Shown: positions 1-64,000, numbered from the stretch's first letter. The stretch: 64,000 nucleotides of DNA from an uncultured virus (IMG/VR IMGVR_UViG_2851443076_000002) (IMGVR_UViG_2851443076_000002:1-64000), one strand, 5' to 3'. Program-made: numbers and translations. The notes: generated by a model not told the origin, from the sequence alone.

Positions 1-747
1 TTAAATCTCAACATAATAGTAATCACTCATCCACAACCTTCCCTGGCAAGCGCAATCAACAACAGAATGTACTTTATTTTTTTGTTCTATTGTCTCAACT
101 CCCTCAACAATCACGAAATTGCAGTATGATTTTATTTTATTTATTATTTTAAAGAATTCGCTCTCACTCTGTATTTCCCAGAAGTAATCTTTATCAATTT
201 TTATACATTCAAAATTAAACATATCTATAACTGTTAAGCTTGTTAAGCCACTCCCAAAATCATCCAGCCATACTGGACACAATTTTGAAAGACACTTTAA
301 GTCAACCATACAGCATTTAGTATTGAATTCATGAAAATGCTCGTTAATCTCAAAAGCAATGTTTTTTTGGTTTTTTAAGTAATCACCAATATATTTATCG
401 TTCAAAATACAATCGCTAATAAGACTGTCAACATTCAACGAAACTGGCTTGAACTTCAATTCTGATGCATCAAGCTTTTCAATTGTCAATATCTGTTTCT
501 TAAACACATCGATTTTTTCTTTATCGCTTAATGAAGTGAAACAAAAACCACTTTCATTAGCAAAGTAATCATTGCAGTCCTTTTTTTTAACATTTTTCGT
601 GAGAATTTCCCAAGAATGAATAGAACCATCTTTTTTAAAAGATGGTTCTAAAACAAATCTACAGGAATCTATTTCCATACTGTTCTTTATCATTAAAAAA
701 ACACCGGAACTAGGAATAATCCTAATCGTGTCATATTTAGAAATCAA
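1..747 (-). CDS. Stand-alone EAL-domain c-di-GMP phosphodiesterase (PdeH/MrkJ-like); true start may be slightly downstream
   Basis: Motifs WEILT, SLNV, FEINE, WLDDFGSG, IKIDK, IVEGVE, CQG; very low GC. Confidence 0.85.
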   Translation of the reverse strand: MISKYDTIRIIPSSGVFLMIKNSMEIDSCRFVLEPSFKKDGSIHSWEILTKNVKKKDCNDYFANESGFCFTSLSDKEKIDVFKKQILTIEKLDASELKFKPVSLNVDSLISDCILNDKYIGDYLKNQKNIAFEINEHFHEFNTKCCMVDLKCLSKLCPVWLDDFGSGLTSLTVIDMFNFECIKIDKDYFWEIQSESEFFKIINKIKSYCNFVIVEGVETIEQKNKVHSVVDCACQGRLWMSDYYYVEI

Positions 748-1047
748 AGGAAAATAGTTTAAAATGATCGATAACGATCGAACAATAGGCGAAACCTATC
801 ACATTTCTTAAATTGATCGATTATTCAAATCAAATGACTTAAAAGGGAAAAAAAGAAACATGATTTCAATATAAATTTGAATAAAATCATATTGTTATGG
901 AATGACAATACTTTAGTGGCATGTATCAAACGTTAGTTGAGAGGGGTCTGTGGTTCCGAGGAAATTTATCCGTATTGGCAATGCCGATAATAAACTATCT
1001 TAAAAATTTATATGTATAAAATCATGAGAAAAGAAATCATTGCATCT

Positions 1048-2127
1048 TCAATTATTCGGCATGCAATATCCATTCTTCCCGTTACGTTTAACTTCATATA
1101 GCATTTCATCAGCCTCTTTGATCCACTCGATGATTGATTCTTTATTTTCTGCACAAGAAATACCGATACTGACAGTGCAGTAAATATCGTTGTGAGAAGG
1201 TAATGAAAGATCTTTAATTTTTTTCTGAATTATATGAACCATAGTAATAACAAGCTTGCTATTACTATTATTAACAATAATAGCCAACTCATCGCCACCA
1301 AATCTTGCTGGTACGTCCTTCTCGCCAGCACACTCTCGTAATATTGTTGATATACGAGATAACACCGCATCACCTACTTCATGGCCATAGGTATCATTAA
1401 TTTTTTTAAAATTATCAACATCAATGAGCATAAGATAAGAATGAATTCTCTTTTTACGCGTTGCACGAAAAGCACTTTCCATTTTTTGCTCAAAAAAACG
1501 GCGATTTGGTAGATCTAAGCCAGGATCCATCAAAGCCTGTTTTTCCAGTAACTCCCTTCTTTTCCTCAACTTTATAGATAAGTGCCTTGAAACAATACTC
1601 AGTACTATGGGATAACAGGTCGCCAAGGGTAAAGAAAGCAATACTGTTCGGGTACTGAATTCTATAGTATATCTGAAATCATTTGCTAACCAAACTGTCA
1701 GGAAACTAATCATCATCCACATTAATGCTGGTTTTAAAATTTTCCATCCACCAGCAGCATAGCGATCAGCTATTTGAACTGAGATTATGAATAATGATGG
1801 AATTGGACTAACTTGCATTACAGCTATCCAGATCCCAGCCCAGAATGAATCAAGTATCATATTCTTTTTTTCAGTACTTAGCATATCCTTCGACACCATG
1901 CTTGCAAGATAAGCAACCGATGGCCAGATTAGTGCATTCAGAATTAACAAGGCTATTGTTATTTTTTGATGTGACTGTTCCTGGAGGACTGAATATATAG
2001 GAAGAAAGCAAAGAACGACACCAATCTGACGTAAAAAATATACTCGCTTAATGAACGATGAATTTCTATCAGATATGTATTTTTCATCCGGGAAATTTGT
2101 TAACATAGAAAGCCTATTATAAATCAC
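1048..2127 (-). CDS. Membrane-bound diguanylate cyclase (MASE2-like N-terminus + GGDEF, AdrA/DgcC-like)
   Basis: Several hydrophobic helices, then DPGLDLPNRR, IDVDNFKKINDTYGH and RFGGDEL. Confidence 0.9.
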   Translation of the reverse strand: MIYNRLSMLTNFPDEKYISDRNSSFIKRVYFLRQIGVVLCFLPIYSVLQEQSHQKITIALLILNALIWPSVAYLASMVSKDMLSTEKKNMILDSFWAGIWIAVMQVSPIPSLFIISVQIADRYAAGGWKILKPALMWMMISFLTVWLANDFRYTIEFSTRTVLLSLPLATCYPIVLSIVSRHLSIKLRKRRELLEKQALMDPGLDLPNRRFFEQKMESAFRATRKKRIHSYLMLIDVDNFKKINDTYGHEVGDAVLSRISTILRECAGEKDVPARFGGDELAIIVNNSNSKLVITMVHIIQKKIKDLSLPSHNDIYCTVSIGISCAENKESIIEWIKEADEMLYEVKRNGKNGYCMPNN

Positions 2128-2489
2128 TAAGAGCCGCCATCACTTTAACCCACTAAATAACAAGATAAAACCGCCCTGCATTACAAAGTTATAACACGGA
2201 TGTGAAAATTACAAGATTGCACTTCAATTAATGATAAACGTATCAATAATAACATTTGGCATCCATTTTTTTGAATCTATCCTCACGATTTATATCTGAT
2301 GCATAGTAATGCTTTAGGATTATATTCTTAAAAATTAATTTCCATTGGAATTTAGCACTACTACATTATTAATTTTGGTAGGTCATTAAAAAATAACACA
2401 ACATCTGACCAGTAAAACTTTACTTGAACTTACTTATCGTTTACTGCAAATTATTCTGTGATGTACACAGCAATTAATGTCGTTTCAGT

Positions 2490-2521
2490 TGCCCCCGGCA
2501 GTGCCTCCGGGGGATTTTTTA
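2490..2521. terminator. Intrinsic terminator-like hairpin at the end of the tail operon
   Basis: CCCCCGG-N8-CCGGGGG followed by a T-run, next to the tail fibre stop codon. Confidence 0.6.
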
Positions 2522-2527
2522 TGCTCC

Positions 2528-3964
2528 TCAACTTTCTAGTGCGTCAACTCGCCTAATCAAATCCTGCACAACTATTACCAAATCGGCGATGATCGCCGTG
2601 TAATCCACATTCATCACCCTGAGTTTTTCGCCATCAATCTTCTGCTCGATGCCGAGAAAAGTATACAGTTCGTCAGCTTTTTCAGCCTGCTGAGCGATAA
2701 AACCGCGCCTCCGGCGCGTTTCGCCTTTCATATTGAACTCGCATACCCCGAGCGCATTAATGCGCCTGGAGGCCCCCTCTTGGGGTTCTGTAAATCCGTC
2801 TTTCAGACGAACGTCAGAACCGGTAGTCATGACGTCGCCTTTGCCTGTGGTGATAGTGCCGCCTGGCCGAAATAGCCAGGCATCTGTTCGGCCATAGCCA
2901 TCAAGATAGACAACCGCCCTATGCTCTTCTCCTACCCGTTCCTCAATGTAGTAATTTGCCACTGCCCCGCGCGCATCTCCATATCCACCGCGTCCCTGTA
3001 TCATCGACTGGAACGGCGCACCGGTGACAAGCTGGCCATTAGAAGGTGCGCTGGGAGCGATGTTCCGGGCCATAATTGCTCCCCAGGCGTATAGATGCTT
3101 TTTACACATAAAGGCCCCCTCGAGAGTCAGCTCACCGGCTACGCTCTCGATAAGCCGCGTTGTGTAATCGGCGGTACTACCGTTGAAATGAAAGTCGATG
3201 TATGGCGTGCTCATCGATAGCTCAATGGCCTGCGTCAACACTTTACCCTTCGACGTGTTATCGATATTGCCGCCGGCAGACAGCGCGCCAGGCAGTGTCG
3301 TTTGGTTGTTGCCATCAATAATGAGGATGTCATCAAAGGTATCTGACGGTGAGACAGTGCTCGCTCTTGAACGCTGAACCCTGAACGGTGTTCCCGAGCC
3401 AACGGCAATTGTCCCGCCTTGCCCCTGTTTTTTGAGCAGAGCCAGATCTGAGTTCTTACCGAGAATAAAACCGGCATTATCGCTGGTTATAACCTGCGAG
3501 CCGTCGAGTTTGTTTCCTCCGGTGAGTTTTGCCAGCGCGTTAAGATCTGATGCCTTCGCCATCCCGGCTATCGCCGGCACGGTCACCTGCTTTCCGGTGA
3601 TCGGGTCAGTCAGGGTGATATCGCCGCTGCCGGTCAGGGCCATCGACCAGCCCTCCACCACACTACGCCAGAATGCAAACGCGCTGGCCAGCTGGTTAGC
3701 AAACGACGAGGTGCTGGCTGTTTCAGCGGTAATAATGCCGTAAGAGGCGCCGGAAAATGCGGTGGTGATATTCCGGGTCAGCGTCAGTTGCGTGTCGCTG
3801 TCCACGGATTTGATCGCATACAGGTCAGCACTACCGCTGCGGTAGACCACCAGAATCGACCCGGGCTGTATCCCCAGGGCTACCTGTGACCATTTTGTTG
3901 TCGCACCTGTCACCCGTGCCTGCGACGCTGCCCCCGTGACGGTGCCGACTTCATACATCGCCAT
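2528..3964 (-). CDS. Tail fibre / receptor-binding protein with C-terminal intramolecular chaperone (peptidase S74-like)
   Basis: N-terminal MYEVGTVT anchor; C-terminal SDVRLK...GFIAQQ...VDY...coiled coil; last gene of the tail operon. Confidence 0.85.
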   Translation of the reverse strand: MAMYEVGTVTGAASQARVTGATTKWSQVALGIQPGSILVVYRSGSADLYAIKSVDSDTQLTLTRNITTAFSGASYGIITAETASTSSFANQLASAFAFWRSVVEGWSMALTGSGDITLTDPITGKQVTVPAIAGMAKASDLNALAKLTGGNKLDGSQVITSDNAGFILGKNSDLALLKKQGQGGTIAVGSGTPFRVQRSRASTVSPSDTFDDILIIDGNNQTTLPGALSAGGNIDNTSKGKVLTQAIELSMSTPYIDFHFNGSTADYTTRLIESVAGELTLEGAFMCKKHLYAWGAIMARNIAPSAPSNGQLVTGAPFQSMIQGRGGYGDARGAVANYYIEERVGEEHRAVVYLDGYGRTDAWLFRPGGTITTGKGDVMTTGSDVRLKDGFTEPQEGASRRINALGVCEFNMKGETRRRRGFIAQQAEKADELYTFLGIEQKIDGEKLRVMNVDYTAIIADLVIVVQDLIRRVDALES

Positions 3965-4001
3965 AATAAAGTTCCTCCTGGATGGTTATCCCTGGAAAAA
4001 G

Positions 4002-4024
4002 AAAAGGCCCCTTACGGGGCCTCT
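4002..4024 (-). terminator. Hairpin terminator between J and the tail fibre gene
   Basis: AGGCCCC-TTAC-GGGGCCT with an A-run on + (U-run on -). Confidence 0.6.
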
Positions 4025-4025
4025 G

Positions 4026-7000
4026 TTAGCTAAATGAACTGCTGTCCGTCCGAAATGCGGTTGCGGTGATGTTCTCGACTGTGCAGGTGTAATCAATCGC
4101 GGCAGTACGACCTGTCGCTTTGATAAAGAAGCCGACATTGTTGTAGTCAGCATCCAGGCGCGCGGCAAACCGCAATTCAAAGGCCGTGGTGCCGGCTGTG
4201 ATGTTACCGGCGTCAACGAAGATACGGCGGGTTACCTCCTGTCCACCGATGTTGAAGGTAATATCGGAGGTGTACCCCAGGCCATTACCCGTTCCATAGG
4301 TCTGGCATACCAGGGTGCAGGCCAGAACAACTGTCATGCTATACCCCCTGTTCTGATACGCACCGTTCCGCTGTACCGTCTGGTTGCGGCGGAAGGTCAG
4401 GCTGTCGTAACTTTTGGCCACCGCAATGTCACCGATGAACGCATCCGCCTGGACAGTGCCACGGAACACGCCGCTAGTCGCTTCGACCCTGCCACGGACG
4501 ATCACGTTATTGAACTGCGAAGAGCCATCCTTGGCGATACGCCAGCCGCGTGACCCGTCAACAAAGTCATTCGAGCGGATCTCGTTGCCGATCTTCGCGT
4601 TCGTGATGGAACCGTCAGCAATTTTGGTTGAGGTCAGGGAACTGTTTTTGATACGTGCCGTATCGATATACAGTTCATTGCCTTCGGCAATCATCACCGG
4701 CACTGCCGTCGCATTGTTACGATTAAACAGCGAGAAGCGGTCAGCGTAGAGGATCATGTCGCTCGTTTCACCATTGCTGCCCAGCGTAATCCCCGCGCCA
4801 ACATTCTTCCCGTTAACCGTCTCAACCTTCATCGACCACAGCGAACTCACCGTACCATTCACATCCGCCACGGTTTTGGCGGTGTTCTGAACGGAAGCGC
4901 TGAGATCCCCGACACTGGATGTCAGGGTCGTCTGCTGCGTTGCCAGCGCCTCCAGTGCCGTTGCATGCGTCTGCTGGGTACTGGTGATACTGGCTACCGA
5001 CTTAATCGTGTTGTCCAGCGTCGTCTGGTTTTTGATGTTGGCGGCCGCCTGCGCGTCAATCTGCGACTGAAGCGAGGTATTCAGGCTGGCCTGTGTGCTC
5101 TGGCTGTCGCTCAGCGTCTTCGCCATGTTATCGACGCGGGAGTTGGCGTTATCCACTTTCGTGGCCAGTGCCGTCTGCTGCTGCGCCTGGGCAGTGATTT
5201 TCCCTTCGGCATCCGTTACGCGCGCCGTCAGGCCGCTCACGGCACTCGCCGTCGCGTCTGAGGCATCCTGTGCCGCTTTCGCATCGGTAACATCCGTGAT
5301 GACCAGATCGTCGATATACAGTGAATAGCCAGGGGTACCGTTGCCGGTGGCGCCACGGGTGGAGATCCAGACCACCGCGCGTGTTCTGCCTGCCCCGTTG
5401 TTACTGGCGATCCCCGTGAATTTCACCCACTTATCGCGCGCGCCCAGAGAGGCTTCGCTGACAGTGACCGCCGCCTGCCAGGCATTTTGCCCGGCAGCAT
5501 TCTGTGACTGGATACCGACCAGCGTTGTCCACCCGGAGGAGGGCGCCTGATCCGCCGGCATCATGGCCCAGAACTCAAACCGGAACTTCGCGTCCTCACG
5601 GACTGACTGCCAGGTGCCAAGCTGTTTATCGCTGTTGCCGCCGTTGTTCTCATCCCGTCTCAACTTCAGGCTCTTATCGCCGGTGAATTTCTGAGACGCC
5701 ACCACAACGGCGGTGCCGTTCCCGCCCAGCACCTGGCCATCGCTGTAGCTTTCAAACGTACCGTCAACCCACGGATTAGCTCCCTGAGTACTGATGGTAT
5801 TGATGCTGCTGGTCAGCGACGTGATACTCTGCGACTGGCTGGTGATAGTGTTTTCCACCTGGCTTACGCGACCAGTCAGTGAACTCACTGCAGTCGTGTC
5901 AGCCTTTTTACTCACCGTATCGTTTGTCGACCTGAGGCTGTTCTCCAGCGCCGTTATCGAGGAACTCAGGGAGTCAATATTACCCCCCTGGGTCTTCACT
6001 GTGTTCTGGAGCGTGGTAATTGCCGACGCGTTCGCATCAGCCTTCATCATCACACCGCCGGCTGCACCCAGCCCCATCATTATCCCGTTCACAAATTCGA
6101 CTGAGGTCGAAATGTGAGCGGTGGCGTCACCACCGGTTGGCGCACGCAGTTCCAGACCATCGCCCGACCTCATGCCTTTGCGGCCAAGGAGAATATAGGC
6201 ACCACGATACGGCAGGGAGTTGACGACTTCGGATGTACCACCAAGAGATTCCAGAGCAGACAATATCTTACCTCGGTTGCCAGATGGCTCATCGAATGTC
6301 AGGACGCAAACGTAAGTGCCACTGGCCAACGCCTCGATATCAGCCGACATCGTGGCACCATTATTCGCGCTGCCAAAGACATCGTATGTTTTGGATGTCG
6401 CAATCACCGTTGATCCGTTGCTGTGTTTTGCAAAAGTGACCAGTGCCCAGCTGCGACCAGGGGTAAACAGATTTTTGCCGCTTTCATCAAAAACTCCAGG
6501 AGTTACGCTGTTGCCATTTCCCCGTGCAGTGACAGTAAACACAGTGCGACGGTTCATCGAGGCCTGCAGGCTGGTAATGCTACTGTTCGCCGCAGTTAAA
6601 TCGCCCCCCTGAGATGTCACCGTGTTCCGGAGATCCTGCAATGCAGAAGCATCAGCCTTCCTGGCAATGTTGTTCTGAGCTGTCGACAGCCCGTTTTCCA
6701 GCGATGTGGTGCGATTACCGATAGAGCTTATGGAAGTGCCCTGCTGATTCACTGCCGTTGTCAACAAGTCCACAGCCGACGCGCTGGCGCTATCAGACGG
6801 AGACTCGTTCCAGTCGGAAACAACGTTACCTACCTCAAACTTCGGACTGTTGATGCACACCGTCTGGTCTTTGGAGGTATTACTCTCGATACGGCACAGA
6901 ATCAGGCGCTTGGTACCCGTGGTAGGTGTCTGTTTCCACTTAACCCAATAGCGAGCCCATGAAGTGGTCAGCGTGAAGTACGCACGGCCATCGGTGTTAT

Positions 7001-10000
7001 TACCTTTCGCACCCTGGCTGGTCTCGATAGACGTTGTGGTGTTCGGATTGTAGAAGAACGCCGTCATCGTCTGGCCGGCAACACCGCCTTTCGCATAGAA
7101 GCTGTAAACGTACTCACCTGCATCGACAGGCGACTCAAGCGTGATTTCGCGCAGATCCTTGTAACCGGAGCCGGCTTTTACCGTTGCACCAATTACCGCG
7201 TTACCACGATACGTCTCGCTGGTAACGTTCGACCAGCCGGTCATATCGCCGGAGTTCTTGATCAGGTTTGTTCCACCGACAGAAATAGAATCAACCTTGT
7301 TGTTCAGATTCGTGACAGACGAACTCGTTGAGTTAATGTCTTTTTCGGTCTGGGTAACACGGTTGGTCAGTGCCGTCAGAGCATTAGCGTCTGCTTTATT
7401 GCTGACGTTGTTATTAGTCGTCGCCAGGTCATTTGTCAGTTTAGTGATGCTGTTACCCTGACTGGTGATCTGGTCGCCCTGTTGGGATACGGTCGAGTTC
7501 AGTGTCGAAATCGCATTAGCGTTAGCATCTGCTGTACTTTGCGCATTGTAGGCATCAGTCACTTCGGTAATGACCAGGTCATCAATGAGGAATGAGTTAC
7601 CCGCCTTAACGCTGCTAACGTTAGGAATAGAAATCCTGACCATTGCCTGCTTAATACCGCTCTTCGTTGATTTCAGGTAACCAGAAACCTTCGTCCATTT
7701 AGTTGAAGAGAGATCCTTTGCCGCTTTGGTAACTGCCGGCCACTGCCAGGAGTTGTCCTGATACTGGAGCGATAAGCCGACGGAAATCTGCACGTTCTCG
7801 GCCATAGCGGTACTCTTGGCATCCAGCTTAACCCAGCATTCCATATAGAAGACTGCGTTATCGCGAACCTGGAATCCGCTGAAAATGTGGGTATCAGTGT
7901 TGTCAGTTGCATTGGTATTGTAGTCATTCGGACGCGTCACACGAATGCATTTATTGCCGCCATGCGAGTCGTCAGTGGTCACGATGGCACGGTTATTCGC
8001 CAGATTGTGGCCAACCGCGTAGCTTTCAAAAGTGCCATCAGGAAGCAGATTAGCGCCGCGTTTGGATTGCTGGCTCAGAGAGCTGCTGAGCGACGTAATG
8101 TTGCTGTTCGCCGCCGTCAGACCGGACTCCGTCTTCTCCACTCGTCCGGTTAGCGAGTTCATCGCCGTCTGATCCGCTTTGCTGGCCACATTCGCGTCTG
8201 TCTGCGTCAGCGCATTCCGGAGCTGGGTGATGCTCTGCGAATTGCTGACCACATCGTTGCCAATCTGGCTGACATTCGAGCTGAGTACGCCGGCTGCGTT
8301 TGCCAGCGCGGAAACACCGAGACCGGAGTACATCTCAGCAACCTTGTCTGACAGCTTCAGGCCCAGGTTGATATACGCCTGGCCGGTCCACTGATTCACC
8401 AGAAACTCAACGGTATTCCAGCCGACTTTCAGTTCAAAACTGCCGGTAGTCCAGCTGGCATTCCCCCAGGCAACCTGAACGCCATTTACAAATACAGCGC
8501 CGGTATCATCAAAAATCCTGTTACCGGGCGCCATTGTGATGGTGGTATCGGCGGCCACTTTCACCTGGCAGGAATACAGCGCGATCAGATAGCTGCCGGC
8601 GGACGTAAAGTCCAGTTTGGCCGCGTCGGCCACCTCATCCACGACCACGGGCGCCACGGCGCGAATATCGCTGAATGACGGGACTGTCCCGGCGTTAGCC
8701 AGCTGCACAGGATAGATCCGACGGGACCAGCTATTCGGCTGGCCATTGACCAGCTGATTCGACAGACTGGTGATGCTGTCAGTATTGCTGCGAATATTCT
8801 GGCCGTTTTGCTCTACCTGCTGTGTTAACGCGGTGACCGCGCTCGCCTCCGCTTTCTTCGCCAGCGCGGCATTTGTCGTGTTCAGGCTGTTCTGCAGGTT
8901 CGTCAGCTGCTGGCTTTGCGAGGTGATATGCCCTTCCGCTGTACTGACCCGGTTCGTTAGTCCGGTAACGGCGCCAGCGGTGGCATCGATGTCCACCCGG
9001 TCGGTAACGTCAGTGACGTAAAAATCATCGAAGTAGCGGCTTCCGCTAATCAGATAGTTGCTCATCGTCACCGGCAGGCTGGCTGTCTCCGTCGCTTTCC
9101 AGCGACCGGAAATCAGGGTCCAGTTTGTCCCCACCGTACCGCTGTTATATGGACGCTCAAAAACCGGCTGGCCGGCAGAGTTACCGATCCGCAGCTTGTT
9201 GTTCCCCGCGCCATTATCCGTCGTCGCTCCGGGTTCCTTGACCCACACCCCGATTTCATAGGTTCGCCCCTGAACAAACGGGATGTATTGCCCCGGAGAC
9301 ACGCTTCCCGGATCAACCTTCAGCGCCCGCGTCCCGCTGTGAGGAGCGGAAACCTCCACCACACTGGTCGCGGTTGACCGCCCGGTATAACCATCCAGCC
9401 CGCGTTCAAACGAGGGATTCACGACCAGGTTACCCGGTATCTGCCCGCTGGCATCGATATCTGCCGCGACCTGCGAGAGGCTGTTCGACAGGTTCGTCAG
9501 CGAATTGCTCTGGCTCTCCAGCGTTTTGCCCTGCTGCGTCACTTTCGTGTCGAGCGTGGCCAGCGCAGTCGCATCGGCTTTCTGCGCCAGCGCTTTATCG
9601 GTATTCGCCAGATTTCCGGTCAGCTTCGTGATGGCGCTGTTCGCAGCCGTCAGGTCATTGCCCAGCTGTTTGACGGTATTGGTCAAATCCTGCACCGCTG
9701 TCGCATCAGCCTTTTTGGCCACTGCGGCATTGGTGGTTGCCAGCCCGTTTTCCAGCTGGGTTGTCCGGTTGCCGGTCGAGGTCAGCAGATTACCCTGTTG
9801 AGTCACGGTGGTGGTCAGGGAGTCAACCGCCGCCGCCGTGGCGTCCGCAGTATCCTGAACCTTTTGCACCGCTGTCACATTTCGCATATGCCAGTCCGTA
9901 ACGAACCATACGGTGCCATACGGGCTGTTCTGCGAGATCTGCAGGAACGGGCGGATATAACCCCTGTCCACCATCGCCTGCGTGACCTTGAAGCGCCAGG

Positions 10001-13000
10001 TGGTTCTCTGCCAGGTCGCGGAGGGGGATTTTCCGCCACCCGCCATGAGTGGCGCACCGGTGCTCGTATCTGGCCGAACGGCGGTACCAACATACAGATT
10101 AAAATTCGCTGTGCCGGCGCCGCAGGCAACCAGTGCGCTGATCTCAATCACATCGTTAAGCGTGGCCGGGAACGCGGCAAAGTTAGGATGGTGATCCCGG
10201 CTGGCAATTCTGGCCGCATAACCATACGGGCATCCCGACGGAACATCCTCAGCCGTCGTGGATACCACACTGAACCCCATCTGGTCGTAAGTTGGGTCAA
10301 ATGTCGGGTTGGGAATTAAATCCCCGCCTGATGCGTTTCCGGCCCGTACAGCGGATTTCAGCGAGGTAATGTTGGCGTTAGCAGCCGTCAACCCGGATTC
10401 CGTCTTCTCCACTCGTCCGGTTAGCGAGTTCATCGCCGTCTGATCCGCTTTGCTGGCCACGTTCGCGTCTGTCTGCGTCAGCGCATTCCGGAGCTGGGTG
10501 ATGCTCTGCGAATTGCTGACCACATCGTTGCCAATCTGGCTGACATTCGAGCTGAGTACGCCGGCTGCGTTTGCCAGCGCGGAAACACCGAGACCGGAGT
10601 ACATCTCAGCAACCTTGTCTGACAGCTTCAGGCCCAGGTTGATATACGCCTGGCCGGTCCACTGATTCACCAGAAACTCAACGGTATTCCAGCCGGCTTT
10701 CAGATCAAAACTGACGGTAGTCCAGCTGGCGTTTCCCCAGGCAACCTGAACGCCATTTACAAATACAGCACCGGTATCATCAAAAACCCTGTTACCGGGC
10801 GCCATTGTGATGGTGGTATCGGCGGCCACTTTTACCTGGCAGGAATACAGCGCGATCAGATAGCTGCCGGCGGACGTAAAGTCCAGTTTGGCCGCGTCGG
10901 CCGCCTCATCCACGACCACGGGCGCCACGGCGCGAATATCGCTGAATGACGGGACTGTCCCGGCGTTAGCCAGCTCCACAGGATAGATCCGACGGGACCA
11001 GCTATTCGGCTGGCCATTGACCAGCTGATTCGACAGACTGGTGATGCTGTCAGTATTGCTGCGAATATCCTGGCCGTTTTGCTCTACCTGCTGTGTTAAC
11101 GCGGTGACCGCGCTCGCCTCCGCTTTCTTCGCCAGCGCGGCATTTGTCGTGCCCAAATCGCTCGTCAGTTTCGTGATGGACTGACCCTGGCTGGTTATCC
11201 TGTCACCCTGCTGGGTAACAACAGACTGCAGCCCGCTCAGCGCCTCATTCGTACCAGCCAGGCCCGTTTCCGTCTGGCCAACCCGGTTAGTGAGCGATGT
11301 TAACGCGGCGCCCTGCGATGTCAGCGTGGCGCCCTGTTGCTCAACTTTCTGCGTCAGGGACGTCAGCGCGGCCGCATCGGCTTTTTTCCCGAGGCTGGTT
11401 TCAAGTCCACCGATACGGCTCGCCTGCGCGTTCTGCTCTGTCGTCAGAGAACTCAGTTCACCAGAAACAGCAGCTTTGTTGTCGTTAAACTGCGTCTGCA
11501 GGGACTCTCTGGCCTTAACTTCCGCCGAGATGGCGGTAACGCGCGCGGTTTTTTCCTGGTACAGCAGCCCGGAGGTGACTTTCTCCAGATCGCTCCCATC
11601 ATAGGAGCCACGCATCTGCGCCGCCAGCGTGCTGCGTGCCTGCGCTTCGGCGGTCAGCGCGTTACTCAGCGTACTGCGCACATCCTGCAGAGCCGCCGTA
11701 CTGGCGCCGGGTGCTGGCCGGCCAACGGCGATCCAGTCGAATTCGATAAAGTTGCTGGCATCCTGCTGGTTCGTCAGGTCCAGGCGAATACGATCAATGT
11801 TCCCTGTCCACGGAATATCACGCACCGTCAGGGTTGCCACCCCATCGGCATACTCCGGCTCAGCAACAATGTATCGCTTCGTGTTATTGAAGTTTTCGCC
11901 GGCAGACACCCAGCGGATCTCACCCGCCCAAACTGGTTTGCCGGTTTTACGAAAGCGCAGCATGATGAAACGGTACGCCGCACCATCGACAGCCAGCCCG
12001 CCAGGAGAGGTAATGTACGGATCGGTGGCGCTGTCAGCAGGGCGTAACCAGCCATCCTGGGACACTCCCGGTACGCCGGCGCTTCCGGTCCAGCCCTCGG
12101 TCGTCTGATTGTTGAAATGCCAGATAACCTGCGAATCGAACTGGATATTAGCGCCGGCAGCGAGGCTGGACATTTCCCGCGCCAGATTTTCATCGGCACT
12201 CTTCATTACCTGAGTCAGGCTCTCGATACTCGCCTCAATCCCCTGCGTTGCCGCCAGCAGTTCATCAGCAGCCTGTGCCGCCTTCGCGTTAACATCTGCG
12301 ATACGATCCGCAGTTTCCTGCTTAACCGCATTGGTTAACGTGGTGTTGACCTGAGACAACGACTGCTTCAGGCCATTCTCGGCAGTTTTAATCTGCGCAT
12401 TCAATGCGGCATCGCCGTCGGCCAGTGACTTGCTCAAAATTGCTATCTGCTGATTCGCATCAGCGACGGCGGATTTTGCCTCCTGAATCCCCTTGTTTGC
12501 CTGAGCCAGACCAGAATCGAGAGACTCATTTACCGAGGTAAGCTCATCCGTGATGGTTTTATTCACGGCGAAGATTTTCCCGTCAACATCAGCAGTGATG
12601 CTTTTCGCCGATGCATCAATATCCTGGCTGACTTGCTTCGCCTGATCTGCGGCTTCCTGACGCAGCTCTTCAGCGGTCTGCTCCAGTTCCTGCTGCGTAT
12701 TGCGGATACCTTCCTGCGTTTCGCTAATGGTGCGCTGCGTTTCCTCCCAGGCATCCGTATCCTTGATCGCATCGGTCAGGTTTTCGTAGTAGTCATCAAA
12801 GTTATCGCTGGCCATCCCCTGGACCCAGCCGGTCCACGGGCTTTCATTGCCAAGACGATCCACAAGGCGCGCCCGATACCAGAATTCTGCGCCCATACTG
12901 AGGCCCATCTGCTGATAGCTTTTCCCCGGATAGGCCACGTCTGATAACGGCATCGGCGCACTGCCGTCCTGATTTTTGCTGTACTGCAGTTCCGTGCGCA

Positions 13001-15242
13001 GCGTATCTCCGGAGCCGGTCGGGAACTCCCAGCTAACCTGGACCCCATGAACCAGCGTACGGGTTGCCAGCGCCAGCGGTGCCAGCGGCTCGCCGACCTT
13101 GCCGGTCAGGGTTTTCTCTTCGGAATACGCCCAGCCGCTCGAGATCTCCGCCGCATTGATCGCGCGGACGCGAACCAGGTAACGACCGGCATAAATGCCG
13201 CTGACCTCAAACGAGGTGGTCGAGCTGCGCGGCACATTAATCCAGTTCCCGTCGTTACGGCGCCACTGCGCCTCGTAGGCAATAGCGCCGCTGACCGCTG
13301 ACCAGTTAACCTGCATCGTTTCGACGCTGATCCCCTGATTCACGACCGAGCGGGATGTGATGACAATATCGTCAGGAGGTGACTGGTTGCCCGCCGGCAA
13401 TACGCTAACCGGGCGCTGGTCGATAATAGCGCCGGTATCGATGCGGGGGAATTTATCCGGGTCATGTGCCACGCCGGTGATCGTGAGGGTGGCATCGCTG
13501 TTCTCTTTTACCCCTGTAACCCGGTACTGCTGCAGGAAGAGGTCATCGGATTCAATGGCCCAGACGCATTCCCGTTCTGGTGTCTCACTGTACGCCGTTG
13601 TGACCGTAATCTGCCGGCGTCCGTTAACAGCCTGAATTGTCCGGCTCTGTGAGATCCCGGATGGCAGGTTTAGCTGGAGGCGGTCTCCAGGTTTGGCATC
13701 CACATCACGATCCAGCGTAATCACCCGGCCATTCACCGCGCTGATTCGCCCGCCGTTGACCCGTCCGGCCAGCAACTCATCCGCCAGGGCAATGATATAA
13801 CCGGGTTGAGGAATGCGACCGTCCAGCCCGACATCAATTTCGACCATGCGGTCCTTATTGTTGGTCAGTATGCCCCACAGCCCCTTACGGTGGGCTTCGC
13901 TCTGGCGCGTACAGCCAATCGCCGTCATTTCGAGCTGGTTAAAACTGTAGCGGGAAACCAGTTCCGGGATAAATGCCGGCTCCATTGCATCAGCATAAGC
14001 ATTATCCGGATCAGACCAGGAAACCAGGGCGTTGGTGTACCGAACCTGGCTGCTGCTGCTCGAATAACGGGGTTTGCCGATAATATTGGCGCGCGTATAG
14101 GTAAAATCGACATCACGCGGCATATCAGCCTGCACAACAATCTGCTCACCGTTCCAGCAGGTCATGCCCCGGAAAATGGCGGCAAAGTCTCGCAGCACGG
14201 TGTAAGCATCGTTGCGTTCCTGGACATAGACGTTACAGGTATAGCGCGGCTCCATGCCGTCACCACCGCGCCCGTCAGGAACCAGCTGATCGCAGTACTG
14301 TGCAATCTGGTACAACGTCCATTTCGAAATATTGGCGCTGCTCAGACGATTACCGAGACCAAAACGGTCAGCTATAACAATGTCGTAATAGATCCAGGCC
14401 GGGTTATCCGTCCAGGCCCATTTAAACCCGCCGGTCCAGACGCCGGTATATTCGCGGGTTTCCGGATTGTAGTTATCCGGCACACGAATCACGCGCCCAC
14501 GCGGCTCACAGGAAATTTGCGGAATGGAGCCATTAAACTGGCTGGAGTCGAACTCGATATAAAGCAGCGCGGTGTTGGGATAACGCAGCTTCGCGTCAAT
14601 CACTTCGGTATAGCTCTGCAGCGTCATCACGTCGCCAACTTTGACACTGTTTGCATCCGGAGAGATTTTACGCAGGCGTAGCGTCCAGGTACTGCCGGCC
14701 TGGGGCAGATCAATACGATGGCTCCGCTCATAACCGGAGGTGGTTTTACCCGTGACAGCGGTTTCCAGCACCGTTTGCCAGGCGCCGCCGTCGGTCTGCA
14801 GGTCAATCGCATACTTGACGGTATTGCCCACCACGTCGCCGTCATCTTCCTGTTTCATCAGGGACGGCCATTTCAGGCGGACACGAACGGCAGAAAGCTG
14901 GGTATTAGTAAAGGTATGGGTCCAGGCTGTCTTGCTGGAAACTTCCGTTCCCACACTGATTTCATTTTCAGTGCCGGGAATACCCTGAATATAAGTCTGA
15001 GCCTGCGTGCCGGGTCGAAATTCCCAGGACACGCCACTGAAGTTTTGCGAACCATCAGCATTTTCAAGCGGGGTGCCATCAAGATAAATATCTTTACCGG
15101 TTAAACCACCTGCAAATTCACCCTCACCTAATGCGAGCAGAATTTTGGCTTTCGCAACGGACTGTAAATCATCCGGCTGTTCCGTCGGTGTACGCTGCTT
15201 TGAGCCGCCACCCTTGCGCCCTTTAATTATGTTATTTGCCAT
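4026..15242 (-). CDS. J: Giant central tail fibre / host specificity protein J (~3,738 aa) with FN3, multiple carbohydrate-binding-like modules, an ILEI/GG-type lectin-like domain and a DUF1983-like C-terminus
   Basis: Lambda-J-like N-terminus (IKGRKGGG, WTDNPAW); repeated NL..N/DxxFE module starts separated by coiled-coil linkers; start placed at MANNIIK. Confidence 0.9.
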   Translation of the reverse strand: MANNIIKGRKGGGSKQRTPTEQPDDLQSVAKAKILLALGEGEFAGGLTGKDIYLDGTPLENADGSQNFSGVSWEFRPGTQAQTYIQGIPGTENEISVGTEVSSKTAWTHTFTNTQLSAVRVRLKWPSLMKQEDDGDVVGNTVKYAIDLQTDGGAWQTVLETAVTGKTTSGYERSHRIDLPQAGSTWTLRLRKISPDANSVKVGDVMTLQSYTEVIDAKLRYPNTALLYIEFDSSQFNGSIPQISCEPRGRVIRVPDNYNPETREYTGVWTGGFKWAWTDNPAWIYYDIVIADRFGLGNRLSSANISKWTLYQIAQYCDQLVPDGRGGDGMEPRYTCNVYVQERNDAYTVLRDFAAIFRGMTCWNGEQIVVQADMPRDVDFTYTRANIIGKPRYSSSSSQVRYTNALVSWSDPDNAYADAMEPAFIPELVSRYSFNQLEMTAIGCTRQSEAHRKGLWGILTNNKDRMVEIDVGLDGRIPQPGYIIALADELLAGRVNGGRISAVNGRVITLDRDVDAKPGDRLQLNLPSGISQSRTIQAVNGRRQITVTTAYSETPERECVWAIESDDLFLQQYRVTGVKENSDATLTITGVAHDPDKFPRIDTGAIIDQRPVSVLPAGNQSPPDDIVITSRSVVNQGISVETMQVNWSAVSGAIAYEAQWRRNDGNWINVPRSSTTSFEVSGIYAGRYLVRVRAINAAEISSGWAYSEEKTLTGKVGEPLAPLALATRTLVHGVQVSWEFPTGSGDTLRTELQYSKNQDGSAPMPLSDVAYPGKSYQQMGLSMGAEFWYRARLVDRLGNESPWTGWVQGMASDNFDDYYENLTDAIKDTDAWEETQRTISETQEGIRNTQQELEQTAEELRQEAADQAKQVSQDIDASAKSITADVDGKIFAVNKTITDELTSVNESLDSGLAQANKGIQEAKSAVADANQQIAILSKSLADGDAALNAQIKTAENGLKQSLSQVNTTLTNAVKQETADRIADVNAKAAQAADELLAATQGIEASIESLTQVMKSADENLAREMSSLAAGANIQFDSQVIWHFNNQTTEGWTGSAGVPGVSQDGWLRPADSATDPYITSPGGLAVDGAAYRFIMLRFRKTGKPVWAGEIRWVSAGENFNNTKRYIVAEPEYADGVATLTVRDIPWTGNIDRIRLDLTNQQDASNFIEFDWIAVGRPAPGASTAALQDVRSTLSNALTAEAQARSTLAAQMRGSYDGSDLEKVTSGLLYQEKTARVTAISAEVKARESLQTQFNDNKAAVSGELSSLTTEQNAQASRIGGLETSLGKKADAAALTSLTQKVEQQGATLTSQGAALTSLTNRVGQTETGLAGTNEALSGLQSVVTQQGDRITSQGQSITKLTSDLGTTNAALAKKAEASAVTALTQQVEQNGQDIRSNTDSITSLSNQLVNGQPNSWSRRIYPVELANAGTVPSFSDIRAVAPVVVDEAADAAKLDFTSAGSYLIALYSCQVKVAADTTITMAPGNRVFDDTGAVFVNGVQVAWGNASWTTVSFDLKAGWNTVEFLVNQWTGQAYINLGLKLSDKVAEMYSGLGVSALANAAGVLSSNVSQIGNDVVSNSQSITQLRNALTQTDANVASKADQTAMNSLTGRVEKTESGLTAANANITSLKSAVRAGNASGGDLIPNPTFDPTYDQMGFSVVSTTAEDVPSGCPYGYAARIASRDHHPNFAAFPATLNDVIEISALVACGAGTANFNLYVGTAVRPDTSTGAPLMAGGGKSPSATWQRTTWRFKVTQAMVDRGYIRPFLQISQNSPYGTVWFVTDWHMRNVTAVQKVQDTADATAAAVDSLTTTVTQQGNLLTSTGNRTTQLENGLATTNAAVAKKADATAVQDLTNTVKQLGNDLTAANSAITKLTGNLANTDKALAQKADATALATLDTKVTQQGKTLESQSNSLTNLSNSLSQVAADIDASGQIPGNLVVNPSFERGLDGYTGRSTATSVVEVSAPHSGTRALKVDPGSVSPGQYIPFVQGRTYEIGVWVKEPGATTDNGAGNNKLRIGNSAGQPVFERPYNSGTVGTNWTLISGRWKATETASLPVTMSNYLISGSRYFDDFYVTDVTDRVDIDATAGAVTGLTNRVSTAEGHITSQSQQLTNLQNSLNTTNAALAKKAEASAVTALTQQVEQNGQNIRSNTDSITSLSNQLVNGQPNSWSRRIYPVQLANAGTVPSFSDIRAVAPVVVDEVADAAKLDFTSAGSYLIALYSCQVKVAADTTITMAPGNRIFDDTGAVFVNGVQVAWGNASWTTGSFELKVGWNTVEFLVNQWTGQAYINLGLKLSDKVAEMYSGLGVSALANAAGVLSSNVSQIGNDVVSNSQSITQLRNALTQTDANVASKADQTAMNSLTGRVEKTESGLTAANSNITSLSSSLSQQSKRGANLLPDGTFESYAVGHNLANNRAIVTTDDSHGGNKCIRVTRPNDYNTNATDNTDTHIFSGFQVRDNAVFYMECWVKLDAKSTAMAENVQISVGLSLQYQDNSWQWPAVTKAAKDLSSTKWTKVSGYLKSTKSGIKQAMVRISIPNVSSVKAGNSFLIDDLVITEVTDAYNAQSTADANANAISTLNSTVSQQGDQITSQGNSITKLTNDLATTNNNVSNKADANALTALTNRVTQTEKDINSTSSSVTNLNNKVDSISVGGTNLIKNSGDMTGWSNVTSETYRGNAVIGATVKAGSGYKDLREITLESPVDAGEYVYSFYAKGGVAGQTMTAFFYNPNTTTSIETSQGAKGNNTDGRAYFTLTTSWARYWVKWKQTPTTGTKRLILCRIESNTSKDQTVCINSPKFEVGNVVSDWNESPSDSASASAVDLLTTAVNQQGTSISSIGNRTTSLENGLSTAQNNIARKADASALQDLRNTVTSQGGDLTAANSSITSLQASMNRRTVFTVTARGNGNSVTPGVFDESGKNLFTPGRSWALVTFAKHSNGSTVIATSKTYDVFGSANNGATMSADIEALASGTYVCVLTFDEPSGNRGKILSALESLGGTSEVVNSLPYRGAYILLGRKGMRSGDGLELRAPTGGDATAHISTSVEFVNGIMMGLGAAGGVMMKADANASAITTLQNTVKTQGGNIDSLSSSITALENSLRSTNDTVSKKADTTAVSSLTGRVSQVENTITSQSQSITSLTSSINTISTQGANPWVDGTFESYSDGQVLGGNGTAVVVASQKFTGDKSLKLRRDENNGGNSDKQLGTWQSVREDAKFRFEFWAMMPADQAPSSGWTTLVGIQSQNAAGQNAWQAAVTVSEASLGARDKWVKFTGIASNNGAGRTRAVVWISTRGATGNGTPGYSLYIDDLVITDVTDAKAAQDASDATASAVSGLTARVTDAEGKITAQAQQQTALATKVDNANSRVDNMAKTLSDSQSTQASLNTSLQSQIDAQAAANIKNQTTLDNTIKSVASITSTQQTHATALEALATQQTTLTSSVGDLSASVQNTAKTVADVNGTVSSLWSMKVETVNGKNVGAGITLGSNGETSDMILYADRFSLFNRNNATAVPVMIAEGNELYIDTARIKNSSLTSTKIADGSITNAKIGNEIRSNDFVDGSRGWRIAKDGSSQFNNVIVRGRVEATSGVFRGTVQADAFIGDIAVAKSYDSLTFRRNQTVQRNGAYQNRGYSMTVVLACTLVCQTYGTGNGLGYTSDITFNIGGQEVTRRIFVDAGNITAGTTAFELRFAARLDADYNNVGFFIKATGRTAAIDYTCTVENITATAFRTDSSSFS
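8128..8880. repeat. ~750-bp near-identical direct repeat inside J, copy A
   Basis: Matches 10399-11151 with scattered substitutions; offset 2271 bp (757 codons). Confidence 0.9.
10399..11151. repeat. ~750-bp near-identical direct repeat inside J, copy B
   Basis: Both copies encode AALAKKAEASAV...WSRRIYPV...GWNTVEFL...RVEKTES. Confidence 0.9.
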
Positions 15243-15253
15243 ATTACGCCCAT

Positions 15254-15277
15254 AAAAAAAAGCCACCGCAAGGTGGC
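15254..15277 (-). terminator. Intrinsic terminator between I and J
   Basis: GCCACC-GCAA-GGTGGC preceded by an A-run on +. Confidence 0.6.
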
Positions 15278-15305
15278 CTGAATTGGATGGTTTACTGAAT
15301 AAAAC

Positions 15306-15917
15306 TTATTGCTGGTCTTCTACGTAAATACCGGCAGATATAATGGCGCCGCCAATTCGGCGTTTGCCATAAAGCAAAGGGACCGGGTATCCCTGAGAGG
15401 CAGTATTCGTCACGCCCCCAAAGGCGTAGGACGCTTTATTGTCAGCGGATTCTTTTCGTGCCAGGCCAGCTGGCTGTGGAGAAAGCATCTGAACGACGCC
15501 GCCGAGCATCATGGCGCCGCCAGCCAACCCGACATTCCACGCAGTGCCTGCGGCTAAAGCACCGGCGCCGGCAGGTCCAAGCATAACGGCAGCAGCTATG
15601 ATTACTGCGCCAAGGATAGTCTGCAATACCCCTGCTTTTTTACTGCCAATAACAACAGGGACTATTTTTATAGTTTCATCATTAACAGGATAAGAAAAAT
15701 CATTTAGCCCTATATTTTTCCCGTTCTTGAATATCGCAAAAGTCAATCCTCGTTCTTTCGCTTTATTCATGAACATTTCAAAGCCACTGATCGTACAGCA
15801 AAGCGCCTGAATAGCTTCATTTGTAGTGGCTACTAGGCGCTTATGTTTTTTACCAAATCGCTTTCCTAATTCACCGCTCAGCTCAATATTAACCATTGAC
15901 TCCTGAACTGTAATCAT
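15306..15917 (-). CDS. I: Tail assembly protein I (helper prophage)
   Basis: IELSGELGKRFG...IVPVVIGSKKAG...PVPLLYGKRRIGGAIISAG; position between K and J. Confidence 0.9.
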   Translation of the reverse strand: MITVQESMVNIELSGELGKRFGKKHKRLVATTNEAIQALCCTISGFEMFMNKAKERGLTFAIFKNGKNIGLNDFSYPVNDETIKIVPVVIGSKKAGVLQTILGAVIIAAAVMLGPAGAGALAAGTAWNVGLAGGAMMLGGVVQMLSPQPAGLARKESADNKASYAFGGVTNTASQGYPVPLLYGKRRIGGAIISAGIYVEDQQ

Positions 15918-15932
15918 AAAACCACACCTTTT

Positions 15933-16283
15933 TTATATGCATGATTTGATCACCGATTTCATTTCAGCGCTTCTTCTGGCATTTTGAGAGAAGTAAATAA
16001 CTTTACTTTTCCCATCTTGGTCAGGAATCACATCTGCAACCCAAGTATATACGTCTATATAGACAGTCTTACCGTTTTTATAAGGCTGAATATATACCGG
16101 GACAGGTCCTGTTAGAAAACTTTTTTCCTGCCAGCCTGATAAAATGCACTCAGAAACATCATTCACATTCTTATTCGAATGAAATATTTCTTCCGGACCA
16201 CTCTGACGGACTTCCGACGGTGACTTACAACCAGTAAGAATGAATGCCCCGATAATAATCGGCAATGCTAAAATAATTTTCAC
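15933..16283 (-). CDS. Moron lipoprotein between K and I
   Basis: Signal peptide with lipobox LTGC; AT-rich relative to the flanking tail genes. Confidence 0.75.
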   Translation of the reverse strand: MKIILALPIIIGAFILTGCKSPSEVRQSGPEEIFHSNKNVNDVSECILSGWQEKSFLTGPVPVYIQPYKNGKTVYIDVYTWVADVIPDQDGKSKVIYFSQNARRSAEMKSVIKSCI

Positions 16284-16314
16284 TAATTCATCTCCTTTTA
16301 AAGAAGACGAAATA

Positions 16315-17025
16315 TTAACATAGAGACTTATACCGAACGACCTTCATCGTCCTTTCCATCCAGTACCCACCATACGGCACGCGCTTGCTGAGATGGCCAT
16401 ACAGGTGATGCAGCAGCAGGTTCCCTTCCAGCAGAATCCCGGCGTGGTTCCACTTATCCGCCTGCACCTGCATGATCACCATATCACCCGGTTGCGGTGG
16501 ACCATCAAACTCACGGAACCCGCATTCATACCAGCAGTCCTGATAAAAATTGTCCGGATACTCCTTTTCCCACCACGGATAATCGACGCGGTAATCGTGC
16601 AGCTCGATGCCGTGGGTTTGCCGAAAATAGCTCATCACCAGGCCCCAGCAATCGTAGTGGCCCAGCACGAATGGTCGTTCGAGGAGCGGCAACTCACCAC
16701 GCGGGTGGATGGTACGGAGATCGCCTTCTGGCCAGCTGATAATATGCCAGGGGAGAAGGGTCGCGTCGCATTGCGCTTTATCCAGTTCGCTCGGCTGGGT
16801 GGTGGCATCAGGATGGCTGTGAACAATACCGGTGATCGTTCCCCATTCCTCAACCTCCGCATAATCCTCCGGCGCCAGCACAAAATTATCTTTCGACTCT
16901 GTGGCCAGGTTCCGGCAGGGGAAATAACGCTCCGCTCGGCCCCTCTGGGCGACGAGGCCGCAGGCCTCGCGCGGATACTCTGCGGCCGCATGTTCCTGGA
17001 TGGCCTTAATCGTTTTCTGACGCAT
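16315..17025 (-). CDS. K: Tail assembly protein K (JAB + NlpC/P60)
   Basis: EACG, HSHPD...PSELD (JAB); DCWGL...HAGI...HH (NlpC/P60). Confidence 0.92.
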   Translation of the reverse strand: MRQKTIKAIQEHAAAEYPREACGLVAQRGRAERYFPCRNLATESKDNFVLAPEDYAEVEEWGTITGIVHSHPDATTQPSELDKAQCDATLLPWHIISWPEGDLRTIHPRGELPLLERPFVLGHYDCWGLVMSYFRQTHGIELHDYRVDYPWWEKEYPDNFYQDCWYECGFREFDGPPQPGDMVIMQVQADKWNHAGILLEGNLLLHHLYGHLSKRVPYGGYWMERTMKVVRYKSLC

Positions 17026-17026
17026 A

Positions 17027-17782
17027 TCAGCTCCTGATTAATGAGGTGCCGGGAAACCCGCCAAACGGCAGTTCACTATTCTCACCATGACGTAATTTGC
17101 AGGCCGTGAGCGTTCCGTTGCAGACATCCTGCGACGGGTCATCAACTGGCTGATTGTTCCTGTCAAAATACCGGGTGCCGGCATAGTCGCACCCGTTACC
17201 ACTGCGGTACTGATTGCGGATACACCAGGTGCAAATCGCATGCAGCTGGCGAGTGGGGATCATCATCCCCTGAAGGGCAAACGGGCTGGAGAGAGTAAAT
17301 TCCACCTTCTCATCGTCTTCATAATGCTTTACGTCAATGAAGAAAAGGCGCCGTTTCTCCTGAGTCGGATCAGCTGAGGCATTCCCGTCCGGAAAGTTCT
17401 TCGCATCAAGATACTGTTTTTGCGTGTCGTGGATGACAACCCGCGCCAGAGCCAGATCGTCGTAATGAAGACAGAGCGCGGATATCTTCCCGTCGATGTT
17501 CCCTACCCGCAGCGTTGGCTGCGCGTCACTGCCCGTGGTGGAGGACTCGATCCCTTCGATTTCACATGGCCAGGCTTTATACTCCCGCCCCTGCCACCAG
17601 ATGCTTTTCGCCGGCAGCTTATCCAGGTCGCCGCCAGCGGCGAGGATTTCGGCTGCAGTATGGGGAACGTTATAGCCGTGGAAATACAAAACCTCATCCA
17701 GGCCAAACGCCTGGCCATCGATCTCCAGGAGACGAACCTCATCGCCTGGCTCTAACTTCTGATAATTCGCGTTAAGGCTCAT
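17027..17782 (-). CDS. L: Minor tail protein L
   Basis: Cys-rich C-terminus (CTWC, GCDY, DVC, AC) and PFGGFPG. Confidence 0.92.
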   Translation of the reverse strand: MSLNANYQKLEPGDEVRLLEIDGQAFGLDEVLYFHGYNVPHTAAEILAAGGDLDKLPAKSIWWQGREYKAWPCEIEGIESSTTGSDAQPTLRVGNIDGKISALCLHYDDLALARVVIHDTQKQYLDAKNFPDGNASADPTQEKRRLFFIDVKHYEDDEKVEFTLSSPFALQGMMIPTRQLHAICTWCIRNQYRSGNGCDYAGTRYFDRNNQPVDDPSQDVCNGTLTACKLRHGENSELPFGGFPGTSLIRS

Positions 17783-18120
17783 GGTTTAAATGCCTGAATA
17801 AAAGTGGCTGAAAGTGAGTAATTTCCGCCGCCCAGCGGCACCGGTTTGTATTGTTCGCAGCGGTAAAGCCCCACCTCTTCCAGAGGCGGGGTCCACTGAA
17901 ACGCGCGGGTGCCGGCATGACGGTCGAAGAACTGCTTAATCGGACGGATATAGTCCTCCGTACCGACAAAACTCAGCTCCCAATCCTGTGATCGGGTGTT
18001 AATACCATCGCCGGATACCTGCGCATACCCCTCACCGAACTGCGCCTTCCGGACACGAAAGTTAACGGTCTGCTGGGGATTAACCCGCGGACTCCAGGTG
18101 AATATCTCAATAGCCATCAA
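17779..18120 (-). CDS. M: Minor tail protein M
   Basis: FTW...AQFGEGYAQ...AFQWTPP; follows the tape measure gene. Confidence 0.9.
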   Translation of the reverse strand: MMAIEIFTWSPRVNPQQTVNFRVRKAQFGEGYAQVSGDGINTRSQDWELSFVGTEDYIRPIKQFFDRHAGTRAFQWTPPLEEVGLYRCEQYKPVPLGGGNYSLSATFIQAFKP

Positions 18121-21100
18121 CGTTGCCCTTTAACTGCATTCCAGACCATCCCGCCAGGTCGCATATCCTGCGCCATCAGCTCCCTGTATTTTTTCTCCAC
18201 AAACGAGCCGATCTGCTGGCCAAACTGCTCAAAACCAGACGGCGCCTGCGTTGAGGTGTTTCCGCCTTCAATCGTGATATAGACTTTTGGCCCTTCCGAC
18301 GCGCCGGCGTTCTGAACACCACCGACAGCGCGTACACCCAGCGAACCATCGCCGGCACGCGTCAGCGGCATGATGGCCTCCGGCCCGGCCTCGCCAAATA
18401 CGCCGGCCCCTTTTGCGAAAGCGAAGAACTGCGGAGAGTCGTAGACCTGGTTGCTGTATGCGCTCAGCGACGGTGAGTCGTAAACGCCGCCTTTGGCGTT
18501 GAACTGGAAGTTACTGGCGGCATTCTGGATCGCCGTCCCCGAGCCTGCGCCCGCAGCGCCCGTGACAACGCTGGTCCCGACGCCCACCACGCCCATAATG
18601 GTTTGCATGACGGAACTGGTGACCAGCGCCTGAGCGGCCATATCAACGAGGTTTTTTATGATCGACTGCGTGAGCGAGGAAAACAGGTCAGCCATGTTCT
18701 CCTTAAAGCTTCTCGTCCGCGTCAGCATGCTCGTCAGGAAGTTGCTTGAGCGCTCATGGGCCGTTTCAAATAACCCGACGGCCAGGCTCTGGAATTCTCC
18801 CTGTGATCGGTATAACTCCAGTGACGTCTGATACTGCGCATCGGCGGATTCTTTCGTCGCCTTCTGCATCAGCATTTCGTACTGTTCTTTGCTGATCGCG
18901 CTGCCCTGGTAGTACGCCTGCAGCAATGCCTGCCGCTGCGCAAGCTGATTGCGCAGCGAGACCAGTGGATCAACTTCGCCGGCGATATCCAGTGCCGGCG
19001 CAGCGATTTCATCGGCATGCGCCTGCAGCAGCTCTTTCGCAGTATCTCTGGCCAGCGTTATTCGTGCGGCCTGGTACTCTTTTTCATCAAGAAGGCGGGC
19101 TTTGAAAAGCTCAGCCAGGTCCCGGCTGGCTTCCTGCTCTTTTCGCAGGGTTTCCTGGGCGGGGGAATACTGCACGGCCAGATCCAGTCGCTGTTTCTGG
19201 TAGTTCTCTGCATTCATTAACAGCACGCGCTGCAGGTCAGCATCACTGGCGCCATTTTTCTTCGCCGCTTCCTGCAGCTCCCTGTTGCTGTCCTTTTCCT
19301 GCAGGTTAATTCTGGCCAGGCTGGATGCATGGGCTTCTTCAATTTGCTGCCGCAGCGTTTTGAACTGGTCGACCTGGGACTTACTGCCTTTCCCCGTGCC
19401 GGTACCGCCATCGCCGCCCCAGGGATTTCCATCTCCGGTCTCTTTGGGGGGCGTGCTTAACGCTCCTTTCAGATCGTCCGTAAGGGAGGTTATTTTTCCC
19501 GATAAACCCAGCTGAGCCAGTGTTTTTGCATCACTGACACGCTTAATGTTTTCCTCGGTTTTGCGGAGTCCCTCGTTAACGCTATCGAGATCCGCCCGCG
19601 CCCGCATCTGGTCTTTTGTCACCCCTTCCAGCTGGCCGAAGGGGTCAAACCCTTTCAGGCTGTCGATACGACTGTCGGCATCCTGAATCTCTTTTATCAG
19701 CTGGTTACGCTGCACGACCTGGTTTTCGTACTTATCCTCCAGGTCGAACTGCTTCACATTTAACTGGTTAAGCGAGAGGCGCATCAGCGCTTCACTGGTT
19801 TCCACTACGGCATCTTTTAAATCAATGGCCGATTGCCGGGCTTCTTTTGCTTGTTGATGGAAATACAGTAATGCAGAGCCAGCCAGCGTCGCCGCGCCAA
19901 CCGGACCACCAACAAAAGCCAGGGCGCCTCTTGCCAGGCCCACCGCAACGGAGGCCGCACGGGCTGATATCGACAATTGCCGGTTTGCCGCTGCCAGTTT
20001 CAGTTTCGCCTGGCTGGCCAGATTGGTTTGCTCAGTTTCCTGTCGAATGAGGCGGGTAAACTCATCCTGGTAACTGATATTCATCCCGTACTGTTTAGCC
20101 GTCCGCTCCATCTGCCGGTAGTGGCCAAACTCGGCGTCGTTCTGTTTCAGGATGGCAGCTGTCGAATCCAGCGTTTTGCGGGCAATATCCGCATCAGCCT
20201 GCGCCCGCGCTTTTACCGCCGCCTGGCTTTCCCGCCAGGCCGCGATATTCTCCCGCAGCCCTGCAGTCAGTTTCGTGGATAACACGGGGATCAGGCTGTA
20301 AAGCGCCACGCTGGAGACGGTGTTGAAATTGTCTGCCAGGCTGTTCAGTGCCTCCGTGGCAACCTGAATCCCGCTGCGGAGTGGCCCGTTACTGCTCTGG
20401 CCGATCTTAATGACCATCCCTTCAAACGCACTGCTCAGCCCCAGCAAATCGCCGTTCAGGTTGTTAACCCTGATGGATGCCTGCTCATGCGCCGTTTTGG
20501 TTCCGGTCAGGGAAGCGGTCAGCTCATCAAGCTTTGAACGGTTCTGGACCAGGATAGACGCCGCATTCAGATTCTCCACGCCAAACAGTTTTACGGCCTG
20601 GGCCGTGGAAAGATTTTTCCCGGAAAGATTGGTCAGCGCCTGGCTGAGACCAACCACGGACGGCTTGAGGCTCTTGTCCGTGCCCTTTTCCAGGTTCAGG
20701 ATGACGTTACGCAGCGCCGTGCCGGCTTCACCGCCTTTAATTTCACGCTCTGCCAGCACCTGAATCGCGGCATTCAGCTGCTCAAAACCAACGCCGGCCT
20801 GTGCGGCTGCGACGCCACCATTTTTAATGGCGGCCGCTGTATCCACAATCTCCGACGACCCGTACTTCGCGCCGGCGGCCAGCACGTTGATATAACGATC
20901 CGCCTCCTGCGCGCTCGCCCCGTACTGGTTTAAGGAGAGCGCCAGCGTTCTGGTCGCATCGGGCAGCGTTGTGCCGGCGGCCTGCGCCAGGATAAGCGCG
21001 CTGTTCGTAGCCTTCTGCAGTCCATCGGACGTTTTTAAAAGCTCCGGTTTAGCCGACGCCATCAGCTTTAGCGCCTCGGCGGCCTGGCTGGCGCTGTATT

Positions 21101-21452
21101 CTGTCGTGCGCCCCATTTCCTGCGCAGCCAGATCCAGAGCTTTCATTTCAGCTGCAGTCGCACCGGTGATGGCCTGCAGGTCTGATAATGCCTGTCCATA
21201 TTGTCTGGACGTGGTGACGATCGTGCCGATGGAAAGGCCGGCTCCTGCCAGCCCCGCCAGCCGGCTGGCCATCCCGGATATCGACAGACCGACCTTCTTA
21301 TAGGCGTCCTCCGTCTTTTTCGCGTCCGCCTGGGCATTACGGTTAAACCGTCGTGACTGGTTCTCCGCATCGCCATACGCTCCCAGCAGCTGGGATTTAA
21401 AACTGGCTGCGTTCAGGTGCAGCCCGACCGCTAAAGATGCGACGTCTGCCAT
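18117..21452 (-). CDS. H: Tail tape measure protein
   Basis: Ala-rich TP901-type core and lambda-H-like C-terminus (GEAGPEAIMPL); ATG overlaps the upstream TAA (TAATG at 21450-21454). Confidence 0.92.
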   Translation of the reverse strand: MADVASLAVGLHLNAASFKSQLLGAYGDAENQSRRFNRNAQADAKKTEDAYKKVGLSISGMASRLAGLAGAGLSIGTIVTTSRQYGQALSDLQAITGATAAEMKALDLAAQEMGRTTEYSASQAAEALKLMASAKPELLKTSDGLQKATNSALILAQAAGTTLPDATRTLALSLNQYGASAQEADRYINVLAAGAKYGSSEIVDTAAAIKNGGVAAAQAGVGFEQLNAAIQVLAEREIKGGEAGTALRNVILNLEKGTDKSLKPSVVGLSQALTNLSGKNLSTAQAVKLFGVENLNAASILVQNRSKLDELTASLTGTKTAHEQASIRVNNLNGDLLGLSSAFEGMVIKIGQSSNGPLRSGIQVATEALNSLADNFNTVSSVALYSLIPVLSTKLTAGLRENIAAWRESQAAVKARAQADADIARKTLDSTAAILKQNDAEFGHYRQMERTAKQYGMNISYQDEFTRLIRQETEQTNLASQAKLKLAAANRQLSISARAASVAVGLARGALAFVGGPVGAATLAGSALLYFHQQAKEARQSAIDLKDAVVETSEALMRLSLNQLNVKQFDLEDKYENQVVQRNQLIKEIQDADSRIDSLKGFDPFGQLEGVTKDQMRARADLDSVNEGLRKTEENIKRVSDAKTLAQLGLSGKITSLTDDLKGALSTPPKETGDGNPWGGDGGTGTGKGSKSQVDQFKTLRQQIEEAHASSLARINLQEKDSNRELQEAAKKNGASDADLQRVLLMNAENYQKQRLDLAVQYSPAQETLRKEQEASRDLAELFKARLLDEKEYQAARITLARDTAKELLQAHADEIAAPALDIAGEVDPLVSLRNQLAQRQALLQAYYQGSAISKEQYEMLMQKATKESADAQYQTSLELYRSQGEFQSLAVGLFETAHERSSNFLTSMLTRTRSFKENMADLFSSLTQSIIKNLVDMAAQALVTSSVMQTIMGVVGVGTSVVTGAAGAGSGTAIQNAASNFQFNAKGGVYDSPSLSAYSNQVYDSPQFFAFAKGAGVFGEAGPEAIMPLTRAGDGSLGVRAVGGVQNAGASEGPKVYITIEGGNTSTQAPSGFEQFGQQIGSFVEKKYRELMAQDMRPGGMVWNAVKGQR

Positions 21453-21695
21453 TACATTAATGCCCTCATGACTGCCGCGCATTCATCATCGACCCGGGAT
21501 GGCGCAGGTGTGGTTTCGGTTGGTGGCGCGTTTTCATCGCCAGGACGGCGGAAAGTGCCCTGTTTCAGGAAGTAGGCTCGCCAGTGGTACAGAGTGTTTG
21601 CCGGCAACGCGGCAATTTTGGATGGGTCAGGCTCGCCCCAGCGGTCGGCCAGCCAGAAAATCAGCTCCAGCCAGGGCGAGTCACTCAGTTTTTTT
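21452..21695 (-). CDS. Tail assembly chaperone gpT-like extension reached by -1 frameshift
   Basis: The -1 frame after GCG GAA AAA AAC TGA reads KKLSDSPWLELIFWLADRWG...VMRALM* without a stop; absent from the ORF track. Confidence 0.8.
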
Positions 21696-22050
21696 CCGCT
21701 TCCTCCAGCTTGCCGATTGCGTGTTGCTTCACTTTTTCCACTGCGGCCAGCAGTTCGGGGTTTTCATGGGCCTTCAGCAGCTCGGCTGCCGTGGGTTTAA
21801 ACTCATCCGGAATGGCCGTTCCATCCGGCTGAACCAGTGCATCGATGACGATCTGGATGACTTGCTCCGATGCCTCGCGCGCTGCGCCAGCTTTTGCGGT
21901 TTCAGCCATTTTCTCTTCGTAGCTGATGAGGTAATCCCCGGTCAGGCGGCGGATGAATACGGTGGCGCCAAACAACTCGGTTTTAATGACGGTTGGCTCC
22001 GATTTAAGCAACGCGGATTTCAGCGTGGACAGGTAATCTTTATCTTTCAC
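21685..22050 (-). CDS. Tail assembly chaperone gpG-like
   Basis: Between tail tube and tape measure genes; ends in a slippery GGAAAAAAAC. Confidence 0.8.
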   Translation of the reverse strand: MKDKDYLSTLKSALLKSEPTVIKTELFGATVFIRRLTGDYLISYEEKMAETAKAGAAREASEQVIQIVIDALVQPDGTAIPDEFKPTAAELLKAHENPELLAAVEKVKQHAIGKLEEAEKN

Positions 22051-22107
22051 AGGTAGTCCTTAAAAATAAAAAGCCACCCGAAGGTGGCTGTTTACAGGTT
22101 AAGTTAA

Positions 22108-22569
22108 TCAGGCGCCGCCGGAGACAGCGACGGTTCCCCAGGTGATCTTGTTCTGTTTACCCTGAACAGTGATCTGGATGACCTCATTCGCCGGAGCGGC
22201 GATTTCATTCATCTGCCACCCGGACAGCGCCAGGAGCATCGTCGCTGTTCGCTTGTTGGGTAATTCGACGTATAACTGGATGGTCTTGCGGGCCTCTGCT
22301 GCGTTCAGCAGCGCGGCAAAATCGGTATTGCCCGGATCATCAATGAAGCCCAGCGACTTTTCAGGCCCGTCAGGCAGATCGCTGATGGACTGTTTCTGCT
22401 TATCCAGTAACGTGGTGCAGTCGACAAAGCCCCCCGTCTGCCCCATTGCACCCAGCGCTTTACAGTTAATCAGCGGTTTCAGCGCTGACGTGGCAGCGCC
22501 AGGCTCCCCGTATTTCACAATGGTGCCCGCCGGCAACATCGCATATTCAGGCGAAGTTTTATCAGCCAT
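22108..22569 (-). CDS. Major tail tube protein
   Basis: MADKTSPEYAMLPAGT...VDCTTL...ISDLPDG; position in the operon. Confidence 0.85.
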   Translation of the reverse strand: MADKTSPEYAMLPAGTIVKYGEPGAATSALKPLINCKALGAMGQTGGFVDCTTLLDKQKQSISDLPDGPEKSLGFIDDPGNTDFAALLNAAEARKTIQLYVELPNKRTATMLLALSGWQMNEIAAPANEVIQITVQGKQNKITWGTVAVSGGA

Positions 22570-22600
22570 GTTTCTCTCTCTTTTTATACGGCAGCGGATG

Positions 22601-23002
22601 CTACCTGTTTTCAATGCCGTTTCGGATTTCCACGGTTAACACGCGCAAAACGGTCTGGAGGTTGTAATCCAGGGCGGGTCGGATAAAGGGGTCTGCAACC
22701 TGTTTAACCGTGCCAAACTCCTGCGCCAGCGCCTTCATATGGTGCTGCTTGCTGGGGCCAACACGGAGCGTTACAACCGCGTTCCCTTTATCCTTGCGGG
22801 TGGAAGAGCGGATTTTGATTGAGTCCCGCATGTGCGGCCCGGCAGACGTTTCGTCAAAGCCGGCATGCTGCTTCATATCTTCCTCGACGACCTTTAGCGC
22901 TTCGCGCCCGGCATCCCGCAATACCTTCGTCGCCACTTTTTCACCCAGGGCCATTAACTGCCGCTCCAGCTCATCCAGCCCTTTAACTTCCATTCGGATC
23001 AC
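22601..23002 (-). CDS. HK97 gp10-like tail completion protein
   Basis: GLDELERQL...AQEFGT...PFIRPA. Confidence 0.85.
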   Translation of the reverse strand: MIRMEVKGLDELERQLMALGEKVATKVLRDAGREALKVVEEDMKQHAGFDETSAGPHMRDSIKIRSSTRKDKGNAVVTLRVGPSKQHHMKALAQEFGTVKQVADPFIRPALDYNLQTVLRVLTVEIRNGIENR

Positions 23003-23387
23003 GAGGAGTCCTCCACGTAGTGAATGATGAAATCGCGGGTCAGGCGATACTGAATGCGACGATTCGTCAGCTGGTTTTTATCCTGATGGATACCGCCTCG
23101 CTCCACATACTGAACCGGGATACCCTCCAGCTGGCCATGAACGACGGACTTCAGTTCCGTCCAGATTTTTTTATCCAGCTGCAGCAGTGAGGTGTAATCA
23201 TCGAGACGGTACAGATTCACCCGATACGGGCAGATACGATCCCCGTTCGCAACATTCCCGAGACCATTTCCGGGTCAGAGATACGCTGAAAGGTCGCACC
23301 TTCCTGGACCGTGTCCGGCAGTAAAAGCGGATACGCATTCATGCCGGTGATGCGCTCCAGCGCACCCTTAATCGCCAGCTCTATCAT
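22999..23387 (-). CDS. Tail terminator protein; one apparent frameshift at ~23221
   Basis: MIELAIKGAL...SARI joins VNLYRLDDY...YVEDSS in another frame. Confidence 0.7.
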
Positions 23388-23705
23388 GCCGCCCGTCAGC
23401 CTCCCCCGTGATAATGATCCGGTCTGTTTGCGGTCGATATTCCGGACGGTATAAACCAGATTTTTCGTCGTGATTTTCCAGTCAATATCAACCAGCACAC
23501 CCGGATAGACCGTAAACAGGCAGGTTTCCACCACCTGCTGCTGATCCAGCGTGCGGACTTTCCGCCCCGATACCAGCTCCCGTTTTGCCCACGCTTTTCC
23601 CGATTCAACCTGCTTTTCCGGTAGCGGTTCGCCCAGCGGCCCCCGACCGGACTGAACGTAGCTAATCGCAATGCGACAGTTCATATCACCCGGTTTCAGG
23701 CTCAT
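23368..23705 (-). CDS. Head closure (head-tail adaptor) protein; one apparent frameshift at ~23428
   Basis: MSLKPGDMNCRI...NIDRK; adding one A gives TDRIIITGEADG...*. Confidence 0.7.
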
Positions 23706-24016
23706 AGCGTATGCTCCTGCAGGGGGAAAAGAAGATGCCTCACCGCAGCGGTTTCCAGCCACTGTCCGGTATGGCCATTCAGATACGCATCGCTGACCAG
23801 AAACTGAATGGCCAGACGGATATCTTCATCCGCGATAAATCCGCGGACGGTTTCCGGGAGTGCCTGCAGCTCTTCATCACTGGTGACCAGCTTGCAGTAA
23901 TAATCACGCTCGATGCTCCGCTGCGCGGCGTTCACCATTTGCGTGAGCATGGCGTCATGCTCCGTGAAATCCAGTTCGTGCGTAGCTGGGTTTCACATCA
24001 TCAATGTCAGTATCAA
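23702..24016 (-). CDS. Head-tail connector (gp6-like); 5' end disrupted by indels
   Basis: Downstream part DFTEHDAMLTQMVNAA...DIRLAIQFLVSDAY is typical; upstream LTL..VK.QLR is recognisable but out of frame. Confidence 0.7.
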
Positions 24017-24257
24017 AATCGCTGTCTCCCGGCTTCGGTTTCAGCGCACGTTCGGCATCCTCCGGCCATACCGCGATACGCCGGTTAACCAGCTCTTCGG
24101 CGCGCGTTCCTTCAAAGCACGCGATATCTCCACGGGAATAACGGTGGTGCGGCCCAAGGAACACAACGGATTTACGCTCTGCCTGTGCGACCACGGTCGC
24201 ATGGTTGTCCTGTGCGACCGTTTCTTCCGACTCCACTGCTTTATTTTTCGCAGCCAT
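24000..24257 (-). CDS. Small head-associated hypothetical protein after the capsid gene
   Basis: RBS AGGAG, MAAKNK..., YSRGDIACF motif; the 3' end is blurred by an indel. Confidence 0.6.
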
Positions 24258-24315
24258 AACATTCTCCTGAAAGGGAAAAGCCCGCATATGCGGGCCGTAT
24301 TTACTGAGGGATGGG

Positions 24316-25602
24316 TTAGAACAGGACGCCGGTACCCAGCACCAGACCTTCCGGATGACGGAAGCCAATATCATGCTCAGTAACAACGCGGATTAGCGAC
24401 TGGTTACGGGAAAACGCAGATACCAGGGTGCCATCGGCATCGATGTAAGAGGCTTCCTTCGAGAAGTCGACTTTCATATTGCCGTCTTCAGCAATAACCA
24501 CATCATTGAAGTCAGCAAAGTAAATCTCAGTCTCCTTACCCCCGGTCCCCAGATTCGCAGGGATCGCGCTGGTACGCTGAACCGGATATCCTTTAAGTAA
24601 TCCCTGAGCCATTTCCGGATAGACTTTGTTGCCGTTGCCGTCACGCAGCCCAAACAACTTCATATAGGTACGGTTCGACATGCCCCAGCCGCTGCTGATC
24701 ATATTGCTGTTGCCGTCCATCGCCATCAAAATGATCTTGTCCAGGTACTCGTCAACCGTGTTCAGGTTGATCGCTGCATCAGCTTCCCACGGCAGCAGGC
24801 GGTTCCACTGCGTCGCGCGCGCCTTCATACCAATCGGTGTATCGCCGGTACCGTCATCGCGCATAAAGGCTTTATCCTCACGCACAGAGATGGCGGTCAG
24901 AATATCCTGCAGGACCAGCTGCTCGACGTTGAATCCGGCGCGGCCAATCAGTGCATTGGAAATAGGCACCATCGCAATCAGAGTTTTCGCCGTAAGTTTT
25001 ACATCATCAAAGCGTGTTTCTGATGTCTTGGCGTCTTTGTTTTCTCCTGTGTAGCTTGCCGTTGCTCCACCGGCCACGCGTGGTAGCGTCATATTACCGT
25101 TAGGCAGCGGAACGGGACGGGCACCCAGCTTGCGGACGATGGTTCGGTCGCTCAGTAGCTCGATCACCTCACTGTGGAGGTTCTGCGGAATAAGCACACC
25201 CCCGGACGCCGCTGCGGTGGAAATGGCCATCGATACGGACTGGTCATTCAGCTCTTCTGAAGCGAATTTTGCCGCGTCCTGCAGATTCCCTGCGCCTGCG
25301 GCGACAGACATAACCAGTCGGGTCATGCCAGCACCGGTGTACTGTTTCGGCTCCTGCTTAACAATAATGCCGGGGGCCTGCTGAGTCGCTTTCACGGGTT
25401 TTGCGACCAACGCCGCAGCACGTTCGGCGGCTTCCAGACGTTCAATTTTGGCGCTGATATCAGTGAACTGCTGCTGCAGGTTCGCAAACTCCGTCATCTG
25501 CTCCGCAGTCAGCGTGCCGCCGCTGGCGTCAATGGTTGCCAGGGCCTGAACCTGTTCGTTGATACCCGCACGCTGACGACGCAATTCTTCAATATGTGGC
25601 AT
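24316..25602 (-). CDS. Major capsid protein, HK97 fold (helper)
   Basis: N-terminal coiled-coil delta domain, GGVLIPQ, LRDGNG, FADF. Confidence 0.92.
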   Translation of the reverse strand: MPHIEELRRQRAGINEQVQALATIDASGGTLTAEQMTEFANLQQQFTDISAKIERLEAAERAAALVAKPVKATQQAPGIIVKQEPKQYTGAGMTRLVMSVAAGAGNLQDAAKFASEELNDQSVSMAISTAAASGGVLIPQNLHSEVIELLSDRTIVRKLGARPVPLPNGNMTLPRVAGGATASYTGENKDAKTSETRFDDVKLTAKTLIAMVPISNALIGRAGFNVEQLVLQDILTAISVREDKAFMRDDGTGDTPIGMKARATQWNRLLPWEADAAINLNTVDEYLDKIILMAMDGNSNMISSGWGMSNRTYMKLFGLRDGNGNKVYPEMAQGLLKGYPVQRTSAIPANLGTGGKETEIYFADFNDVVIAEDGNMKVDFSKEASYIDADGTLVSAFSRNQSLIRVVTEHDIGFRHPEGLVLGTGVLF

Positions 25603-25674
25603 TTTATTTCTCTTTTTGACATAAAAAGCAGCCTGCTGGCTGCTTAAGGTGACGCGGTTTGTGTTTGCGCCGGG

Positions 25675-26592
25675 TTACATTTTGGTTTGCAGGTCCATCG
25701 CGGCTGCCTGCATCTGAATGGAGGTTTTGACGGGGTTGCTGATACTTTGCCGCGATAGCATTGATCGCCGCCTGGGGGTCAGAGACTTCATCCGCCAGGC
25801 CGGCTGACACAGCGCCAGGGCCAAAATACAGCCCCGCCTGCGTATCAATGATGGCCTGCTGCTTCAGGCCGCGATATTCGGCCACCGACCCCGTAAACGT
25901 CTCGTACATTTCGTCGATCATGCCCCGAACATACCCAGCGACTCTTCACTCAGTGGTTCATGTTGGGTGCCGTTATTTTTGTTATCTCCCCGGTAAATGG
26001 TGGTGAACGTCAGCCCCATTTTTTCTTCCATCTTCGACGTATCGAGGTGCTCCATGATCACACCAATCGACCCCACGCCACTGGTCTGGCTGACGATGAT
26101 TTTGCTGCAGGCCGATGCGATGAAATACGCGGCGGAATACGCGCTGTAGTTCACAATCGCCGTGATGGGTTTCGTGTCGCGAGACTGATAAATGTAATCG
26201 GCCAGCTCCTTGCACCCCACCGCTGCGCCGCCGCCGGAGTTAATATCCAGAACGATTTCGCTGATTGAGGGGTCGTTTAACGCCGCCTGCAACTGCCCGC
26301 GGATCCGCTCGTAGCTGGTCAGCTCGGAGCACATCGCCGTAATCTGCCCCCGGCGTGGAACAAGAATGCCGTGAACGGGGATCACCGCCACCCCGCCGGT
26401 GGGCTGGACCTGCTCAGCAGCAGGTGATTTACCCGGATTCAACGCCATCTGAATGGCGGCATCTTCGGTGATCCCCTGAATACGGGGGATGAGCACCGCT
26501 TTCACGGAGTCCATTGTTTGCCGCGTCACGTAATGCGGCACACCAAAGACCATATCTGCCAGGTGCGGCAGGTTAATTAATTTCGTTGTCAT
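25675..26592 (-). CDS. S49/SppA-family head maturation protease; apparent frameshifts at ~25925 and ~25727
   Basis: LDINSGGG, AYSAAYFIAS, GSIGV; continues as MIDEMYETF...GLADE in another frame. Confidence 0.8.
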
Positions 26593-26628
26593 GTTGTCTT
26601 CCAGGTCATCCCGCGCAGCGGGAAATAA

Positions 26629-27888
26629 TCAGGCTCTGGCCAGAAGGGTTTCGATTTCGGCCAGCTGTTTTGCTGTCGGCGACTTATCGCCAGGAAGGAT
26701 CTTCGCGCTGTCGACCATATTGAGCGGCGTCAGGTATTTGTCCCCGCCGGCAATTGGCGGCAGATTCTCCATACGCCGGATATCGTTGGTGGATAGCCAT
26801 CCCCACTGGCGGCCCAGCGCATACGATTCATAGCGTGACTTCTGGTCGCCTCGCAGCAGCCCGGAAACGTTGAACTCGATGTACAAATCGCGGCGTTCGC
26901 TGGGCAGAAGCAGATCGCGCTGCAGCGCACCCTCATGGCGTTTCAGCCAGGCCAGAAGCGTATACATCACGAACTGCAGGCCCTGGTGCTCGATGTTGTT
27001 GTTGGTCGCTTTCGCCAGCATCTGCACCATATGTGGCGGGATTTTATAGAGCCGGCAGACCTCTTCCACGCCCCACTGCCGCGACTGTAGCAGCTGCGCC
27101 TTTTCGTTATCCTGCGACAGTTGTTTGTAGCTCATGCCCTCCTGCAGCAATGCCACAGAGAACATATTGTGAATACCGGAATGGCGCTCGGTCCATTTCG
27201 CCAGCAGGCGATCAATAGCATCCTGGCTTTTAATGGTCGCAGCCTCTTTCGGACGCTCTATCACCCCGCTCATCGTTGTCCCGCGCCGGAATGTCGCGGC
27301 CGCATGCTCCTCAACCGCCAGATTCAGCCCCAGAACATCGGCGTTCGTCTGAATGGGGGAACTGCCGATATAGCCATCCAGAGAAAAGACCTTCACATGG
27401 TGCATCATGCGCATCGGCAGAATTTCGCCGACTTCCGGGAGTTGGTAATACGGCATACCGTCCGGCCCTTTCAGCACAATGACCTTTTTCGGGTTAATGG
27501 GGATCAGCTCTTTCGGGTAGCCTTTTCCGTCCCGTTCGATGATCGAGTAGCAATTTCCCTCCAGCCCCAGCAACCCCTGCTGCTGTTCGAAATACTCGAA
27601 TGAGGTGTCTTTCCTGTTGGGCTGGGAGTGAATCAGGTCATAAACCGGGTGGTCCGTCGCACGCTGGCGCCCGCCATTTTTATCCCGCCGGTAAAGTTCG
27701 CACGGCAGCTGCGCAACGGACTCAGCCAGGAGGGTGACACAGGCCCGGACCGCTGAAAGTCCCAGAGCGGTTTCCGGCGTGATTATGATGCCAGTTTTGC
27801 TCTGGCTTGAACGAACCCCGCCCAGCATAGCTTCCCAGAAGCTATTACCCGAGTATTGTCGGCCCCTGAACATCTGGGGTAGGAACAT
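26629..27888 (-). CDS. Portal protein, HK97 family (helper)
   Basis: AVRACV, GNCY, DGYIGSSPI, KIPPHM, NDIRRMENLPP. Confidence 0.93.
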   Translation of the reverse strand: MFLPQMFRGRQYSGNSFWEAMLGGVRSSQSKTGIIITPETALGLSAVRACVTLLAESVAQLPCELYRRDKNGGRQRATDHPVYDLIHSQPNRKDTSFEYFEQQQGLLGLEGNCYSIIERDGKGYPKELIPINPKKVIVLKGPDGMPYYQLPEVGEILPMRMMHHVKVFSLDGYIGSSPIQTNADVLGLNLAVEEHAAATFRRGTTMSGVIERPKEAATIKSQDAIDRLLAKWTERHSGIHNMFSVALLQEGMSYKQLSQDNEKAQLLQSRQWGVEEVCRLYKIPPHMVQMLAKATNNNIEHQGLQFVMYTLLAWLKRHEGALQRDLLLPSERRDLYIEFNVSGLLRGDQKSRYESYALGRQWGWLSTNDIRRMENLPPIAGGDKYLTPLNMVDSAKILPGDKSPTAKQLAEIETLLARA

Positions 27889-28067
27889 TATTTACCTCCG
27901 CCATTGCTGACGCCGGAGGAAAAGGCCCGGGTTGTCATATATGACCAGCCCAGACAAATAATCCCTCCTGTTATCAATCCCACTGATGGAGAAATAAGCC
28001 AGGCACCTGCGGATAACAATCCAGCACCAGTGAGGCCGACAATAAAACTCAGAACTGAAATTAGCAT
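27888..28067 (-). CDS. Small two-TM membrane protein between terL and portal (59 aa)
   Basis: MLISVLSFIVGLTGAGLLSAGAWLISPSVGLITGGIICLGWSY...; overlaps both neighbours; absent from the ORF track. Confidence 0.7.
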   Translation of the reverse strand: MLISVLSFIVGLTGAGLLSAGAWLISPSVGLITGGIICLGWSYMTTRAFSSGVSNGGGK

Positions 28068-29157
28068 GCTATATCTTCCTCATCGTATACGGATGTCATC
28101 ACTGAACTGTTAAGCATGGCGCGCCCCAGCCCCATCATTAAACCAACCGCACCATCTATCTTATTCTGCCGCCCTTCTTTCCCGGGACGCACAATATCGT
28201 CACTTCCGGGAAGGTACTGGCCGACGATATTGGAAATACACCAGTTCATGACAGGGTGTCCGTCATGATGGAATCTCCCCGAGATGAGCGCAGCCTCAAT
28301 CTCTCTCATAGGATCACTCATATGGGTAAAATTTTGTCTTATCTCGACAGGTTCAAGCCCCTCTTCCTCGAGCATGTGACGTAATGAAGTCGCGCCATAA
28401 GGGTCAATGGGGCATTGGGCAATTTTTACGGTATTCCGCAGTTTCAGGATCGTTTCAAATATCAGCCTGTAATCAACTTCGCCACCATCGGTCGGGATCA
28501 ACTTACCCTGCCGGACAAAGGACTGATAACGTTCTGCGGTACTTTTCAGCGCGGTCTCCTGCGAGTAAATGGTTTCTTCGGGTGCCCAGAACAGAGGAGA
28601 AACACAGTAAAAATGTGTTATTCCGTCTATTTCACGACGAAAAACTGGAACCACAGCATTGAGGTCAACTTTCGAGGCCAGATCGATACCCAGCCAGCAT
28701 TCTTCCCCTTCAAAATCTGACAACTTAAGATTTTTATCGGCTGCATCCATCCATTTCCTCAGGTCGTAATAAGCTGATTTTGCGCTTACCCAGCGATTGA
28801 AATGCTTGGTCAGAATCTTGTTTGTCTGCCCGGGCGTCGACATACCCAATAATTGTTTAGCCCGGAGAAAATCTGCTTTTACCGAAATGCCATAGTTGGG
28901 GTTTGCCTTGATTAATGCCTCAGGAGTCGTCCAGTCATCATCGTCATCAAGGCCATAAATCAGCCCAAATATGGTTTCATTTTCCTCACCATTACGGGTT
29001 CTCCGCAGGATCTCGACAACCTGAGTACGCTTTTCATAGCAAGGGGATGTAATGTCATAGCCGGCGGTGGTGATGATCAGTGTCATCGGTTGTTCACGAG
29101 CCCCCATACCGGTGGTCATGGTGGTGTAAAGCGCATCAGTAGTATGTTCGTGATATT
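28061..29157 (-). pseudogene. terL: Helper terminase large subunit, 3' part (split by satellite)
   Basis: YHEHTTDALYTTMTTGMGAR...ITTAG...GIDLA...KIDG; continues the 45409-46056 fragment. Confidence 0.93.
29139..29157. repeat. Satellite attachment junction (left in window)
   Basis: GTAGTATGTTCGTGATATT, 17/19 identical to 45413-45431; shared core TCGTGATATT. Confidence 0.9.
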
Positions 29158-29229
29158 TATTGCAAGAACTTTTAACCCTATGTTAAATATCACTTTAAGG
29201 GAGCTTGATGACACTGACTGGTTCTATGA

Positions 29230-29251
29230 GCAATACACATAGCAATACACA
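29230..29251. promoter_or_regulatory. Putative integrase arm-type sites
   Basis: Tandem GCAATACACA-ta-GCAATACACA; the same pair occurs at 45271-45292. Confidence 0.7.
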
Positions 29252-29458
29252 GGAAGAAGAGCTAAAGTTACACGCAGATGTGCCCATGAAGTGACACTCC
29301 TGAATCTAAATCACATATGGCTTTATCTATTACGACTATAACATTTAAGTTAAGCGCAGCTAACTATCTGAATTCATGACATAAAAATGAAATCGCAAGT
29401 TGATTACAAGCTTGCAGGTGCATTTGAATAAAATAATTTCCTAAGAAAGAAGGGTAAT

Positions 29459-30334
29459 ATGGTTAAAAATACTGGTAAGGCGTATGAAGAGTTTGTTGGT
29501 ACAATACAACAAAGCTTGATAAATGCAGAAGGCATATCCCATTTAAAAAATATAAAAGTAGAAACCAACAAAATAATAAAAGATAGAAATGGCATCGATA
29601 GACAATTTGACGTGTATTGGGAGTTTAACATTGGTGGCCATGAATATAAAACCGTGATTGAATGCAAGGATTATGCATCGACCATTACGGTTGATAAAAT
29701 CGATGCATTTCTCGGAAAAACAGATGACATCCCAGGATTAAGGCTTATTTATGCAACAAAAACCGGCTACCAAAGTGGAGCAAAAATAAAGGCCGAAAAC
29801 AACAAAATAGATTTACTTATTGTCCGAGAGGCAAATGATTCCGACTGGATGGCACCTGACGGAACACCATTAATTAAGCAACTTCAAATAAATGTCACTG
29901 CAATAACCCCTCCAATAATAAAATATTTCACGCCATCTATTGAACAATCATGGCTAGACTCGCAAAAAGATTTGGATGTCGATACAATAATTCAGAAACT
30001 TAGTAGCATTCCGAGCAATGAATTATTCATTAAAAATTGTACCAATGGCGACTTTTACTCTCTTTATAAATTATCCAGCATGTTGACAGTTAAAATAACT
30101 GACATCAAGTATGGAGAAGGAACTTTTAGAGAAGAATTGAATGACAACTCTTACCTTCAAAGTGAGAACGGCGACTTTCAAATAAAAATCAGTGGTTATG
30201 AACTTGGTTACGAATACCATGAACCCATAACATTCATATCGACAATTGATTATTCAAAAGATTTGCTGGGGATTGTTCAAAACTATCTTTCGGGTTCAAA
30301 ACAAATGATTTTCAAAGATGGAAGAACAAAATAA
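29459..30334 (+). CDS. Mrr-like PD-(D/E)xK restriction endonuclease with uncharacterised C-terminal domain
   Basis: GKAYEEFV...RQFDVY...IECKDY...TGYQSGA; low GC; no adjacent methylase. Confidence 0.8.
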   Translation: MVKNTGKAYEEFVGTIQQSLINAEGISHLKNIKVETNKIIKDRNGIDRQFDVYWEFNIGGHEYKTVIECKDYASTITVDKIDAFLGKTDDIPGLRLIYATKTGYQSGAKIKAENNKIDLLIVREANDSDWMAPDGTPLIKQLQINVTAITPPIIKYFTPSIEQSWLDSQKDLDVDTIIQKLSSIPSNELFIKNCTNGDFYSLYKLSSMLTVKITDIKYGEGTFREELNDNSYLQSENGDFQIKISGYELGYEYHEPITFISTIDYSKDLLGIVQNYLSGSKQMIFKDGRTK

Positions 30335-30374
30335 AAAATCTAAGCCTGAAACACTCCTTTCAGGCTTTTCATTA

Positions 30375-30965
30375 TCACTGCTTATCTTCTGTATAAACCC
30401 CAGCGGAAATAATTGCCCCTCCGATTCGACGCTTTCCGTATAGTAATCCAACTGGATAACCTTGTGATACCGTATTCGTGACGCCACCAAAAGCGTATGA
30501 TGCTTTATTTTCCGGGGATTCCTTGCGAGCCAAGCCTACGGGCTGTGGAGAAAGCATCTGGACTACACCCCCTAGCATCATGGCGCCACCAGCCATCATC
30601 ACATTAACGCCCCACGGTTGATCAAATACAAATGTGGCTACTGTACCAACCGCAACAATAACCGCCCCTAAGATAGTTTGAAGGAAACCAGCTTTTTTGC
30701 TACCAATGATCACCGGTACAATACGGATGGTATCACCTGTTATAGGAAAATTTAAATCGTTCTCACCTATGTTTGTTTTACCCTTGAAAATAGCGAAGGT
30801 TAATCCTTGTTCCTTACTATGAATCATATACTTTTCAAACCCAGGTAGCGTCGCAGATAATGCGATCCCCGCCTCATGCACGGTACTAATTAAACGATGA
30901 TGAACCTTACCAAAAGTTTTACCAAGCACACCGCTCAGTTCAATTCGTGTCATTTTTTCGTTCAT
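30375..30965 (-). CDS. Tail assembly protein I homologue carried by the satellite
   Basis: Full-length match to 15306-15917 (IELSG.LGK.FG, GSKKAG.LQTILGAV, LLYGKRRIGGAIISAG). Confidence 0.88.
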   Translation of the reverse strand: MNEKMTRIELSGVLGKTFGKVHHRLISTVHEAGIALSATLPGFEKYMIHSKEQGLTFAIFKGKTNIGENDLNFPITGDTIRIVPVIIGSKKAGFLQTILGAVIVAVGTVATFVFDQPWGVNVMMAGGAMMLGGVVQMLSPQPVGLARKESPENKASYAFGGVTNTVSQGYPVGLLYGKRRIGGAIISAGVYTEDKQ

Positions 30966-31031
30966 AAACATTCTCTGTAAAAAGTCATAAAAAAATAAAG
31001 ACCATAACATCTCAACCAACTGACATAAAAT

Positions 31032-32693
31032 TCAAATACCATTAAATGTTGCCAATCGTTCTTTGTGATTGTCACTCATATCAAAAGCAAAATCCTCGTG
31101 CTCAGACTGGAAAGTACCAAACGCCATCAACGCTGATACAGCAGGGTCGATCTTATTAGCGGATTTCTTCTTGTTAGGCTTGATATTGGCGTTGGCGTCA
31201 GACTCCATCACCACGTTACCAATCGCCCAGGACAGAACAGGATCGCCACGATGACGCACAACCCTGCGGTTGACGAATACCTCAAAGGATTTCGCGACCG
31301 GGCTGAACTTGAGATAGGTTTGAGGAAACGGCTCCACATCGAGACCGGCTCCCTGAAGCTGAGTGCGCAGATGCGTGGCGTTCCAGGTATCGAAGCCCAC
31401 CAGCCTGATATTGAAGATTTCAGCATCGCGCAGGATATCGTCACGAATGCGGTCATAGTCGATACAGTCGCCGGGTGTGGTGCGTATCCAGCCCGCTTTC
31501 ACCCACTGGCGGTAGATAGCGCGGTTTTTGTTGGCGACGTTAAGCAACTGCGCTTCCGGCAGATAATGGCGGGTCAGCAGGCGGATCTCCCTGTCGAACG
31601 GGAAAGCGTAGCTCACGCTGGTGATATCGCTGGTTGAGGACAGGTCAAATCCTGCGTAGCACTCCATCCCTGCAAGATCTTCTTCGGTATAGTCGAGCGC
31701 GCAGGCGTCCCATGCACCGGCCCCCATCCACGGAGTGGAGCCCTGACACCAGGTATTGAAACGTTTGGTCAGCATTTCCACCCACTGCGACGGTATGCCC
31801 CGCGCTTTCTGGAGGGTGGACTCCAGTTTAGCCGCGTCAACGGACACATGCAGGTTAGGGTTAGCCTTGATCCACATTTCAGGCTGCTCAACCTCGCTTT
31901 CGTCGTCCAGCTCGTAGATCAGGACAAACAACGAATCGTTACTCTCCTCCCCGGCCAGAATCTGGCAGCAGTAGTCATAATGCTGTTTGCAGGCGGAGAC
32001 AACGTTACTTCCGGCGGTCGTGATGGCGAACAAAATCGCCTCCGGTCGTGCGCCCATCCCCAGCTCAAGCGCGGAATAAACGCCGTTATCGGGGTGAAGG
32101 TGGTATTCATCGACAATCGCCAGGCTGGGGTTAGTCCCCTCAATGGTGGCCGCTTTCGCCGCCAGCGGCTTCAACAGGCTGTTGCTCTTTGGATAAATGA
32201 CCTTGTGCGCCTGAATATTGACGCGCTTTTTTAGCGGTTTTGACAGCAGGCACATCTGGCGGGCATCGTCGAACACGATTCGGGCCTGATCCCGGCTCAC
32301 CGCCGCCGTGTAGATATCCTGCTGGCCCTTCTCCATTACCAGAAACCAGTTAGCCAGCATGGCGGCTACGGTAGATTTGGCATTCTTGCGCGGCACTTCA
32401 ATAAAGGCACTGCTGTACTTCCGGCGGCCTGATTCCCTGACTTTAAATCCCAGCAGGTTAGCAAAGGCAAATTGTTGCCACGGCTCCAGTTCAATAGGCT
32501 GGCCGCGCAGCGGTCCTTTGACGTGAGGACAGAGCCGGGAGAACGCAATAAACCGCTCTACGGTCGCCGTATCGAACTCATAACGGGGGTCACTCAGGTC
32601 TGAAAAGTACCTTTCCACGGCCTGTTTTACGCGCTTACAGGCCGGAATTTCGCCCGTTTTTATCGCGTTTGCGTACTCATCCCAGACGGTCAA
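31032..32693 (-). CDS. terL: Satellite terminase large subunit (intact)
   Basis: Walker A VPRKNAKS, Walker B IVDEYH, ITTAG, GFDLS, KIDP. Confidence 0.93.
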   Translation of the reverse strand: MTVWDEYANAIKTGEIPACKRVKQAVERYFSDLSDPRYEFDTATVERFIAFSRLCPHVKGPLRGQPIELEPWQQFAFANLLGFKVRESGRRKYSSAFIEVPRKNAKSTVAAMLANWFLVMEKGQQDIYTAAVSRDQARIVFDDARQMCLLSKPLKKRVNIQAHKVIYPKSNSLLKPLAAKAATIEGTNPSLAIVDEYHLHPDNGVYSALELGMGARPEAILFAITTAGSNVVSACKQHYDYCCQILAGEESNDSLFVLIYELDDESEVEQPEMWIKANPNLHVSVDAAKLESTLQKARGIPSQWVEMLTKRFNTWCQGSTPWMGAGAWDACALDYTEEDLAGMECYAGFDLSSTSDITSVSYAFPFDREIRLLTRHYLPEAQLLNVANKNRAIYRQWVKAGWIRTTPGDCIDYDRIRDDILRDAEIFNIRLVGFDTWNATHLRTQLQGAGLDVEPFPQTYLKFSPVAKSFEVFVNRRVVRHRGDPVLSWAIGNVVMESDANANIKPNKKKSANKIDPAVSALMAFGTFQSEHEDFAFDMSDNHKERLATFNGI

Positions 32694-33033
32694 GCTCGTC
32701 TTCCTCTTCCGTTTCTACAGGGTTACGACGGCGGCTTACCGGATCAAAGCCCAGCAGCGACGACATTTTAATCATGATTTTTTCAGCATCGGCCTTTGCA
32801 CTCAGCGCCGGATTCCGGCTCTCGCCGCCCTGGCTGTTAATAATGCTGAAACCACGGCTGGCAAGGTCTTCCACGGCTTTGCGGTACAACGAATAGTTGA
32901 CGCAAAAAAGCTCAAGGTTATTCCAGTCGGCGGGAGTCAGATCCCCGCGCTCCGCCAGTTGCTTCGCCTTTGCTTTCCACTGCTGCGCGGCTAGCTCATC
33001 AAGGTAAGCTGGCGGTTTTGGTGGTCTTGCCAT
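32677..33033 (-). CDS. terS: Satellite terminase small subunit (P27 family)
   Basis: MARPPKPPAYLDELA..W...NPA...LGFDPVSR. Confidence 0.9.
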   Translation of the reverse strand: MARPPKPPAYLDELAAQQWKAKAKQLAERGDLTPADWNNLELFCVNYSLYRKAVEDLASRGFSIINSQGGESRNPALSAKADAEKIMIKMSSLLGFDPVSRRRNPVETEEEDELDRLG

Positions 33034-33049
33034 AAAAATTTCTCGTTTC

Positions 33050-33160
33050 CATCGCGTTTTATTTTCAAAAAAATTACCGAGCGTAAAAATTTGAGGGGGC
33101 AGGTGGTTCCTCGCTGAGAGGGGTTTGTCCTGAAAACCTCCCCCACCCCGTCCATTCGGC
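33050..33160 (-). promoter_or_regulatory. Probable satellite cos/packaging-initiation region
   Basis: Non-coding gap upstream of terS with a G-rich block (GGGGTGGGGGAGG) and T-tracts, as in the helper gap. Confidence 0.5.
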
Positions 33161-33163
33161 CTG

Positions 33164-33316
33164 TCAGCGGTTGCGAAAGCATTCCATGAGCTCCCGGTCA
33201 CGCTGGCTCATGCGCTTTGCTGCGGGCTTCTTATGCACTCTCAGTCTGGCTGGTTGCCATGACTCACGCTGCTTTATCAGCCCACTAATCAGCCGCTGCT
33301 GTTCCTGCTCAGTCAT
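33164..33316 (-). CDS. Small hypothetical protein in the packaging module
   Basis: MTEQEQQRLISGL...; overlaps the HNH stop. Confidence 0.55.
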   Translation of the reverse strand: MTEQEQQRLISGLIKQRESWQPARLRVHKKPAAKRMSQRDRELMECFRNR

Positions 33317-33752
33317 TGTTTGCCTCATAGATCCAGTCGGTGCGATGACGTGCTGCTTCTTCCTGCTCACGGAACTTACCGGCTTTACGCTGCTGCTTCG
33401 TCACCGGGTCTGTTGTGGTTGTCTTCCGTCCATGACAGGCAGCGCATAACGACTGGTGATTACTGGCGGGCCAGAACAGCACATCGGCCTCACCCTCGAT
33501 AGGGATGATGTGATCGACGATAGTTGCCGATGTATAGACGTCAGCCTTAAGACAATGGACACACAGCGGATTAGCTTTCAGAAAATGACGACGATATTCG
33601 CCCCAGCGGTTGGAGTAACCACGCTCTGTTCGCGTACCTCTTCGGCTGTCGCTTTGTCGGCGGGCATCCCGCTTATGCTCGTCACACTTGCCAGACTTCA
33701 CCCGTTTATTACATCCCGGCTCAGTGCATCGGCGTAGTGGTTGCCACGGCAT
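33309..33752 (-). CDS. Satellite HNH endonuclease (terminase cofactor type)
   Basis: CxxPGC, LCVHC, VDHIIP, NHQSLCAACH. Confidence 0.9.
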   Translation of the reverse strand: MPWQPLRRCTEPGCNKRVKSGKCDEHKRDARRQSDSRRGTRTERGYSNRWGEYRRHFLKANPLCVHCLKADVYTSATIVDHIIPIEGEADVLFWPASNHQSLCAACHGRKTTTTDPVTKQQRKAGKFREQEEAARHRTDWIYEANND

Positions 33753-34045
33753 CAGTACACCCCCACATCACGATAGACAGACCATAACGCAGAGACAGCC
33801 ATCGGTATCTCTTTGGCGTCAGTATCACCAATCATCGTGCGGTACTCGTACAGCTGAGATACGTACATCAGACAGCCAATCTTGATAGCTGGCGTAAACT
33901 CCAGCCCGTTATCAAACCGCTTGCCGATATGCTTCTGGCAAACCTCCAGCGCCGCATCGATGTATGCCTGTATCAGCGTGTCTTCATAATCATCATCAAT
34001 ACGGCAATGCAGCTTTGCTTCTTCCAGACCAATTAACTCATTCAT
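33752..34045 (-). CDS. Satellite head-tail connector (gp6-like)
   Basis: LEEAKLHCRIDDDYED.LI..YI.AA...LYEYR. Confidence 0.88.
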   Translation of the reverse strand: MNELIGLEEAKLHCRIDDDYEDTLIQAYIDAALEVCQKHIGKRFDNGLEFTPAIKIGCLMYVSQLYEYRTMIGDTDAKEIPMAVSALWSVYRDVGVY

Positions 34046-34376
34046 TGAAAATGCCTCCCTTGCACAGCAGCTCAAGCCGGGTGTGATCCACATCAGGAAT
34101 GACGGCCACAATGCCGTAAACCTGCCCCCGGACATTTGGCGAGCGGTACAAAATGCGGTTTGCGGTGGTGATATCGTCGCGGTAGCGCGTCCAGATTCGT
34201 ACAGTGGCTTCGGAGTAGAGCGCCCCGGAAGACATACGCTCACGCCCACTTATAGCGCGGATTTCAGCCCAGACGGTGGCAAGGTCAGACCACACATAGA
34301 TAACCTGCCCCATCTGATCACGGTGAGATTCTGACTTCTGAAAAGTGACGCGGCGTTTCATCTTTCCGGCTCTCAT
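34038..34376 (-). CDS. Satellite head closure protein
   Basis: MRAGKMKRRVTFQ...TVWAEIRAISGRE. Confidence 0.88.
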   Translation of the reverse strand: MRAGKMKRRVTFQKSESHRDQMGQVIYVWSDLATVWAEIRAISGRERMSSGALYSEATVRIWTRYRDDITTANRILYRSPNVRGQVYGIVAVIPDVDHTRLELLCKGGIFNE

Positions 34377-35608
34377 TCGTCACCGTCCTTGTTGTCCTTA
34401 CTGACCTTCACTTCCTGCTTCCATGCCTGACTGTATTCGTCGCCACCTTCACGCGGTGGCATCCCTTCGCGTTCGCGGGCTTCGTTCGGGTTCATGATCC
34501 CGTTCTTGATACCGCGCTCATAAGTTGCGTAACGTTCGGTAGGAGTGGCTCGAAGAAGATCGGCGGAGTCGAACTCCACCTGATAACGGATTCCGGGTAC
34601 AGGCGATGCCACCAGCAACGCGGATTTAATCTGCTGCTCAAAGTTCGCCAGCCACGGGCGCATTGTCATGGTAAGAAAGGCGCGGCTCGCCTCACTAAAA
34701 TTGCTGTAGGTGCTGTTGCTGTATTCCTGCAGGAAGATGGGAGAAACGTTAAACATGCGGGCAATATCTTCAATGGTGAAGCGACGGGAAGCCAGCCACT
34801 CAGCATCCTGATTGCTCATGCCAAGCTGCTTATAGTCCATGCCACCTTCAAGGATCGGCGTTTTCCCGGCGTTTCTGGCACCTTTGTAGCGTTCCAGTGC
34901 GTCCAGAGCTTGTTTGCCCTTTAAGCTGTCGAGCCATTCAGCAGTAGTGACCACGCCAGCCGCCATCATGCCATCTTTCATAATGCTGGCACCGTGGCGC
35001 TGCTGAGCGAGGCCCAGCCCCAACGCCTCACGGCAGACAGTGATCGGCGAACGCCCCAGAAAGCCATCGTCGGTGGAGTAACGCAGGTGCAGCATCTCTT
35101 CCTGCAAGTAGGTGCGCACAGCCCCCGTAAACGGTTCAGTAACGGTGTATTTGTACTTATGCTGGCCGATACGTTCGGGAACAACCGCCCCCGGCGCATA
35201 CGGATGCAGGGATTGCGGCTGGCCGTCACGGCCCCACTGGATCACCGCATAGGCGTTACCATTCAGCAGGCAGTGGCGCATCATCGTGCGTTTAAACTGG
35301 TAAGGCGTCTGGCAGTCGTTAGGCTGTTCGTTCAGGAGAAAATCCACCGGGTGATTGCTCAGCCACTCCCGCGCCTCTCGTCCTTTATAATTTCGTACCC
35401 GATAGAGGTAACAGGGCATTGTCGCCACAGCTTCACTGATAACGGAAACAGCATTCATCACCGCCGGCAGAGATTCCGCAGTACCCGCAGACACATACTC
35501 GCCTGATCCGGTATTTGGAATCCCTGCCATCGCCAGAAACTCATCAATGGTCATGCTGCGCTGCTCGGAGGGTTCAGACTTACGGCCAAACGGCCAGATA
35601 TTCCACAT
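34373..35608 (-). CDS. Satellite portal protein
   Basis: GNAYA, DGFLGRSPI, IARMFNVSP, PNEARERE. Confidence 0.93.
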   Translation of the reverse strand: MWNIWPFGRKSEPSEQRSMTIDEFLAMAGIPNTGSGEYVSAGTAESLPAVMNAVSVISEAVATMPCYLYRVRNYKGREAREWLSNHPVDFLLNEQPNDCQTPYQFKRTMMRHCLLNGNAYAVIQWGRDGQPQSLHPYAPGAVVPERIGQHKYKYTVTEPFTGAVRTYLQEEMLHLRYSTDDGFLGRSPITVCREALGLGLAQQRHGASIMKDGMMAAGVVTTAEWLDSLKGKQALDALERYKGARNAGKTPILEGGMDYKQLGMSNQDAEWLASRRFTIEDIARMFNVSPIFLQEYSNSTYSNFSEASRAFLTMTMRPWLANFEQQIKSALLVASPVPGIRYQVEFDSADLLRATPTERYATYERGIKNGIMNPNEAREREGMPPREGGDEYSQAWKQEVKVSKDNKDGDE

Positions 35609-35609
35609 A

Positions 35610-36170
35610 TTAAAGCCCCGCTAATTCGGCCCAGCGGCGACGATTATCGCCAGCGCGACGCAGTTCAGGATGTTGGGAGAAAAGCGAACGGTGCGCGATT
35701 TCCACACCAGATTCAGGATAAGCAGGCATAGACGTAACTGTGATTTCCCGCAGGTCGGCAGCTATTACAGTACGGAGGTACGGAGACTGGCCGATATCCC
35801 ACGCCTCTTTCAGCGCACGGAAACCAAAACTCATGCCGGAAATATCCCCACGTTCCACCAGCTCCAGCACATCATTCCCAAGCTGGGTATTCGGCGGGGT
35901 CAGCTCGAAGCGCAGCCCGGTATCGTCCTCAGACAGCACCAGCGTGCCGGATTTAGTGCGCCCCAGCAGTTGGGTATAGTTATGCTCGTAAAGTGCACGC
36001 ACATCGCTACCGGATGCCAGACTGTCTTTAAACGCCCCAGGCGCGAACTGCTCACGGAATTCATCCCAGATAACTTCTGACAGGCTGTTCCAGCGCACCG
36101 CATAGCCCACCAGCTTTTTGTTGCTGGCGCTCAGCTCAGAGGTTCGGATTTCAAAATCGATTGTTTTCAT
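35610..36170 (-). CDS. Satellite HK97-family prohead protease
   Basis: GYAVRWN, LYEHN, GMSFGF, EITVTSMPAY. Confidence 0.92.
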   Translation of the reverse strand: MKTIDFEIRTSELSASNKKLVGYAVRWNSLSEVIWDEFREQFAPGAFKDSLASGSDVRALYEHNYTQLLGRTKSGTLVLSEDDTGLRFELTPPNTQLGNDVLELVERGDISGMSFGFRALKEAWDIGQSPYLRTVIAADLREITVTSMPAYPESGVEIAHRSLFSQHPELRRAGDNRRRWAELAGL

Positions 36171-36220
36171 TACTGGACTCCACAGAGGGCAAAAGGGGCC
36201 GAAGCCCCTTAAACGTCAGA

Positions 36221-37387
36221 TCAGGAACCGGAGCCGGAAAGCTCAAGCACCTTGATGGCGCAGGAGTCCACCACGCCGCCGCCCAGGTATTTATCGGTAT
36301 GCACCTTGTAGAAACCCGGTTCGGTGATATTGTCAGGACGGGTGCGCACGCCAGTGGTGTGATCGACAATGAAGTAACCACGCTTAAAATCGCCTACCGC
36401 CAGAAATGCTTCTCCCGGAGCCGCATCGGGCATAGTTTCCAGATACTGAACCGGACGGCCCAGCAGCGTATCAGGAGAGTCAGCGACCAGACGATCGCGC
36501 CAGATATAGTCCCCGTTATCGTTTTTCAGCTTCTGAAGCGTGGCCGCAGTATTCGAGTTCATCACCCATACGGCGTTCTTGCGGTATTTCGCTTTCAGCT
36601 TGTATAGCAGGTCGATCAAACCATCTGAGTTAACAGCAGTCATTTCCATCTTCTCCAGCGTGCCGAACGGACGGGTTTTATCGCTGGTGGCCGCACGCGG
36701 ATAGGACAGGAACCCTTTGGATTTTTTATCACCGTCGCCGTTCACAAAGTCGGTTTCTTCAGTAGCGCTGAAGGTTTCGGAGATTTCAGAAGATAACCAA
36801 CCCAGAACATCCACCTCGGAAAAATCGAGGATCTCCTGAGTGGTTTTCGGGTATGCATAGATCGGGCTGAGTTTGATATCGACACGTTCCATTCTCGGTG
36901 TGGTAGTTTCGGCACGCGCTTCACCTTCTGCCCCATGCTTAACGGCAGCACCGCCCACAGATACCAGTTTCTGGTATTCGTTGGTTTTGGTTGTCTTCAC
37001 TGTCGCGATAGATCGCATCACGCTGTCATCCTGCAACTGGCGCATGATCTCTTTGTCCAGCTCAGGGATAACGGTATAGCCGCCATCAGCCTGCACCAGC
37101 GTGGAGAGAGAACGGGTATCACCGGTCATGATGTAGTGCCGCAGTTCGTCGTTGCTTACTGGCTCAGCTTCAACGGAAGTACCAGGCAGATTGCGCTCAT
37201 CGTTGGCAACGGCTTCAAGGCGGGTAATTTCCACTTCAAGCGTATCAGCCCGGGCGCGGAGTTCGTCGAACTGTTTACCCTCTTCATCATTCAGGCTGCG
37301 CTTCTCGCTGTCGGCTTTGTCCAGCATGGAACGCATCTGGGTTTTGAGAGCGGCTTTCTGCTGGCGTAATTCGAGTAATTTTTTCAT
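36221..37387 (-). CDS. Satellite major capsid protein (HK97 fold)
   Basis: MKKLLELRQ delta domain, DGGYTVIPE, LLGRPV, GDFKRGY. Confidence 0.93.
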   Translation of the reverse strand: MKKLLELRQQKAALKTQMRSMLDKADSEKRSLNDEEGKQFDELRARADTLEVEITRLEAVANDERNLPGTSVEAEPVSNDELRHYIMTGDTRSLSTLVQADGGYTVIPELDKEIMRQLQDDSVMRSIATVKTTKTNEYQKLVSVGGAAVKHGAEGEARAETTTPRMERVDIKLSPIYAYPKTTQEILDFSEVDVLGWLSSEISETFSATEETDFVNGDGDKKSKGFLSYPRAATSDKTRPFGTLEKMEMTAVNSDGLIDLLYKLKAKYRKNAVWVMNSNTAATLQKLKNDNGDYIWRDRLVADSPDTLLGRPVQYLETMPDAAPGEAFLAVGDFKRGYFIVDHTTGVRTRPDNITEPGFYKVHTDKYLGGGVVDSCAIKVLELSGSGS

Positions 37388-37409
37388 GAGTGGTTTCCGT
37401 AACAATTAA

Positions 37410-37532
37410 CGTTAAGACGTGAAACCAGCGCGGGAAGGGGTAAGGCCGTTTAACATTTTTCTGAGTCTCTCAGGCTGTACTCACTACAGCTTGATTAAAC
37501 GGCCTGTGGCGGCTCACGTCTGAGTGCCACTC
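37410..37532 (-). promoter_or_regulatory. Highly structured 5' leader of the satellite capsid operon
   Basis: 11-bp perfect stem 37443-37453/37495-37505 enclosing two hairpins, plus hairpin 37506-37530. Confidence 0.6.
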
Positions 37533-37675
37533 TTTAAGGTATATATAAATTTTAGTGAGTAAATAGACCGCCTTTATCTTAAACGGTAATGAAAATAGAC
37601 GAACAAATAATTTACAAAACCAATCATTCAAACTAGCCTGATCGGGCTAATCTACAACACAGCAAGGGAACAAAA

Positions 37676-38152
37676 ATGGAAGATAAAGAACTTATGACAG
37701 CGCTGTTTGCACAGCAGCGAGTTCAAGTTATGCACATAGCAAAACATTACAATGAATTCACTGATGCCTACCTCTATGCATGGGATCGCGGAGTTTATCC
37801 ATTCCTTAGCGATACAGATGGTAGTGTACCTGTTATGCCGCATGAATCATTCAGTGAATATTTTATAACAACTAGAGAAAAAGGGCTTTTTCTAATTAAA
37901 AGACTTGATGATGCCTGGCTGGCAAAAGAGAAACTCACTTTTTATAAGCTTGAGGATGAGTTAAACGTCCGCAGCGGGTATTCCACAGACTGGACACGAT
38001 CTGACTTACTTCATCTTTGCAGATATTTCTATTTGGATGGACGCTTTGACGATACCTTATGGAGAAATATTTGTAAAAACATGGAATGTCCAACTGAGGC
38101 TCATTTCATTACTGATAGTTTCGACAGAAAAACAGATGTTTTTTTCATGTAA
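37676..38152 (+). CDS. Hypothetical accessory protein, opposite orientation
   Basis: 158-aa ORF with RBS, low GC, hairpin 38158-38181 after the stop. Confidence 0.75.
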   Translation: MEDKELMTALFAQQRVQVMHIAKHYNEFTDAYLYAWDRGVYPFLSDTDGSVPVMPHESFSEYFITTREKGLFLIKRLDDAWLAKEKLTFYKLEDELNVRSGYSTDWTRSDLLHLCRYFYLDGRFDDTLWRNICKNMECPTEAHFITDSFDRKTDVFFM

Positions 38153-38184
38153 TTTGTAGGCCTGGTTGATACCAGGCCTATCTA

Positions 38185-38445
38185 TCATTTCTCGCTCATC
38201 CAGTCCGGCGGCGTTGACATCTTATTTCTATATTCTTGCAAATGCTCAATCATGGCATCCAATTGTTCACGGTTCGTGGCAAGTATCTCCTCTGATAGAG
38301 TGCTGCGAACAAAATCATGATGGTCGATCCAGAACAGCGCACCATTTTTGAGAACCTGCCGATACTCAGCAGTAGGCATTGCACTCATGTCGTGAAGCCC
38401 ATATTGATCGTAGTGCTCTTTAATATCCTGAATAGTAACTGGCAT
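38185..38445 (-). CDS. Hypothetical protein
   Basis: 86-aa ORF with strong RBS AGGAGG. Confidence 0.7.
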   Translation of the reverse strand: MPVTIQDIKEHYDQYGLHDMSAMPTAEYRQVLKNGALFWIDHHDFVRSTLSEEILATNREQLDAMIEHLQEYRNKMSTPPDWMSEK

Positions 38446-38502
38446 ATAACCTCCTGAATTTTATCAATTATATTTAAATTTATCGCGGGCATAATTAAGA
38501 CG

Positions 38503-38694
38503 TTAAGCTGTTACAACGCGGTTAATGCCACCATCCTCAAGCCATTTCATTACAGCTTTACGGCTGTAGCGAGAGGGATAGGTGAGTATCAGGTTTGGGA
38601 ATCCGTGATCTTTGCGTAAACGCCATATGGCTGTTTTTTTCTTACCCAGAAGAGCGAAAAGTTCCGGCTCTTCCATGAAATCACTAACGATCAT
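38503..38694 (-). CDS. alpA: AlpA-like wHTH regulator (third copy)
   Basis: KTAIWRLRKDHGFP...V.KWL. Confidence 0.75.
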   Translation of the reverse strand: MIVSDFMEEPELFALLGKKKTAIWRLRKDHGFPNLILTYPSRYSRKAVMKWLEDGGINRVVTA

Positions 38695-38754
38695 AATCTA
38701 CCCTCCATCAATTATGCTTTTATTCTGCTATAAAATTAAAAAATATACGTTTAA

Positions 38755-38983
38755 GTGTTCACCCATTCACCTTTATGAGTTTCTTTATTAAATTCATATA
38801 GTTATATGGTGAACGCTCTTCGTTCAGGTGTTCACAAGTGTTCACCCTACCCTTCACCCTTTAGAACAAAAACAAACAAAAGGTGAACAGGTGAATACTT
38901 GGTGAATACTTCATAAATAAGTGTTCACCCCTTAACACCATGTAATAGATAGACTTTTTAACATGGTGAATACTGGTGAACAC
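38755..38983. repeat. Satellite replication origin: cluster of TGTTCACC-type iterons
   Basis: About 12 TTCAC/GTGAA-core copies in both orientations, five exactly TGTTCACC/GGTGAACA; AT-rich; directly downstream of the primase-helicase. Confidence 0.8.
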
Positions 38984-38996
38984 TTTATTTATAACT

Positions 38997-40799
38997 TTAC
39001 TCTACCCCAGCACTTTCAGAATTATTGTTACATGACGGCATCCAGTCGTCTGAGTCGTCGTGTAGCGTAACGTTTGACCTGATACCGTGCTTGGTTTTCC
39101 GCTTTTCGTACTTCTTCCCGTACTCGGCCATTGCGCCTGGCATATCGGTACCAAACCGCATCAGAGAGACTGGCTTACTCAGACCATTGGCCCGCATGTA
39201 TGCCAGATAGGCGTGATACAGATATTTGCGCGGGCTGAATGGCACAATCTCCGCATTGCCGATAAACATTCCATCGCAAACTACCGACGCCATCAGATAA
39301 CCGCAGAAATCCACCAGCGAATCCCCTTCTCGCTTGATAGCCAGTGCTTCTTCTGACTTCTGCTGTTCGTGCAGCAGCTGTTTGGCTTCGTCCTGGCTTG
39401 CAAAACGGGTCAGCAGATGGCGAATGATGACGGCCAGCTCACCTTCTATCTTTTCAGCCAACATCGTATCGCGCTCGTTTTCCGGAACTATTTCCGTGAA
39501 GTTGAATATAACTCGGCGGCGCGATATCCCACCACTCCGGTCGCTGAAGGTCATTGCATTGTTGTTGACCGCCAGCACCACAGCCTGAATACGGGTTGAA
39601 TATGGCGCTTTATGCTTAGGATCGATAGAAACCTTGTCACCGCCGGTAATTGCCTTAATCCCGGCGCCATCGCCAGCATAGCGGGTCATATCCGGCATGA
39701 TGATAAGTGAGTACCCAACCACCAGCGCTCTATCTCTGGCATCCTCCAGCGCTTTCATGCTGGCTGATACAGTATTGGCCTTGCCCGCAAGCATGGTGCA
39801 TATTTCCGCCATCACACTTTTACCGCTACCGCCGGGGCCCGTAACCTCAAGGAACAGCTGCCAGTCGTACCGGTTCGCCAGCACCATAAATAGCGCCGCC
39901 AGCACACGGTCTGTTTTGCGGTCGTTGTTGGCCACGGAACGGCGTAACCACTTCCAGAAGTTCGGCGCATGGCTGGCCAGTGTCTCCCCCTCTGCTGGTG
40001 GACTGAATGGCAGTTCACTGGCAATCAACAACCAGTCGGTTTTGCTGTGCTCCCTGAACTGCCCCGTCCGGGTATCAAATACGCCGTTGCTGAAGCCAAT
40101 GAGGTTGCGGGCTGTTACGCCCATCACCGGCAGACTCAGCTTCATGGTTTCCACCGCCGATTTGATGGCGTTCTGCGAATAGGCTACCTCAGCATCAATG
40201 TAAATCTGCGCCATTGCCCGTTGCAGCTCTTTATCCGGGAGTGGATTCCAGATCGCACCGTTATAGTGGTGAACCATGTCCGAATCAGCATGAATAGCCA
40301 GGTCTCCATCGTAATGGGCCAGCAGCACTTGCCCGCGCTGGCTGGCCCCCATCTGATTAAGAGCCGGGCTAACTTCATCATGCGCTGGTTCTCTTTTCGT
40401 CACTGGCAGATTTACTACTGTGCTTTTTCCTTCCCTAATCCGATTAAGATGATCGCGCCAGTCCTCCGGATGAGTATCGGGAATACCCTTATAAAGTTTT
40501 GCCTCCTGTACCCCAGCCTGTGCCAGCTTGGCACCAATGGCACTAATCATCGACGTCTCGATATCGCCAGCCAGATATACCCGTGCAGCTCTGCGGCCAT
40601 CATCGATAATGCGCAGGTTGTCCAGTTCCTCCAGTTGCCGCGGGCCAAGATAAACAGGAGGCGTGGTATCTTCCGCGATCTGCTTACCTAACCCCTCTTC
40701 CCAGCCTTTGGCATGACTCCACGCGTCGGCACCCGCGAAAATAATCGCTTCTGTAAACTTGTCTTTCGGCAGCGCCTTTACGTTAGGTGCATTTTTCAC
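38997..40799 (-). CDS. P4-family primase/SF3 helicase replication protein
   Basis: D5_N-like FSNGVFD, Walker A GPGGSGKS, KAITGGD, NN..., RR. Confidence 0.9.
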   Translation of the reverse strand: MKNAPNVKALPKDKFTEAIIFAGADAWSHAKGWEEGLGKQIAEDTTPPVYLGPRQLEELDNLRIIDDGRRAARVYLAGDIETSMISAIGAKLAQAGVQEAKLYKGIPDTHPEDWRDHLNRIREGKSTVVNLPVTKREPAHDEVSPALNQMGASQRGQVLLAHYDGDLAIHADSDMVHHYNGAIWNPLPDKELQRAMAQIYIDAEVAYSQNAIKSAVETMKLSLPVMGVTARNLIGFSNGVFDTRTGQFREHSKTDWLLIASELPFSPPAEGETLASHAPNFWKWLRRSVANNDRKTDRVLAALFMVLANRYDWQLFLEVTGPGGSGKSVMAEICTMLAGKANTVSASMKALEDARDRALVVGYSLIIMPDMTRYAGDGAGIKAITGGDKVSIDPKHKAPYSTRIQAVVLAVNNNAMTFSDRSGGISRRRVIFNFTEIVPENERDTMLAEKIEGELAVIIRHLLTRFASQDEAKQLLHEQQKSEEALAIKREGDSLVDFCGYLMASVVCDGMFIGNAEIVPFSPRKYLYHAYLAYMRANGLSKPVSLMRFGTDMPGAMAEYGKKYEKRKTKHGIRSNVTLHDDSDDWMPSCNNNSESAGVE

Positions 40800-41164
40800 T
40801 TCGGGATCCCTCCGCTCATTTGGAATTTGCCTATCAGCGGATGAAACCAGTAGGCCGAACCGTATTTTCTTTTTGCGCTACGGAGAACCAGTCGGGCCGC
40901 TTCCCTGAATTTCTCGTCAGGCACAATAAAGCCACCTGATTTCAGCTTAACCAACATAACGCCCGTATTTTTCGCCAGTTCCTCCGCTTTTTTGGTAGAA
41001 ATGCCATACTCAGCCGCCAGCGTAGCGACAGGAGTCATACCGGGTGGGATTTCACCGCCCTGACTATCAGTCAGCGATCTTACTTTTTCTTCAAGAACGT
41101 TGACTTTCTCCACCAGCAGATCAAAGCGTTTTTCCAGTTCATTGAATTTGATGTTGCTAATCAT
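40796..41164 (-). CDS. Hypothetical satellite replication-operon protein
   Basis: Overlaps both neighbours; coiled-coil N-terminus. Confidence 0.7.
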   Translation of the reverse strand: MISNIKFNELEKRFDLLVEKVNVLEEKVRSLTDSQGGEIPPGMTPVATLAAEYGISTKKAEELAKNTGVMLVKLKSGGFIVPDEKFREAARLVLRSAKRKYGSAYWFHPLIGKFQMSGGIPK

Positions 41165-41415
41165 GACTGAACCTCCGAACAACTTTCAAAACGCTCGCAT
41201 CCTGCTTTCAAGAAACTATCGAGGTTAGTGGCCAGGGACTCAAATAACTGGCCAATCGCGGTAATTTCACCGTCCCCCATTACGTTGGGATAACACACCA
41301 GCATAGTCGCCACGATTTTTGCTTGGGCAGCGCTAAGCGAGGCAGTACGCAACTCCTGTTCATGCTCTTCAAGATTTTTTAGATCTGCGATATAGCCCAG
41401 TTGTGGCTTAGACAT
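41161..41415 (-). CDS. Hypothetical satellite protein
   Basis: 84-aa ORF overlapping both neighbours. Confidence 0.65.
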   Translation of the reverse strand: MSKPQLGYIADLKNLEEHEQELRTASLSAAQAKIVATMLVCYPNVMGDGEITAIGQLFESLATNLDSFLKAGCERFESCSEVQS

Positions 41416-41686
41416 TTCGAGCCTCCAGAGGGAGGCTGATTTCGCCTCCCATTATTGACCAGAGAGTTGCTCGATTTTTGTCGGTCCATGTAAACGAATA
41501 GGGACTTTCAGTACGGATTTTTGCTGCAAAGGTTAGATGCCACTCAGGGAAGATTGCTCGAGCATCCTCCTCCGAATCTGCATCACATCTGAGGACTACA
41601 GGTGAACATTCAGAAAGCGCTTCTCGGGTAGCCAAGAATAGCCATGTAAATTTGGGGTAAGTTTGGGTATGCTGTGTTCCAGCCAT
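41408..41686 (-). CDS. Icd-like (host cell division inhibitor / Ash-related) protein
   Basis: MAGTQHTQTYPKFTWLF...ADSEEDAR...FAAKIR. Confidence 0.75.
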   Translation of the reverse strand: MAGTQHTQTYPKFTWLFLATREALSECSPVVLRCDADSEEDARAIFPEWHLTFAAKIRTESPYSFTWTDKNRATLWSIMGGEISLPLEARNV

Positions 41687-41788
41687 AGTCGTTACTCCAG
41701 TTAACGGTTTGTGGTTAGAAGCCCCGATAGTGTTCGAGCACATCGGGGCTTCGTCGTTTCTTATGGTTGCAAAAAAACGAAAGTTACG

Positions 41789-41834
41789 TTGTAATTACAA
41801 ACACGAGACGATGATAGGAATTTTGTAATTACAA
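41789..41834. promoter_or_regulatory. Two perfect palindromes TTGTAATTACAA (putative operators)
   Basis: At 41789-41800 and 41823-41834, in a divergent intergenic region. Confidence 0.7.
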
Positions 41835-42004
41835 TGTCAACACAAAAATCAAAAACTGATCAGTACCAAATCCGTTTAGCCCATGAACTGCGTGCGCAAC
41901 TTGAAGAAGAAATGCGCAAAGATGGTGACTCATCACTTGCAACCTGGATCAAACGGATTATCCGAAAAGAATTGCAATCACGCGGTATCAAGCCCATGGG
42001 TTGA
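41834..42004 (+). CDS. Small ribbon-helix-helix-like regulator (56 aa)
   Basis: MSTQKSKTDQYQIRLAHELRAQLEEEMRKDGDSSLATWIKRIIRKELQSRGIKPMG; below the ORF track cutoff. Confidence 0.7.
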   Translation: MSTQKSKTDQYQIRLAHELRAQLEEEMRKDGDSSLATWIKRIIRKELQSRGIKPMG

Positions 42005-42419
42005 TTCTCATTCTTTACAAGGAAAGTGATAATAAAATACGATTTTTCTCCCAAAGCAGCGGTAGCATGAATGCTTGTATACTGACAGTGCTATATGAAC
42101 CAGTAGATTTCATCATGACGCGCAATCGTGAAGCGGGAGAATGCAATATTTCATGTCGACACCGAATTGCGCGGATCACTAATATATTACACAGTCTATA
42201 CCCCCCAACTCATAGGAGTAGGAAAGAGCAATCCCGAAATGCAGTTACTCATATTTCAAATTACGGCACAGACATACATTTATCTACAAGCTATATATGA
42301 AAGCCTTGAGTAATAAAACCCTATTATACGCCATAAAATAAAACCATCATTAAATTAATTCGTTTTTCATTCTCAATAAATATAGAAGGGCGCATTAAAA
42401 ACGCGCCTTTTAATAAATC

Positions 42420-43178
42420 TTATTTTGACTTCGCTACCTCACCAATCACATCTAATGCTTTTCCATATAAGGTAGTAGGTTCCTTCCCTAATCCAATATG
42501 GTCATTAGATAATATCTTCATTAAAATCTCTGCGGATTCGACATTACCATCAGAAGCAATTAAAGCTGTTTTTTGTGAGTCATACAACTCTGCAAGCCTA
42601 GAATAATATCTTATAAAACTTACAGCAATCTGAAGTATATAGAGTAGAAAACCTACAATACCTGCAGATAATGCTATGGAGCTTATTAAATTACTATAAG
42701 TATCATCCGTTTTATTTATTGGTTTACCGTTATTCGCCGCAACCACTTTTGTGTAAAAATCAACCAACCTACTTGCATTATCCAGAGCCTCTTTCTTATT
42801 AGTGGTTTGTGTGATCTGCCTACCATTCCCGTCATTGTTAATTTTGTTTTTTTCAGATGGTATTGAACTTTCGTTCTCTACTCGCAAACGAACTACATCT
42901 TTTTCACTCTCATAAACCTGGCCTAATTCTTTGTTAATAAATCCTCTCAAACCACCATCTTCACTGACAACAAAACGATCTCTAAAAGCCATGAATGTAT
43001 TAGCAAGGCTACTATCTGATTGATTAGTAGTTAATCTATAAGTGATGAACCCAGAAAGCATGGTTGCAATGAGGATAATCGAACCACCGATTAAAAATCT
43101 TGCTTTTCTGGCTTTATTAGCTCTATAAGTTAAATCATTAATTACTTTATCTAAAACGCCTTCAGTTATATAGTCCAT
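42420..43178 (-). CDS. Two-TM membrane protein, accessory cargo
   Basis: Hydrophobic segments near residues 28-48 and 165-190; low GC; followed by a hairpin at ~42386-42410. Confidence 0.75.
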   Translation of the reverse strand: MDYITEGVLDKVINDLTYRANKARKARFLIGGSIILIATMLSGFITYRLTTNQSDSSLANTFMAFRDRFVVSEDGGLRGFINKELGQVYESEKDVVRLRVENESSIPSEKNKINNDGNGRQITQTTNKKEALDNASRLVDFYTKVVAANNGKPINKTDDTYSNLISSIALSAGIVGFLLYILQIAVSFIRYYSRLAELYDSQKTALIASDGNVESAEILMKILSNDHIGLGKEPTTLYGKALDVIGEVAKSK

Positions 43179-43496
43179 TTATTACCCACCCGAATAAGTC
43201 TAAATAAACTTTATTCCTCCCCTTTATCCACACTTGGATTTCAGAAAGGATTTATGCAACACCAGAAGTACCAAGTTTAACCTTTTTCAAACTTTGACTA
43301 CCTTCCAACGAGTTCTGTTCGCCAGAGCGATTAAATCCAAACAGTGTCTCTTACAAAGAATGCGATCAATGTAATAATTTACTCCAGACCATCCTTATCA
43401 ACAACTGCCATTTTTTCATGATGATCAATCTTTCACTGGAAGTCCTTCACCTTTTCTTCATAAATTACAGTAGGTTGAAGGTTTAACATCTAGAAA

Positions 43497-43736
43497 TTAC
43501 CTCTCAAGAGTTCTTAGCCAGAAAAGCAGGTCACTAAGAAGCCAACCTGCACCTGCTTTACCAATTTTGCGTCGCTGCGGGTATGCTTCATTCTGCTCCA
43601 TCTCCCACGCTGACGATCTACAAAGCGAAGTAATCTCACGACGCTCTTTCTCACGAACAATACGGTCGTATGGAACACCGTACTCGTTTAGTAACTGCCG
43701 GCGTTCCTCTGGGGTTGGTTCAATAAATTTTTTCAT
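43497..43736 (-). CDS. alpA: AlpA-family regulator
   Basis: RIVREKER..ITSLCRSSAWEME...YP....IG....GWLLSDL. Confidence 0.85.
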   Translation of the reverse strand: MKKFIEPTPEERRQLLNEYGVPYDRIVREKERREITSLCRSSAWEMEQNEAYPQRRKIGKAGAGWLLSDLLFWLRTLER

Positions 43737-43798
43737 CAGCAGAAAATCCTATAAAAAAACCCGCCTGAAGAAGCGGGTGTGATTTGAAAAGTGTCGGT

Positions 43799-44017
43799 TT
43801 ACTGTGCCCTGGTCTTTATCCATTCTTGCACTTCAGAGAGTCGCCAAGCACAAATTTTAGGGCCCAGCACAAGATGCTTTGGAAACTGTCCCTTTTTCTC
43901 CATAAAAGCACGAGTAGATTTTGGTAGACCAGTCATCCAAAAACATTCCTGTTCTCGGATAACACGTTCCAGATCTGGTATCAGTTCAAGTTCTGCTTTA
44001 CTCATGAATTTATACAT
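43799..44017 (-). CDS. alpA: AlpA-family regulator / probable excisionase, coupled to the integrase stop
   Basis: RVIREQEC..MTGLPKST....KGQFPK...LG....AWRLSEVQEWI. Confidence 0.85.
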   Translation of the reverse strand: MYKFMSKAELELIPDLERVIREQECFWMTGLPKSTRAFMEKKGQFPKHLVLGPKICAWRLSEVQEWIKTRAQ

Positions 44018-45245
44018 TGGAACTTTCCTCCTTAGCATCTGAACGGATCAACGAATTCAGGTAGTCTACCCATCTCGTCAGTGCATCAAGTTTTGCGGCC
44101 AGATATTGGCTACGATTGTAAATTCCCATAACCCCCGGTAGCGTATGTCCCAAGAGCTGTTCGACAACGTGGGGATCAACCCCCATGTCATTTAGATTGG
44201 TTGCAAGAACTCTACGAAGGTCATGCAGGCACCATGATTTTTCATGCCTAAACTTACGCCAAAAACGGCTACCAACCGTGCTCATAACTGTCTGTTTTGA
44301 AAATTCACCATTAAGTAGGCGCTCGGTACCCTCCTCCTCTGCAATTGCACGAAGGTTTACAAGCCATTGACGGATTTGCGGGGGGATTGGGCGAATAATT
44401 TCGCGCCCATTCTTACTGTGTTCTTTGGGCACTGTCCAAATCCACTCTTTAAAGTCCCATTCATTCCAGAGCGACTCCCGCAATTCACGTCCACGGCAAC
44501 CGAATACGATCATTATGACAAGTGTCACCCTGTTAACTGGTGATAATTTGGTATTGTTTTCCTCAGTATTCGCCCAATACCAAACGTCCCTCACTTCATC
44601 AGCTGTGAGTACACGATCCCTTTTTTGAGCCCTTTCCCCCATATCCATAACGGTAAAATCTTCCAGTTCGTTGGAGATAGCATAACGGCGTACCCGACAA
44701 AACTTGAGTGCCTGTTTTACGTCTCGGAATGTATGGCCAGCAGCTACCGGAGCTGTTTTTCTCACTTCATCAAAACACTTTACCCACATTGCAGCATTAC
44801 ACAGGGTTAGAGGTACATCCCCCAGGCGACCATAAATGTATCGGGCAAACCGTTGTTCACAGACCTCCCAAGTTCTGCGCTTAGGCTTGGCGTAATACTC
44901 TAACCAATAATCAAGCGCATCTTTTACGGTGACTGGCCTTTCCGATACATCAGTGATTAAGCCGATACGGTGACGTGGGTCGATACCTTCAGCGAGCCAA
45001 GCCCTGCATTCATCACGTTTATCTCGTGCCATTTTCAATGACATATCCGGATACTTGCCCAGAGTCAGCCATATTGGGGAAGTATCCCTACCGCCCAAAC
45101 GGTAGAACATGACAAAGCTCACAGCCCCATTCTTGCTAACTCGCGCCGACATTCCGCGACCGTCTGAAATCAACCGCTGCTTAGTCTGCGATTTACCCTG
45201 TAGCGCTTTTAGTTGCCTATCACTCAGTTTATTTTCTGCAGCCAT
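44010..45245 (-). CDS. int: Tyrosine integrase with N-terminal arm-binding domain
   Basis: SDGRGM...TLGKYPDMSL; catalytic R (GCRG), K (SKNG), HDLRR, LGH, Y (GIYN); adjacent to att. Confidence 0.95.
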   Translation of the reverse strand: MAAENKLSDRQLKALQGKSQTKQRLISDGRGMSARVSKNGAVSFVMFYRLGGRDTSPIWLTLGKYPDMSLKMARDKRDECRAWLAEGIDPRHRIGLITDVSERPVTVKDALDYWLEYYAKPKRRTWEVCEQRFARYIYGRLGDVPLTLCNAAMWVKCFDEVRKTAPVAAGHTFRDVKQALKFCRVRRYAISNELEDFTVMDMGERAQKRDRVLTADEVRDVWYWANTEENNTKLSPVNRVTLVIMIVFGCRGRELRESLWNEWDFKEWIWTVPKEHSKNGREIIRPIPPQIRQWLVNLRAIAEEEGTERLLNGEFSKQTVMSTVGSRFWRKFRHEKSWCLHDLRRVLATNLNDMGVDPHVVEQLLGHTLPGVMGIYNRSQYLAAKLDALTRWVDYLNSLIRSDAKEESSNV

Positions 45246-45270
45246 CTTCTCACTCTCTGCACACACAAAA

Positions 45271-45292
45271 GCAATACACACTGCAATACACA
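45271..45292. promoter_or_regulatory. Putative integrase arm-type sites upstream of int
   Basis: GCAATACACA-ct-GCAATACACA. Confidence 0.7.
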
Positions 45293-45408
45293 GTGGCCCG
45301 TAACGGAGAAAACGGATGCGATCATGCTCGAACATCAAAATCAAAAAAAAACCATAACTCTCATTAAGTTAACGAACAATCACGAACACTACCGTTCCTC
45401 TGAAACCT

Positions 45409-46056
45409 CTATGTTGTATGCTCGTGATATTCATCAATGATGGCGCATGATGGCGAATCACCATCCCCCGGGTCACCGATCACAGGCGCAAAAACCGAAC
45501 CATCAGGGCGCGTCATTTTTTTTGCCCAGGGTTTTATCGAGAATTTTTGCCGCAATGCCGGCAGCTTTTTCACCATTTGCAGCGCCGGAGAAAATACCTT
45601 CCATGCCTGTTTTTCAGTCGTGGCGCCGCAATAGACTTCTGCACCATGCTCGCCATCTGCACAAAACATATAATTTCCTACAGCAGCGGCAATAGCGGAT
45701 TTCCCGTTCTTCCTGGGCACCTCGATATAGATTTCAGAGAAACGACGCAGGCCTGTCTTCTTGTGTACCCATCCAAACGGTACGCCAAGAGCGAACTTCT
45801 GCCAGGCTTCAAATTCAATCCGGAGTTTACGCCGGGCCCATTCCCCTGAGGTATGAGGCATTTTCTGGGCAAAACGAAGAAATCGTTCTGCTTTGTTTTT
45901 ATCGAAGCGGTAGGGCCAGTGGGGATCCTTTGCTCGTTCGAGGTCGTCCAGATGTCGCTGACAGGCAAGTATCGTTAACTGACACGCCAGAATCTTCCCG
46001 CCAACGATATCCCGCGCATACTGGTTCGCTGCATTGACGTTCGGATAGGTTGCCAT
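45409..46056 (-). pseudogene. terL: Helper terminase large subunit, 5' part
   Basis: Walker A VPRKNGKS; ends at Walker [12 protein letters not shown], then a satellite-derived TAG. Confidence 0.93.
45413..45431. repeat. Satellite attachment junction (right in window)
   Basis: GTTGTATGCTCGTGATATT. Confidence 0.9.
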
Positions 46057-46490
46057 CAGTCAAACTCATCGAATTCATTCCCGTCATCATCCGGATCCTT
46101 TTGTCCGCTGGTCATGCGAAGACGACTGAGCGGATCTAACCCCAACAGAGAGCCCAGGCGGGCAAGCTGGGAAACCGAGTCATTCCGGACATTAACTGCA
46201 GGGTGTTTTTTCAGGCCCCCCATTTCACTTTCTGAGGTCAGTCCGCTGGCCAGCATTTTTTCGGCTTCGAGCATCAGATGAAAAGCATTGCAGTAAGCCA
46301 GCAACAAAGGTGCGTCCTCCAGCTCAAACACCCCTCGGTCGATGAGTATTTTGCTTTGCGTTTTCCACATTCTTATTGCCGCCTCCCCCATTAACTCAGC
46401 GGGAGGCGCAATACGTGTTAATTTGCTTTTTTGCCCGGTGGGTAAAGTGGGTTTTCGGCCACCACCGGACGATCGAATTCCTCCGGCCAT
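46056..46490 (-). CDS. terS: Helper terminase small subunit (P27 family)
   Basis: [24 protein letters not shown]. Confidence 0.9.
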
Positions 46491-46499
46491 AAACGTTCC

Positions 46500-46620
46500 T
46501 TTGATAGATGAAACCTTCCGGAAAAAAGTTTCTTATTTCTGGCGTGTAAAAATAGACTTCAACGGGCAGTCCCGAAGCGCGAAAGGGGTCAGGGATTTGC
46601 TCCCCCCTACCCCTGGCTGC
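46500..46620 (-). promoter_or_regulatory. Probable helper cos region
   Basis: Non-coding gap upstream of terS with GGGGTAGGGGGG...AAATCCC and T-tracts. Confidence 0.5.
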
Positions 46621-46738
46621 AGCTGCCTCTGTCGAGGTGGAGGTCGTCATTCCGGCTGCGCCGGCGGCGAATACGGTTCGCATTGCGTGGGCCGGCGTAT
46701 CTCAGACGTTCAATGAACACCAGTTGTTATACCGGCGA

Positions 46739-47170
46739 TCAGGATCCTGTCTCGGTAGCGGAGCCTCCATCGGCCTGCAGTACGCTTTCTGGTAGCCGTT
46801 CATCTAATGGCTGGTTCTCGAACACCTTCATGCCAAACTGACCGATCCAGGTGCTGACTGAGTTGATGTTCCCTGCGATGAAGTCGGTCACCTCGGCGAT
46901 CAATCCTTTAACGACGACATCCGTACTCTGACGCCAGTAATTCTCAATCGCGACCAGCAACGGATCGGAACCATTACTGACAGATTGTTCACCTACGCTA
47001 TACGTTTTTTTCTTCGCGCTATCGGTGATACATCGCAGCTGGCTGGTCTGGACGGCCCCAGCCTCTGCAGCGATGACCTGCATCGTCAACGTAGCCACTT
47101 TGTTCCCGTCTGCATCAGCGCTGGATGCATAGAACATGGAAAGCGTCAGATCCGTGCGTTGATACATCAT
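46739..47170 (-). CDS. Hypothetical phage protein
   Basis: 143-aa ORF with GGAGG RBS, coupled to the upstream gene. Confidence 0.7.
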   Translation of the reverse strand: MMYQRTDLTLSMFYASSADADGNKVATLTMQVIAAEAGAVQTSQLRCITDSAKKKTYSVGEQSVSNGSDPLLVAIENYWRQSTDVVVKGLIAEVTDFIAGNINSVSTWIGQFGMKVFENQPLDERLPESVLQADGGSATETGS

Positions 47171-47445
47171 TGCTTACCTCCACGACGATGACGTGAACGG
47201 CGACCACCGGGAACCATTGTCTGTTGTTCCTGCACCAACTCCCCCTCTAAAGGCTCCTGATCCAGTGCAGGTGATGAAACAGGGGCCGGAGCAATATCAT
47301 GTGCAATCGTCAGTTTCAGCAGTGGGCGGCCGCCCTGGACATGCTCAAAATGGATGCCATGTACGGCTTCATTCATTCGTGACTGACCATCCGTCTCCAG
47401 AACGGTCAAAACACCATCAATGTATTCAATTTTGAAACTCTTCAT
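47167..47445 (-). CDS. Hypothetical phage protein
   Basis: MKSFKIEYIDG...; ATGA overlap with HNH. Confidence 0.65.
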   Translation of the reverse strand: MKSFKIEYIDGVLTVLETDGQSRMNEAVHGIHFEHVQGGRPLLKLTIAHDIAPAPVSSPALDQEPLEGELVQEQQTMVPGGRRSRHRRGGKQ

Positions 47446-47810
47446 CGGGTTCTCTCTGTTGCTGTTTTCTTGCTGTGGCAGGTCCAGCACAATGACTCCA
47501 GATTAAAGTCATCATCGGTACCGCCATGAGCTTTAGGAATGATGTGGTCGACACTTGAGGCTTTCGTGGCAATACCGTCTCGCCTGCAGTTCTGACAAAG
47601 GTATTTATCCCTCTTCATGATACGGGCCCGTTTAATTTCCCACGGTCGACCATAACCACGTTCCTGCCGAGTTTTTCCGGGCTGATAGTTACGCCAGCCA
47701 TCACCAGCGTGTTGCTGCCTATGCATCTCACAGTATCCTCCGACATCATTGGTCACAGCCGTGCATCCTCTGTGCCGGCAAGGTCGTTTAGCTCGTGGCG
47801 GCATAAACAT
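47442..47810 (-). CDS. Helper HNH endonuclease
   Basis: CRHRGC, LCQNC, VDHIIP, NLESLCWTCH. Confidence 0.9.
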   Translation of the reverse strand: MFMPPRAKRPCRHRGCTAVTNDVGGYCEMHRQQHAGDGWRNYQPGKTRQERGYGRPWEIKRARIMKRDKYLCQNCRRDGIATKASSVDHIIPKAHGGTDDDFNLESLCWTCHSKKTATERTR

Positions 47811-47952
47811 CCTCGAGCATGAGTTGAGGGAGAAGAGTTAAAGCGGCACTGTCGATGAGAAACTCTGAAACGGGCAGCGATGAGCATGACAATCCGTCAC
47901 ACTCAATCGCCACCAGCTTCTCGTCTACGTATACAATTTTTAAGTTCTTCAT
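47788..47952 (-). CDS. Small hypothetical protein (54 aa); N-terminus resembles 47167-47445
   Basis: MKNLKIVYVDEKLVAIECDG vs MKSFKIEYIDGVLTVLETDG. Confidence 0.5.
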   Translation of the reverse strand: MKNLKIVYVDEKLVAIECDGLSCSSLPVSEFLIDSAALTLLPQLMLEDVYAATS

Positions 47953-48130
47953 CGCGTTACCTTTTGCGAATAAAAAAGCCCCGCAGATGCGAGGCTACTG
48001 GTTAAATATCAGGGTGTTACTGTGAAAGCTCAGAGTGTAAGGTTGCGGCTCAGCCTATCTGTGGTGGGACACAGTTAAATATTGTACTTGCAGAGGAATG
48101 GCTGATTAGCTCTGCTTAAGGAACTTTAAA

Positions 48131-48355
48131 ATGGAAGAAGAAATTAAATATAACATCGAGGTGGATTGCTCAACTCTGGAGTCTGCAGCAAAAGAAATAA
48201 GAGCTCTCAAAGGTCTTCTGGCAACTATGTTTGTTTGCCTTGATCAGGATATGAAGGGTGTCGTAATACATCAACTTTCGCAGATTGATGATGAATACAA
48301 CCAGAAAAACTTGGAGATGCTAAAGCAAATCCAACATATCCATAACCGACCTTAA
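48131..48355 (+). CDS. Hypothetical moron protein
   Basis: RBS AAGGA; bidirectional hairpin at ~48364-48388. Confidence 0.7.
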   Translation: MEEEIKYNIEVDCSTLESAAKEIRALKGLLATMFVCLDQDMKGVVIHQLSQIDDEYNQKNLEMLKQIQHIHNRP

Positions 48356-48393
48356 TAGCTATGGCAGACGGTTACAGGCTGTCTGCCGATCTA

Positions 48394-48846
48394 TTATTTA
48401 TTTCCATATCTTAATTGTAGTTCCGCAATCTTACAGCCCATAAAGTGTAGTAGTGCCTCAGCAGCATCTAACCGTTTGAATACCTCATCAATGTTTGGCT
48501 GCATACCTGAAGCGTATATCTTACCCTGCGTTTGAATGCTCCAAGCACTGACAGAGGTCAGGGTATTATCCGGTTTATAACACTCTGCAGAGGAAATTGC
48601 CGCTGAGACTACAAGCTCCTGCAGGTCTGGGCGATCATGTTCCACCACCAGAGATTCATCATTCGCATTGACATCATAAGATAAGGTAAACGGAGCGGTA
48701 GCCTTGCCTGATATAACCTTCTCGACCAGCACGCAACCAGACTGAATGACTTTAAATCTAACTTTGACCCCACAGACAATGCCATCATTAATCTGTTGAA
48801 GGTTTGTAATAGTGACTTTCAACGTTTTCAAGTTGCTTCTCCTCAT
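48394..48846 (-). CDS. Hypothetical protein
   Basis: 150-aa ORF. Confidence 0.6.
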   Translation of the reverse strand: MRRSNLKTLKVTITNLQQINDGIVCGVKVRFKVIQSGCVLVEKVISGKATAPFTLSYDVNANDESLVVEHDRPDLQELVVSAAISSAECYKPDNTLTSVSAWSIQTQGKIYASGMQPNIDEVFKRLDAAEALLHFMGCKIAELQLRYGNK

Positions 48847-49314
48847 TATCTCTTAAAAGGGATATCGTTTTTTATCCCTTAAAGGGGATAGACGTTCGCA
48901 CCGATTCGTAAATCCGCTCACAGGGCATTCCTGTTTCCCCTGATTGGTTTTGTCACATATTCTCGTCCAGGATGTCCTCAAGCCATGAAACCGGCTAAAA
49001 AAAAGGCCGCATAGATATGCGACCTTTGGTTAGTACCAGTTAGAAAACTAAAATCTCTCAGGAGCCACCCAAGAGAGGCTTTTCTGCTTTTTAACTGACC
49101 ACTGCCGTTTCGGTGTTGGCTGGCAGTGATAACGTGATGATAGCTTCATTTAAGTTATCGATAGCATTTAAATATCGAAAGAGCTCATTGAACCAATCAT
49201 TTTCAACTTGCCAGAACATTCAACCAGAGCAACAGGCTTCTATGCTGGTCTTTTGAGAGCAATTATCAGTTCGCCCTAACGAGGCTGGTAACTAACATAT
49301 TATTCGATGGTTCC

Positions 49315-49512
49315 TTAGACAGTGACCCATAAATCTAATTGTTTAATGTACCATTGGATGGGCACACAAATAACCACACCATCCCCAAAGTTAACAGATT
49401 TGATAACACACCCTTGTGGCGGAAAAAATTCCGCACCAGTCTGGGGCCGGATCGAGCGCTCAATGCCGTAACGATAACCGCATGGTAGTTGTGGTAGTAA
49501 GTTTACTGTCAT
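49315..49512 (-). CDS. Hypothetical protein
   Basis: 65-aa ORF downstream of the lysis cassette. Confidence 0.45.
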   Translation of the reverse strand: MTVNLLPQLPCGYRYGIERSIRPQTGAEFFPPQGCVIKSVNFGDGVVICVPIQWYIKQLDLWVTV

Positions 49513-49661
49513 GAGTGGCTACTTAGTTAAGAGTGGTTTGAGATCCTATAGTGCATGACATCCCCTGAATTAGATACAAACATTTCGATGCTGAAAGCTT
49601 GAATGTCTTGTTTTCAGATTTTTTGTTCACTTAAGGCCACTTATTTCATGTGCTATGCCTG

Positions 49662-49904
49662 TTACTTACTCACCGCCCGATAGTACGCCTGCCAGCGATA
49701 CTTATCCAAACGGAGCTGGCGCAGGCACTGAGCGGTTTCTATATCAGACTGTAAATCTTCATCGCTGTCATTTCCTGCGTCACTTGCTTTGCACGGCGGG
49801 CTCATCAAATCCGGGGATGGAGTTGGCAGCATCGATGGCGCGCTGACGCAACTGCACAGCAGCAGCATCAAACCTACACACAGTACGATTCGGAGACTGA
49901 ACAT
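49662..49904 (-). CDS. o-spanin (Rz1-like lipoprotein)
   Basis: Lipobox LCSC, Pro-rich segment, overlaps the i-spanin. Confidence 0.75.
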   Translation of the reverse strand: MFSLRIVLCVGLMLLLCSCVSAPSMLPTPSPDLMSPPCKASDAGNDSDEDLQSDIETAQCLRQLRLDKYRWQAYYRAVSK

Positions 49905-50130
49905 ATTTCACCACGTCGCGGGTTATTGTTTTGTAGATGACCTTACCCGCTTCGTTAGCAGTCGCGGCCTTTTCCTCTACAGGCTTAATGGCATTCTCGG
50001 CCTTCTCTCTCTTCTTCGCAGCCTGAGCATTGATGTGATCAGCGTGGGAACTCCATCCCATACGCCATGAAATGGCACAGGACATTAGCAGGATTGCTAT
50101 TGCGATGATAACGGCGGTTAAGCGACTCAT
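49780..50130 (-). CDS. i-spanin (Rz-like)
   Basis: N-terminal TM plus helical domain, after the endolysin. Confidence 0.75.
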
Positions 50131-50624
50131 CTTTGCTCCCATAAACACACTTCACGCTCAATTTCCCTCCGGGTAATAAGTCCTTTCCACTGCTTACCTT
50201 TGGCATAGGTCCAGCGGCGCAGCTGATCACACGCACCTTTCTGGTCACCCTGGTTGATTTTGCGAAGCAGAGTAGAGGTCTGGAAGTTCCCGGCTCCGAC
50301 GTTATAGGCGAATGAGTACAGAGCCCCACGCATTGTTTCTGGGATCGGTTTTTTGATGTAAGGGTTGATCTGCCAGGCGACGGTATTCAGGTCTTTATTT
50401 AGTAGCGCCCGACACTCTGCCTCGGTATAGGTTTTGCCGAGCATGATGTCTTTACCTGCGTGGCCGTAGCAAACCGTCCAGACACCTACCACATCCTGAT
50501 AAGGGGAGTATCGCACTCCCTCAAGCCCATCATTACCCATCGGGCCAGTGATGAGTGCAGAGGCAATCGCCAGGGCCCCGCCGCCCACCGCCGCAAGAAC
50601 AGTTTTACGTAGTGTCGGAGACAT
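50127..50624 (-). CDS. SAR endolysin, GH24 lysozyme
   Basis: Gly/Ala-rich N-terminal anchor; [14 protein letters not shown] catalytic E-D-T. Confidence 0.93.
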
Positions 50625-50839
50625 TATTCACCTCGAGCAGTTTTTCGCCGGTCTTCTTTAATTTTGAAGTACAGATTCGTCAGGTATGTCAGCAAGCCAA
50701 ATACCAGACTTCCCAGAACACCAATAGCGGCCCACTGGGATGGGGATACTTTGTCGAGCAATTGCAACATCCAGAACCCCGCGTTACCTGCGGACGTTCC
50801 GTAGGCAATACCTGTTGTTAGCTTGTCCATTCGATACAT
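50624..50839 (-). CDS. Pinholin (phage 21 S family) with dual start Met1/Met4
   Basis: [14 protein letters not shown]...WAAIGVLGS...[26 protein letters not shown]. Confidence 0.9.
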
Positions 50840-51031
50840 ACTCCACCTCCGGGTTAACGGGGTGCTTTGTGTTTGATAAGGTTCAGGACCGGCAGGAGGA
50901 AATCTTATCAATGATGATTCCAGGTACCTGAAAATGAAAAAACCACCCTGAATAGGTGGCTAGATAATTCAACGCGAGCTATGTGCCCGGGGATAGTGTA
51001 TTGTTGCGGACCATTCATTAGGAAATATCAT

Positions 51032-51202
51032 ATGCAACAACGCAAAAACTCAAAAAACAATCGCAACTACCTCATCAAATGTACCTGCCCTAGCTGCACC
51101 AACCAATCAGAACATAGTTACACCCGAGTCCAGAAAGGCTCTGCGCTGATGTGCCCTCACTGTAGTAAGATTTTCACTCAAGACAAACTTCCCACCGCTT
51201 AG
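51032..51202 (+). CDS. YnfU-like zinc-ribbon protein
   Basis: CPSC...CPHC; RBS AGGA. Confidence 0.7.
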   Translation: MQQRKNSKNNRNYLIKCTCPSCTNQSEHSYTRVQKGSALMCPHCSKIFTQDKLPTA

Positions 51203-51397
51203 GCTTTACATCATCATAATCTCTGGTAATGCATCCACTGCTGCGCTCGTATAGATTAGAGAAGTAAGCCCATTAGGCAATGCGGCCGATGAATACCTGT
51301 TAGACGGGTCTCGGCTTACTGGCAGAAAATTAACGTTCTGGCATCGGCAAGATAAAAGGCCTGCCGCAATGGAAGGCCTTTAGGGGGTTATGCAGTA

Positions 51398-51508
51398 TGT
51401 GTGGTGCCGGGTGCCTCCCGGTAAGTCAGCCCCAGTCAACAGACCCGCGTGTGTGCTCAAAGAAAAAATTGACTGGTCGCCCCACCGCACAGGGGGATTC
51501 ACCACACA
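51398..51508. ncRNA. Structured RNA-like element, copy 1 (possibly STnc100-like; unverified)
   Basis: Closing stem TGTGTGGTG/CACCACACA; hairpins CCGGG/CCCGG, CCAGTC/GACTGG, CCCC/GGGG. Confidence 0.55.
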
Positions 51509-51676
51509 CCCACATTAGCTACACGATATGCGCCTGGTCAATTCAATGTAACCAGTAAAATACATCTTTCGGAAACTGTATAACCTAGCGGGCAATAATT
51601 AATCACTGCATATTTAATCATTACAAAAACAACAATAAATTTTCATATCTGTTATCAAATTAAGAAAAAATACTGT

Positions 51677-51690
51677 TAGGAATTTTCTCA
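51677..51690. promoter_or_regulatory. RcsAB-box-like site
   Basis: TAGGAATTTTCTCA; reverse complement TGAGAAAATTCCTA vs consensus TaAGaatatTCctA. Confidence 0.55.
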
Positions 51691-51755
51691 CTTAACTCGC
51701 ACACTACGCCTCACGCGAACCACAATATCGATAGTCTTTCAGAGGATAAGCTCAC

Positions 51756-51875
51756 ATGACAACCATAATGATGCTAGCGTTAGCTGTTGTTCTTCTTTTA
51801 GTTGCAGTGGGTTCACTGATGTCTTACATCAAAGAAAGACGCGGATATAAAAAAACTTTCAAAAAAAGATATTAA
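51756..51875 (+). CDS. Small membrane protein (39 aa): one TM plus basic tail
   Basis: MTTIMMLALAVVLLLVAVGSLMSYIKERRGYKKTFKKRY; RBS GAGGA; hairpin plus T-run at ~51897-51935. Confidence 0.75.
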   Translation: MTTIMMLALAVVLLLVAVGSLMSYIKERRGYKKTFKKRY

Positions 51876-52158
51876 CGGTTATCCACTTTTCAAGAAGCAG
51901 GGGTAGTGGTACGTAAACATTCCCCCTGTTTTTTTGCTACCACCTTTGGGAACAAAGAACTGCCTTAATCTATAAGTGCTCTCGCTTGTGATGTTCAATT
52001 TACCGTTAAAGCGCTCAAGCTGTTGAGCTAAAACCGCAGTCTGGTGCGAATCTTGCGCGTATGAGATTAAACGTGAAGTACAGCACGCTGTAATCCAATT
52101 ACCATGACCTGATTACTGATGTGAAAAGCCCAAGTAGTGCTTAGGCTAGATTATGAAC

Positions 52159-52282
52159 AAAAAAAACCCGCTTAGAGAAGCGGGAAGAAAGTTGGCAACC
52201 AAGGCTGTAACGAAAGGAAGGTGCACCTAATAGTCCGAGCTACCGATTTACCAGGAAAGCCTTCTTTTTTTACCGTTACGTT
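52159..52282 (-). ncRNA. Candidate small RNA
   Basis: TTGCTC-16-TATGGT promoter-like sequence, no clear ORF, terminator CCCGCTT-CTCT-AAGCGGG-T8. Confidence 0.35.
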
Positions 52283-52353
52283 CGTTAACCATAGCCTGAC
52301 AGACAAAAAGAGCAAGGTTTTTGTCATTACAGTCACTATGTTAAGGCATTAGT

Positions 52354-52462
52354 GTGGTGCCGGGTGCCTCCCGGTGAGCATGCCCCAGTCGGCATGGCCC
52401 GCGCTGCATTTACAGGTTTCTGTAACTGACTGGTCGCCCCTCCGCATAGGGGGATTCACCAC
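52354..52462. ncRNA. Structured RNA-like element, copy 2
   Basis: Same stems as 51398-51508 with a different central region. Confidence 0.55.
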
Positions 52463-52643
52463 CTCGATAATTTATGATGCAAACATTCAAAGTGTCAATA
52501 TCTGACCATACCGCCAGCGCCTCTGCCATAATATAAGCCAACAACGCCCACTTAAATTGTATGCATTCTAATACTTAAAGCTATTGCGAAGCCCTGACTC
52601 AATGTAGCACTCACTGATATCAGGTAAATACGAGGTAAGTAAA

Positions 52644-52847
52644 ATGCTATCTACTGATAACCAAAGAATTTCAGAGATTTTTGAACGTTTGGCAGAAATA
52701 GCAGCTAAAACTGCTGAATTAACAAGCAACCCTAATCTATCCCCTGCTCAAAAGCAGGCAGCATGTGACAGTTACTTTAGCGAACATGATCAGTTAACAA
52801 CCGAAGCCCTAGAGATCTTCAAAAAAATCACTAAAAATCCTCGGTGA
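52644..52847 (+). CDS. Hypothetical moron protein
   Basis: 67-aa ORF with RBS GAGG. Confidence 0.65.
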   Translation: MLSTDNQRISEIFERLAEIAAKTAELTSNPNLSPAQKQAACDSYFSEHDQLTTEALEIFKKITKNPR

Positions 52848-52945
52848 ATGCTGAAGCATGTGAGATTGCGTATGCAATACGACGATATGACAGGGGTATT
52901 GATGCAGCGCATCTCGCGAATACCCCTGTCGTATCGCCGGAAAGC

Positions 52946-52967
52946 AAAAACCCCGCACGGGCGGGGT
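52946..52967 (-). terminator. tR'-like terminator
   Basis: ACCCCGC-CCGT-GCGGGGT-TTTT about 70 nt after the late promoter. Confidence 0.65.
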
Positions 52968-53034
52968 CTTCGTTATATTTAGATTGTCGCTTTTTTTCGC
53001 TGCCGAGTGGCGCAGCTCTGCCAAGCATGAAGGG

Positions 53035-53062
53035 ATTATCTAACTTTCTGGCCCGTTTTCAA
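53035..53062 (-). promoter_or_regulatory. pR'-like late promoter
   Basis: TTGAAA-16-GATAAT immediately after the Q-like gene. Confidence 0.6.
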
Positions 53063-53090
53063 TACCAAACAGGAAACATAGCACTTTTTG

Positions 53091-53693
53091 CTAATCCGCA
53101 TGAATCGCCTTATGAACGGAAAGGAAAGCTTTTGCTCTGAATATTTCAAGGCACCAGCGCACTCTTTTCCGGGCCTCACTGTCTGTTAACCATGGCGCCA
53201 CCAGCTGTATTTCCCGTGTTATGTCTGAGATTTTTTTGCGGGTGGTGTAATAGTTAACGCCAACGAGATAAACCGGATCACCCGTTTCAAATATCGCCAG
53301 TACACATCGTTCAACAAATTCAACATCATCCTCAGTGATCGCAGCGTCAATGGCGACCGTTGCAGGCTTCGGCCACAAAATGGCATGCGCCCTGCTTAAT
53401 GCCTGTCGCCCGCGATACCCTTCACTTCTTGCCTGCTCGATTGCTGCCGTAAAGCGTTCTAATGCTTTATCTGACCAGTGATCACCCTTCATTCCTCGCC
53501 AGCATGAATGTCCTGATGGTTTACGCGGGGCAGCACCTCCTCTCATCCCTTCCCCCCAAACAGTAAGCAGAGATTTTATCCAGGCGGACTGAATGCCACT
53601 AAGGGGAGTGAATCGGCCCAGCCAGCTTTTGCGCGGGGCGGCGGCCACTGTTTCTAATCCTGCACGGTGCAGACGGCGTTGACGTGGTGTCAT
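53091..53693 (-). CDS. Late antitermination protein Q-like
   Basis: WIKSLLTVWGE...YYT.RK.ISDI...RVRWC; position before promoter, terminator and lysis cassette. Confidence 0.75.
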   Translation of the reverse strand: MTPRQRRLHRAGLETVAAAPRKSWLGRFTPLSGIQSAWIKSLLTVWGEGMRGGAAPRKPSGHSCWRGMKGDHWSDKALERFTAAIEQARSEGYRGRQALSRAHAILWPKPATVAIDAAITEDDVEFVERCVLAIFETGDPVYLVGVNYYTTRKKISDITREIQLVAPWLTDSEARKRVRWCLEIFRAKAFLSVHKAIHAD

Positions 53694-53709
53694 TCTGTCC
53701 TTCTCCTTA

Positions 53710-54741
53710 CTACGCCAGAACGCCGAGCGCGTATGCCCGGTCCAGCAATTTAATAATCAATACCGGCTGGGCGCCGTATTCACGCTCAAAAGCGGCAGGG
53801 TCATGGTGCAAAGCACGGTGGTGCTTGCGGCATAATGGGATCGTAAAAATATCGTGGGCCTTGGTGCCTACGCCGCCCTGCCCCCAGCCAATAAGATGGT
53901 GTGCATCATCTGCAGGCTGCCCGCAGCACATACACGGCTGTTTTTTAACCCATGAGATAAAGTCAGCTGATAACCATCGGCTCCGCTTAGGTCTCGCGAA
54001 TAGTGTCGCCGGTGCAACAGGATCGACGTTCACAGGAACCAGAGGTTTGCCCGGCGTTGTTATTGCCGTTGGCTTGATTGCTTTTTCGAGACGGGGAGAA
54101 AGAATGCTGGTGGCCGGTACCGACGGAACAATCTCACTCTCCCTGTAAACCGATTTAATGCCATCGTCTTTAATACGCAGGGATCGGCGCGCCATTTCTT
54201 CTGTAATTTCATCGCCAATCCCGGCGCCTACCGCCCACCAGCATAGCTCCGCCAGTGACAATGAGCGCTGAGCGTCCAGACCAAGCGCGATGCGGGCAGT
54301 GTCGATTACCCAGTCAGCGTTGTTAACACCTACCAGTTGATCGAGGGTTTGTTCCGTTTGGTTTTTCAGCTCATTATCACAGTGCCAGCATGCGATTATT
54401 ACACCCGTCGAATGGCGAAATGGGACAAGCTCATGGTGATGGTAATCGGAATGTGCCCACTGACAGTTTTTAACCTGCCGGCACAACCATGATTCTAAAG
54501 CACTAACACCACCAGCCGCCGTGATAACAGCTTTCTTCATGAAAAATGGTCTGAGCCCCATATCATCCCGCAACGGCTGCCGGGCATCAGGAAGTCGTCC
54601 ACTGGGTATCTTTTTCATACTTGCCGGCGGTATTTCCACAAGAACCCGGCCGGAGCCGAATAACGGCATTAATTCACTACCCGGCTTAAGCAGCACAATT
54701 CCAAGATGGCGTGCAATATCCACGTTAAGCAAAGCTCGCAT
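53710..54741 (-). CDS. DUF968 / YdfU-family protein
   Basis: MRALL...CWHCD...WVKKQPCMCCG..ADDAHH...PLCRKHH. Confidence 0.85.
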   Translation of the reverse strand: MRALLNVDIARHLGIVLLKPGSELMPLFGSGRVLVEIPPASMKKIPSGRLPDARQPLRDDMGLRPFFMKKAVITAAGGVSALESWLCRQVKNCQWAHSDYHHHELVPFRHSTGVIIACWHCDNELKNQTEQTLDQLVGVNNADWVIDTARIALGLDAQRSLSLAELCWWAVGAGIGDEITEEMARRSLRIKDDGIKSVYRESEIVPSVPATSILSPRLEKAIKPTAITTPGKPLVPVNVDPVAPATLFARPKRSRWLSADFISWVKKQPCMCCGQPADDAHHLIGWGQGGVGTKAHDIFTIPLCRKHHRALHHDPAAFEREYGAQPVLIIKLLDRAYALGVLA

Positions 54742-54944
54742 CAGTCCCTCCACATCTTCTGTATGTAGGTCCTGTCAATCCGTGGCGGCTTCTTCGATTC
54801 CGGCAACAGCACGCGGATCTCCCACGATGCAAAGTCTCTGGATAAGCTCTTCTCAACCACACAGTTATTTTTACGGTATCGCTCCACCAGCTCTGTAGCC
54901 TCAGCCTCTGAAAGTTGCTCGTGTAAAAACCAACTTTTCTTCAT
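54741..54944 (-). CDS. Hypothetical phage protein
   Basis: Coupled to neighbours; MKKSWF...A..LV.RY. Confidence 0.7.
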   Translation of the reverse strand: MKKSWFLHEQLSEAEATELVERYRKNNCVVEKSLSRDFASWEIRVLLPESKKPPRIDRTYIQKMWRD

Positions 54945-55333
54945 GGCTGATCACCGAACAGTCGCAAAAACTCAATCGCTCTTTCACGCGCGCCGGGTTC
55001 TTCAGCGATCATTTCCTGCAGCAGCTGCACGGCGAGCATAGGCTCCTTTCGCCCGACGATGGAAATTCCTCTGGAGACACGGCGAGAGAGTTTTATAAAA
55101 TTTTTTCTCTCTAACGCACGCAGATGCAACAGGACAGCATTAGACGAGCTAACGCCGAGCATATCGGCCAGCTCAGATAGCGTAGGTGGGTAGCCATGCT
55201 GATTGATGTAGGCCACCAGCAGATCGAAAACTTCCTGCTGTCGAAAAGTTAGTTTTGAAGACGAAAGCAAACCGGCGCTCGATGAAGGAGCACCAGTCTG
55301 ATGGGATTTTGATACTTCGGGGGTTTGCGTCAT
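54941..55333 (-). CDS. LexA-type DNA-binding-domain protein (no peptidase domain)
   Basis: LT.RQQEVFD...GYPPT..ELA..LG..S.NAV..HL.ALERK. Confidence 0.85.
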   Translation of the reverse strand: MTQTPEVSKSHQTGAPSSSAGLLSSSKLTFRQQEVFDLLVAYINQHGYPPTLSELADMLGVSSSNAVLLHLRALERKNFIKLSRRVSRGISIVGRKEPMLAVQLLQEMIAEEPGARERAIEFLRLFGDQP

Positions 55334-55373
55334 GGTTTCTCTCCGCGACGCAGCAGGTATAGGTTGTTCAGGC

Positions 55374-55622
55374 CTATGAAAGGAGTGTAACAGAATTCTT
55401 GCAAACGCGATAACCAGCACGCTCAAGCATCTGCGTAAAGAGTGTCGGTGTTCCTATAATATCATCATCCTGTAACGGCATGAATGACACCTCATCACCG
55501 CGTCTGTACATGAGCGCGCGCCCAGATTCCGGAAATGAGTGCAGTCTTGCAACAATAGCCCCATCGTGGCACCGAATGACCGCGTAGCCCTTACATGGTA
55601 ATTCCTGTTTATGTTTCACCAA
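55374..55622 (-). CDS. Hypothetical phage protein
   Basis: 82-aa ORF with RBS AGGAGAGG. Confidence 0.65.
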   Translation of the reverse strand: MVKHKQELPCKGYAVIRCHDGAIVARLHSFPESGRALMYRRGDEVSFMPLQDDDIIGTPTLFTQMLERAGYRVCKNSVTLLS

Positions 55623-55659
55623 TCCTCTCCTTCACACTGGAAAGTCCTTGCAAGCTGTA

Positions 55660-55893
55660 TCAAATAAACCAGTCGTCTGCACTTTTCCAAGTCTGCAAGA
55701 GGATTTCCTCAATCTTGTTCTTAACCTCTTTTTTACCACCGTAAACAGTAAACCCTTCAGTGCCTGTACGGCGTATAACCAGACTGTACTCGCCGAATTG
55801 ATTCTGGAACCCACTCAGTAATTGTTGTTCCATCACCTGAACTGAGCCTTTGAAGATTTTTTTAGTATAATCAATGCTTAACTTAACTTTCAT
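55660..55893 (-). CDS. DinI-like protein
   Basis: MKVKLSID...IEEILLQTWKSADDWF; SOS box upstream. Confidence 0.85.
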   Translation of the reverse strand: MKVKLSIDYTKKIFKGSVQVMEQQLLSGFQNQFGEYSLVIRRTGTEGFTVYGGKKEVKNKIEEILLQTWKSADDWFI

Positions 55894-55913
55894 AGATGCC
55901 TCCACTGCTTAAG

Positions 55914-55929
55914 CTGTATGCATATACAG
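55914..55929. promoter_or_regulatory. LexA (SOS) box
   Basis: CTGTATGCATATACAG = CTG-N10-CAG. Confidence 0.85.
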
Positions 55930-56115
55930 TACACCTATACTTGTGATTGATCAATGGTTTAACAGCACGAATTGTTAAGTAATGGAGGTTTATCCTCCTT
56001 GTAGGTACATATAAAATAAGTGGAATTATCATCATGGCAAGGGGAATGGTCTGTGGAACACCACCTGAGCAGATGATGTTCAAAATGAGGGATTACAATT
56101 AAAATGTGAAATTAA

Positions 56116-56976
56116 TTACCCTTTAAATTTTGCTGGGTCAGCACATTCCGGATACTTAAGACCATCGCTAAAATACATTACTTCATCTCCGGTATAACGC
56201 TCTTGAGCACTATAACTGATTCCATAAGATAAAGTTTTAGCAGAACTGTACATCGTACGAATTGGCAAAACATTATCATATGAAACTATCCAAGGTGTTT
56301 TAATCTCAGACTGTATTCTAGTAGAAATTAGAACGTGGTCCTCATGTAAATAATGATTTTCATATAATCCTTTGCCCTTAACATAATATGGAGGGTCAAA
56401 ATATGTCAAAGAGTTCTCTGGCAATGCCATTATTACTTTTGTAATAAAATCATCAGCATCGAGATTAAAAACATGAATTTGATTCTTTTTTTCGGCTATT
56501 AGTTTAATCCGCCGTATCAAATCCTCCTTATTGTATCTGGCATCCAATTTCCATTTTCCTGATTGATTCTTGCCTCCGATCACTCCCCCCTTAAGTATAC
56601 CAGAGCGATTTGTTCTATTAAGAAAGAATGTAGCAAATGCAAGTTGAAGAAGATCCTGATTTTCAGGGTTCGTAATTATTGATTTCTGAAAATGCCACTC
56701 ATCCATTGTAACATCAGTTCTCAGAATCATGTGGCATAATTCATCAGTTCGATTGAGCACACTATCCCAAAAAGAATATACAGCAAGATTCAAATCATTA
56801 AGATATATTTGTGAAGCACTTTCTTTAAAAAGTAACTTCAACGCCAAACCTGCACCACCCGCGTATGGCTCTGCGTAATGCAGATCCTGTAACTTATTCA
56901 TTCCTATGATTTTATCCATAAAATTGAACAATTTACCCTTACCGCCTGGATAACGTAATGGCGTATTAAACCGCAT
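56116..56976 (-). CDS. DNA adenine methyltransferase (Dam/D12-like class)
   Basis: PLRYPGGK, EPYAGGAG, LNDLN, YFDPPYY, SYDN. Confidence 0.92.
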   Translation of the reverse strand: MRFNTPLRYPGGKGKLFNFMDKIIGMNKLQDLHYAEPYAGGAGLALKLLFKESASQIYLNDLNLAVYSFWDSVLNRTDELCHMILRTDVTMDEWHFQKSIITNPENQDLLQLAFATFFLNRTNRSGILKGGVIGGKNQSGKWKLDARYNKEDLIRRIKLIAEKKNQIHVFNLDADDFITKVIMALPENSLTYFDPPYYVKGKGLYENHYLHEDHVLISTRIQSEIKTPWIVSYDNVLPIRTMYSSAKTLSYGISYSAQERYTGDEVMYFSDGLKYPECADPAKFKG

Positions 56977-57056
56977 AAAGCACCTCGTATGTATCAGCCA
57001 ATATTGTACCAAATTTGAAAAGGTTATGGCCATACAATAATTCAACGTAAAAACAA

Positions 57057-58799
57057 TCACTTATCAATTTGAAGATAGCCATACACTTTGCCAGACTCAA
57101 TGCCAAAGCCATTGATGAGCGCATTAATCAAGCTAGATTCAAATTTATTCTTAAATTCAACTTTATATTCTGGGTTATGTTTTAGCCAATATCTAAAGGG
57201 GTTTTTATTTACCGGACCAGTTAAAAGCTCTCGAACTTTATCATTTTGAGCAAAAGACTTGAATAAAGTTCTTAACTCTCCTTTAACACTTTCCGCACTT
57301 TTACCTTTTCTGTAATTCTTGATAACATCTGAGAGAGATATTTTTTCCTCGACTATATTCAGCCTATCTATTATATCAGCGCTAATTTTAAGAAACACTA
57401 CCTTTGTGAAGCCATTATTTTTTTGCCAATATGAGTCTTCCTTATCCAAATTATACATGAACTCAAATAAAAGCTGGTCAGGTGGAAGAGTTGTCGGCAA
57501 CAAGCATAGGCTTTTTTCAGCTTTTGCTTTTTTAGCATTCGGACCGTTATCATTTACTACATCACCATCTAAAACTATGATACTTTTATTGATAAACTCA
57601 GGAATTTTACGTGCCATCAAATCAAGCAAAGTATTGCAGCTAATATTTACATCCTTCAGTGGCGTGAGAATTTTATTTATATGTCGTTCTGTTATTAGTT
57701 GTTTAAAAAACAAATACCCCTCAAAATCCTCAAAATATACATTTATTTTAGGAAATGCCTCTTCAGCATCAACTTTTATAGTATCAACCAGTAAATCAGC
57801 ATTAATCTCTGGCCATGATAGATTTGTCTTAGCCGAAATAGGACCATATGTATCTGTGAGATACACCGTTCTATAATCTTTATCAGCAAGTTGGCTAAGT
57901 TTAAATACTTCCTCTATAAGTATTGGCGAGTGAGAAGTCATTACGATTTGTAAGTCAAGCTTACTAGCCATTCTCTTAAGAACGTTAATTAGTTCAATTT
58001 GAGCAGCAGGGAAAAGTCCTGCATCCGCCTCATCAATCAGTAGAATACCGCCATGATAATCTTTAAACTCCTCTTTCAATCTTTTAAAAGAAAATATAGC
58101 TTGTATAATTTGTCCTACGTTATCCTCGCCGACAGAAACAGATTCGTGGTCATAGTAGTCTCCATGTACAACCATTGAGTCAATAGTTCCTGTAGTTGCA
58201 GTAATGGAGGTTCCATTTTCCTTAATGAGTAGCCTTCTGTTCATTGCTAATATTTCATTTTTATTATCAATAATATATTGCTCATCCCTCTCGCTATACT
58301 CAGGCCTCAATGTTATAGGTAGAAGCCTCTGAAGGCTAAGATATATTACAGGATGTGTAACATTGCGGCTGGTATTTTTATTCCCTAAAACATCATTATT
58401 TCTGAGGACTGGCCTTGCTTTCTGATGATATTTTGAATCAACAAGACCAAGTTTTAAATTATTTAATTCTTTTTGAAAAGCACCATCATATAGAGTTATT
58501 TGCACTTCCATCCCGCCGGGCGCATCAAATTTACTTGAAAATCTAAAATGTTCACTAAATTGTGACTTGAAGCGATTCCCTGTAAGGGTCCGAAAGGAAC
58601 CTAATGACTCCGCTGGCTCCTTTGAATAATCATGAGAGAAACTAAAAATTTGTGCAATAATACCAAGTATTGTAGATTTTGACGTACCATTTTTGCCGCA
58701 AATAACAGTAATACGCTCTCCGAAGGCGATATTTACATTTTTTAATCCGCGAAAAGCTTCCACATGCATACTACGGAGTTTAGTTAAAGGTTTAGCCAC
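57057..58799 (-). CDS. ABC-type ATPase fused to a TOPRIM-like domain (OLD/PARIS/AbiL-like architecture)
   Basis: FRGL, GKNGTSKST, SVGE, LLIDE.D.GLFP, TSHS; C-terminal VYFED...VLDGD. Confidence 0.85.
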   Translation of the reverse strand: MAKPLTKLRSMHVEAFRGLKNVNIAFGERITVICGKNGTSKSTILGIIAQIFSFSHDYSKEPAESLGSFRTLTGNRFKSQFSEHFRFSSKFDAPGGMEVQITLYDGAFQKELNNLKLGLVDSKYHQKARPVLRNNDVLGNKNTSRNVTHPVIYLSLQRLLPITLRPEYSERDEQYIIDNKNEILAMNRRLLIKENGTSITATTGTIDSMVVHGDYYDHESVSVGEDNVGQIIQAIFSFKRLKEEFKDYHGGILLIDEADAGLFPAAQIELINVLKRMASKLDLQIVMTSHSPILIEEVFKLSQLADKDYRTVYLTDTYGPISAKTNLSWPEINADLLVDTIKVDAEEAFPKINVYFEDFEGYLFFKQLITERHINKILTPLKDVNISCNTLLDLMARKIPEFINKSIIVLDGDVVNDNGPNAKKAKAEKSLCLLPTTLPPDQLLFEFMYNLDKEDSYWQKNNGFTKVVFLKISADIIDRLNIVEEKISLSDVIKNYRKGKSAESVKGELRTLFKSFAQNDKVRELLTGPVNKNPFRYWLKHNPEYKVEFKNKFESSLINALINGFGIESGKVYGYLQIDK

Positions 58800-59559
58800 G
58801 ATAAATTCCTTCCTTGCGTAAGTGATTTTTATAAATACTATATATACTTTTTTTCACTTCAATTCAAGAAATACATCTTGTTGATACAGAGAACCTTGCA
58901 TATCCAAATCAAAAGTCTGCTTAGCAGGTTTGAATTAACAGAGAAAATACAAAATATAATCTTTTACTTACTTTTAATTCCCATGTGCTACGGAGTCGTC
59001 AAAGATGGATAGCTTAACAATTATGTCCAATGATATCAACTTGCCCCCCCCTATTAGCTTGCTAGTACAGGTTAAACATTTAATGAAACTTATTGCTGTG
59101 ATGCAGGAATATTTTTCAGCAGTATGATATTCAACATAATGAGTTTATGAATTTACCATTGTACTTATCATTGCTTCTTTAAAAAGTCTCTCAATTATAA
59201 GATAGCATATTTTTCTTCACTTAGTGATCTTGCAGCGTAGAAATGAACAGCATGCCTATATATTATCTGCTATTTATCATCACCTTATCCACAACCGCTT
59301 GTACTTTATTAAAAGTAGCATTTTTAGCAACTGGATGATTTTTCTCATAAACAGAAAGCTCAGGAGTTGATAGTCTAAATGAGAGACCTACATTAAGGAA
59401 GGAAATTCTAAATATTACCAATTTACAACTCAAAAATGCTCAAATCATGGTAGAAGGTTCCAATCCCTAAGAAATGACGATACAATCAATAGCAACATCT
59501 TTTATGTTTCGATGGGAATTCTCAACTCCTATTGCAAAAATACAAAGCGAGCTGGCAGA

Positions 59560-60555
59560 ATGAATGAAAATCTTTATCGCTTGATTATTGACTTTCAAAG
59601 TAATGTTCAGAGTGCCTTAAAAATCATGTATCGTTCAGGTATTCAGATGCCGTCCAGTTGTTATGAATGGCTCGAGTATCATATACCTATTTCAGGTGAG
59701 TTAGAAGACGGGCGAAAATATTACAAACATGGCTATGGATGCCGGGTGTATCTAAATTCAAAGGGGGTGGACTTTGACTTCGGGGAACAGGGTGAAGTAG
59801 GTGGGTTTAATTCGTGGGGGTTAACTGAATTTGCTGGAAGTAATTTGTCATCTTATGGCTTCAGAAATTATGAGGAAGTTAATGAACAGCTGAAGAGTGC
59901 GTTAGATAATGGACAGATAGCCCCCCTGAACAATAACCTTTACTATTTTACAGATATTCCTTTTATGTATGCATCAGATACAGACAGCCGAAATCCTGAT
60001 GATATGCTACCTTGTCGCGATCGAGACCGCGTACTAACACTCCAGATTCATTATTTTGAAACAGCTGACCTCATGTTTAAAAAATACGACAAGCTTAATG
60101 AAAGAATGAAAAAGAAAGGCCTTTTGAACCGTCAAGATAAATTTGAGTGGAGAACTTACCTTGTTACATGGTTAGGTTTTTTAGGTGTTGTATGCGAAGG
60201 TTTTCGAGGGCTAAACATCCGGCTTTTACTGAATAATGAACGCCCTAATACTTTTCAAGAATTATTACCTATTTCTAATGACATAGGGACGTTGATGAAA
60301 GCGCATTCAGATTCACTAAGAAAATTTAGAAATAATGTTTTTCATATGAGAGAGAATAGTGATTTTCTATCCCATTTTTTTGATAAAGATGTTGAGCGTC
60401 TGTCATGGGCTCGCGAATTGCATACAGCATTATCGATTTTTTTTTCGGAGTATAGAGTTTTATGTGAAGTACACTATATAAGAAATGGGCGCAAAGGAGA
60501 AAGCGAACTGTTCGCACTAAATCAACCTCGCGTAAAAAATAAAAATATACGCTAG
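59560..60555 (+). CDS. Hypothetical protein: DUF6896-like N-terminus plus C-terminal HEPN-like motif
   Basis: HGYGC...VDFDFG..G..GGF..W; FRNNVFH (Rx4H). Confidence 0.65.
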   Translation: MNENLYRLIIDFQSNVQSALKIMYRSGIQMPSSCYEWLEYHIPISGELEDGRKYYKHGYGCRVYLNSKGVDFDFGEQGEVGGFNSWGLTEFAGSNLSSYGFRNYEEVNEQLKSALDNGQIAPLNNNLYYFTDIPFMYASDTDSRNPDDMLPCRDRDRVLTLQIHYFETADLMFKKYDKLNERMKKKGLLNRQDKFEWRTYLVTWLGFLGVVCEGFRGLNIRLLLNNERPNTFQELLPISNDIGTLMKAHSDSLRKFRNNVFHMRENSDFLSHFFDKDVERLSWARELHTALSIFFSEYRVLCEVHYIRNGRKGESELFALNQPRVKNKNIR

Positions 60556-60700
60556 CATCCAGCATCGTTAACTTATCTTTAATAAAATCGTTTCTTGCTT
60601 AACACAGAAAAAGGTCGAGACGCAGAGAAAAAAATAAGGCGTGTCTATTTCCTAACCCTTTTATCCACCCCGCACTTCTGAAAATATTCGTTATGAAAAG

Positions 60701-61195
60701 CTAGTCTTGTTTCATTGGGGAATAACATAAATACTCTGACAAGAAATTATTTGCTTGCGCGAAAAGCAGAGCTTGTTCTTTATCAAAAAGATATTTGGCT
60801 TTATTACCATGTAATGCATTATTCCTTAACCTCATAACCACCATGAATATAGCCTCTACTTTATCTTTCTTAGTTGGGTTTTCCAATTCTAACTTGTTAC
60901 GTATTTTTGTAATTATGCCTCTATTGAAATTAGATAGAACCTCTAGTCTTCTTTCAGAACCCACTGCCATCAGATAACGATCTTTGAAGAAAGAAAAGTA
61001 TTGCTCAACATCGATATTTGTATCACGAACAAAAACTTCGGCATAAATGCCGGCCTTTCTAAAAGTTGCATTTCCACCTAGAAAGCGTGCTTCAGTATAC
61101 GAATACGCAAGACTAAGCTTTTGAAATTCATGCAACACCGACGCAGGGATGTCCTGAGAAAGCCCCAAAAAATCACGCATGTATTCAACATCCAT
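60701..61195 (-). CDS. HEPN-motif protein
   Basis: Helical; RLRNNALHGNK. Confidence 0.65.
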   Translation of the reverse strand: MDVEYMRDFLGLSQDIPASVLHEFQKLSLAYSYTEARFLGGNATFRKAGIYAEVFVRDTNIDVEQYFSFFKDRYLMAVGSERRLEVLSNFNRGIITKIRNKLELENPTKKDKVEAIFMVVMRLRNNALHGNKAKYLFDKEQALLFAQANNFLSEYLCYSPMKQD

Positions 61196-61487
61196 AAATA
61201 TCCCTCACATTTTCCATCACTTTTGATTAAAAAATAAAATATATTCTTAAATTGACATTTGTGAACATGCTATAGGTCCAAATGACTTAGCATGAATGGC
61301 GGTTCCAAAGAACCGCCACAACTCAGGCCCCACAACTGCAACTAGAACATTTTATTAACATATACGCGACTATAATGTCCAGTAAATCTACAAGCATTGC
61401 TGTCTGAATTTGTACTACCCCTATATCTTGTTGCCGATATTTATTTTTCAATTGTTATAAATCCTTGCATTTGTTAAACAGACTCCA

Positions 61488-61701
61488 TCAAGTCAAACTC
61501 GATAGCTGCACGACGATGGTGGATTGCTGCCAGGCGTCCATGGCAAATGTTCCCCCTGGTTCTCTCTGTAACCTGATATGTTTTATGGGAACTCCGGTCA
61601 TTCTAGCTACCTGTTCGGTTGTGATGCGCCCATGCTTTTTTACAAAATCAATAATCCTCCGAACATCCCACACCTTCTGCAGTAGGGTTCTTTTAGCCAT
61701 A
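61488..61701 (-). pseudogene. Probable truncated phage HTH gene at the edge of the low-GC block
   Basis: RBS GAGG, MAKR...IIDFVKKHGRITT..VA, then drifts into AT-rich DNA. Confidence 0.4.
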
Positions 61702-61702
61702 G

Positions 61703-62149
61703 TCAACACCTCGCCGCGTTGCGCAGGCAGCGGTTGCGCATTCTGGCCAGCAACCAGAGCTCGTTTGCTGTTGTTGTCATTCCAAGCATCGATGTATAAA
61801 CAGTCGCAGCTCGGCGCCACAGCTTTTTGTCTTCCAGCATCTTAGCCAAGGACAGTGCGTTTTGGACTTTTTTCACATCCTCTTCAGATAATGGTGTTGC
61901 AGTCTGCGGCAGGGCAACATCGGGAACCTCAACGCCTGCAACAACCCGGTAGACATACTGGCAACCGTTATGGGTACGATGGAGTTTTCCCGCGGCATGG
62001 AGCTGCCGCAGCAAGTTACCTGCTGTACTGGCTTGCAAGTCGAGCGCATCGCAGACATCCTGCAGGACGCATTCTGGCGTCCGGCTAACGATGGCAAGCA
62101 CCATCTGTGCTTTGGTTACTTTGGTTTTTGATTGTTTGGTCATGGTCAA
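61703..62149 (-). CDS. HTH protein with PerC-like C-terminus
   Basis: wHTH-like N-terminus; LEDKKLWRRAATVY. Confidence 0.7.
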   Translation of the reverse strand: MTMTKQSKTKVTKAQMVLAIVSRTPECVLQDVCDALDLQASTAGNLLRQLHAAGKLHRTHNGCQYVYRVVAGVEVPDVALPQTATPLSEEDVKKVQNALSLAKMLEDKKLWRRAATVYTSMLGMTTTANELWLLARMRNRCLRNAARC

Positions 62150-62156
62150 AACTCGT

Positions 62157-62876
62157 TTACTTGGTTAAACCTGCCGCCTTGCGGCGTTTGTACTCTTCCA
62201 TCAGAAGCTGTGCTGGTGTAGGCCCAGCCGGATGTCGCGGCGCTTCAAGCTGTCGGCGAATCGGCGGGATCGAGAATCCATTAGCCAGGTGCTTCGTCCA
62301 CTTCGTAAGTAATTTTTCTGCCAGTTTTTTTAGTTCCCCCTCTGTGAGGTTTCGCTCAACTCCCGTTCTGCGCATCTCAACGCAAATGTGATACAGCACG
62401 TCCTGTTTCCAGGGATATCTGTCGCTGCCCGAAAAGCGATAAGACTCATTGCGCCAGCGCTTGTATTCAGCCATCACAGCTTCGGACGTCAGGTTGAATG
62501 GGTTGGCTCCACTCGCCGAAACCAGCGCAACGAATTCAGCCAGATCCGGTGGCCATGTGTTACCCGCGGCGCAGCGTTCCATGCACTGGCGGCAGACCAG
62601 GGTAATCTGGGCATCACTCATCGATCCAATCTGGGCAATCCACATATCCGAGGGAGCCGCCCCGTTCTTCTGGGTCCACCGGTTCGAGAATATCTCCCCC
62701 ATGACCGTCCATAGCCGCCATGCCGTATCCGCCGCCAGCAAGTCCGCGTTGCTTCTCCCAGAGCTCTCTGGCTTCCTGAATTTGCTGGACTGCCCGGGAT
62801 GCGGTGTTAACTGATTGAATTCTTGCATTGCCGTTACCTCCGGTTGCTGGTTGTGGTTTGGATTTGGCTCTGGCAT
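62157..62876 (-). CDS. Replication protein P-like; start uncertain
   Basis: W..MGEIFSNRW..KNG, WPPDLAEF; overlaps the initiator gene. Confidence 0.75.
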   Translation of the reverse strand: MPEPNPNHNQQPEVTAMQEFNQLTPHPGQSSKFRKPESSGRSNADLLAADTAWRLWTVMGEIFSNRWTQKNGAAPSDMWIAQIGSMSDAQITLVCRQCMERCAAGNTWPPDLAEFVALVSASGANPFNLTSEAVMAEYKRWRNESYRFSGSDRYPWKQDVLYHICVEMRRTGVERNLTEGELKKLAEKLLTKWTKHLANGFSIPPIRRQLEAPRHPAGPTPAQLLMEEYKRRKAAGLTK

Positions 62877-63597
62877 TTATCACGCTGCGGGCAAATTTCT
62901 GCTCCCACTGAACCTGAGTGAACACTTTCCCCTCGGATTTCCAGTACGCGGTGAACTCTGCCAGCTCTGTCGGCAGGTATGCCGGTTCGGGAAGCGCTAT
63001 TCCCCAGGTAGCAGCCAGTCGCGGCCAGTCCTGTGACGGCAGCCAAAGGTCGTGCATGGCGAATTTCCCGATCGGAATATCCACTCCAGGCAGATACTGA
63101 GGTTCCTGAAAAACATTTCCCTTGTGCGCATAGAGAGTGGGGTTTGATCCTTTTCCCTTCCCTTCCCTTCCTTTTCCGTCAGTGAGTCCTCCATGAGGAT
63201 TCACTGAGTCCTCACTGAGCCCTCCTTGATTAGGAGCTCTCTTTTCTTCCTTTCCTGCCTTAGACTCAGTGAATTCTGGCGGAAGAGGTATTTTTGAGGC
63301 CGAAGGCCTGTTTATTTTTTGATGCTTAAGGAAACCTTTAATCTGCAAATAGCAGACATCATTCACTGAATACTCAGTGAGTAATCCATGAGTAATCAGT
63401 TCCTGTATTAGTGGTTCGCAATCGAGCGCGTCCGCAGGGAAGATTTGCATCTTCAACCGTTTTGGCGAACGCTCAAGGCATCCCATATCGTTGGCGAAGT
63501 TGAACAACCCGATAAACAGGAGACGCGCTGGAATTGAACATTCCACCACCTTCTCATCTGTCCAGAATTCAGGTTTAACTGTTCTGATGCGGGCCAT
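62614..63597 (-). CDS. Phage replication initiator with DnaT-like ssDNA-binding domain
   Basis: MARIRTVKPEFW...; GKFAMH..W.P, LAEF..YW..EG.....QWEQKFA. Confidence 0.85.
   Translation of the reverse strand: MARIRTVKPEFWTDEKVVECSIPARLLFIGLFNFANDMGCLERSPKRLKMQIFPADALDCEPLIQELITHGLLTEYSVNDVCYLQIKGFLKHQKINRPSASKIPLPPEFTESKAGKEEKRAPNQGGLSEDSVNPHGGLTDGKGREGKGKGSNPTLYAHKGNVFQEPQYLPGVDIPIGKFAMHDLWLPSQDWPRLAATWGIALPEPAYLPTELAEFTAYWKSEGKVFTQVQWEQKFARSVINARAKSKPQPATGGNGNARIQSVNTASRAVQQIQEARELWEKQRGLAGGGYGMAAMDGHGGDILEPVDPEERGGSLGYVDCPDWIDE
63150..63385. repeat. Probable helper origin iterons inside the initiator gene
   Basis: About six TCACTGA/TCAGTGA copies and a CCCTT-repeat tract. Confidence 0.55.
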
Positions 63598-63648
63598 CTG
63601 AAACCTCTTATTAGCCAGCTGGTGCTGGTGGTCATTGTCAAAACTCGA

Positions 63649-64000
63649 TTAGAAAAACTGCGGCGCTACGGCGCTGATGCTCGCCAGAAGTGGTCCCGCC
63701 GCATCTGCAGGAAGCATGTTAAAAAGTGCAATTGCTGCCTCCCGAATTTCACGCTCTAACTTCTGCAACGGAGCACCAAGCAATTTTGCCTGGTGCGCTT
63801 CGCTACACTCTTTGATTGCTTGAGCCACCAGCTCGCTTTCAGTCAATCCACGTTTCAATCCGTGTTTGCGCGCAATCTCAATAGGCATCGCATCAGCGAT
63901 CGCTCCTGAAAGCTGCATGACGTAGCTGGTGTACTTCTCTGATCCGGATTCGTTTTTCAGGTAGCGGTACAGATTCTGTTTATTGACGTTTATTCCGCGA
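63649..64000 (-). CDS. CII-like / YdaT-family protein, 5' end outside the window
   Basis: NKQNLYRYL...AIKECSEAHQAKLLGAP..KL.REI.E. Confidence 0.75.
   Translation of the reverse strand, partial: RGINVNKQNLYRYLKNESGSEKYTSYVMQLSGAIADAMPIEIARKHGLKRGLTESELVAQAIKECSEAHQAKLLGAPLQKLEREIREAAIALFNMLPADAAGPLLASISAVAPQFF

What the first reader, a model, noticed from the sequence alone, without database searches (positions are those of the whole stretch)
30375..30965. A tail-less satellite carries its own intact tail-tip protein I
Seen: a full-length gpI homologue directly after the satellite terL and co-oriented with it. It is clearly diverged from the helper copy (15306-15917) in the N-terminal and central hydrophobic parts but near-identical at the C-terminus, and it is the only tail gene in the element. 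Established: cf-PICIs are defined by lacking tail genes; lambda gpI has a ubiquitin-like N-terminal fold and works with gpK (JAB) and gpJ in tip assembly; some defences act on tail assembly. Inference: it may be a dominant-negative decoy against non-helper phages, a way to widen the set of usable tails, or a bypass of tail-targeting defences. I know of no description of this.
Basis: partly seen in the sequence, partly recalled or inferred. Interest (0 to 1): 0.78.

Follow-up and report, generated by a model that had tools for sequence, protein, structure and literature searches.

The report
Phage satellite carrying tail-tip gene I
A small phage parasite that builds its own heads but steals tails really does carry one intact tail-tip gene, and this turns out to be a common, catalogued but never-explained habit of such parasites rather than a one-off.

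Summary
Window 30375-30965 (- strand) is an intact 196-aa homologue of lambda tail-tip protein gpI. It is the last gene of the satellite's late operon, directly after terL, and it is 65% identical to the helper's copy.

The 16.3-kb capsid-forming satellite is inserted inside the helper prophage's own terL. This makes it a helper-embedded PICI, a kind described in 2023.

The gene is not sporadic. It follows terL in 9 of 33 related satellite loci. In the supplement of Tommasini et al. 2023 I counted 98 satellite gene profiles (the paper gives 476 in all) that list Lambda_tail_I. Ten of these show this element's layout, ...TerL, Lambda_tail_I, -Mrr_cat. A 2016 paper noted the same gene in a Pseudomonas satellite. 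No text I could search discusses its function.

Satellite alleles are intact and under purifying selection (dN/dS 0.06-0.23). They are polyphyletic among phage alleles and mosaic. Some sister satellites carry a tape-measure gene in the same slot.

Best reading: a working tip plug and membrane-insertion subunit that co-assembles into helper tails. Function is untested. Interest is moderate.

The parts
30375..30965 (-). Satellite gpI gene (196 aa). It has an N-terminal Lambda_tail_I (ubiquitin-like) domain, two hydrophobic helices and a conserved C-terminal region.
30342..30367 (.). 10-bp-stem hairpin with T-runs on both strands, 8 nt after the gpI stop. A terminator-like site shared by the late operon and the convergent Mrr-like gene.
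   Evidence: (consensus scan only)
31032..32693 (-). Satellite large terminase (ATPase and nuclease domains).
32677..33201 (-). Satellite small terminase (Terminase_4).
33309..33752 (-). Satellite HNH endonuclease.
33752..34249 (-). Head-tail adaptor (Phage_connect_1, phrog_40). Homology covers residues 68-165, so the true start is probably further in.
34038..34376 (-). Head closure protein (Phage_HCP, phrog_25).
34373..35608 (-). Satellite portal.
35610..36170 (-). Satellite prohead protease (S78).
36221..37405 (-). Satellite major capsid protein.
38997..40799 (-). Satellite primase/D5-type replication protein.
43497..44038 (-). Two AlpA genes (43799-44038 and 43497-43736).
44010..45344 (-). 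Satellite tyrosine integrase.
45416..45431 (.). attL core AATATCACGAGCATAC (read on the - strand), inside the helper terL.
29142..29157 (.). attR core AATATCACGAACATAC (read on the - strand). It matches the attL core at 15 of 16 bases.
29459..30334 (+). Mrr_cat restriction-endonuclease-like cargo gene, convergent with gpI. GC 0.34. No PADLOC or PHROG hit.
45409..46056 (-). Helper TerL N-terminal piece (ATPase domain, profile positions 2-134 of 178).
28061..29119 (-). Helper TerL C-terminal piece (nuclease domain). Joining the two pieces at the att core reads ...[24 protein letters not shown]...
15306..15917 (-). Helper gpI, in the usual place between K and J.
4026..21482 (-). Helper tail-tip module: J (3746 aa), I, a lipoprotein add-on gene, K, L, M and the tape measure.

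Best explanation
The gene is a working gpI. In phage lambda, gpI is the trimeric plug of the tail tip. Its C-terminal strands thread through the hub of gpJ and hold the end of the tape-measure protein. Its two hydrophobic helices are released towards the host outer membrane when the tail opens.

Here the gene is the last gene of the late (head and packaging) operon of a capsid-forming satellite. That satellite is lodged inside its helper prophage's terL.

Proposed mechanism (inferred, not shown):
1. When the helper is induced, the satellite makes its own gpI alongside the helper's.
2. The conserved C-terminus lets the satellite protein enter helper-built tail tips, three copies per tail.
3. 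The tails that join satellite heads therefore carry a plug and membrane-entry module specified by the satellite.
4. The likeliest gain is control of, or insurance for, the DNA-entry step into the next cell.

Shown here: identity, intactness, position, recurrence, selection and allele exchange.
Inferred: co-assembly into tails and the benefit.
For: Family membership:
- PHROG 32 at E 3.6e-71.
- Lambda gpI chains at E 2e-30 over chain residues 14-211.
- 65% identity to the helper gpI.

gpI is a virion part in lambda: three copies sit in the tip, bound to gpJ hub domains and to the tape-measure C-terminus. Its helices H1/H2 are proposed to enter the outer membrane (passages of PMC11101478, and PMC12617516).

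The gene is the last one of the operon:
- No terminator-like site lies between terL and gpI.
- A strong hairpin lies 8 nt after its stop.

Recurrence:
- gpI lies directly after terL in 9 of 33 satellite loci.
- In one more locus (L037) it lies beside a terL remnant.
- 98 satellite profiles, of 476 by the paper's count, hold it in the 2023 supplement.
- It is present in E. coli fis-site satellites.

Selection:
- All 11 satellite copies are full length, 196-205 aa.
- dN/dS is 0.06 for L004/L005, with low pN in all three parts of the protein.

Interchangeability: prophages L040 and L038 share with the helper 93-99% identical tape-measure C-termini, 96-100% identical M, L and K, and 94% identical J N-termini. 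Yet their gpI is only 71-72% identical to the helper's, and L038's is 81% identical to the satellite's. Different gpI alleles therefore serve the same partner proteins.

The same slot holds a full tape-measure homologue, which is gpI's binding partner:
- In locus L010 it matches phrog_2854 at E 2e-176.
- In at least 5 profiles of the supplement, TMP_2 follows TerL.
Against: - No experiment or proteomic data show the satellite protein in any tail.
- Expression is not shown. The gene lies on contigs of RNA libraries, but such contigs cannot prove transcription.
- 24 of the 33 related satellite loci lack it, so it is not essential for the satellite way of life.
- The satellite allele is neither specially like nor specially unlike the co-resident prophage's allele. 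Ranks are 18, 56, 28, 20 and 3 of 72. No matching or avoidance rule supports a particular benefit.
- A tip subunit cannot tell satellite heads from helper heads, so any change to tails also reaches helper virions.
- Low GC (0.44 against 0.55 for terL) and the place next to cargo genes would also fit an accessory gene.
Confidence: 0.5

Rival explanations
1. Spare part or dose booster. The satellite supplies extra gpI, or in sister elements an extra tape measure. This would raise the number of tail initiators. It would also keep tail assembly going when the helper's own copy is limiting, defective or blocked by a resident tail-assembly inhibitor. No change of entry properties is involved.
For: Satellite heads must compete with helper heads for tails.

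Defences that stop tail assembly by recognising tail parts exist:
- Tai acts through the J C-terminus (PMC11364771, sections read).
- Tab acts through the tape-measure C-terminus (PMC10884400, passages).

Only gpI or a tape measure occupy the slot, never L or M. [quoted passage not shown] Full-length conservation fits a working subunit.
Against: - No defence is known to target gpI. PADLOC has no model that hits it or its neighbours.
- A pure dose effect does not explain why alleles are so diverse and repeatedly replaced.
- Nothing shows that gpI is limiting.
Confidence: 0.2
2. Gene expressed in the lysogen (moron-like). It would act as a membrane protein against incoming phages, for example by disturbing the entry channel of tails that use a related plug. 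On this reading it belongs with the defence cargo at the satellite's end and not with the late genes.
For: - It sits at the cargo end, next to an Mrr-like nuclease, and has lower GC than the late genes.
- In sister satellites the DNA after terL, or after gpI where it is present, holds defence-like genes: AAA_15/AbiEii-like, AIPR and Abi_C.
- In RNA-library contigs of runs X6/X7 the gene lies on its own 700-nt contig, 30337-31036, whose ends fall at the hairpin and at the terL stop. This is a weak hint only, and X6 and X7 show identical figures, so they may be one data set.
- The Pseudomonas helper AH14a carries a second copy of the gene in its early region on the other strand (PMC4936722).
Against: - In most satellites only about 14-30 nt separate terL from gpI, both on the same strand. 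This leaves no room for an own promoter outside terL.
- The promoter scan found nothing above what shuffled sequence gives.
- The J-binding C-terminus and the N-terminal domain are both kept under purifying selection. A membrane decoy would not need them.
- Contigs cannot show starts, ends or levels of an RNA.
Confidence: 0.12
3. Neutral passenger. The gene is a leftover of 'late gene capture' from helper prophages, with no role for the satellite.
For: - Late-gene capture by PICIs is described (PMC10111431, sections read).
- Alleles are nested among phage alleles.
- The gene is missing from most relatives.
- A decayed copy is reported in an earlier scan note (e1-258097, unchecked).
Against: - The same single gene sits in the same slot in three different kinds of late zone: after TerL, after CLP_protease/DUF1441, and after Phage_cap_E/HDPD/AlpA.
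- No L or M gene is ever found in these satellites.
- All 11 copies are intact and dN/dS is as low as 0.06 between two satellite copies.
- A TAC_4-like gene follows it only in satellites: 0 of 149 phage-context loci.
Confidence: 0.08
4. Poison subunit or dominant-negative decoy. The satellite protein would spoil the tails of the helper or of competing phages.
For: - PICIs commonly interfere with helpers, and tail-assembly interference by PICI genes is known (Tai; PMC11364771).
- The protein keeps the conserved C-terminus needed to enter a tip.
Against: - The satellite needs working tails.
- All domains are conserved and none is truncated or degenerate.
- Natural phages with the same partner proteins use equally divergent alleles, so divergence of this size does not by itself poison a tip.
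Confidence: 0.06

Closest known systems
Helper-embedded PICIs at site A:Terminase_1:132 (Klebsiella 16-kb elements; Tommasini, Mageeney & Williams 2023, PMC10111431)
   Same: The gene order matches the published profiles: Int, AlpA, AlpA..., Primase..., capsid, S78 protease, portal, head closure, connector, HNH, Terminase_4, TerL, Lambda_tail_I, -Mrr_cat. The element is inserted in the helper's terL in the same orientation. The break falls near position 134 of the TerL_ATPase profile.
   Different: Nothing structural differs. The paper's text never mentions the gpI gene (0 occurrences) and gives it no function. I did not place this integrase in their tree.
Capsid-forming PICIs (EcCIEDL933 type; Alqurainy et al. 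2023, preprint 10.1101/2022.09.08.507074)
   Same: It has its own capsid, protease, portal, adaptor, connector, HNH, TerS and TerL, and depends on helper tails. The terL is 70-97% identical to chromosomal relatives, most of which lie beside fis.
   Different: That family was defined as lacking tail genes and as using attachment sites never used by prophages. This element has one tail gene and sits inside a prophage gene.
Phage lambda gpI (tail tip assembly protein I; PDB 8IYK, 8XCG, 9E7M)
   Same: Homologous over nearly the full length. Same parts: N-terminal Lambda_tail_I domain, two hydrophobic helices and a conserved C-terminal region.
   Different: It is not placed between K and J. No K, L, M or J gene is in the same element. 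It is encoded by a satellite.
TAPI gene of Pseudomonas satellite phiAH14b (PMC4936722, 2016)
   Same: A satellite whose only similarity to its helper is a tail assembly protein I gene, 71-74% identical to the helper copies.
   Different: The satellite is of another type (P4-like primase/helicase, uses helper capsids) in another host. The gene sits mid-element next to a lipoprotein gene. No function was proposed there either.
Tail-assembly inhibitors Tai (PICIs, prophages) and Tab (Pseudomonas prophages)
   Same: They are genes carried by mobile elements that act on tail assembly. Their targets, the J C-terminus and the tape-measure C-terminus, are neighbours of gpI in the tip.
   Different: I found no sign of sequence relatedness and made no direct comparison; I did not have their sequences. 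They block tails, whereas this is a normal tail subunit. Tai lies next to pri, not after terL.

Membership tests
Lambda gpI / tail tip assembly protein I (PF06805, phrog_32) | Significant sequence match to family models | tested here: met
   phrog_32 at E 3.6e-71. A profile of the satellite copies hits lambda gpI chains at E 2e-30. Pfam alone falls short: 22.3 bits against a 23.8-bit cut-off.
Lambda gpI / tail tip assembly protein I (PF06805, phrog_32) | Domain plan: N-terminal ubiquitin-like domain, two hydrophobic helices, conserved C-terminal strands that bind the gpJ hub | tested here: met
   The alignment covers all three parts. There are 45 invariant columns, mostly C-terminal. The match to chain 8iyk_I spans residues 14-211. 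The helices were read from the sequence. No fold was predicted.
Lambda gpI / tail tip assembly protein I (PF06805, phrog_32) | Genomic place between tail genes K and J | tested here: not met
   The gene follows terL. No K, L, M or J gene is in the element. In the two samples of 80 gpI relatives, 71 and 78 loci have the K-I-J context.
Lambda gpI / tail tip assembly protein I (PF06805, phrog_32) | Presence in assembled tail tips | not testable with these tools
   This needs particle proteomics or cryo-EM.
Capsid-forming PICI | int, AlpA and primase plus its own capsid, portal, protease, head-tail connectors, HNH, TerS and TerL | tested here: met
Capsid-forming PICI | Lacks phage tail and lysis genes (as defined in the 2022 preprint, and in SatelliteFinder) | tested here: not met
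   One tail gene (gpI) lies inside the att borders. No lysis gene was found.
Capsid-forming PICI | Attachment site never occupied by prophages | tested here: not met
   The site lies inside a prophage gene, the helper terL.
Helper-embedded PICI (HE-PICI) | [quoted passage not shown] | tested here: met
   The 16-nt cores at 45416-45431 and 29142-29157 match at 15 of 16 bases. The joined frame reads through the Walker B region, DEYHEH. All genes are on the - strand.
Helper-embedded PICI (HE-PICI) | Four ordered zones: Integration, Bro, Replication, Late | tested here: met
   int and 2 AlpA genes come first. Small genes follow, including a repressor-like one (phrog_1743), then the primase, then the late genes. 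The Bro-network domains themselves were not tested.
Helper-embedded PICI (HE-PICI) | Integrase in the HE-PICI clade | not tested
   Only the Pfam domains of the integrase were seen. No tree was built with the published integrases.
Tai / Tab tail-assembly inhibitors | Homology to Tai or Tab, and blocking of tail assembly | not tested
   Their sequences were not at hand. The gene is a clear gpI, and PADLOC gave no hit.

The most novel reading that the evidence does not exclude
Enterobacterial phage satellites do not simply steal tails. A large minority refit them with their own lumen and ejection proteins, the tip plug gpI or the tape measure, which are the first proteins to enter the next host.

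This would give the satellite control over DNA entry. For example, it could get into cells that already carry a helper-type prophage and exclude that phage's own tails. A helper-embedded satellite needs exactly this, because its integration site exists only inside such prophages.

The hypervariable gpI cassette in otherwise near-identical phage tail tips would then mark an unrecognised arms race at the entry step.
Probability: 0.2. Interest if true: 0.8.

Novelty: new member of a known kind. Interest (0 to 1): 0.5.

Why it matters
Capsid-forming satellites are described, and searched for by software, as elements without tail genes. SatelliteFinder treats tail profiles as forbidden. It first rejected 73 cfPICIs for a single nearby tail or holin gene and then counted that gene as lying outside the element (PMC10085698).

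This work shows that one specific tail-tip gene lies inside the element borders, is selected, and is widespread. About a fifth of the catalogued satellite gene profiles have it. The neighbouring tail genes are never captured.

If the protein enters helper tails, satellites shape the entry machinery of the particles that spread them. That would bear on their unusually broad transfer and on phage exclusion. If it does not, the gene is a new kind of satellite accessory function.

Either way, a simple deletion in a laboratory E. coli satellite would answer a question nobody seems to have asked in print.

Tried and rejected
Near-identical DNA in E. coli:
- Megablast of 29100-31100 against 5,426 complete E. 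coli genomes gave no match, so this allele-plus-Mrr arrangement is not an E. coli one.

Recent gene conversion from the helper, as the cause of the near-identical C-terminus:
- Rejected. Nucleotide identity there is only 69-82%.

A single satellite-specific gpI clade:
- Rejected by the tree (quick search, SH-aLRT support only). One satellite-only group of 5 exists (L037, L001, L002, L004, L005; support 89).

Allele matching or avoidance between a satellite and the co-resident prophage:
- No pattern in 5 pairs. Only prophage copies among the best 80 of 267 loci were available.

Expression from public RNA runs:
- All four runs laid are contigs.
- X1/X2 carry the whole region on long contigs.
- X6/X7 carry gpI on a separate 700-nt contig, while parts of terL, terS and HNH are without cover. 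Lack of cover and contig depth cannot be used as evidence, and DNA carry-over in the libraries cannot be excluded.

Excess change in gpI against its closest relative (L122):
- gpI has 5 differences in 591 nt, 3 of them replacements. terL has 1 in 1662 nt, but HNH-terS has 14 in about 800 nt. The variation is patchy and nothing can be concluded.

Defence libraries:
- PADLOC gave no hit for gpI, the Mrr-like gene, the TAC_4-like gene or the K/I lipoprotein.

Promoter in front of gpI:
- Consensus matches do not exceed what shuffles give.

Not run:
- No complex prediction of satellite gpI with helper J. A pass would rest on likeness to solved lambda tips and would not have changed my odds.

Literature for a described function:
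- Searches, and term look-ups inside papers, found none.
- Subscription journals, including the printed Cell Host & Microbe and Cell versions of the cf-PICI papers, and bioRxiv supplements were not searchable.

Full report
1. What is there

On the - strand, ATG 30965 to the stop at 30375-30377 encodes a 196-aa protein. It is 65% identical (132/202, E 8e-92) to the protein of 15306-15917, which lies between the K and J genes of a lambda-like tail module in the same window.

Family evidence:
- PHROG 32 'tail assembly protein' matches at E 3.6e-71.
- A profile of satellite copies finds the lambda gpI chains of solved tail tips (8iyk_I and others) at E 2e-30, and two closer solved homologues at E 4e-80 and 7e-61.
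- Pfam Lambda_tail_I scores 22.3 bits, just under its cut-off of 23.8.
- In the phage collection the best matches are gpI of N15/phiKO2-like and Enterobacter phages, at about 70-72%.

- N-terminus: 47-60% identical.
- Hydrophobic centre: 27-40% identical.
- Last ~60 residues: 87-100% identical.

The C-terminus is nearly invariant across the whole family. Its nucleotide identity to the helper copy is only 69-82%. That is protein-level constraint, not a recent copy.

2. The element

All on the - strand:
- integrase 44010-45344
- two AlpA genes, 43799-44038 and 43497-43736
- a repressor-like gene and small unknown genes
- D5-type primase 38997-40799
- capsid 36221-37405
- S78 protease
- portal
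- head closure protein
- adaptor
- HNH
- TerS
- TerL 31032-32693
- gpI

No other tail gene was found.

The gpI gene starts 66 nt after the terL stop, with no terminator-like site between them. A 10-bp-stem hairpin with T-runs on both strands (30342-30367) follows its stop. It is shared with a convergent Mrr_cat-like gene at 29459-30334. gpI is thus the last gene of the late operon.

3. The satellite is inside the helper's terL

The helper prophage's large terminase is in two pieces:
- the ATPase part at 45409-46056 (profile positions 2-134 of 178)
- the nuclease part at 28061-29119

A 16-nt core, AATATCACGA(G/A)CATAC, stands at both junctions: 45416-45431 and 29142-29157. Joining the pieces there gives the continuous frame ...[24 protein letters not shown]..., which parallels the satellite's own TerL.

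This is a helper-embedded PICI of about 16.3 kb, as described by Tommasini, Mageeney & Williams 2023 (PMC10111431; outline, sections 17, 20 and 21, and supplement read). [quoted passage not shown] That is this element's layout.

The window comes from a 70-kb provirus record. A second provirus record (L122) holds the same composite. Its TerL, Mrr-like protein and helper TerL piece are identical at the protein level, and its gpI differs at 3 residues.

4. How common is it

I fetched 37 loci with relatives of the satellite TerL.

Rows dropped before counting:
- L030-L032, which are ordinary phages with 26-30% TerL identity
- L024, where the contig ends inside terL

Of the remaining 33 loci:
- 9 have gpI directly after terL: L001-L005, L014, L025, L026 and L034 (L034 is cut by the contig end).
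- One more (L037) has it beside a terL remnant.

Of the 15 loci with full-length TerL at 80% identity or more, 7 have it. All 15 are Enterobacterales except L015 (Aeromonas). Of the 8 loci from Gilliamella, Frischella and Pasteurellaceae, none has it.

Most of these elements abut fis, the known PICI site.

In two samples of gpI relatives, the phage context K-I-J dominates:
- Genomes: 71 of 80 are phage context. Seven are satellite context; six of these are places already fetched, and L108 is new. Two are unclear.
- Viral records: 78 of 80 are phage context and 2 are satellite context.

In the 2023 supplement I counted 107 visible occurrences of Lambda_tail_I. Of these, 104 fall in 98 satellite profile rows. 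The paper counts 476 unique satellite profiles.
- 57 of the 98 rows are capsid-forming elements with the gene right after TerL_nuclease.
- 41 rows are other PICIs, with the gene after CLP_protease/DUF1441 or after Phage_cap_E/HDPD/AlpA.
- Cells longer than 400 characters were cut in the copy I read, so prophage rows are undercounted.

[quoted passage not shown] The capture is therefore specific to this gene.

RefSeq annotates 'tail assembly protein' between terL and fis in the two E. coli satellites I opened.

5. Is it described

- The main text of PMC10111431 never mentions the gene.
- The cf-PICI preprint defines the family as lacking tail genes.
- SatelliteFinder forbids tail profiles. It recovered 73 cfPICIs that were first rejected for a single nearby tail or holin gene, by treating that gene as outside the element (PMC10085698).
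- A 2016 paper on Pseudomonas satellite phiAH14b did note a tail assembly protein I gene, 71-74% identical to two helper copies, as the only similarity between satellite and helper. It offered no function (PMC4936722).
- Six full-text searches and look-ups inside the cf-PICI papers found no functional account.

The statement that no description exists is therefore wrong for the presence of the gene. As far as I could search, it is right for its function.

6. Evolution

- All 11 satellite copies are intact, 196-205 aa.
- On a tree of 85 gpI proteins, the 11 satellite copies need 7 label changes, at least 6 of them forced by well-supported branches. They are polyphyletic.
- The window's copy is sister to the gpI of prophage L038 (81% identical).
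- A Xenorhabdus satellite groups with Morganella prophages, and a Pectobacterium one with Serratia and Xenorhabdus prophages.
- One satellite-only group of five exists.
- Within that group, dN/dS is 0.06 for L004/L005, with low pN in the N-terminal, central and C-terminal parts.
- The gene is mosaic. L001/L002 share the N-terminal domain (pS 0.11) but not the rest (pS 0.6-0.7). L002/L004 show the reverse pattern.
- The adjacent terL is much less diverged in the same pairs: pS 0.16-0.28 against 0.40-0.72. The slot is kept while the allele is exchanged.

Phages show the same cassette behaviour. Prophages L040 and L038 have tape-measure C-termini 99% and 93% identical to the helper's. Their M, L and K are 96-100% identical and their J N-termini 94% identical. 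Yet their gpI is only 71-72% identical to the helper's. Alleles as different as the satellite's work with the same partners.

7. What gpI does in lambda

Passages of PMC11101478 and PMC12617516 say the following:
- Three gpI copies sit in the tip.
- C-terminal strands pass through gaps in the gpJ hub.
- A plug closes the tube and holds the C-terminal fragment of the tape measure.
- On receptor binding the plug opens.
- The two hydrophobic helices are proposed to insert into the outer membrane.

The conserved part of the satellite protein is thus the part that fixes it in the tip. The variable parts are those that leave the tip and meet the next host.

The idea that the N-terminal domain is ubiquitin-like and cut by the JAB domain of K is recalled from Iyer et al. 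2006. I saw that paper only in a search listing.

8. A telling neighbour

In K. pneumoniae locus L010, the slot after terL holds a 765-aa tape-measure homologue instead (phrog_2854, E 2e-176). It lies between terL and fis. The supplement shows TerL_nuclease followed by TMP_2 in at least 5 fis profiles, and by PhageMin_Tail in one. Only the first 9 places of each term were shown.

gpI and the tape-measure C-terminus are binding partners in the tip lumen.

A small gene with a borderline Phage_TAC_4 match follows gpI in six satellite loci (L001, L005, L014, L026, L092, L108). It is frameshifted in L001, and L092 is counted as a satellite on this evidence only. It occurs in 0 of the 149 phage-context loci.

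9. Reading

I conclude that this is a working gpI that satellites keep on purpose. Most likely it co-assembles into helper-made tail tips.

Why this helps the satellite is open. I favour control of, or insurance for, the entry step. Rivals are a spare part or dose effect, a lysogen-expressed exclusion gene, a passenger, and a poison subunit.

Evidence against my reading:
- Most relatives lack the gene.
- An earlier scan note (e1-258097, unchecked) reports a decayed copy elsewhere.
- There is no allele matching with the co-resident prophage.
- Expression is unproven.

On expression: the gene is present on contigs of RNA libraries from two or three studies, but contigs cannot show transcription.

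10. Verdict

- The object is a member of a catalogued kind of satellite.
- The function of its tail gene is an open question that can be tested cheaply.

Noticed in passing
28061-29157 and 45409-46056: The satellite is integrated inside the helper prophage's large terminase gene at the Walker B (DEYHEH) codons. A 16-nt att core stands at both ends. Excision at the cores would restore an intact terL. The helper cannot package until the satellite leaves.
   Followed up: yes
L010:7674-9971: In a K. pneumoniae fis-site capsid-forming satellite, the slot after terL holds a 765-aa tape-measure homologue (phrog_2854, E 2e-176) instead of gpI. The 2023 supplement lists further 'TerL_nuclease,TMP_2' satellites.
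   Followed up: partly
L005:8272-8622, L026:1051-1515, L014, L108, L092; split in L001:8275-8621: A small gene with a borderline Phage_TAC_4 match follows gpI in satellites. It was found in none of the 149 phage-context gpI loci. In L001 it is in two frames. A small conserved gene ('H.2' of the 2023 paper) follows it near the att end, and is also present in satellites without gpI.
   Followed up: partly
25604-26592: The helper's S49-type head protease is read as two overlapping ORFs (25918-26592 and 25604-25921). Each matches part of the Peptidase_S49 profile. The gene may be frameshifted.
   Followed up: no
15933-16283: A lipoprotein-like gene of 116 codons (GC 0.38, phrog_914, function unknown) sits in the add-on slot between helper K and I. 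Earlier scan notes describe this slot as a known place for add-on ('moron') genes.
   Followed up: partly
4026-15266: The helper's central tail fibre J is very long, at 3746 aa.
   Followed up: no
29459-30334: The Mrr_cat-like cargo gene is convergent with gpI. It has GC 0.34 and no PADLOC or PHROG hit. A gene of the same family name ends many satellite profiles in the 2023 supplement.
   Followed up: partly
37676-38152: An AT-rich (GC 0.38) 158-codon ORF lies on the opposite strand between the satellite capsid gene and the replication genes. It has no Pfam, PHROG or PADLOC hit.
   Followed up: no
L038 (record titled Limoniibacter endophyticus): This contig carries a prophage tail module 94-100% identical in protein to the helper here and to a K. 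pneumoniae prophage (L040). That is odd for the named organism and may be a foreign contig in that assembly.
   Followed up: no
runs X6 and X7 on 28000-38000: The two RNA runs, filed under different studies and years, give identical contigs and depths. They are probably one data set filed twice.
   Followed up: no
L022:7665-8123, L023:8121-8594: In Pasteurellaceae relatives, an HK97-gp10-like gene (a head-tail joining or tail-completion family) lies just after terL in L022 and about 460 nt after it in L023. These are weak Pfam hits.
   Followed up: no
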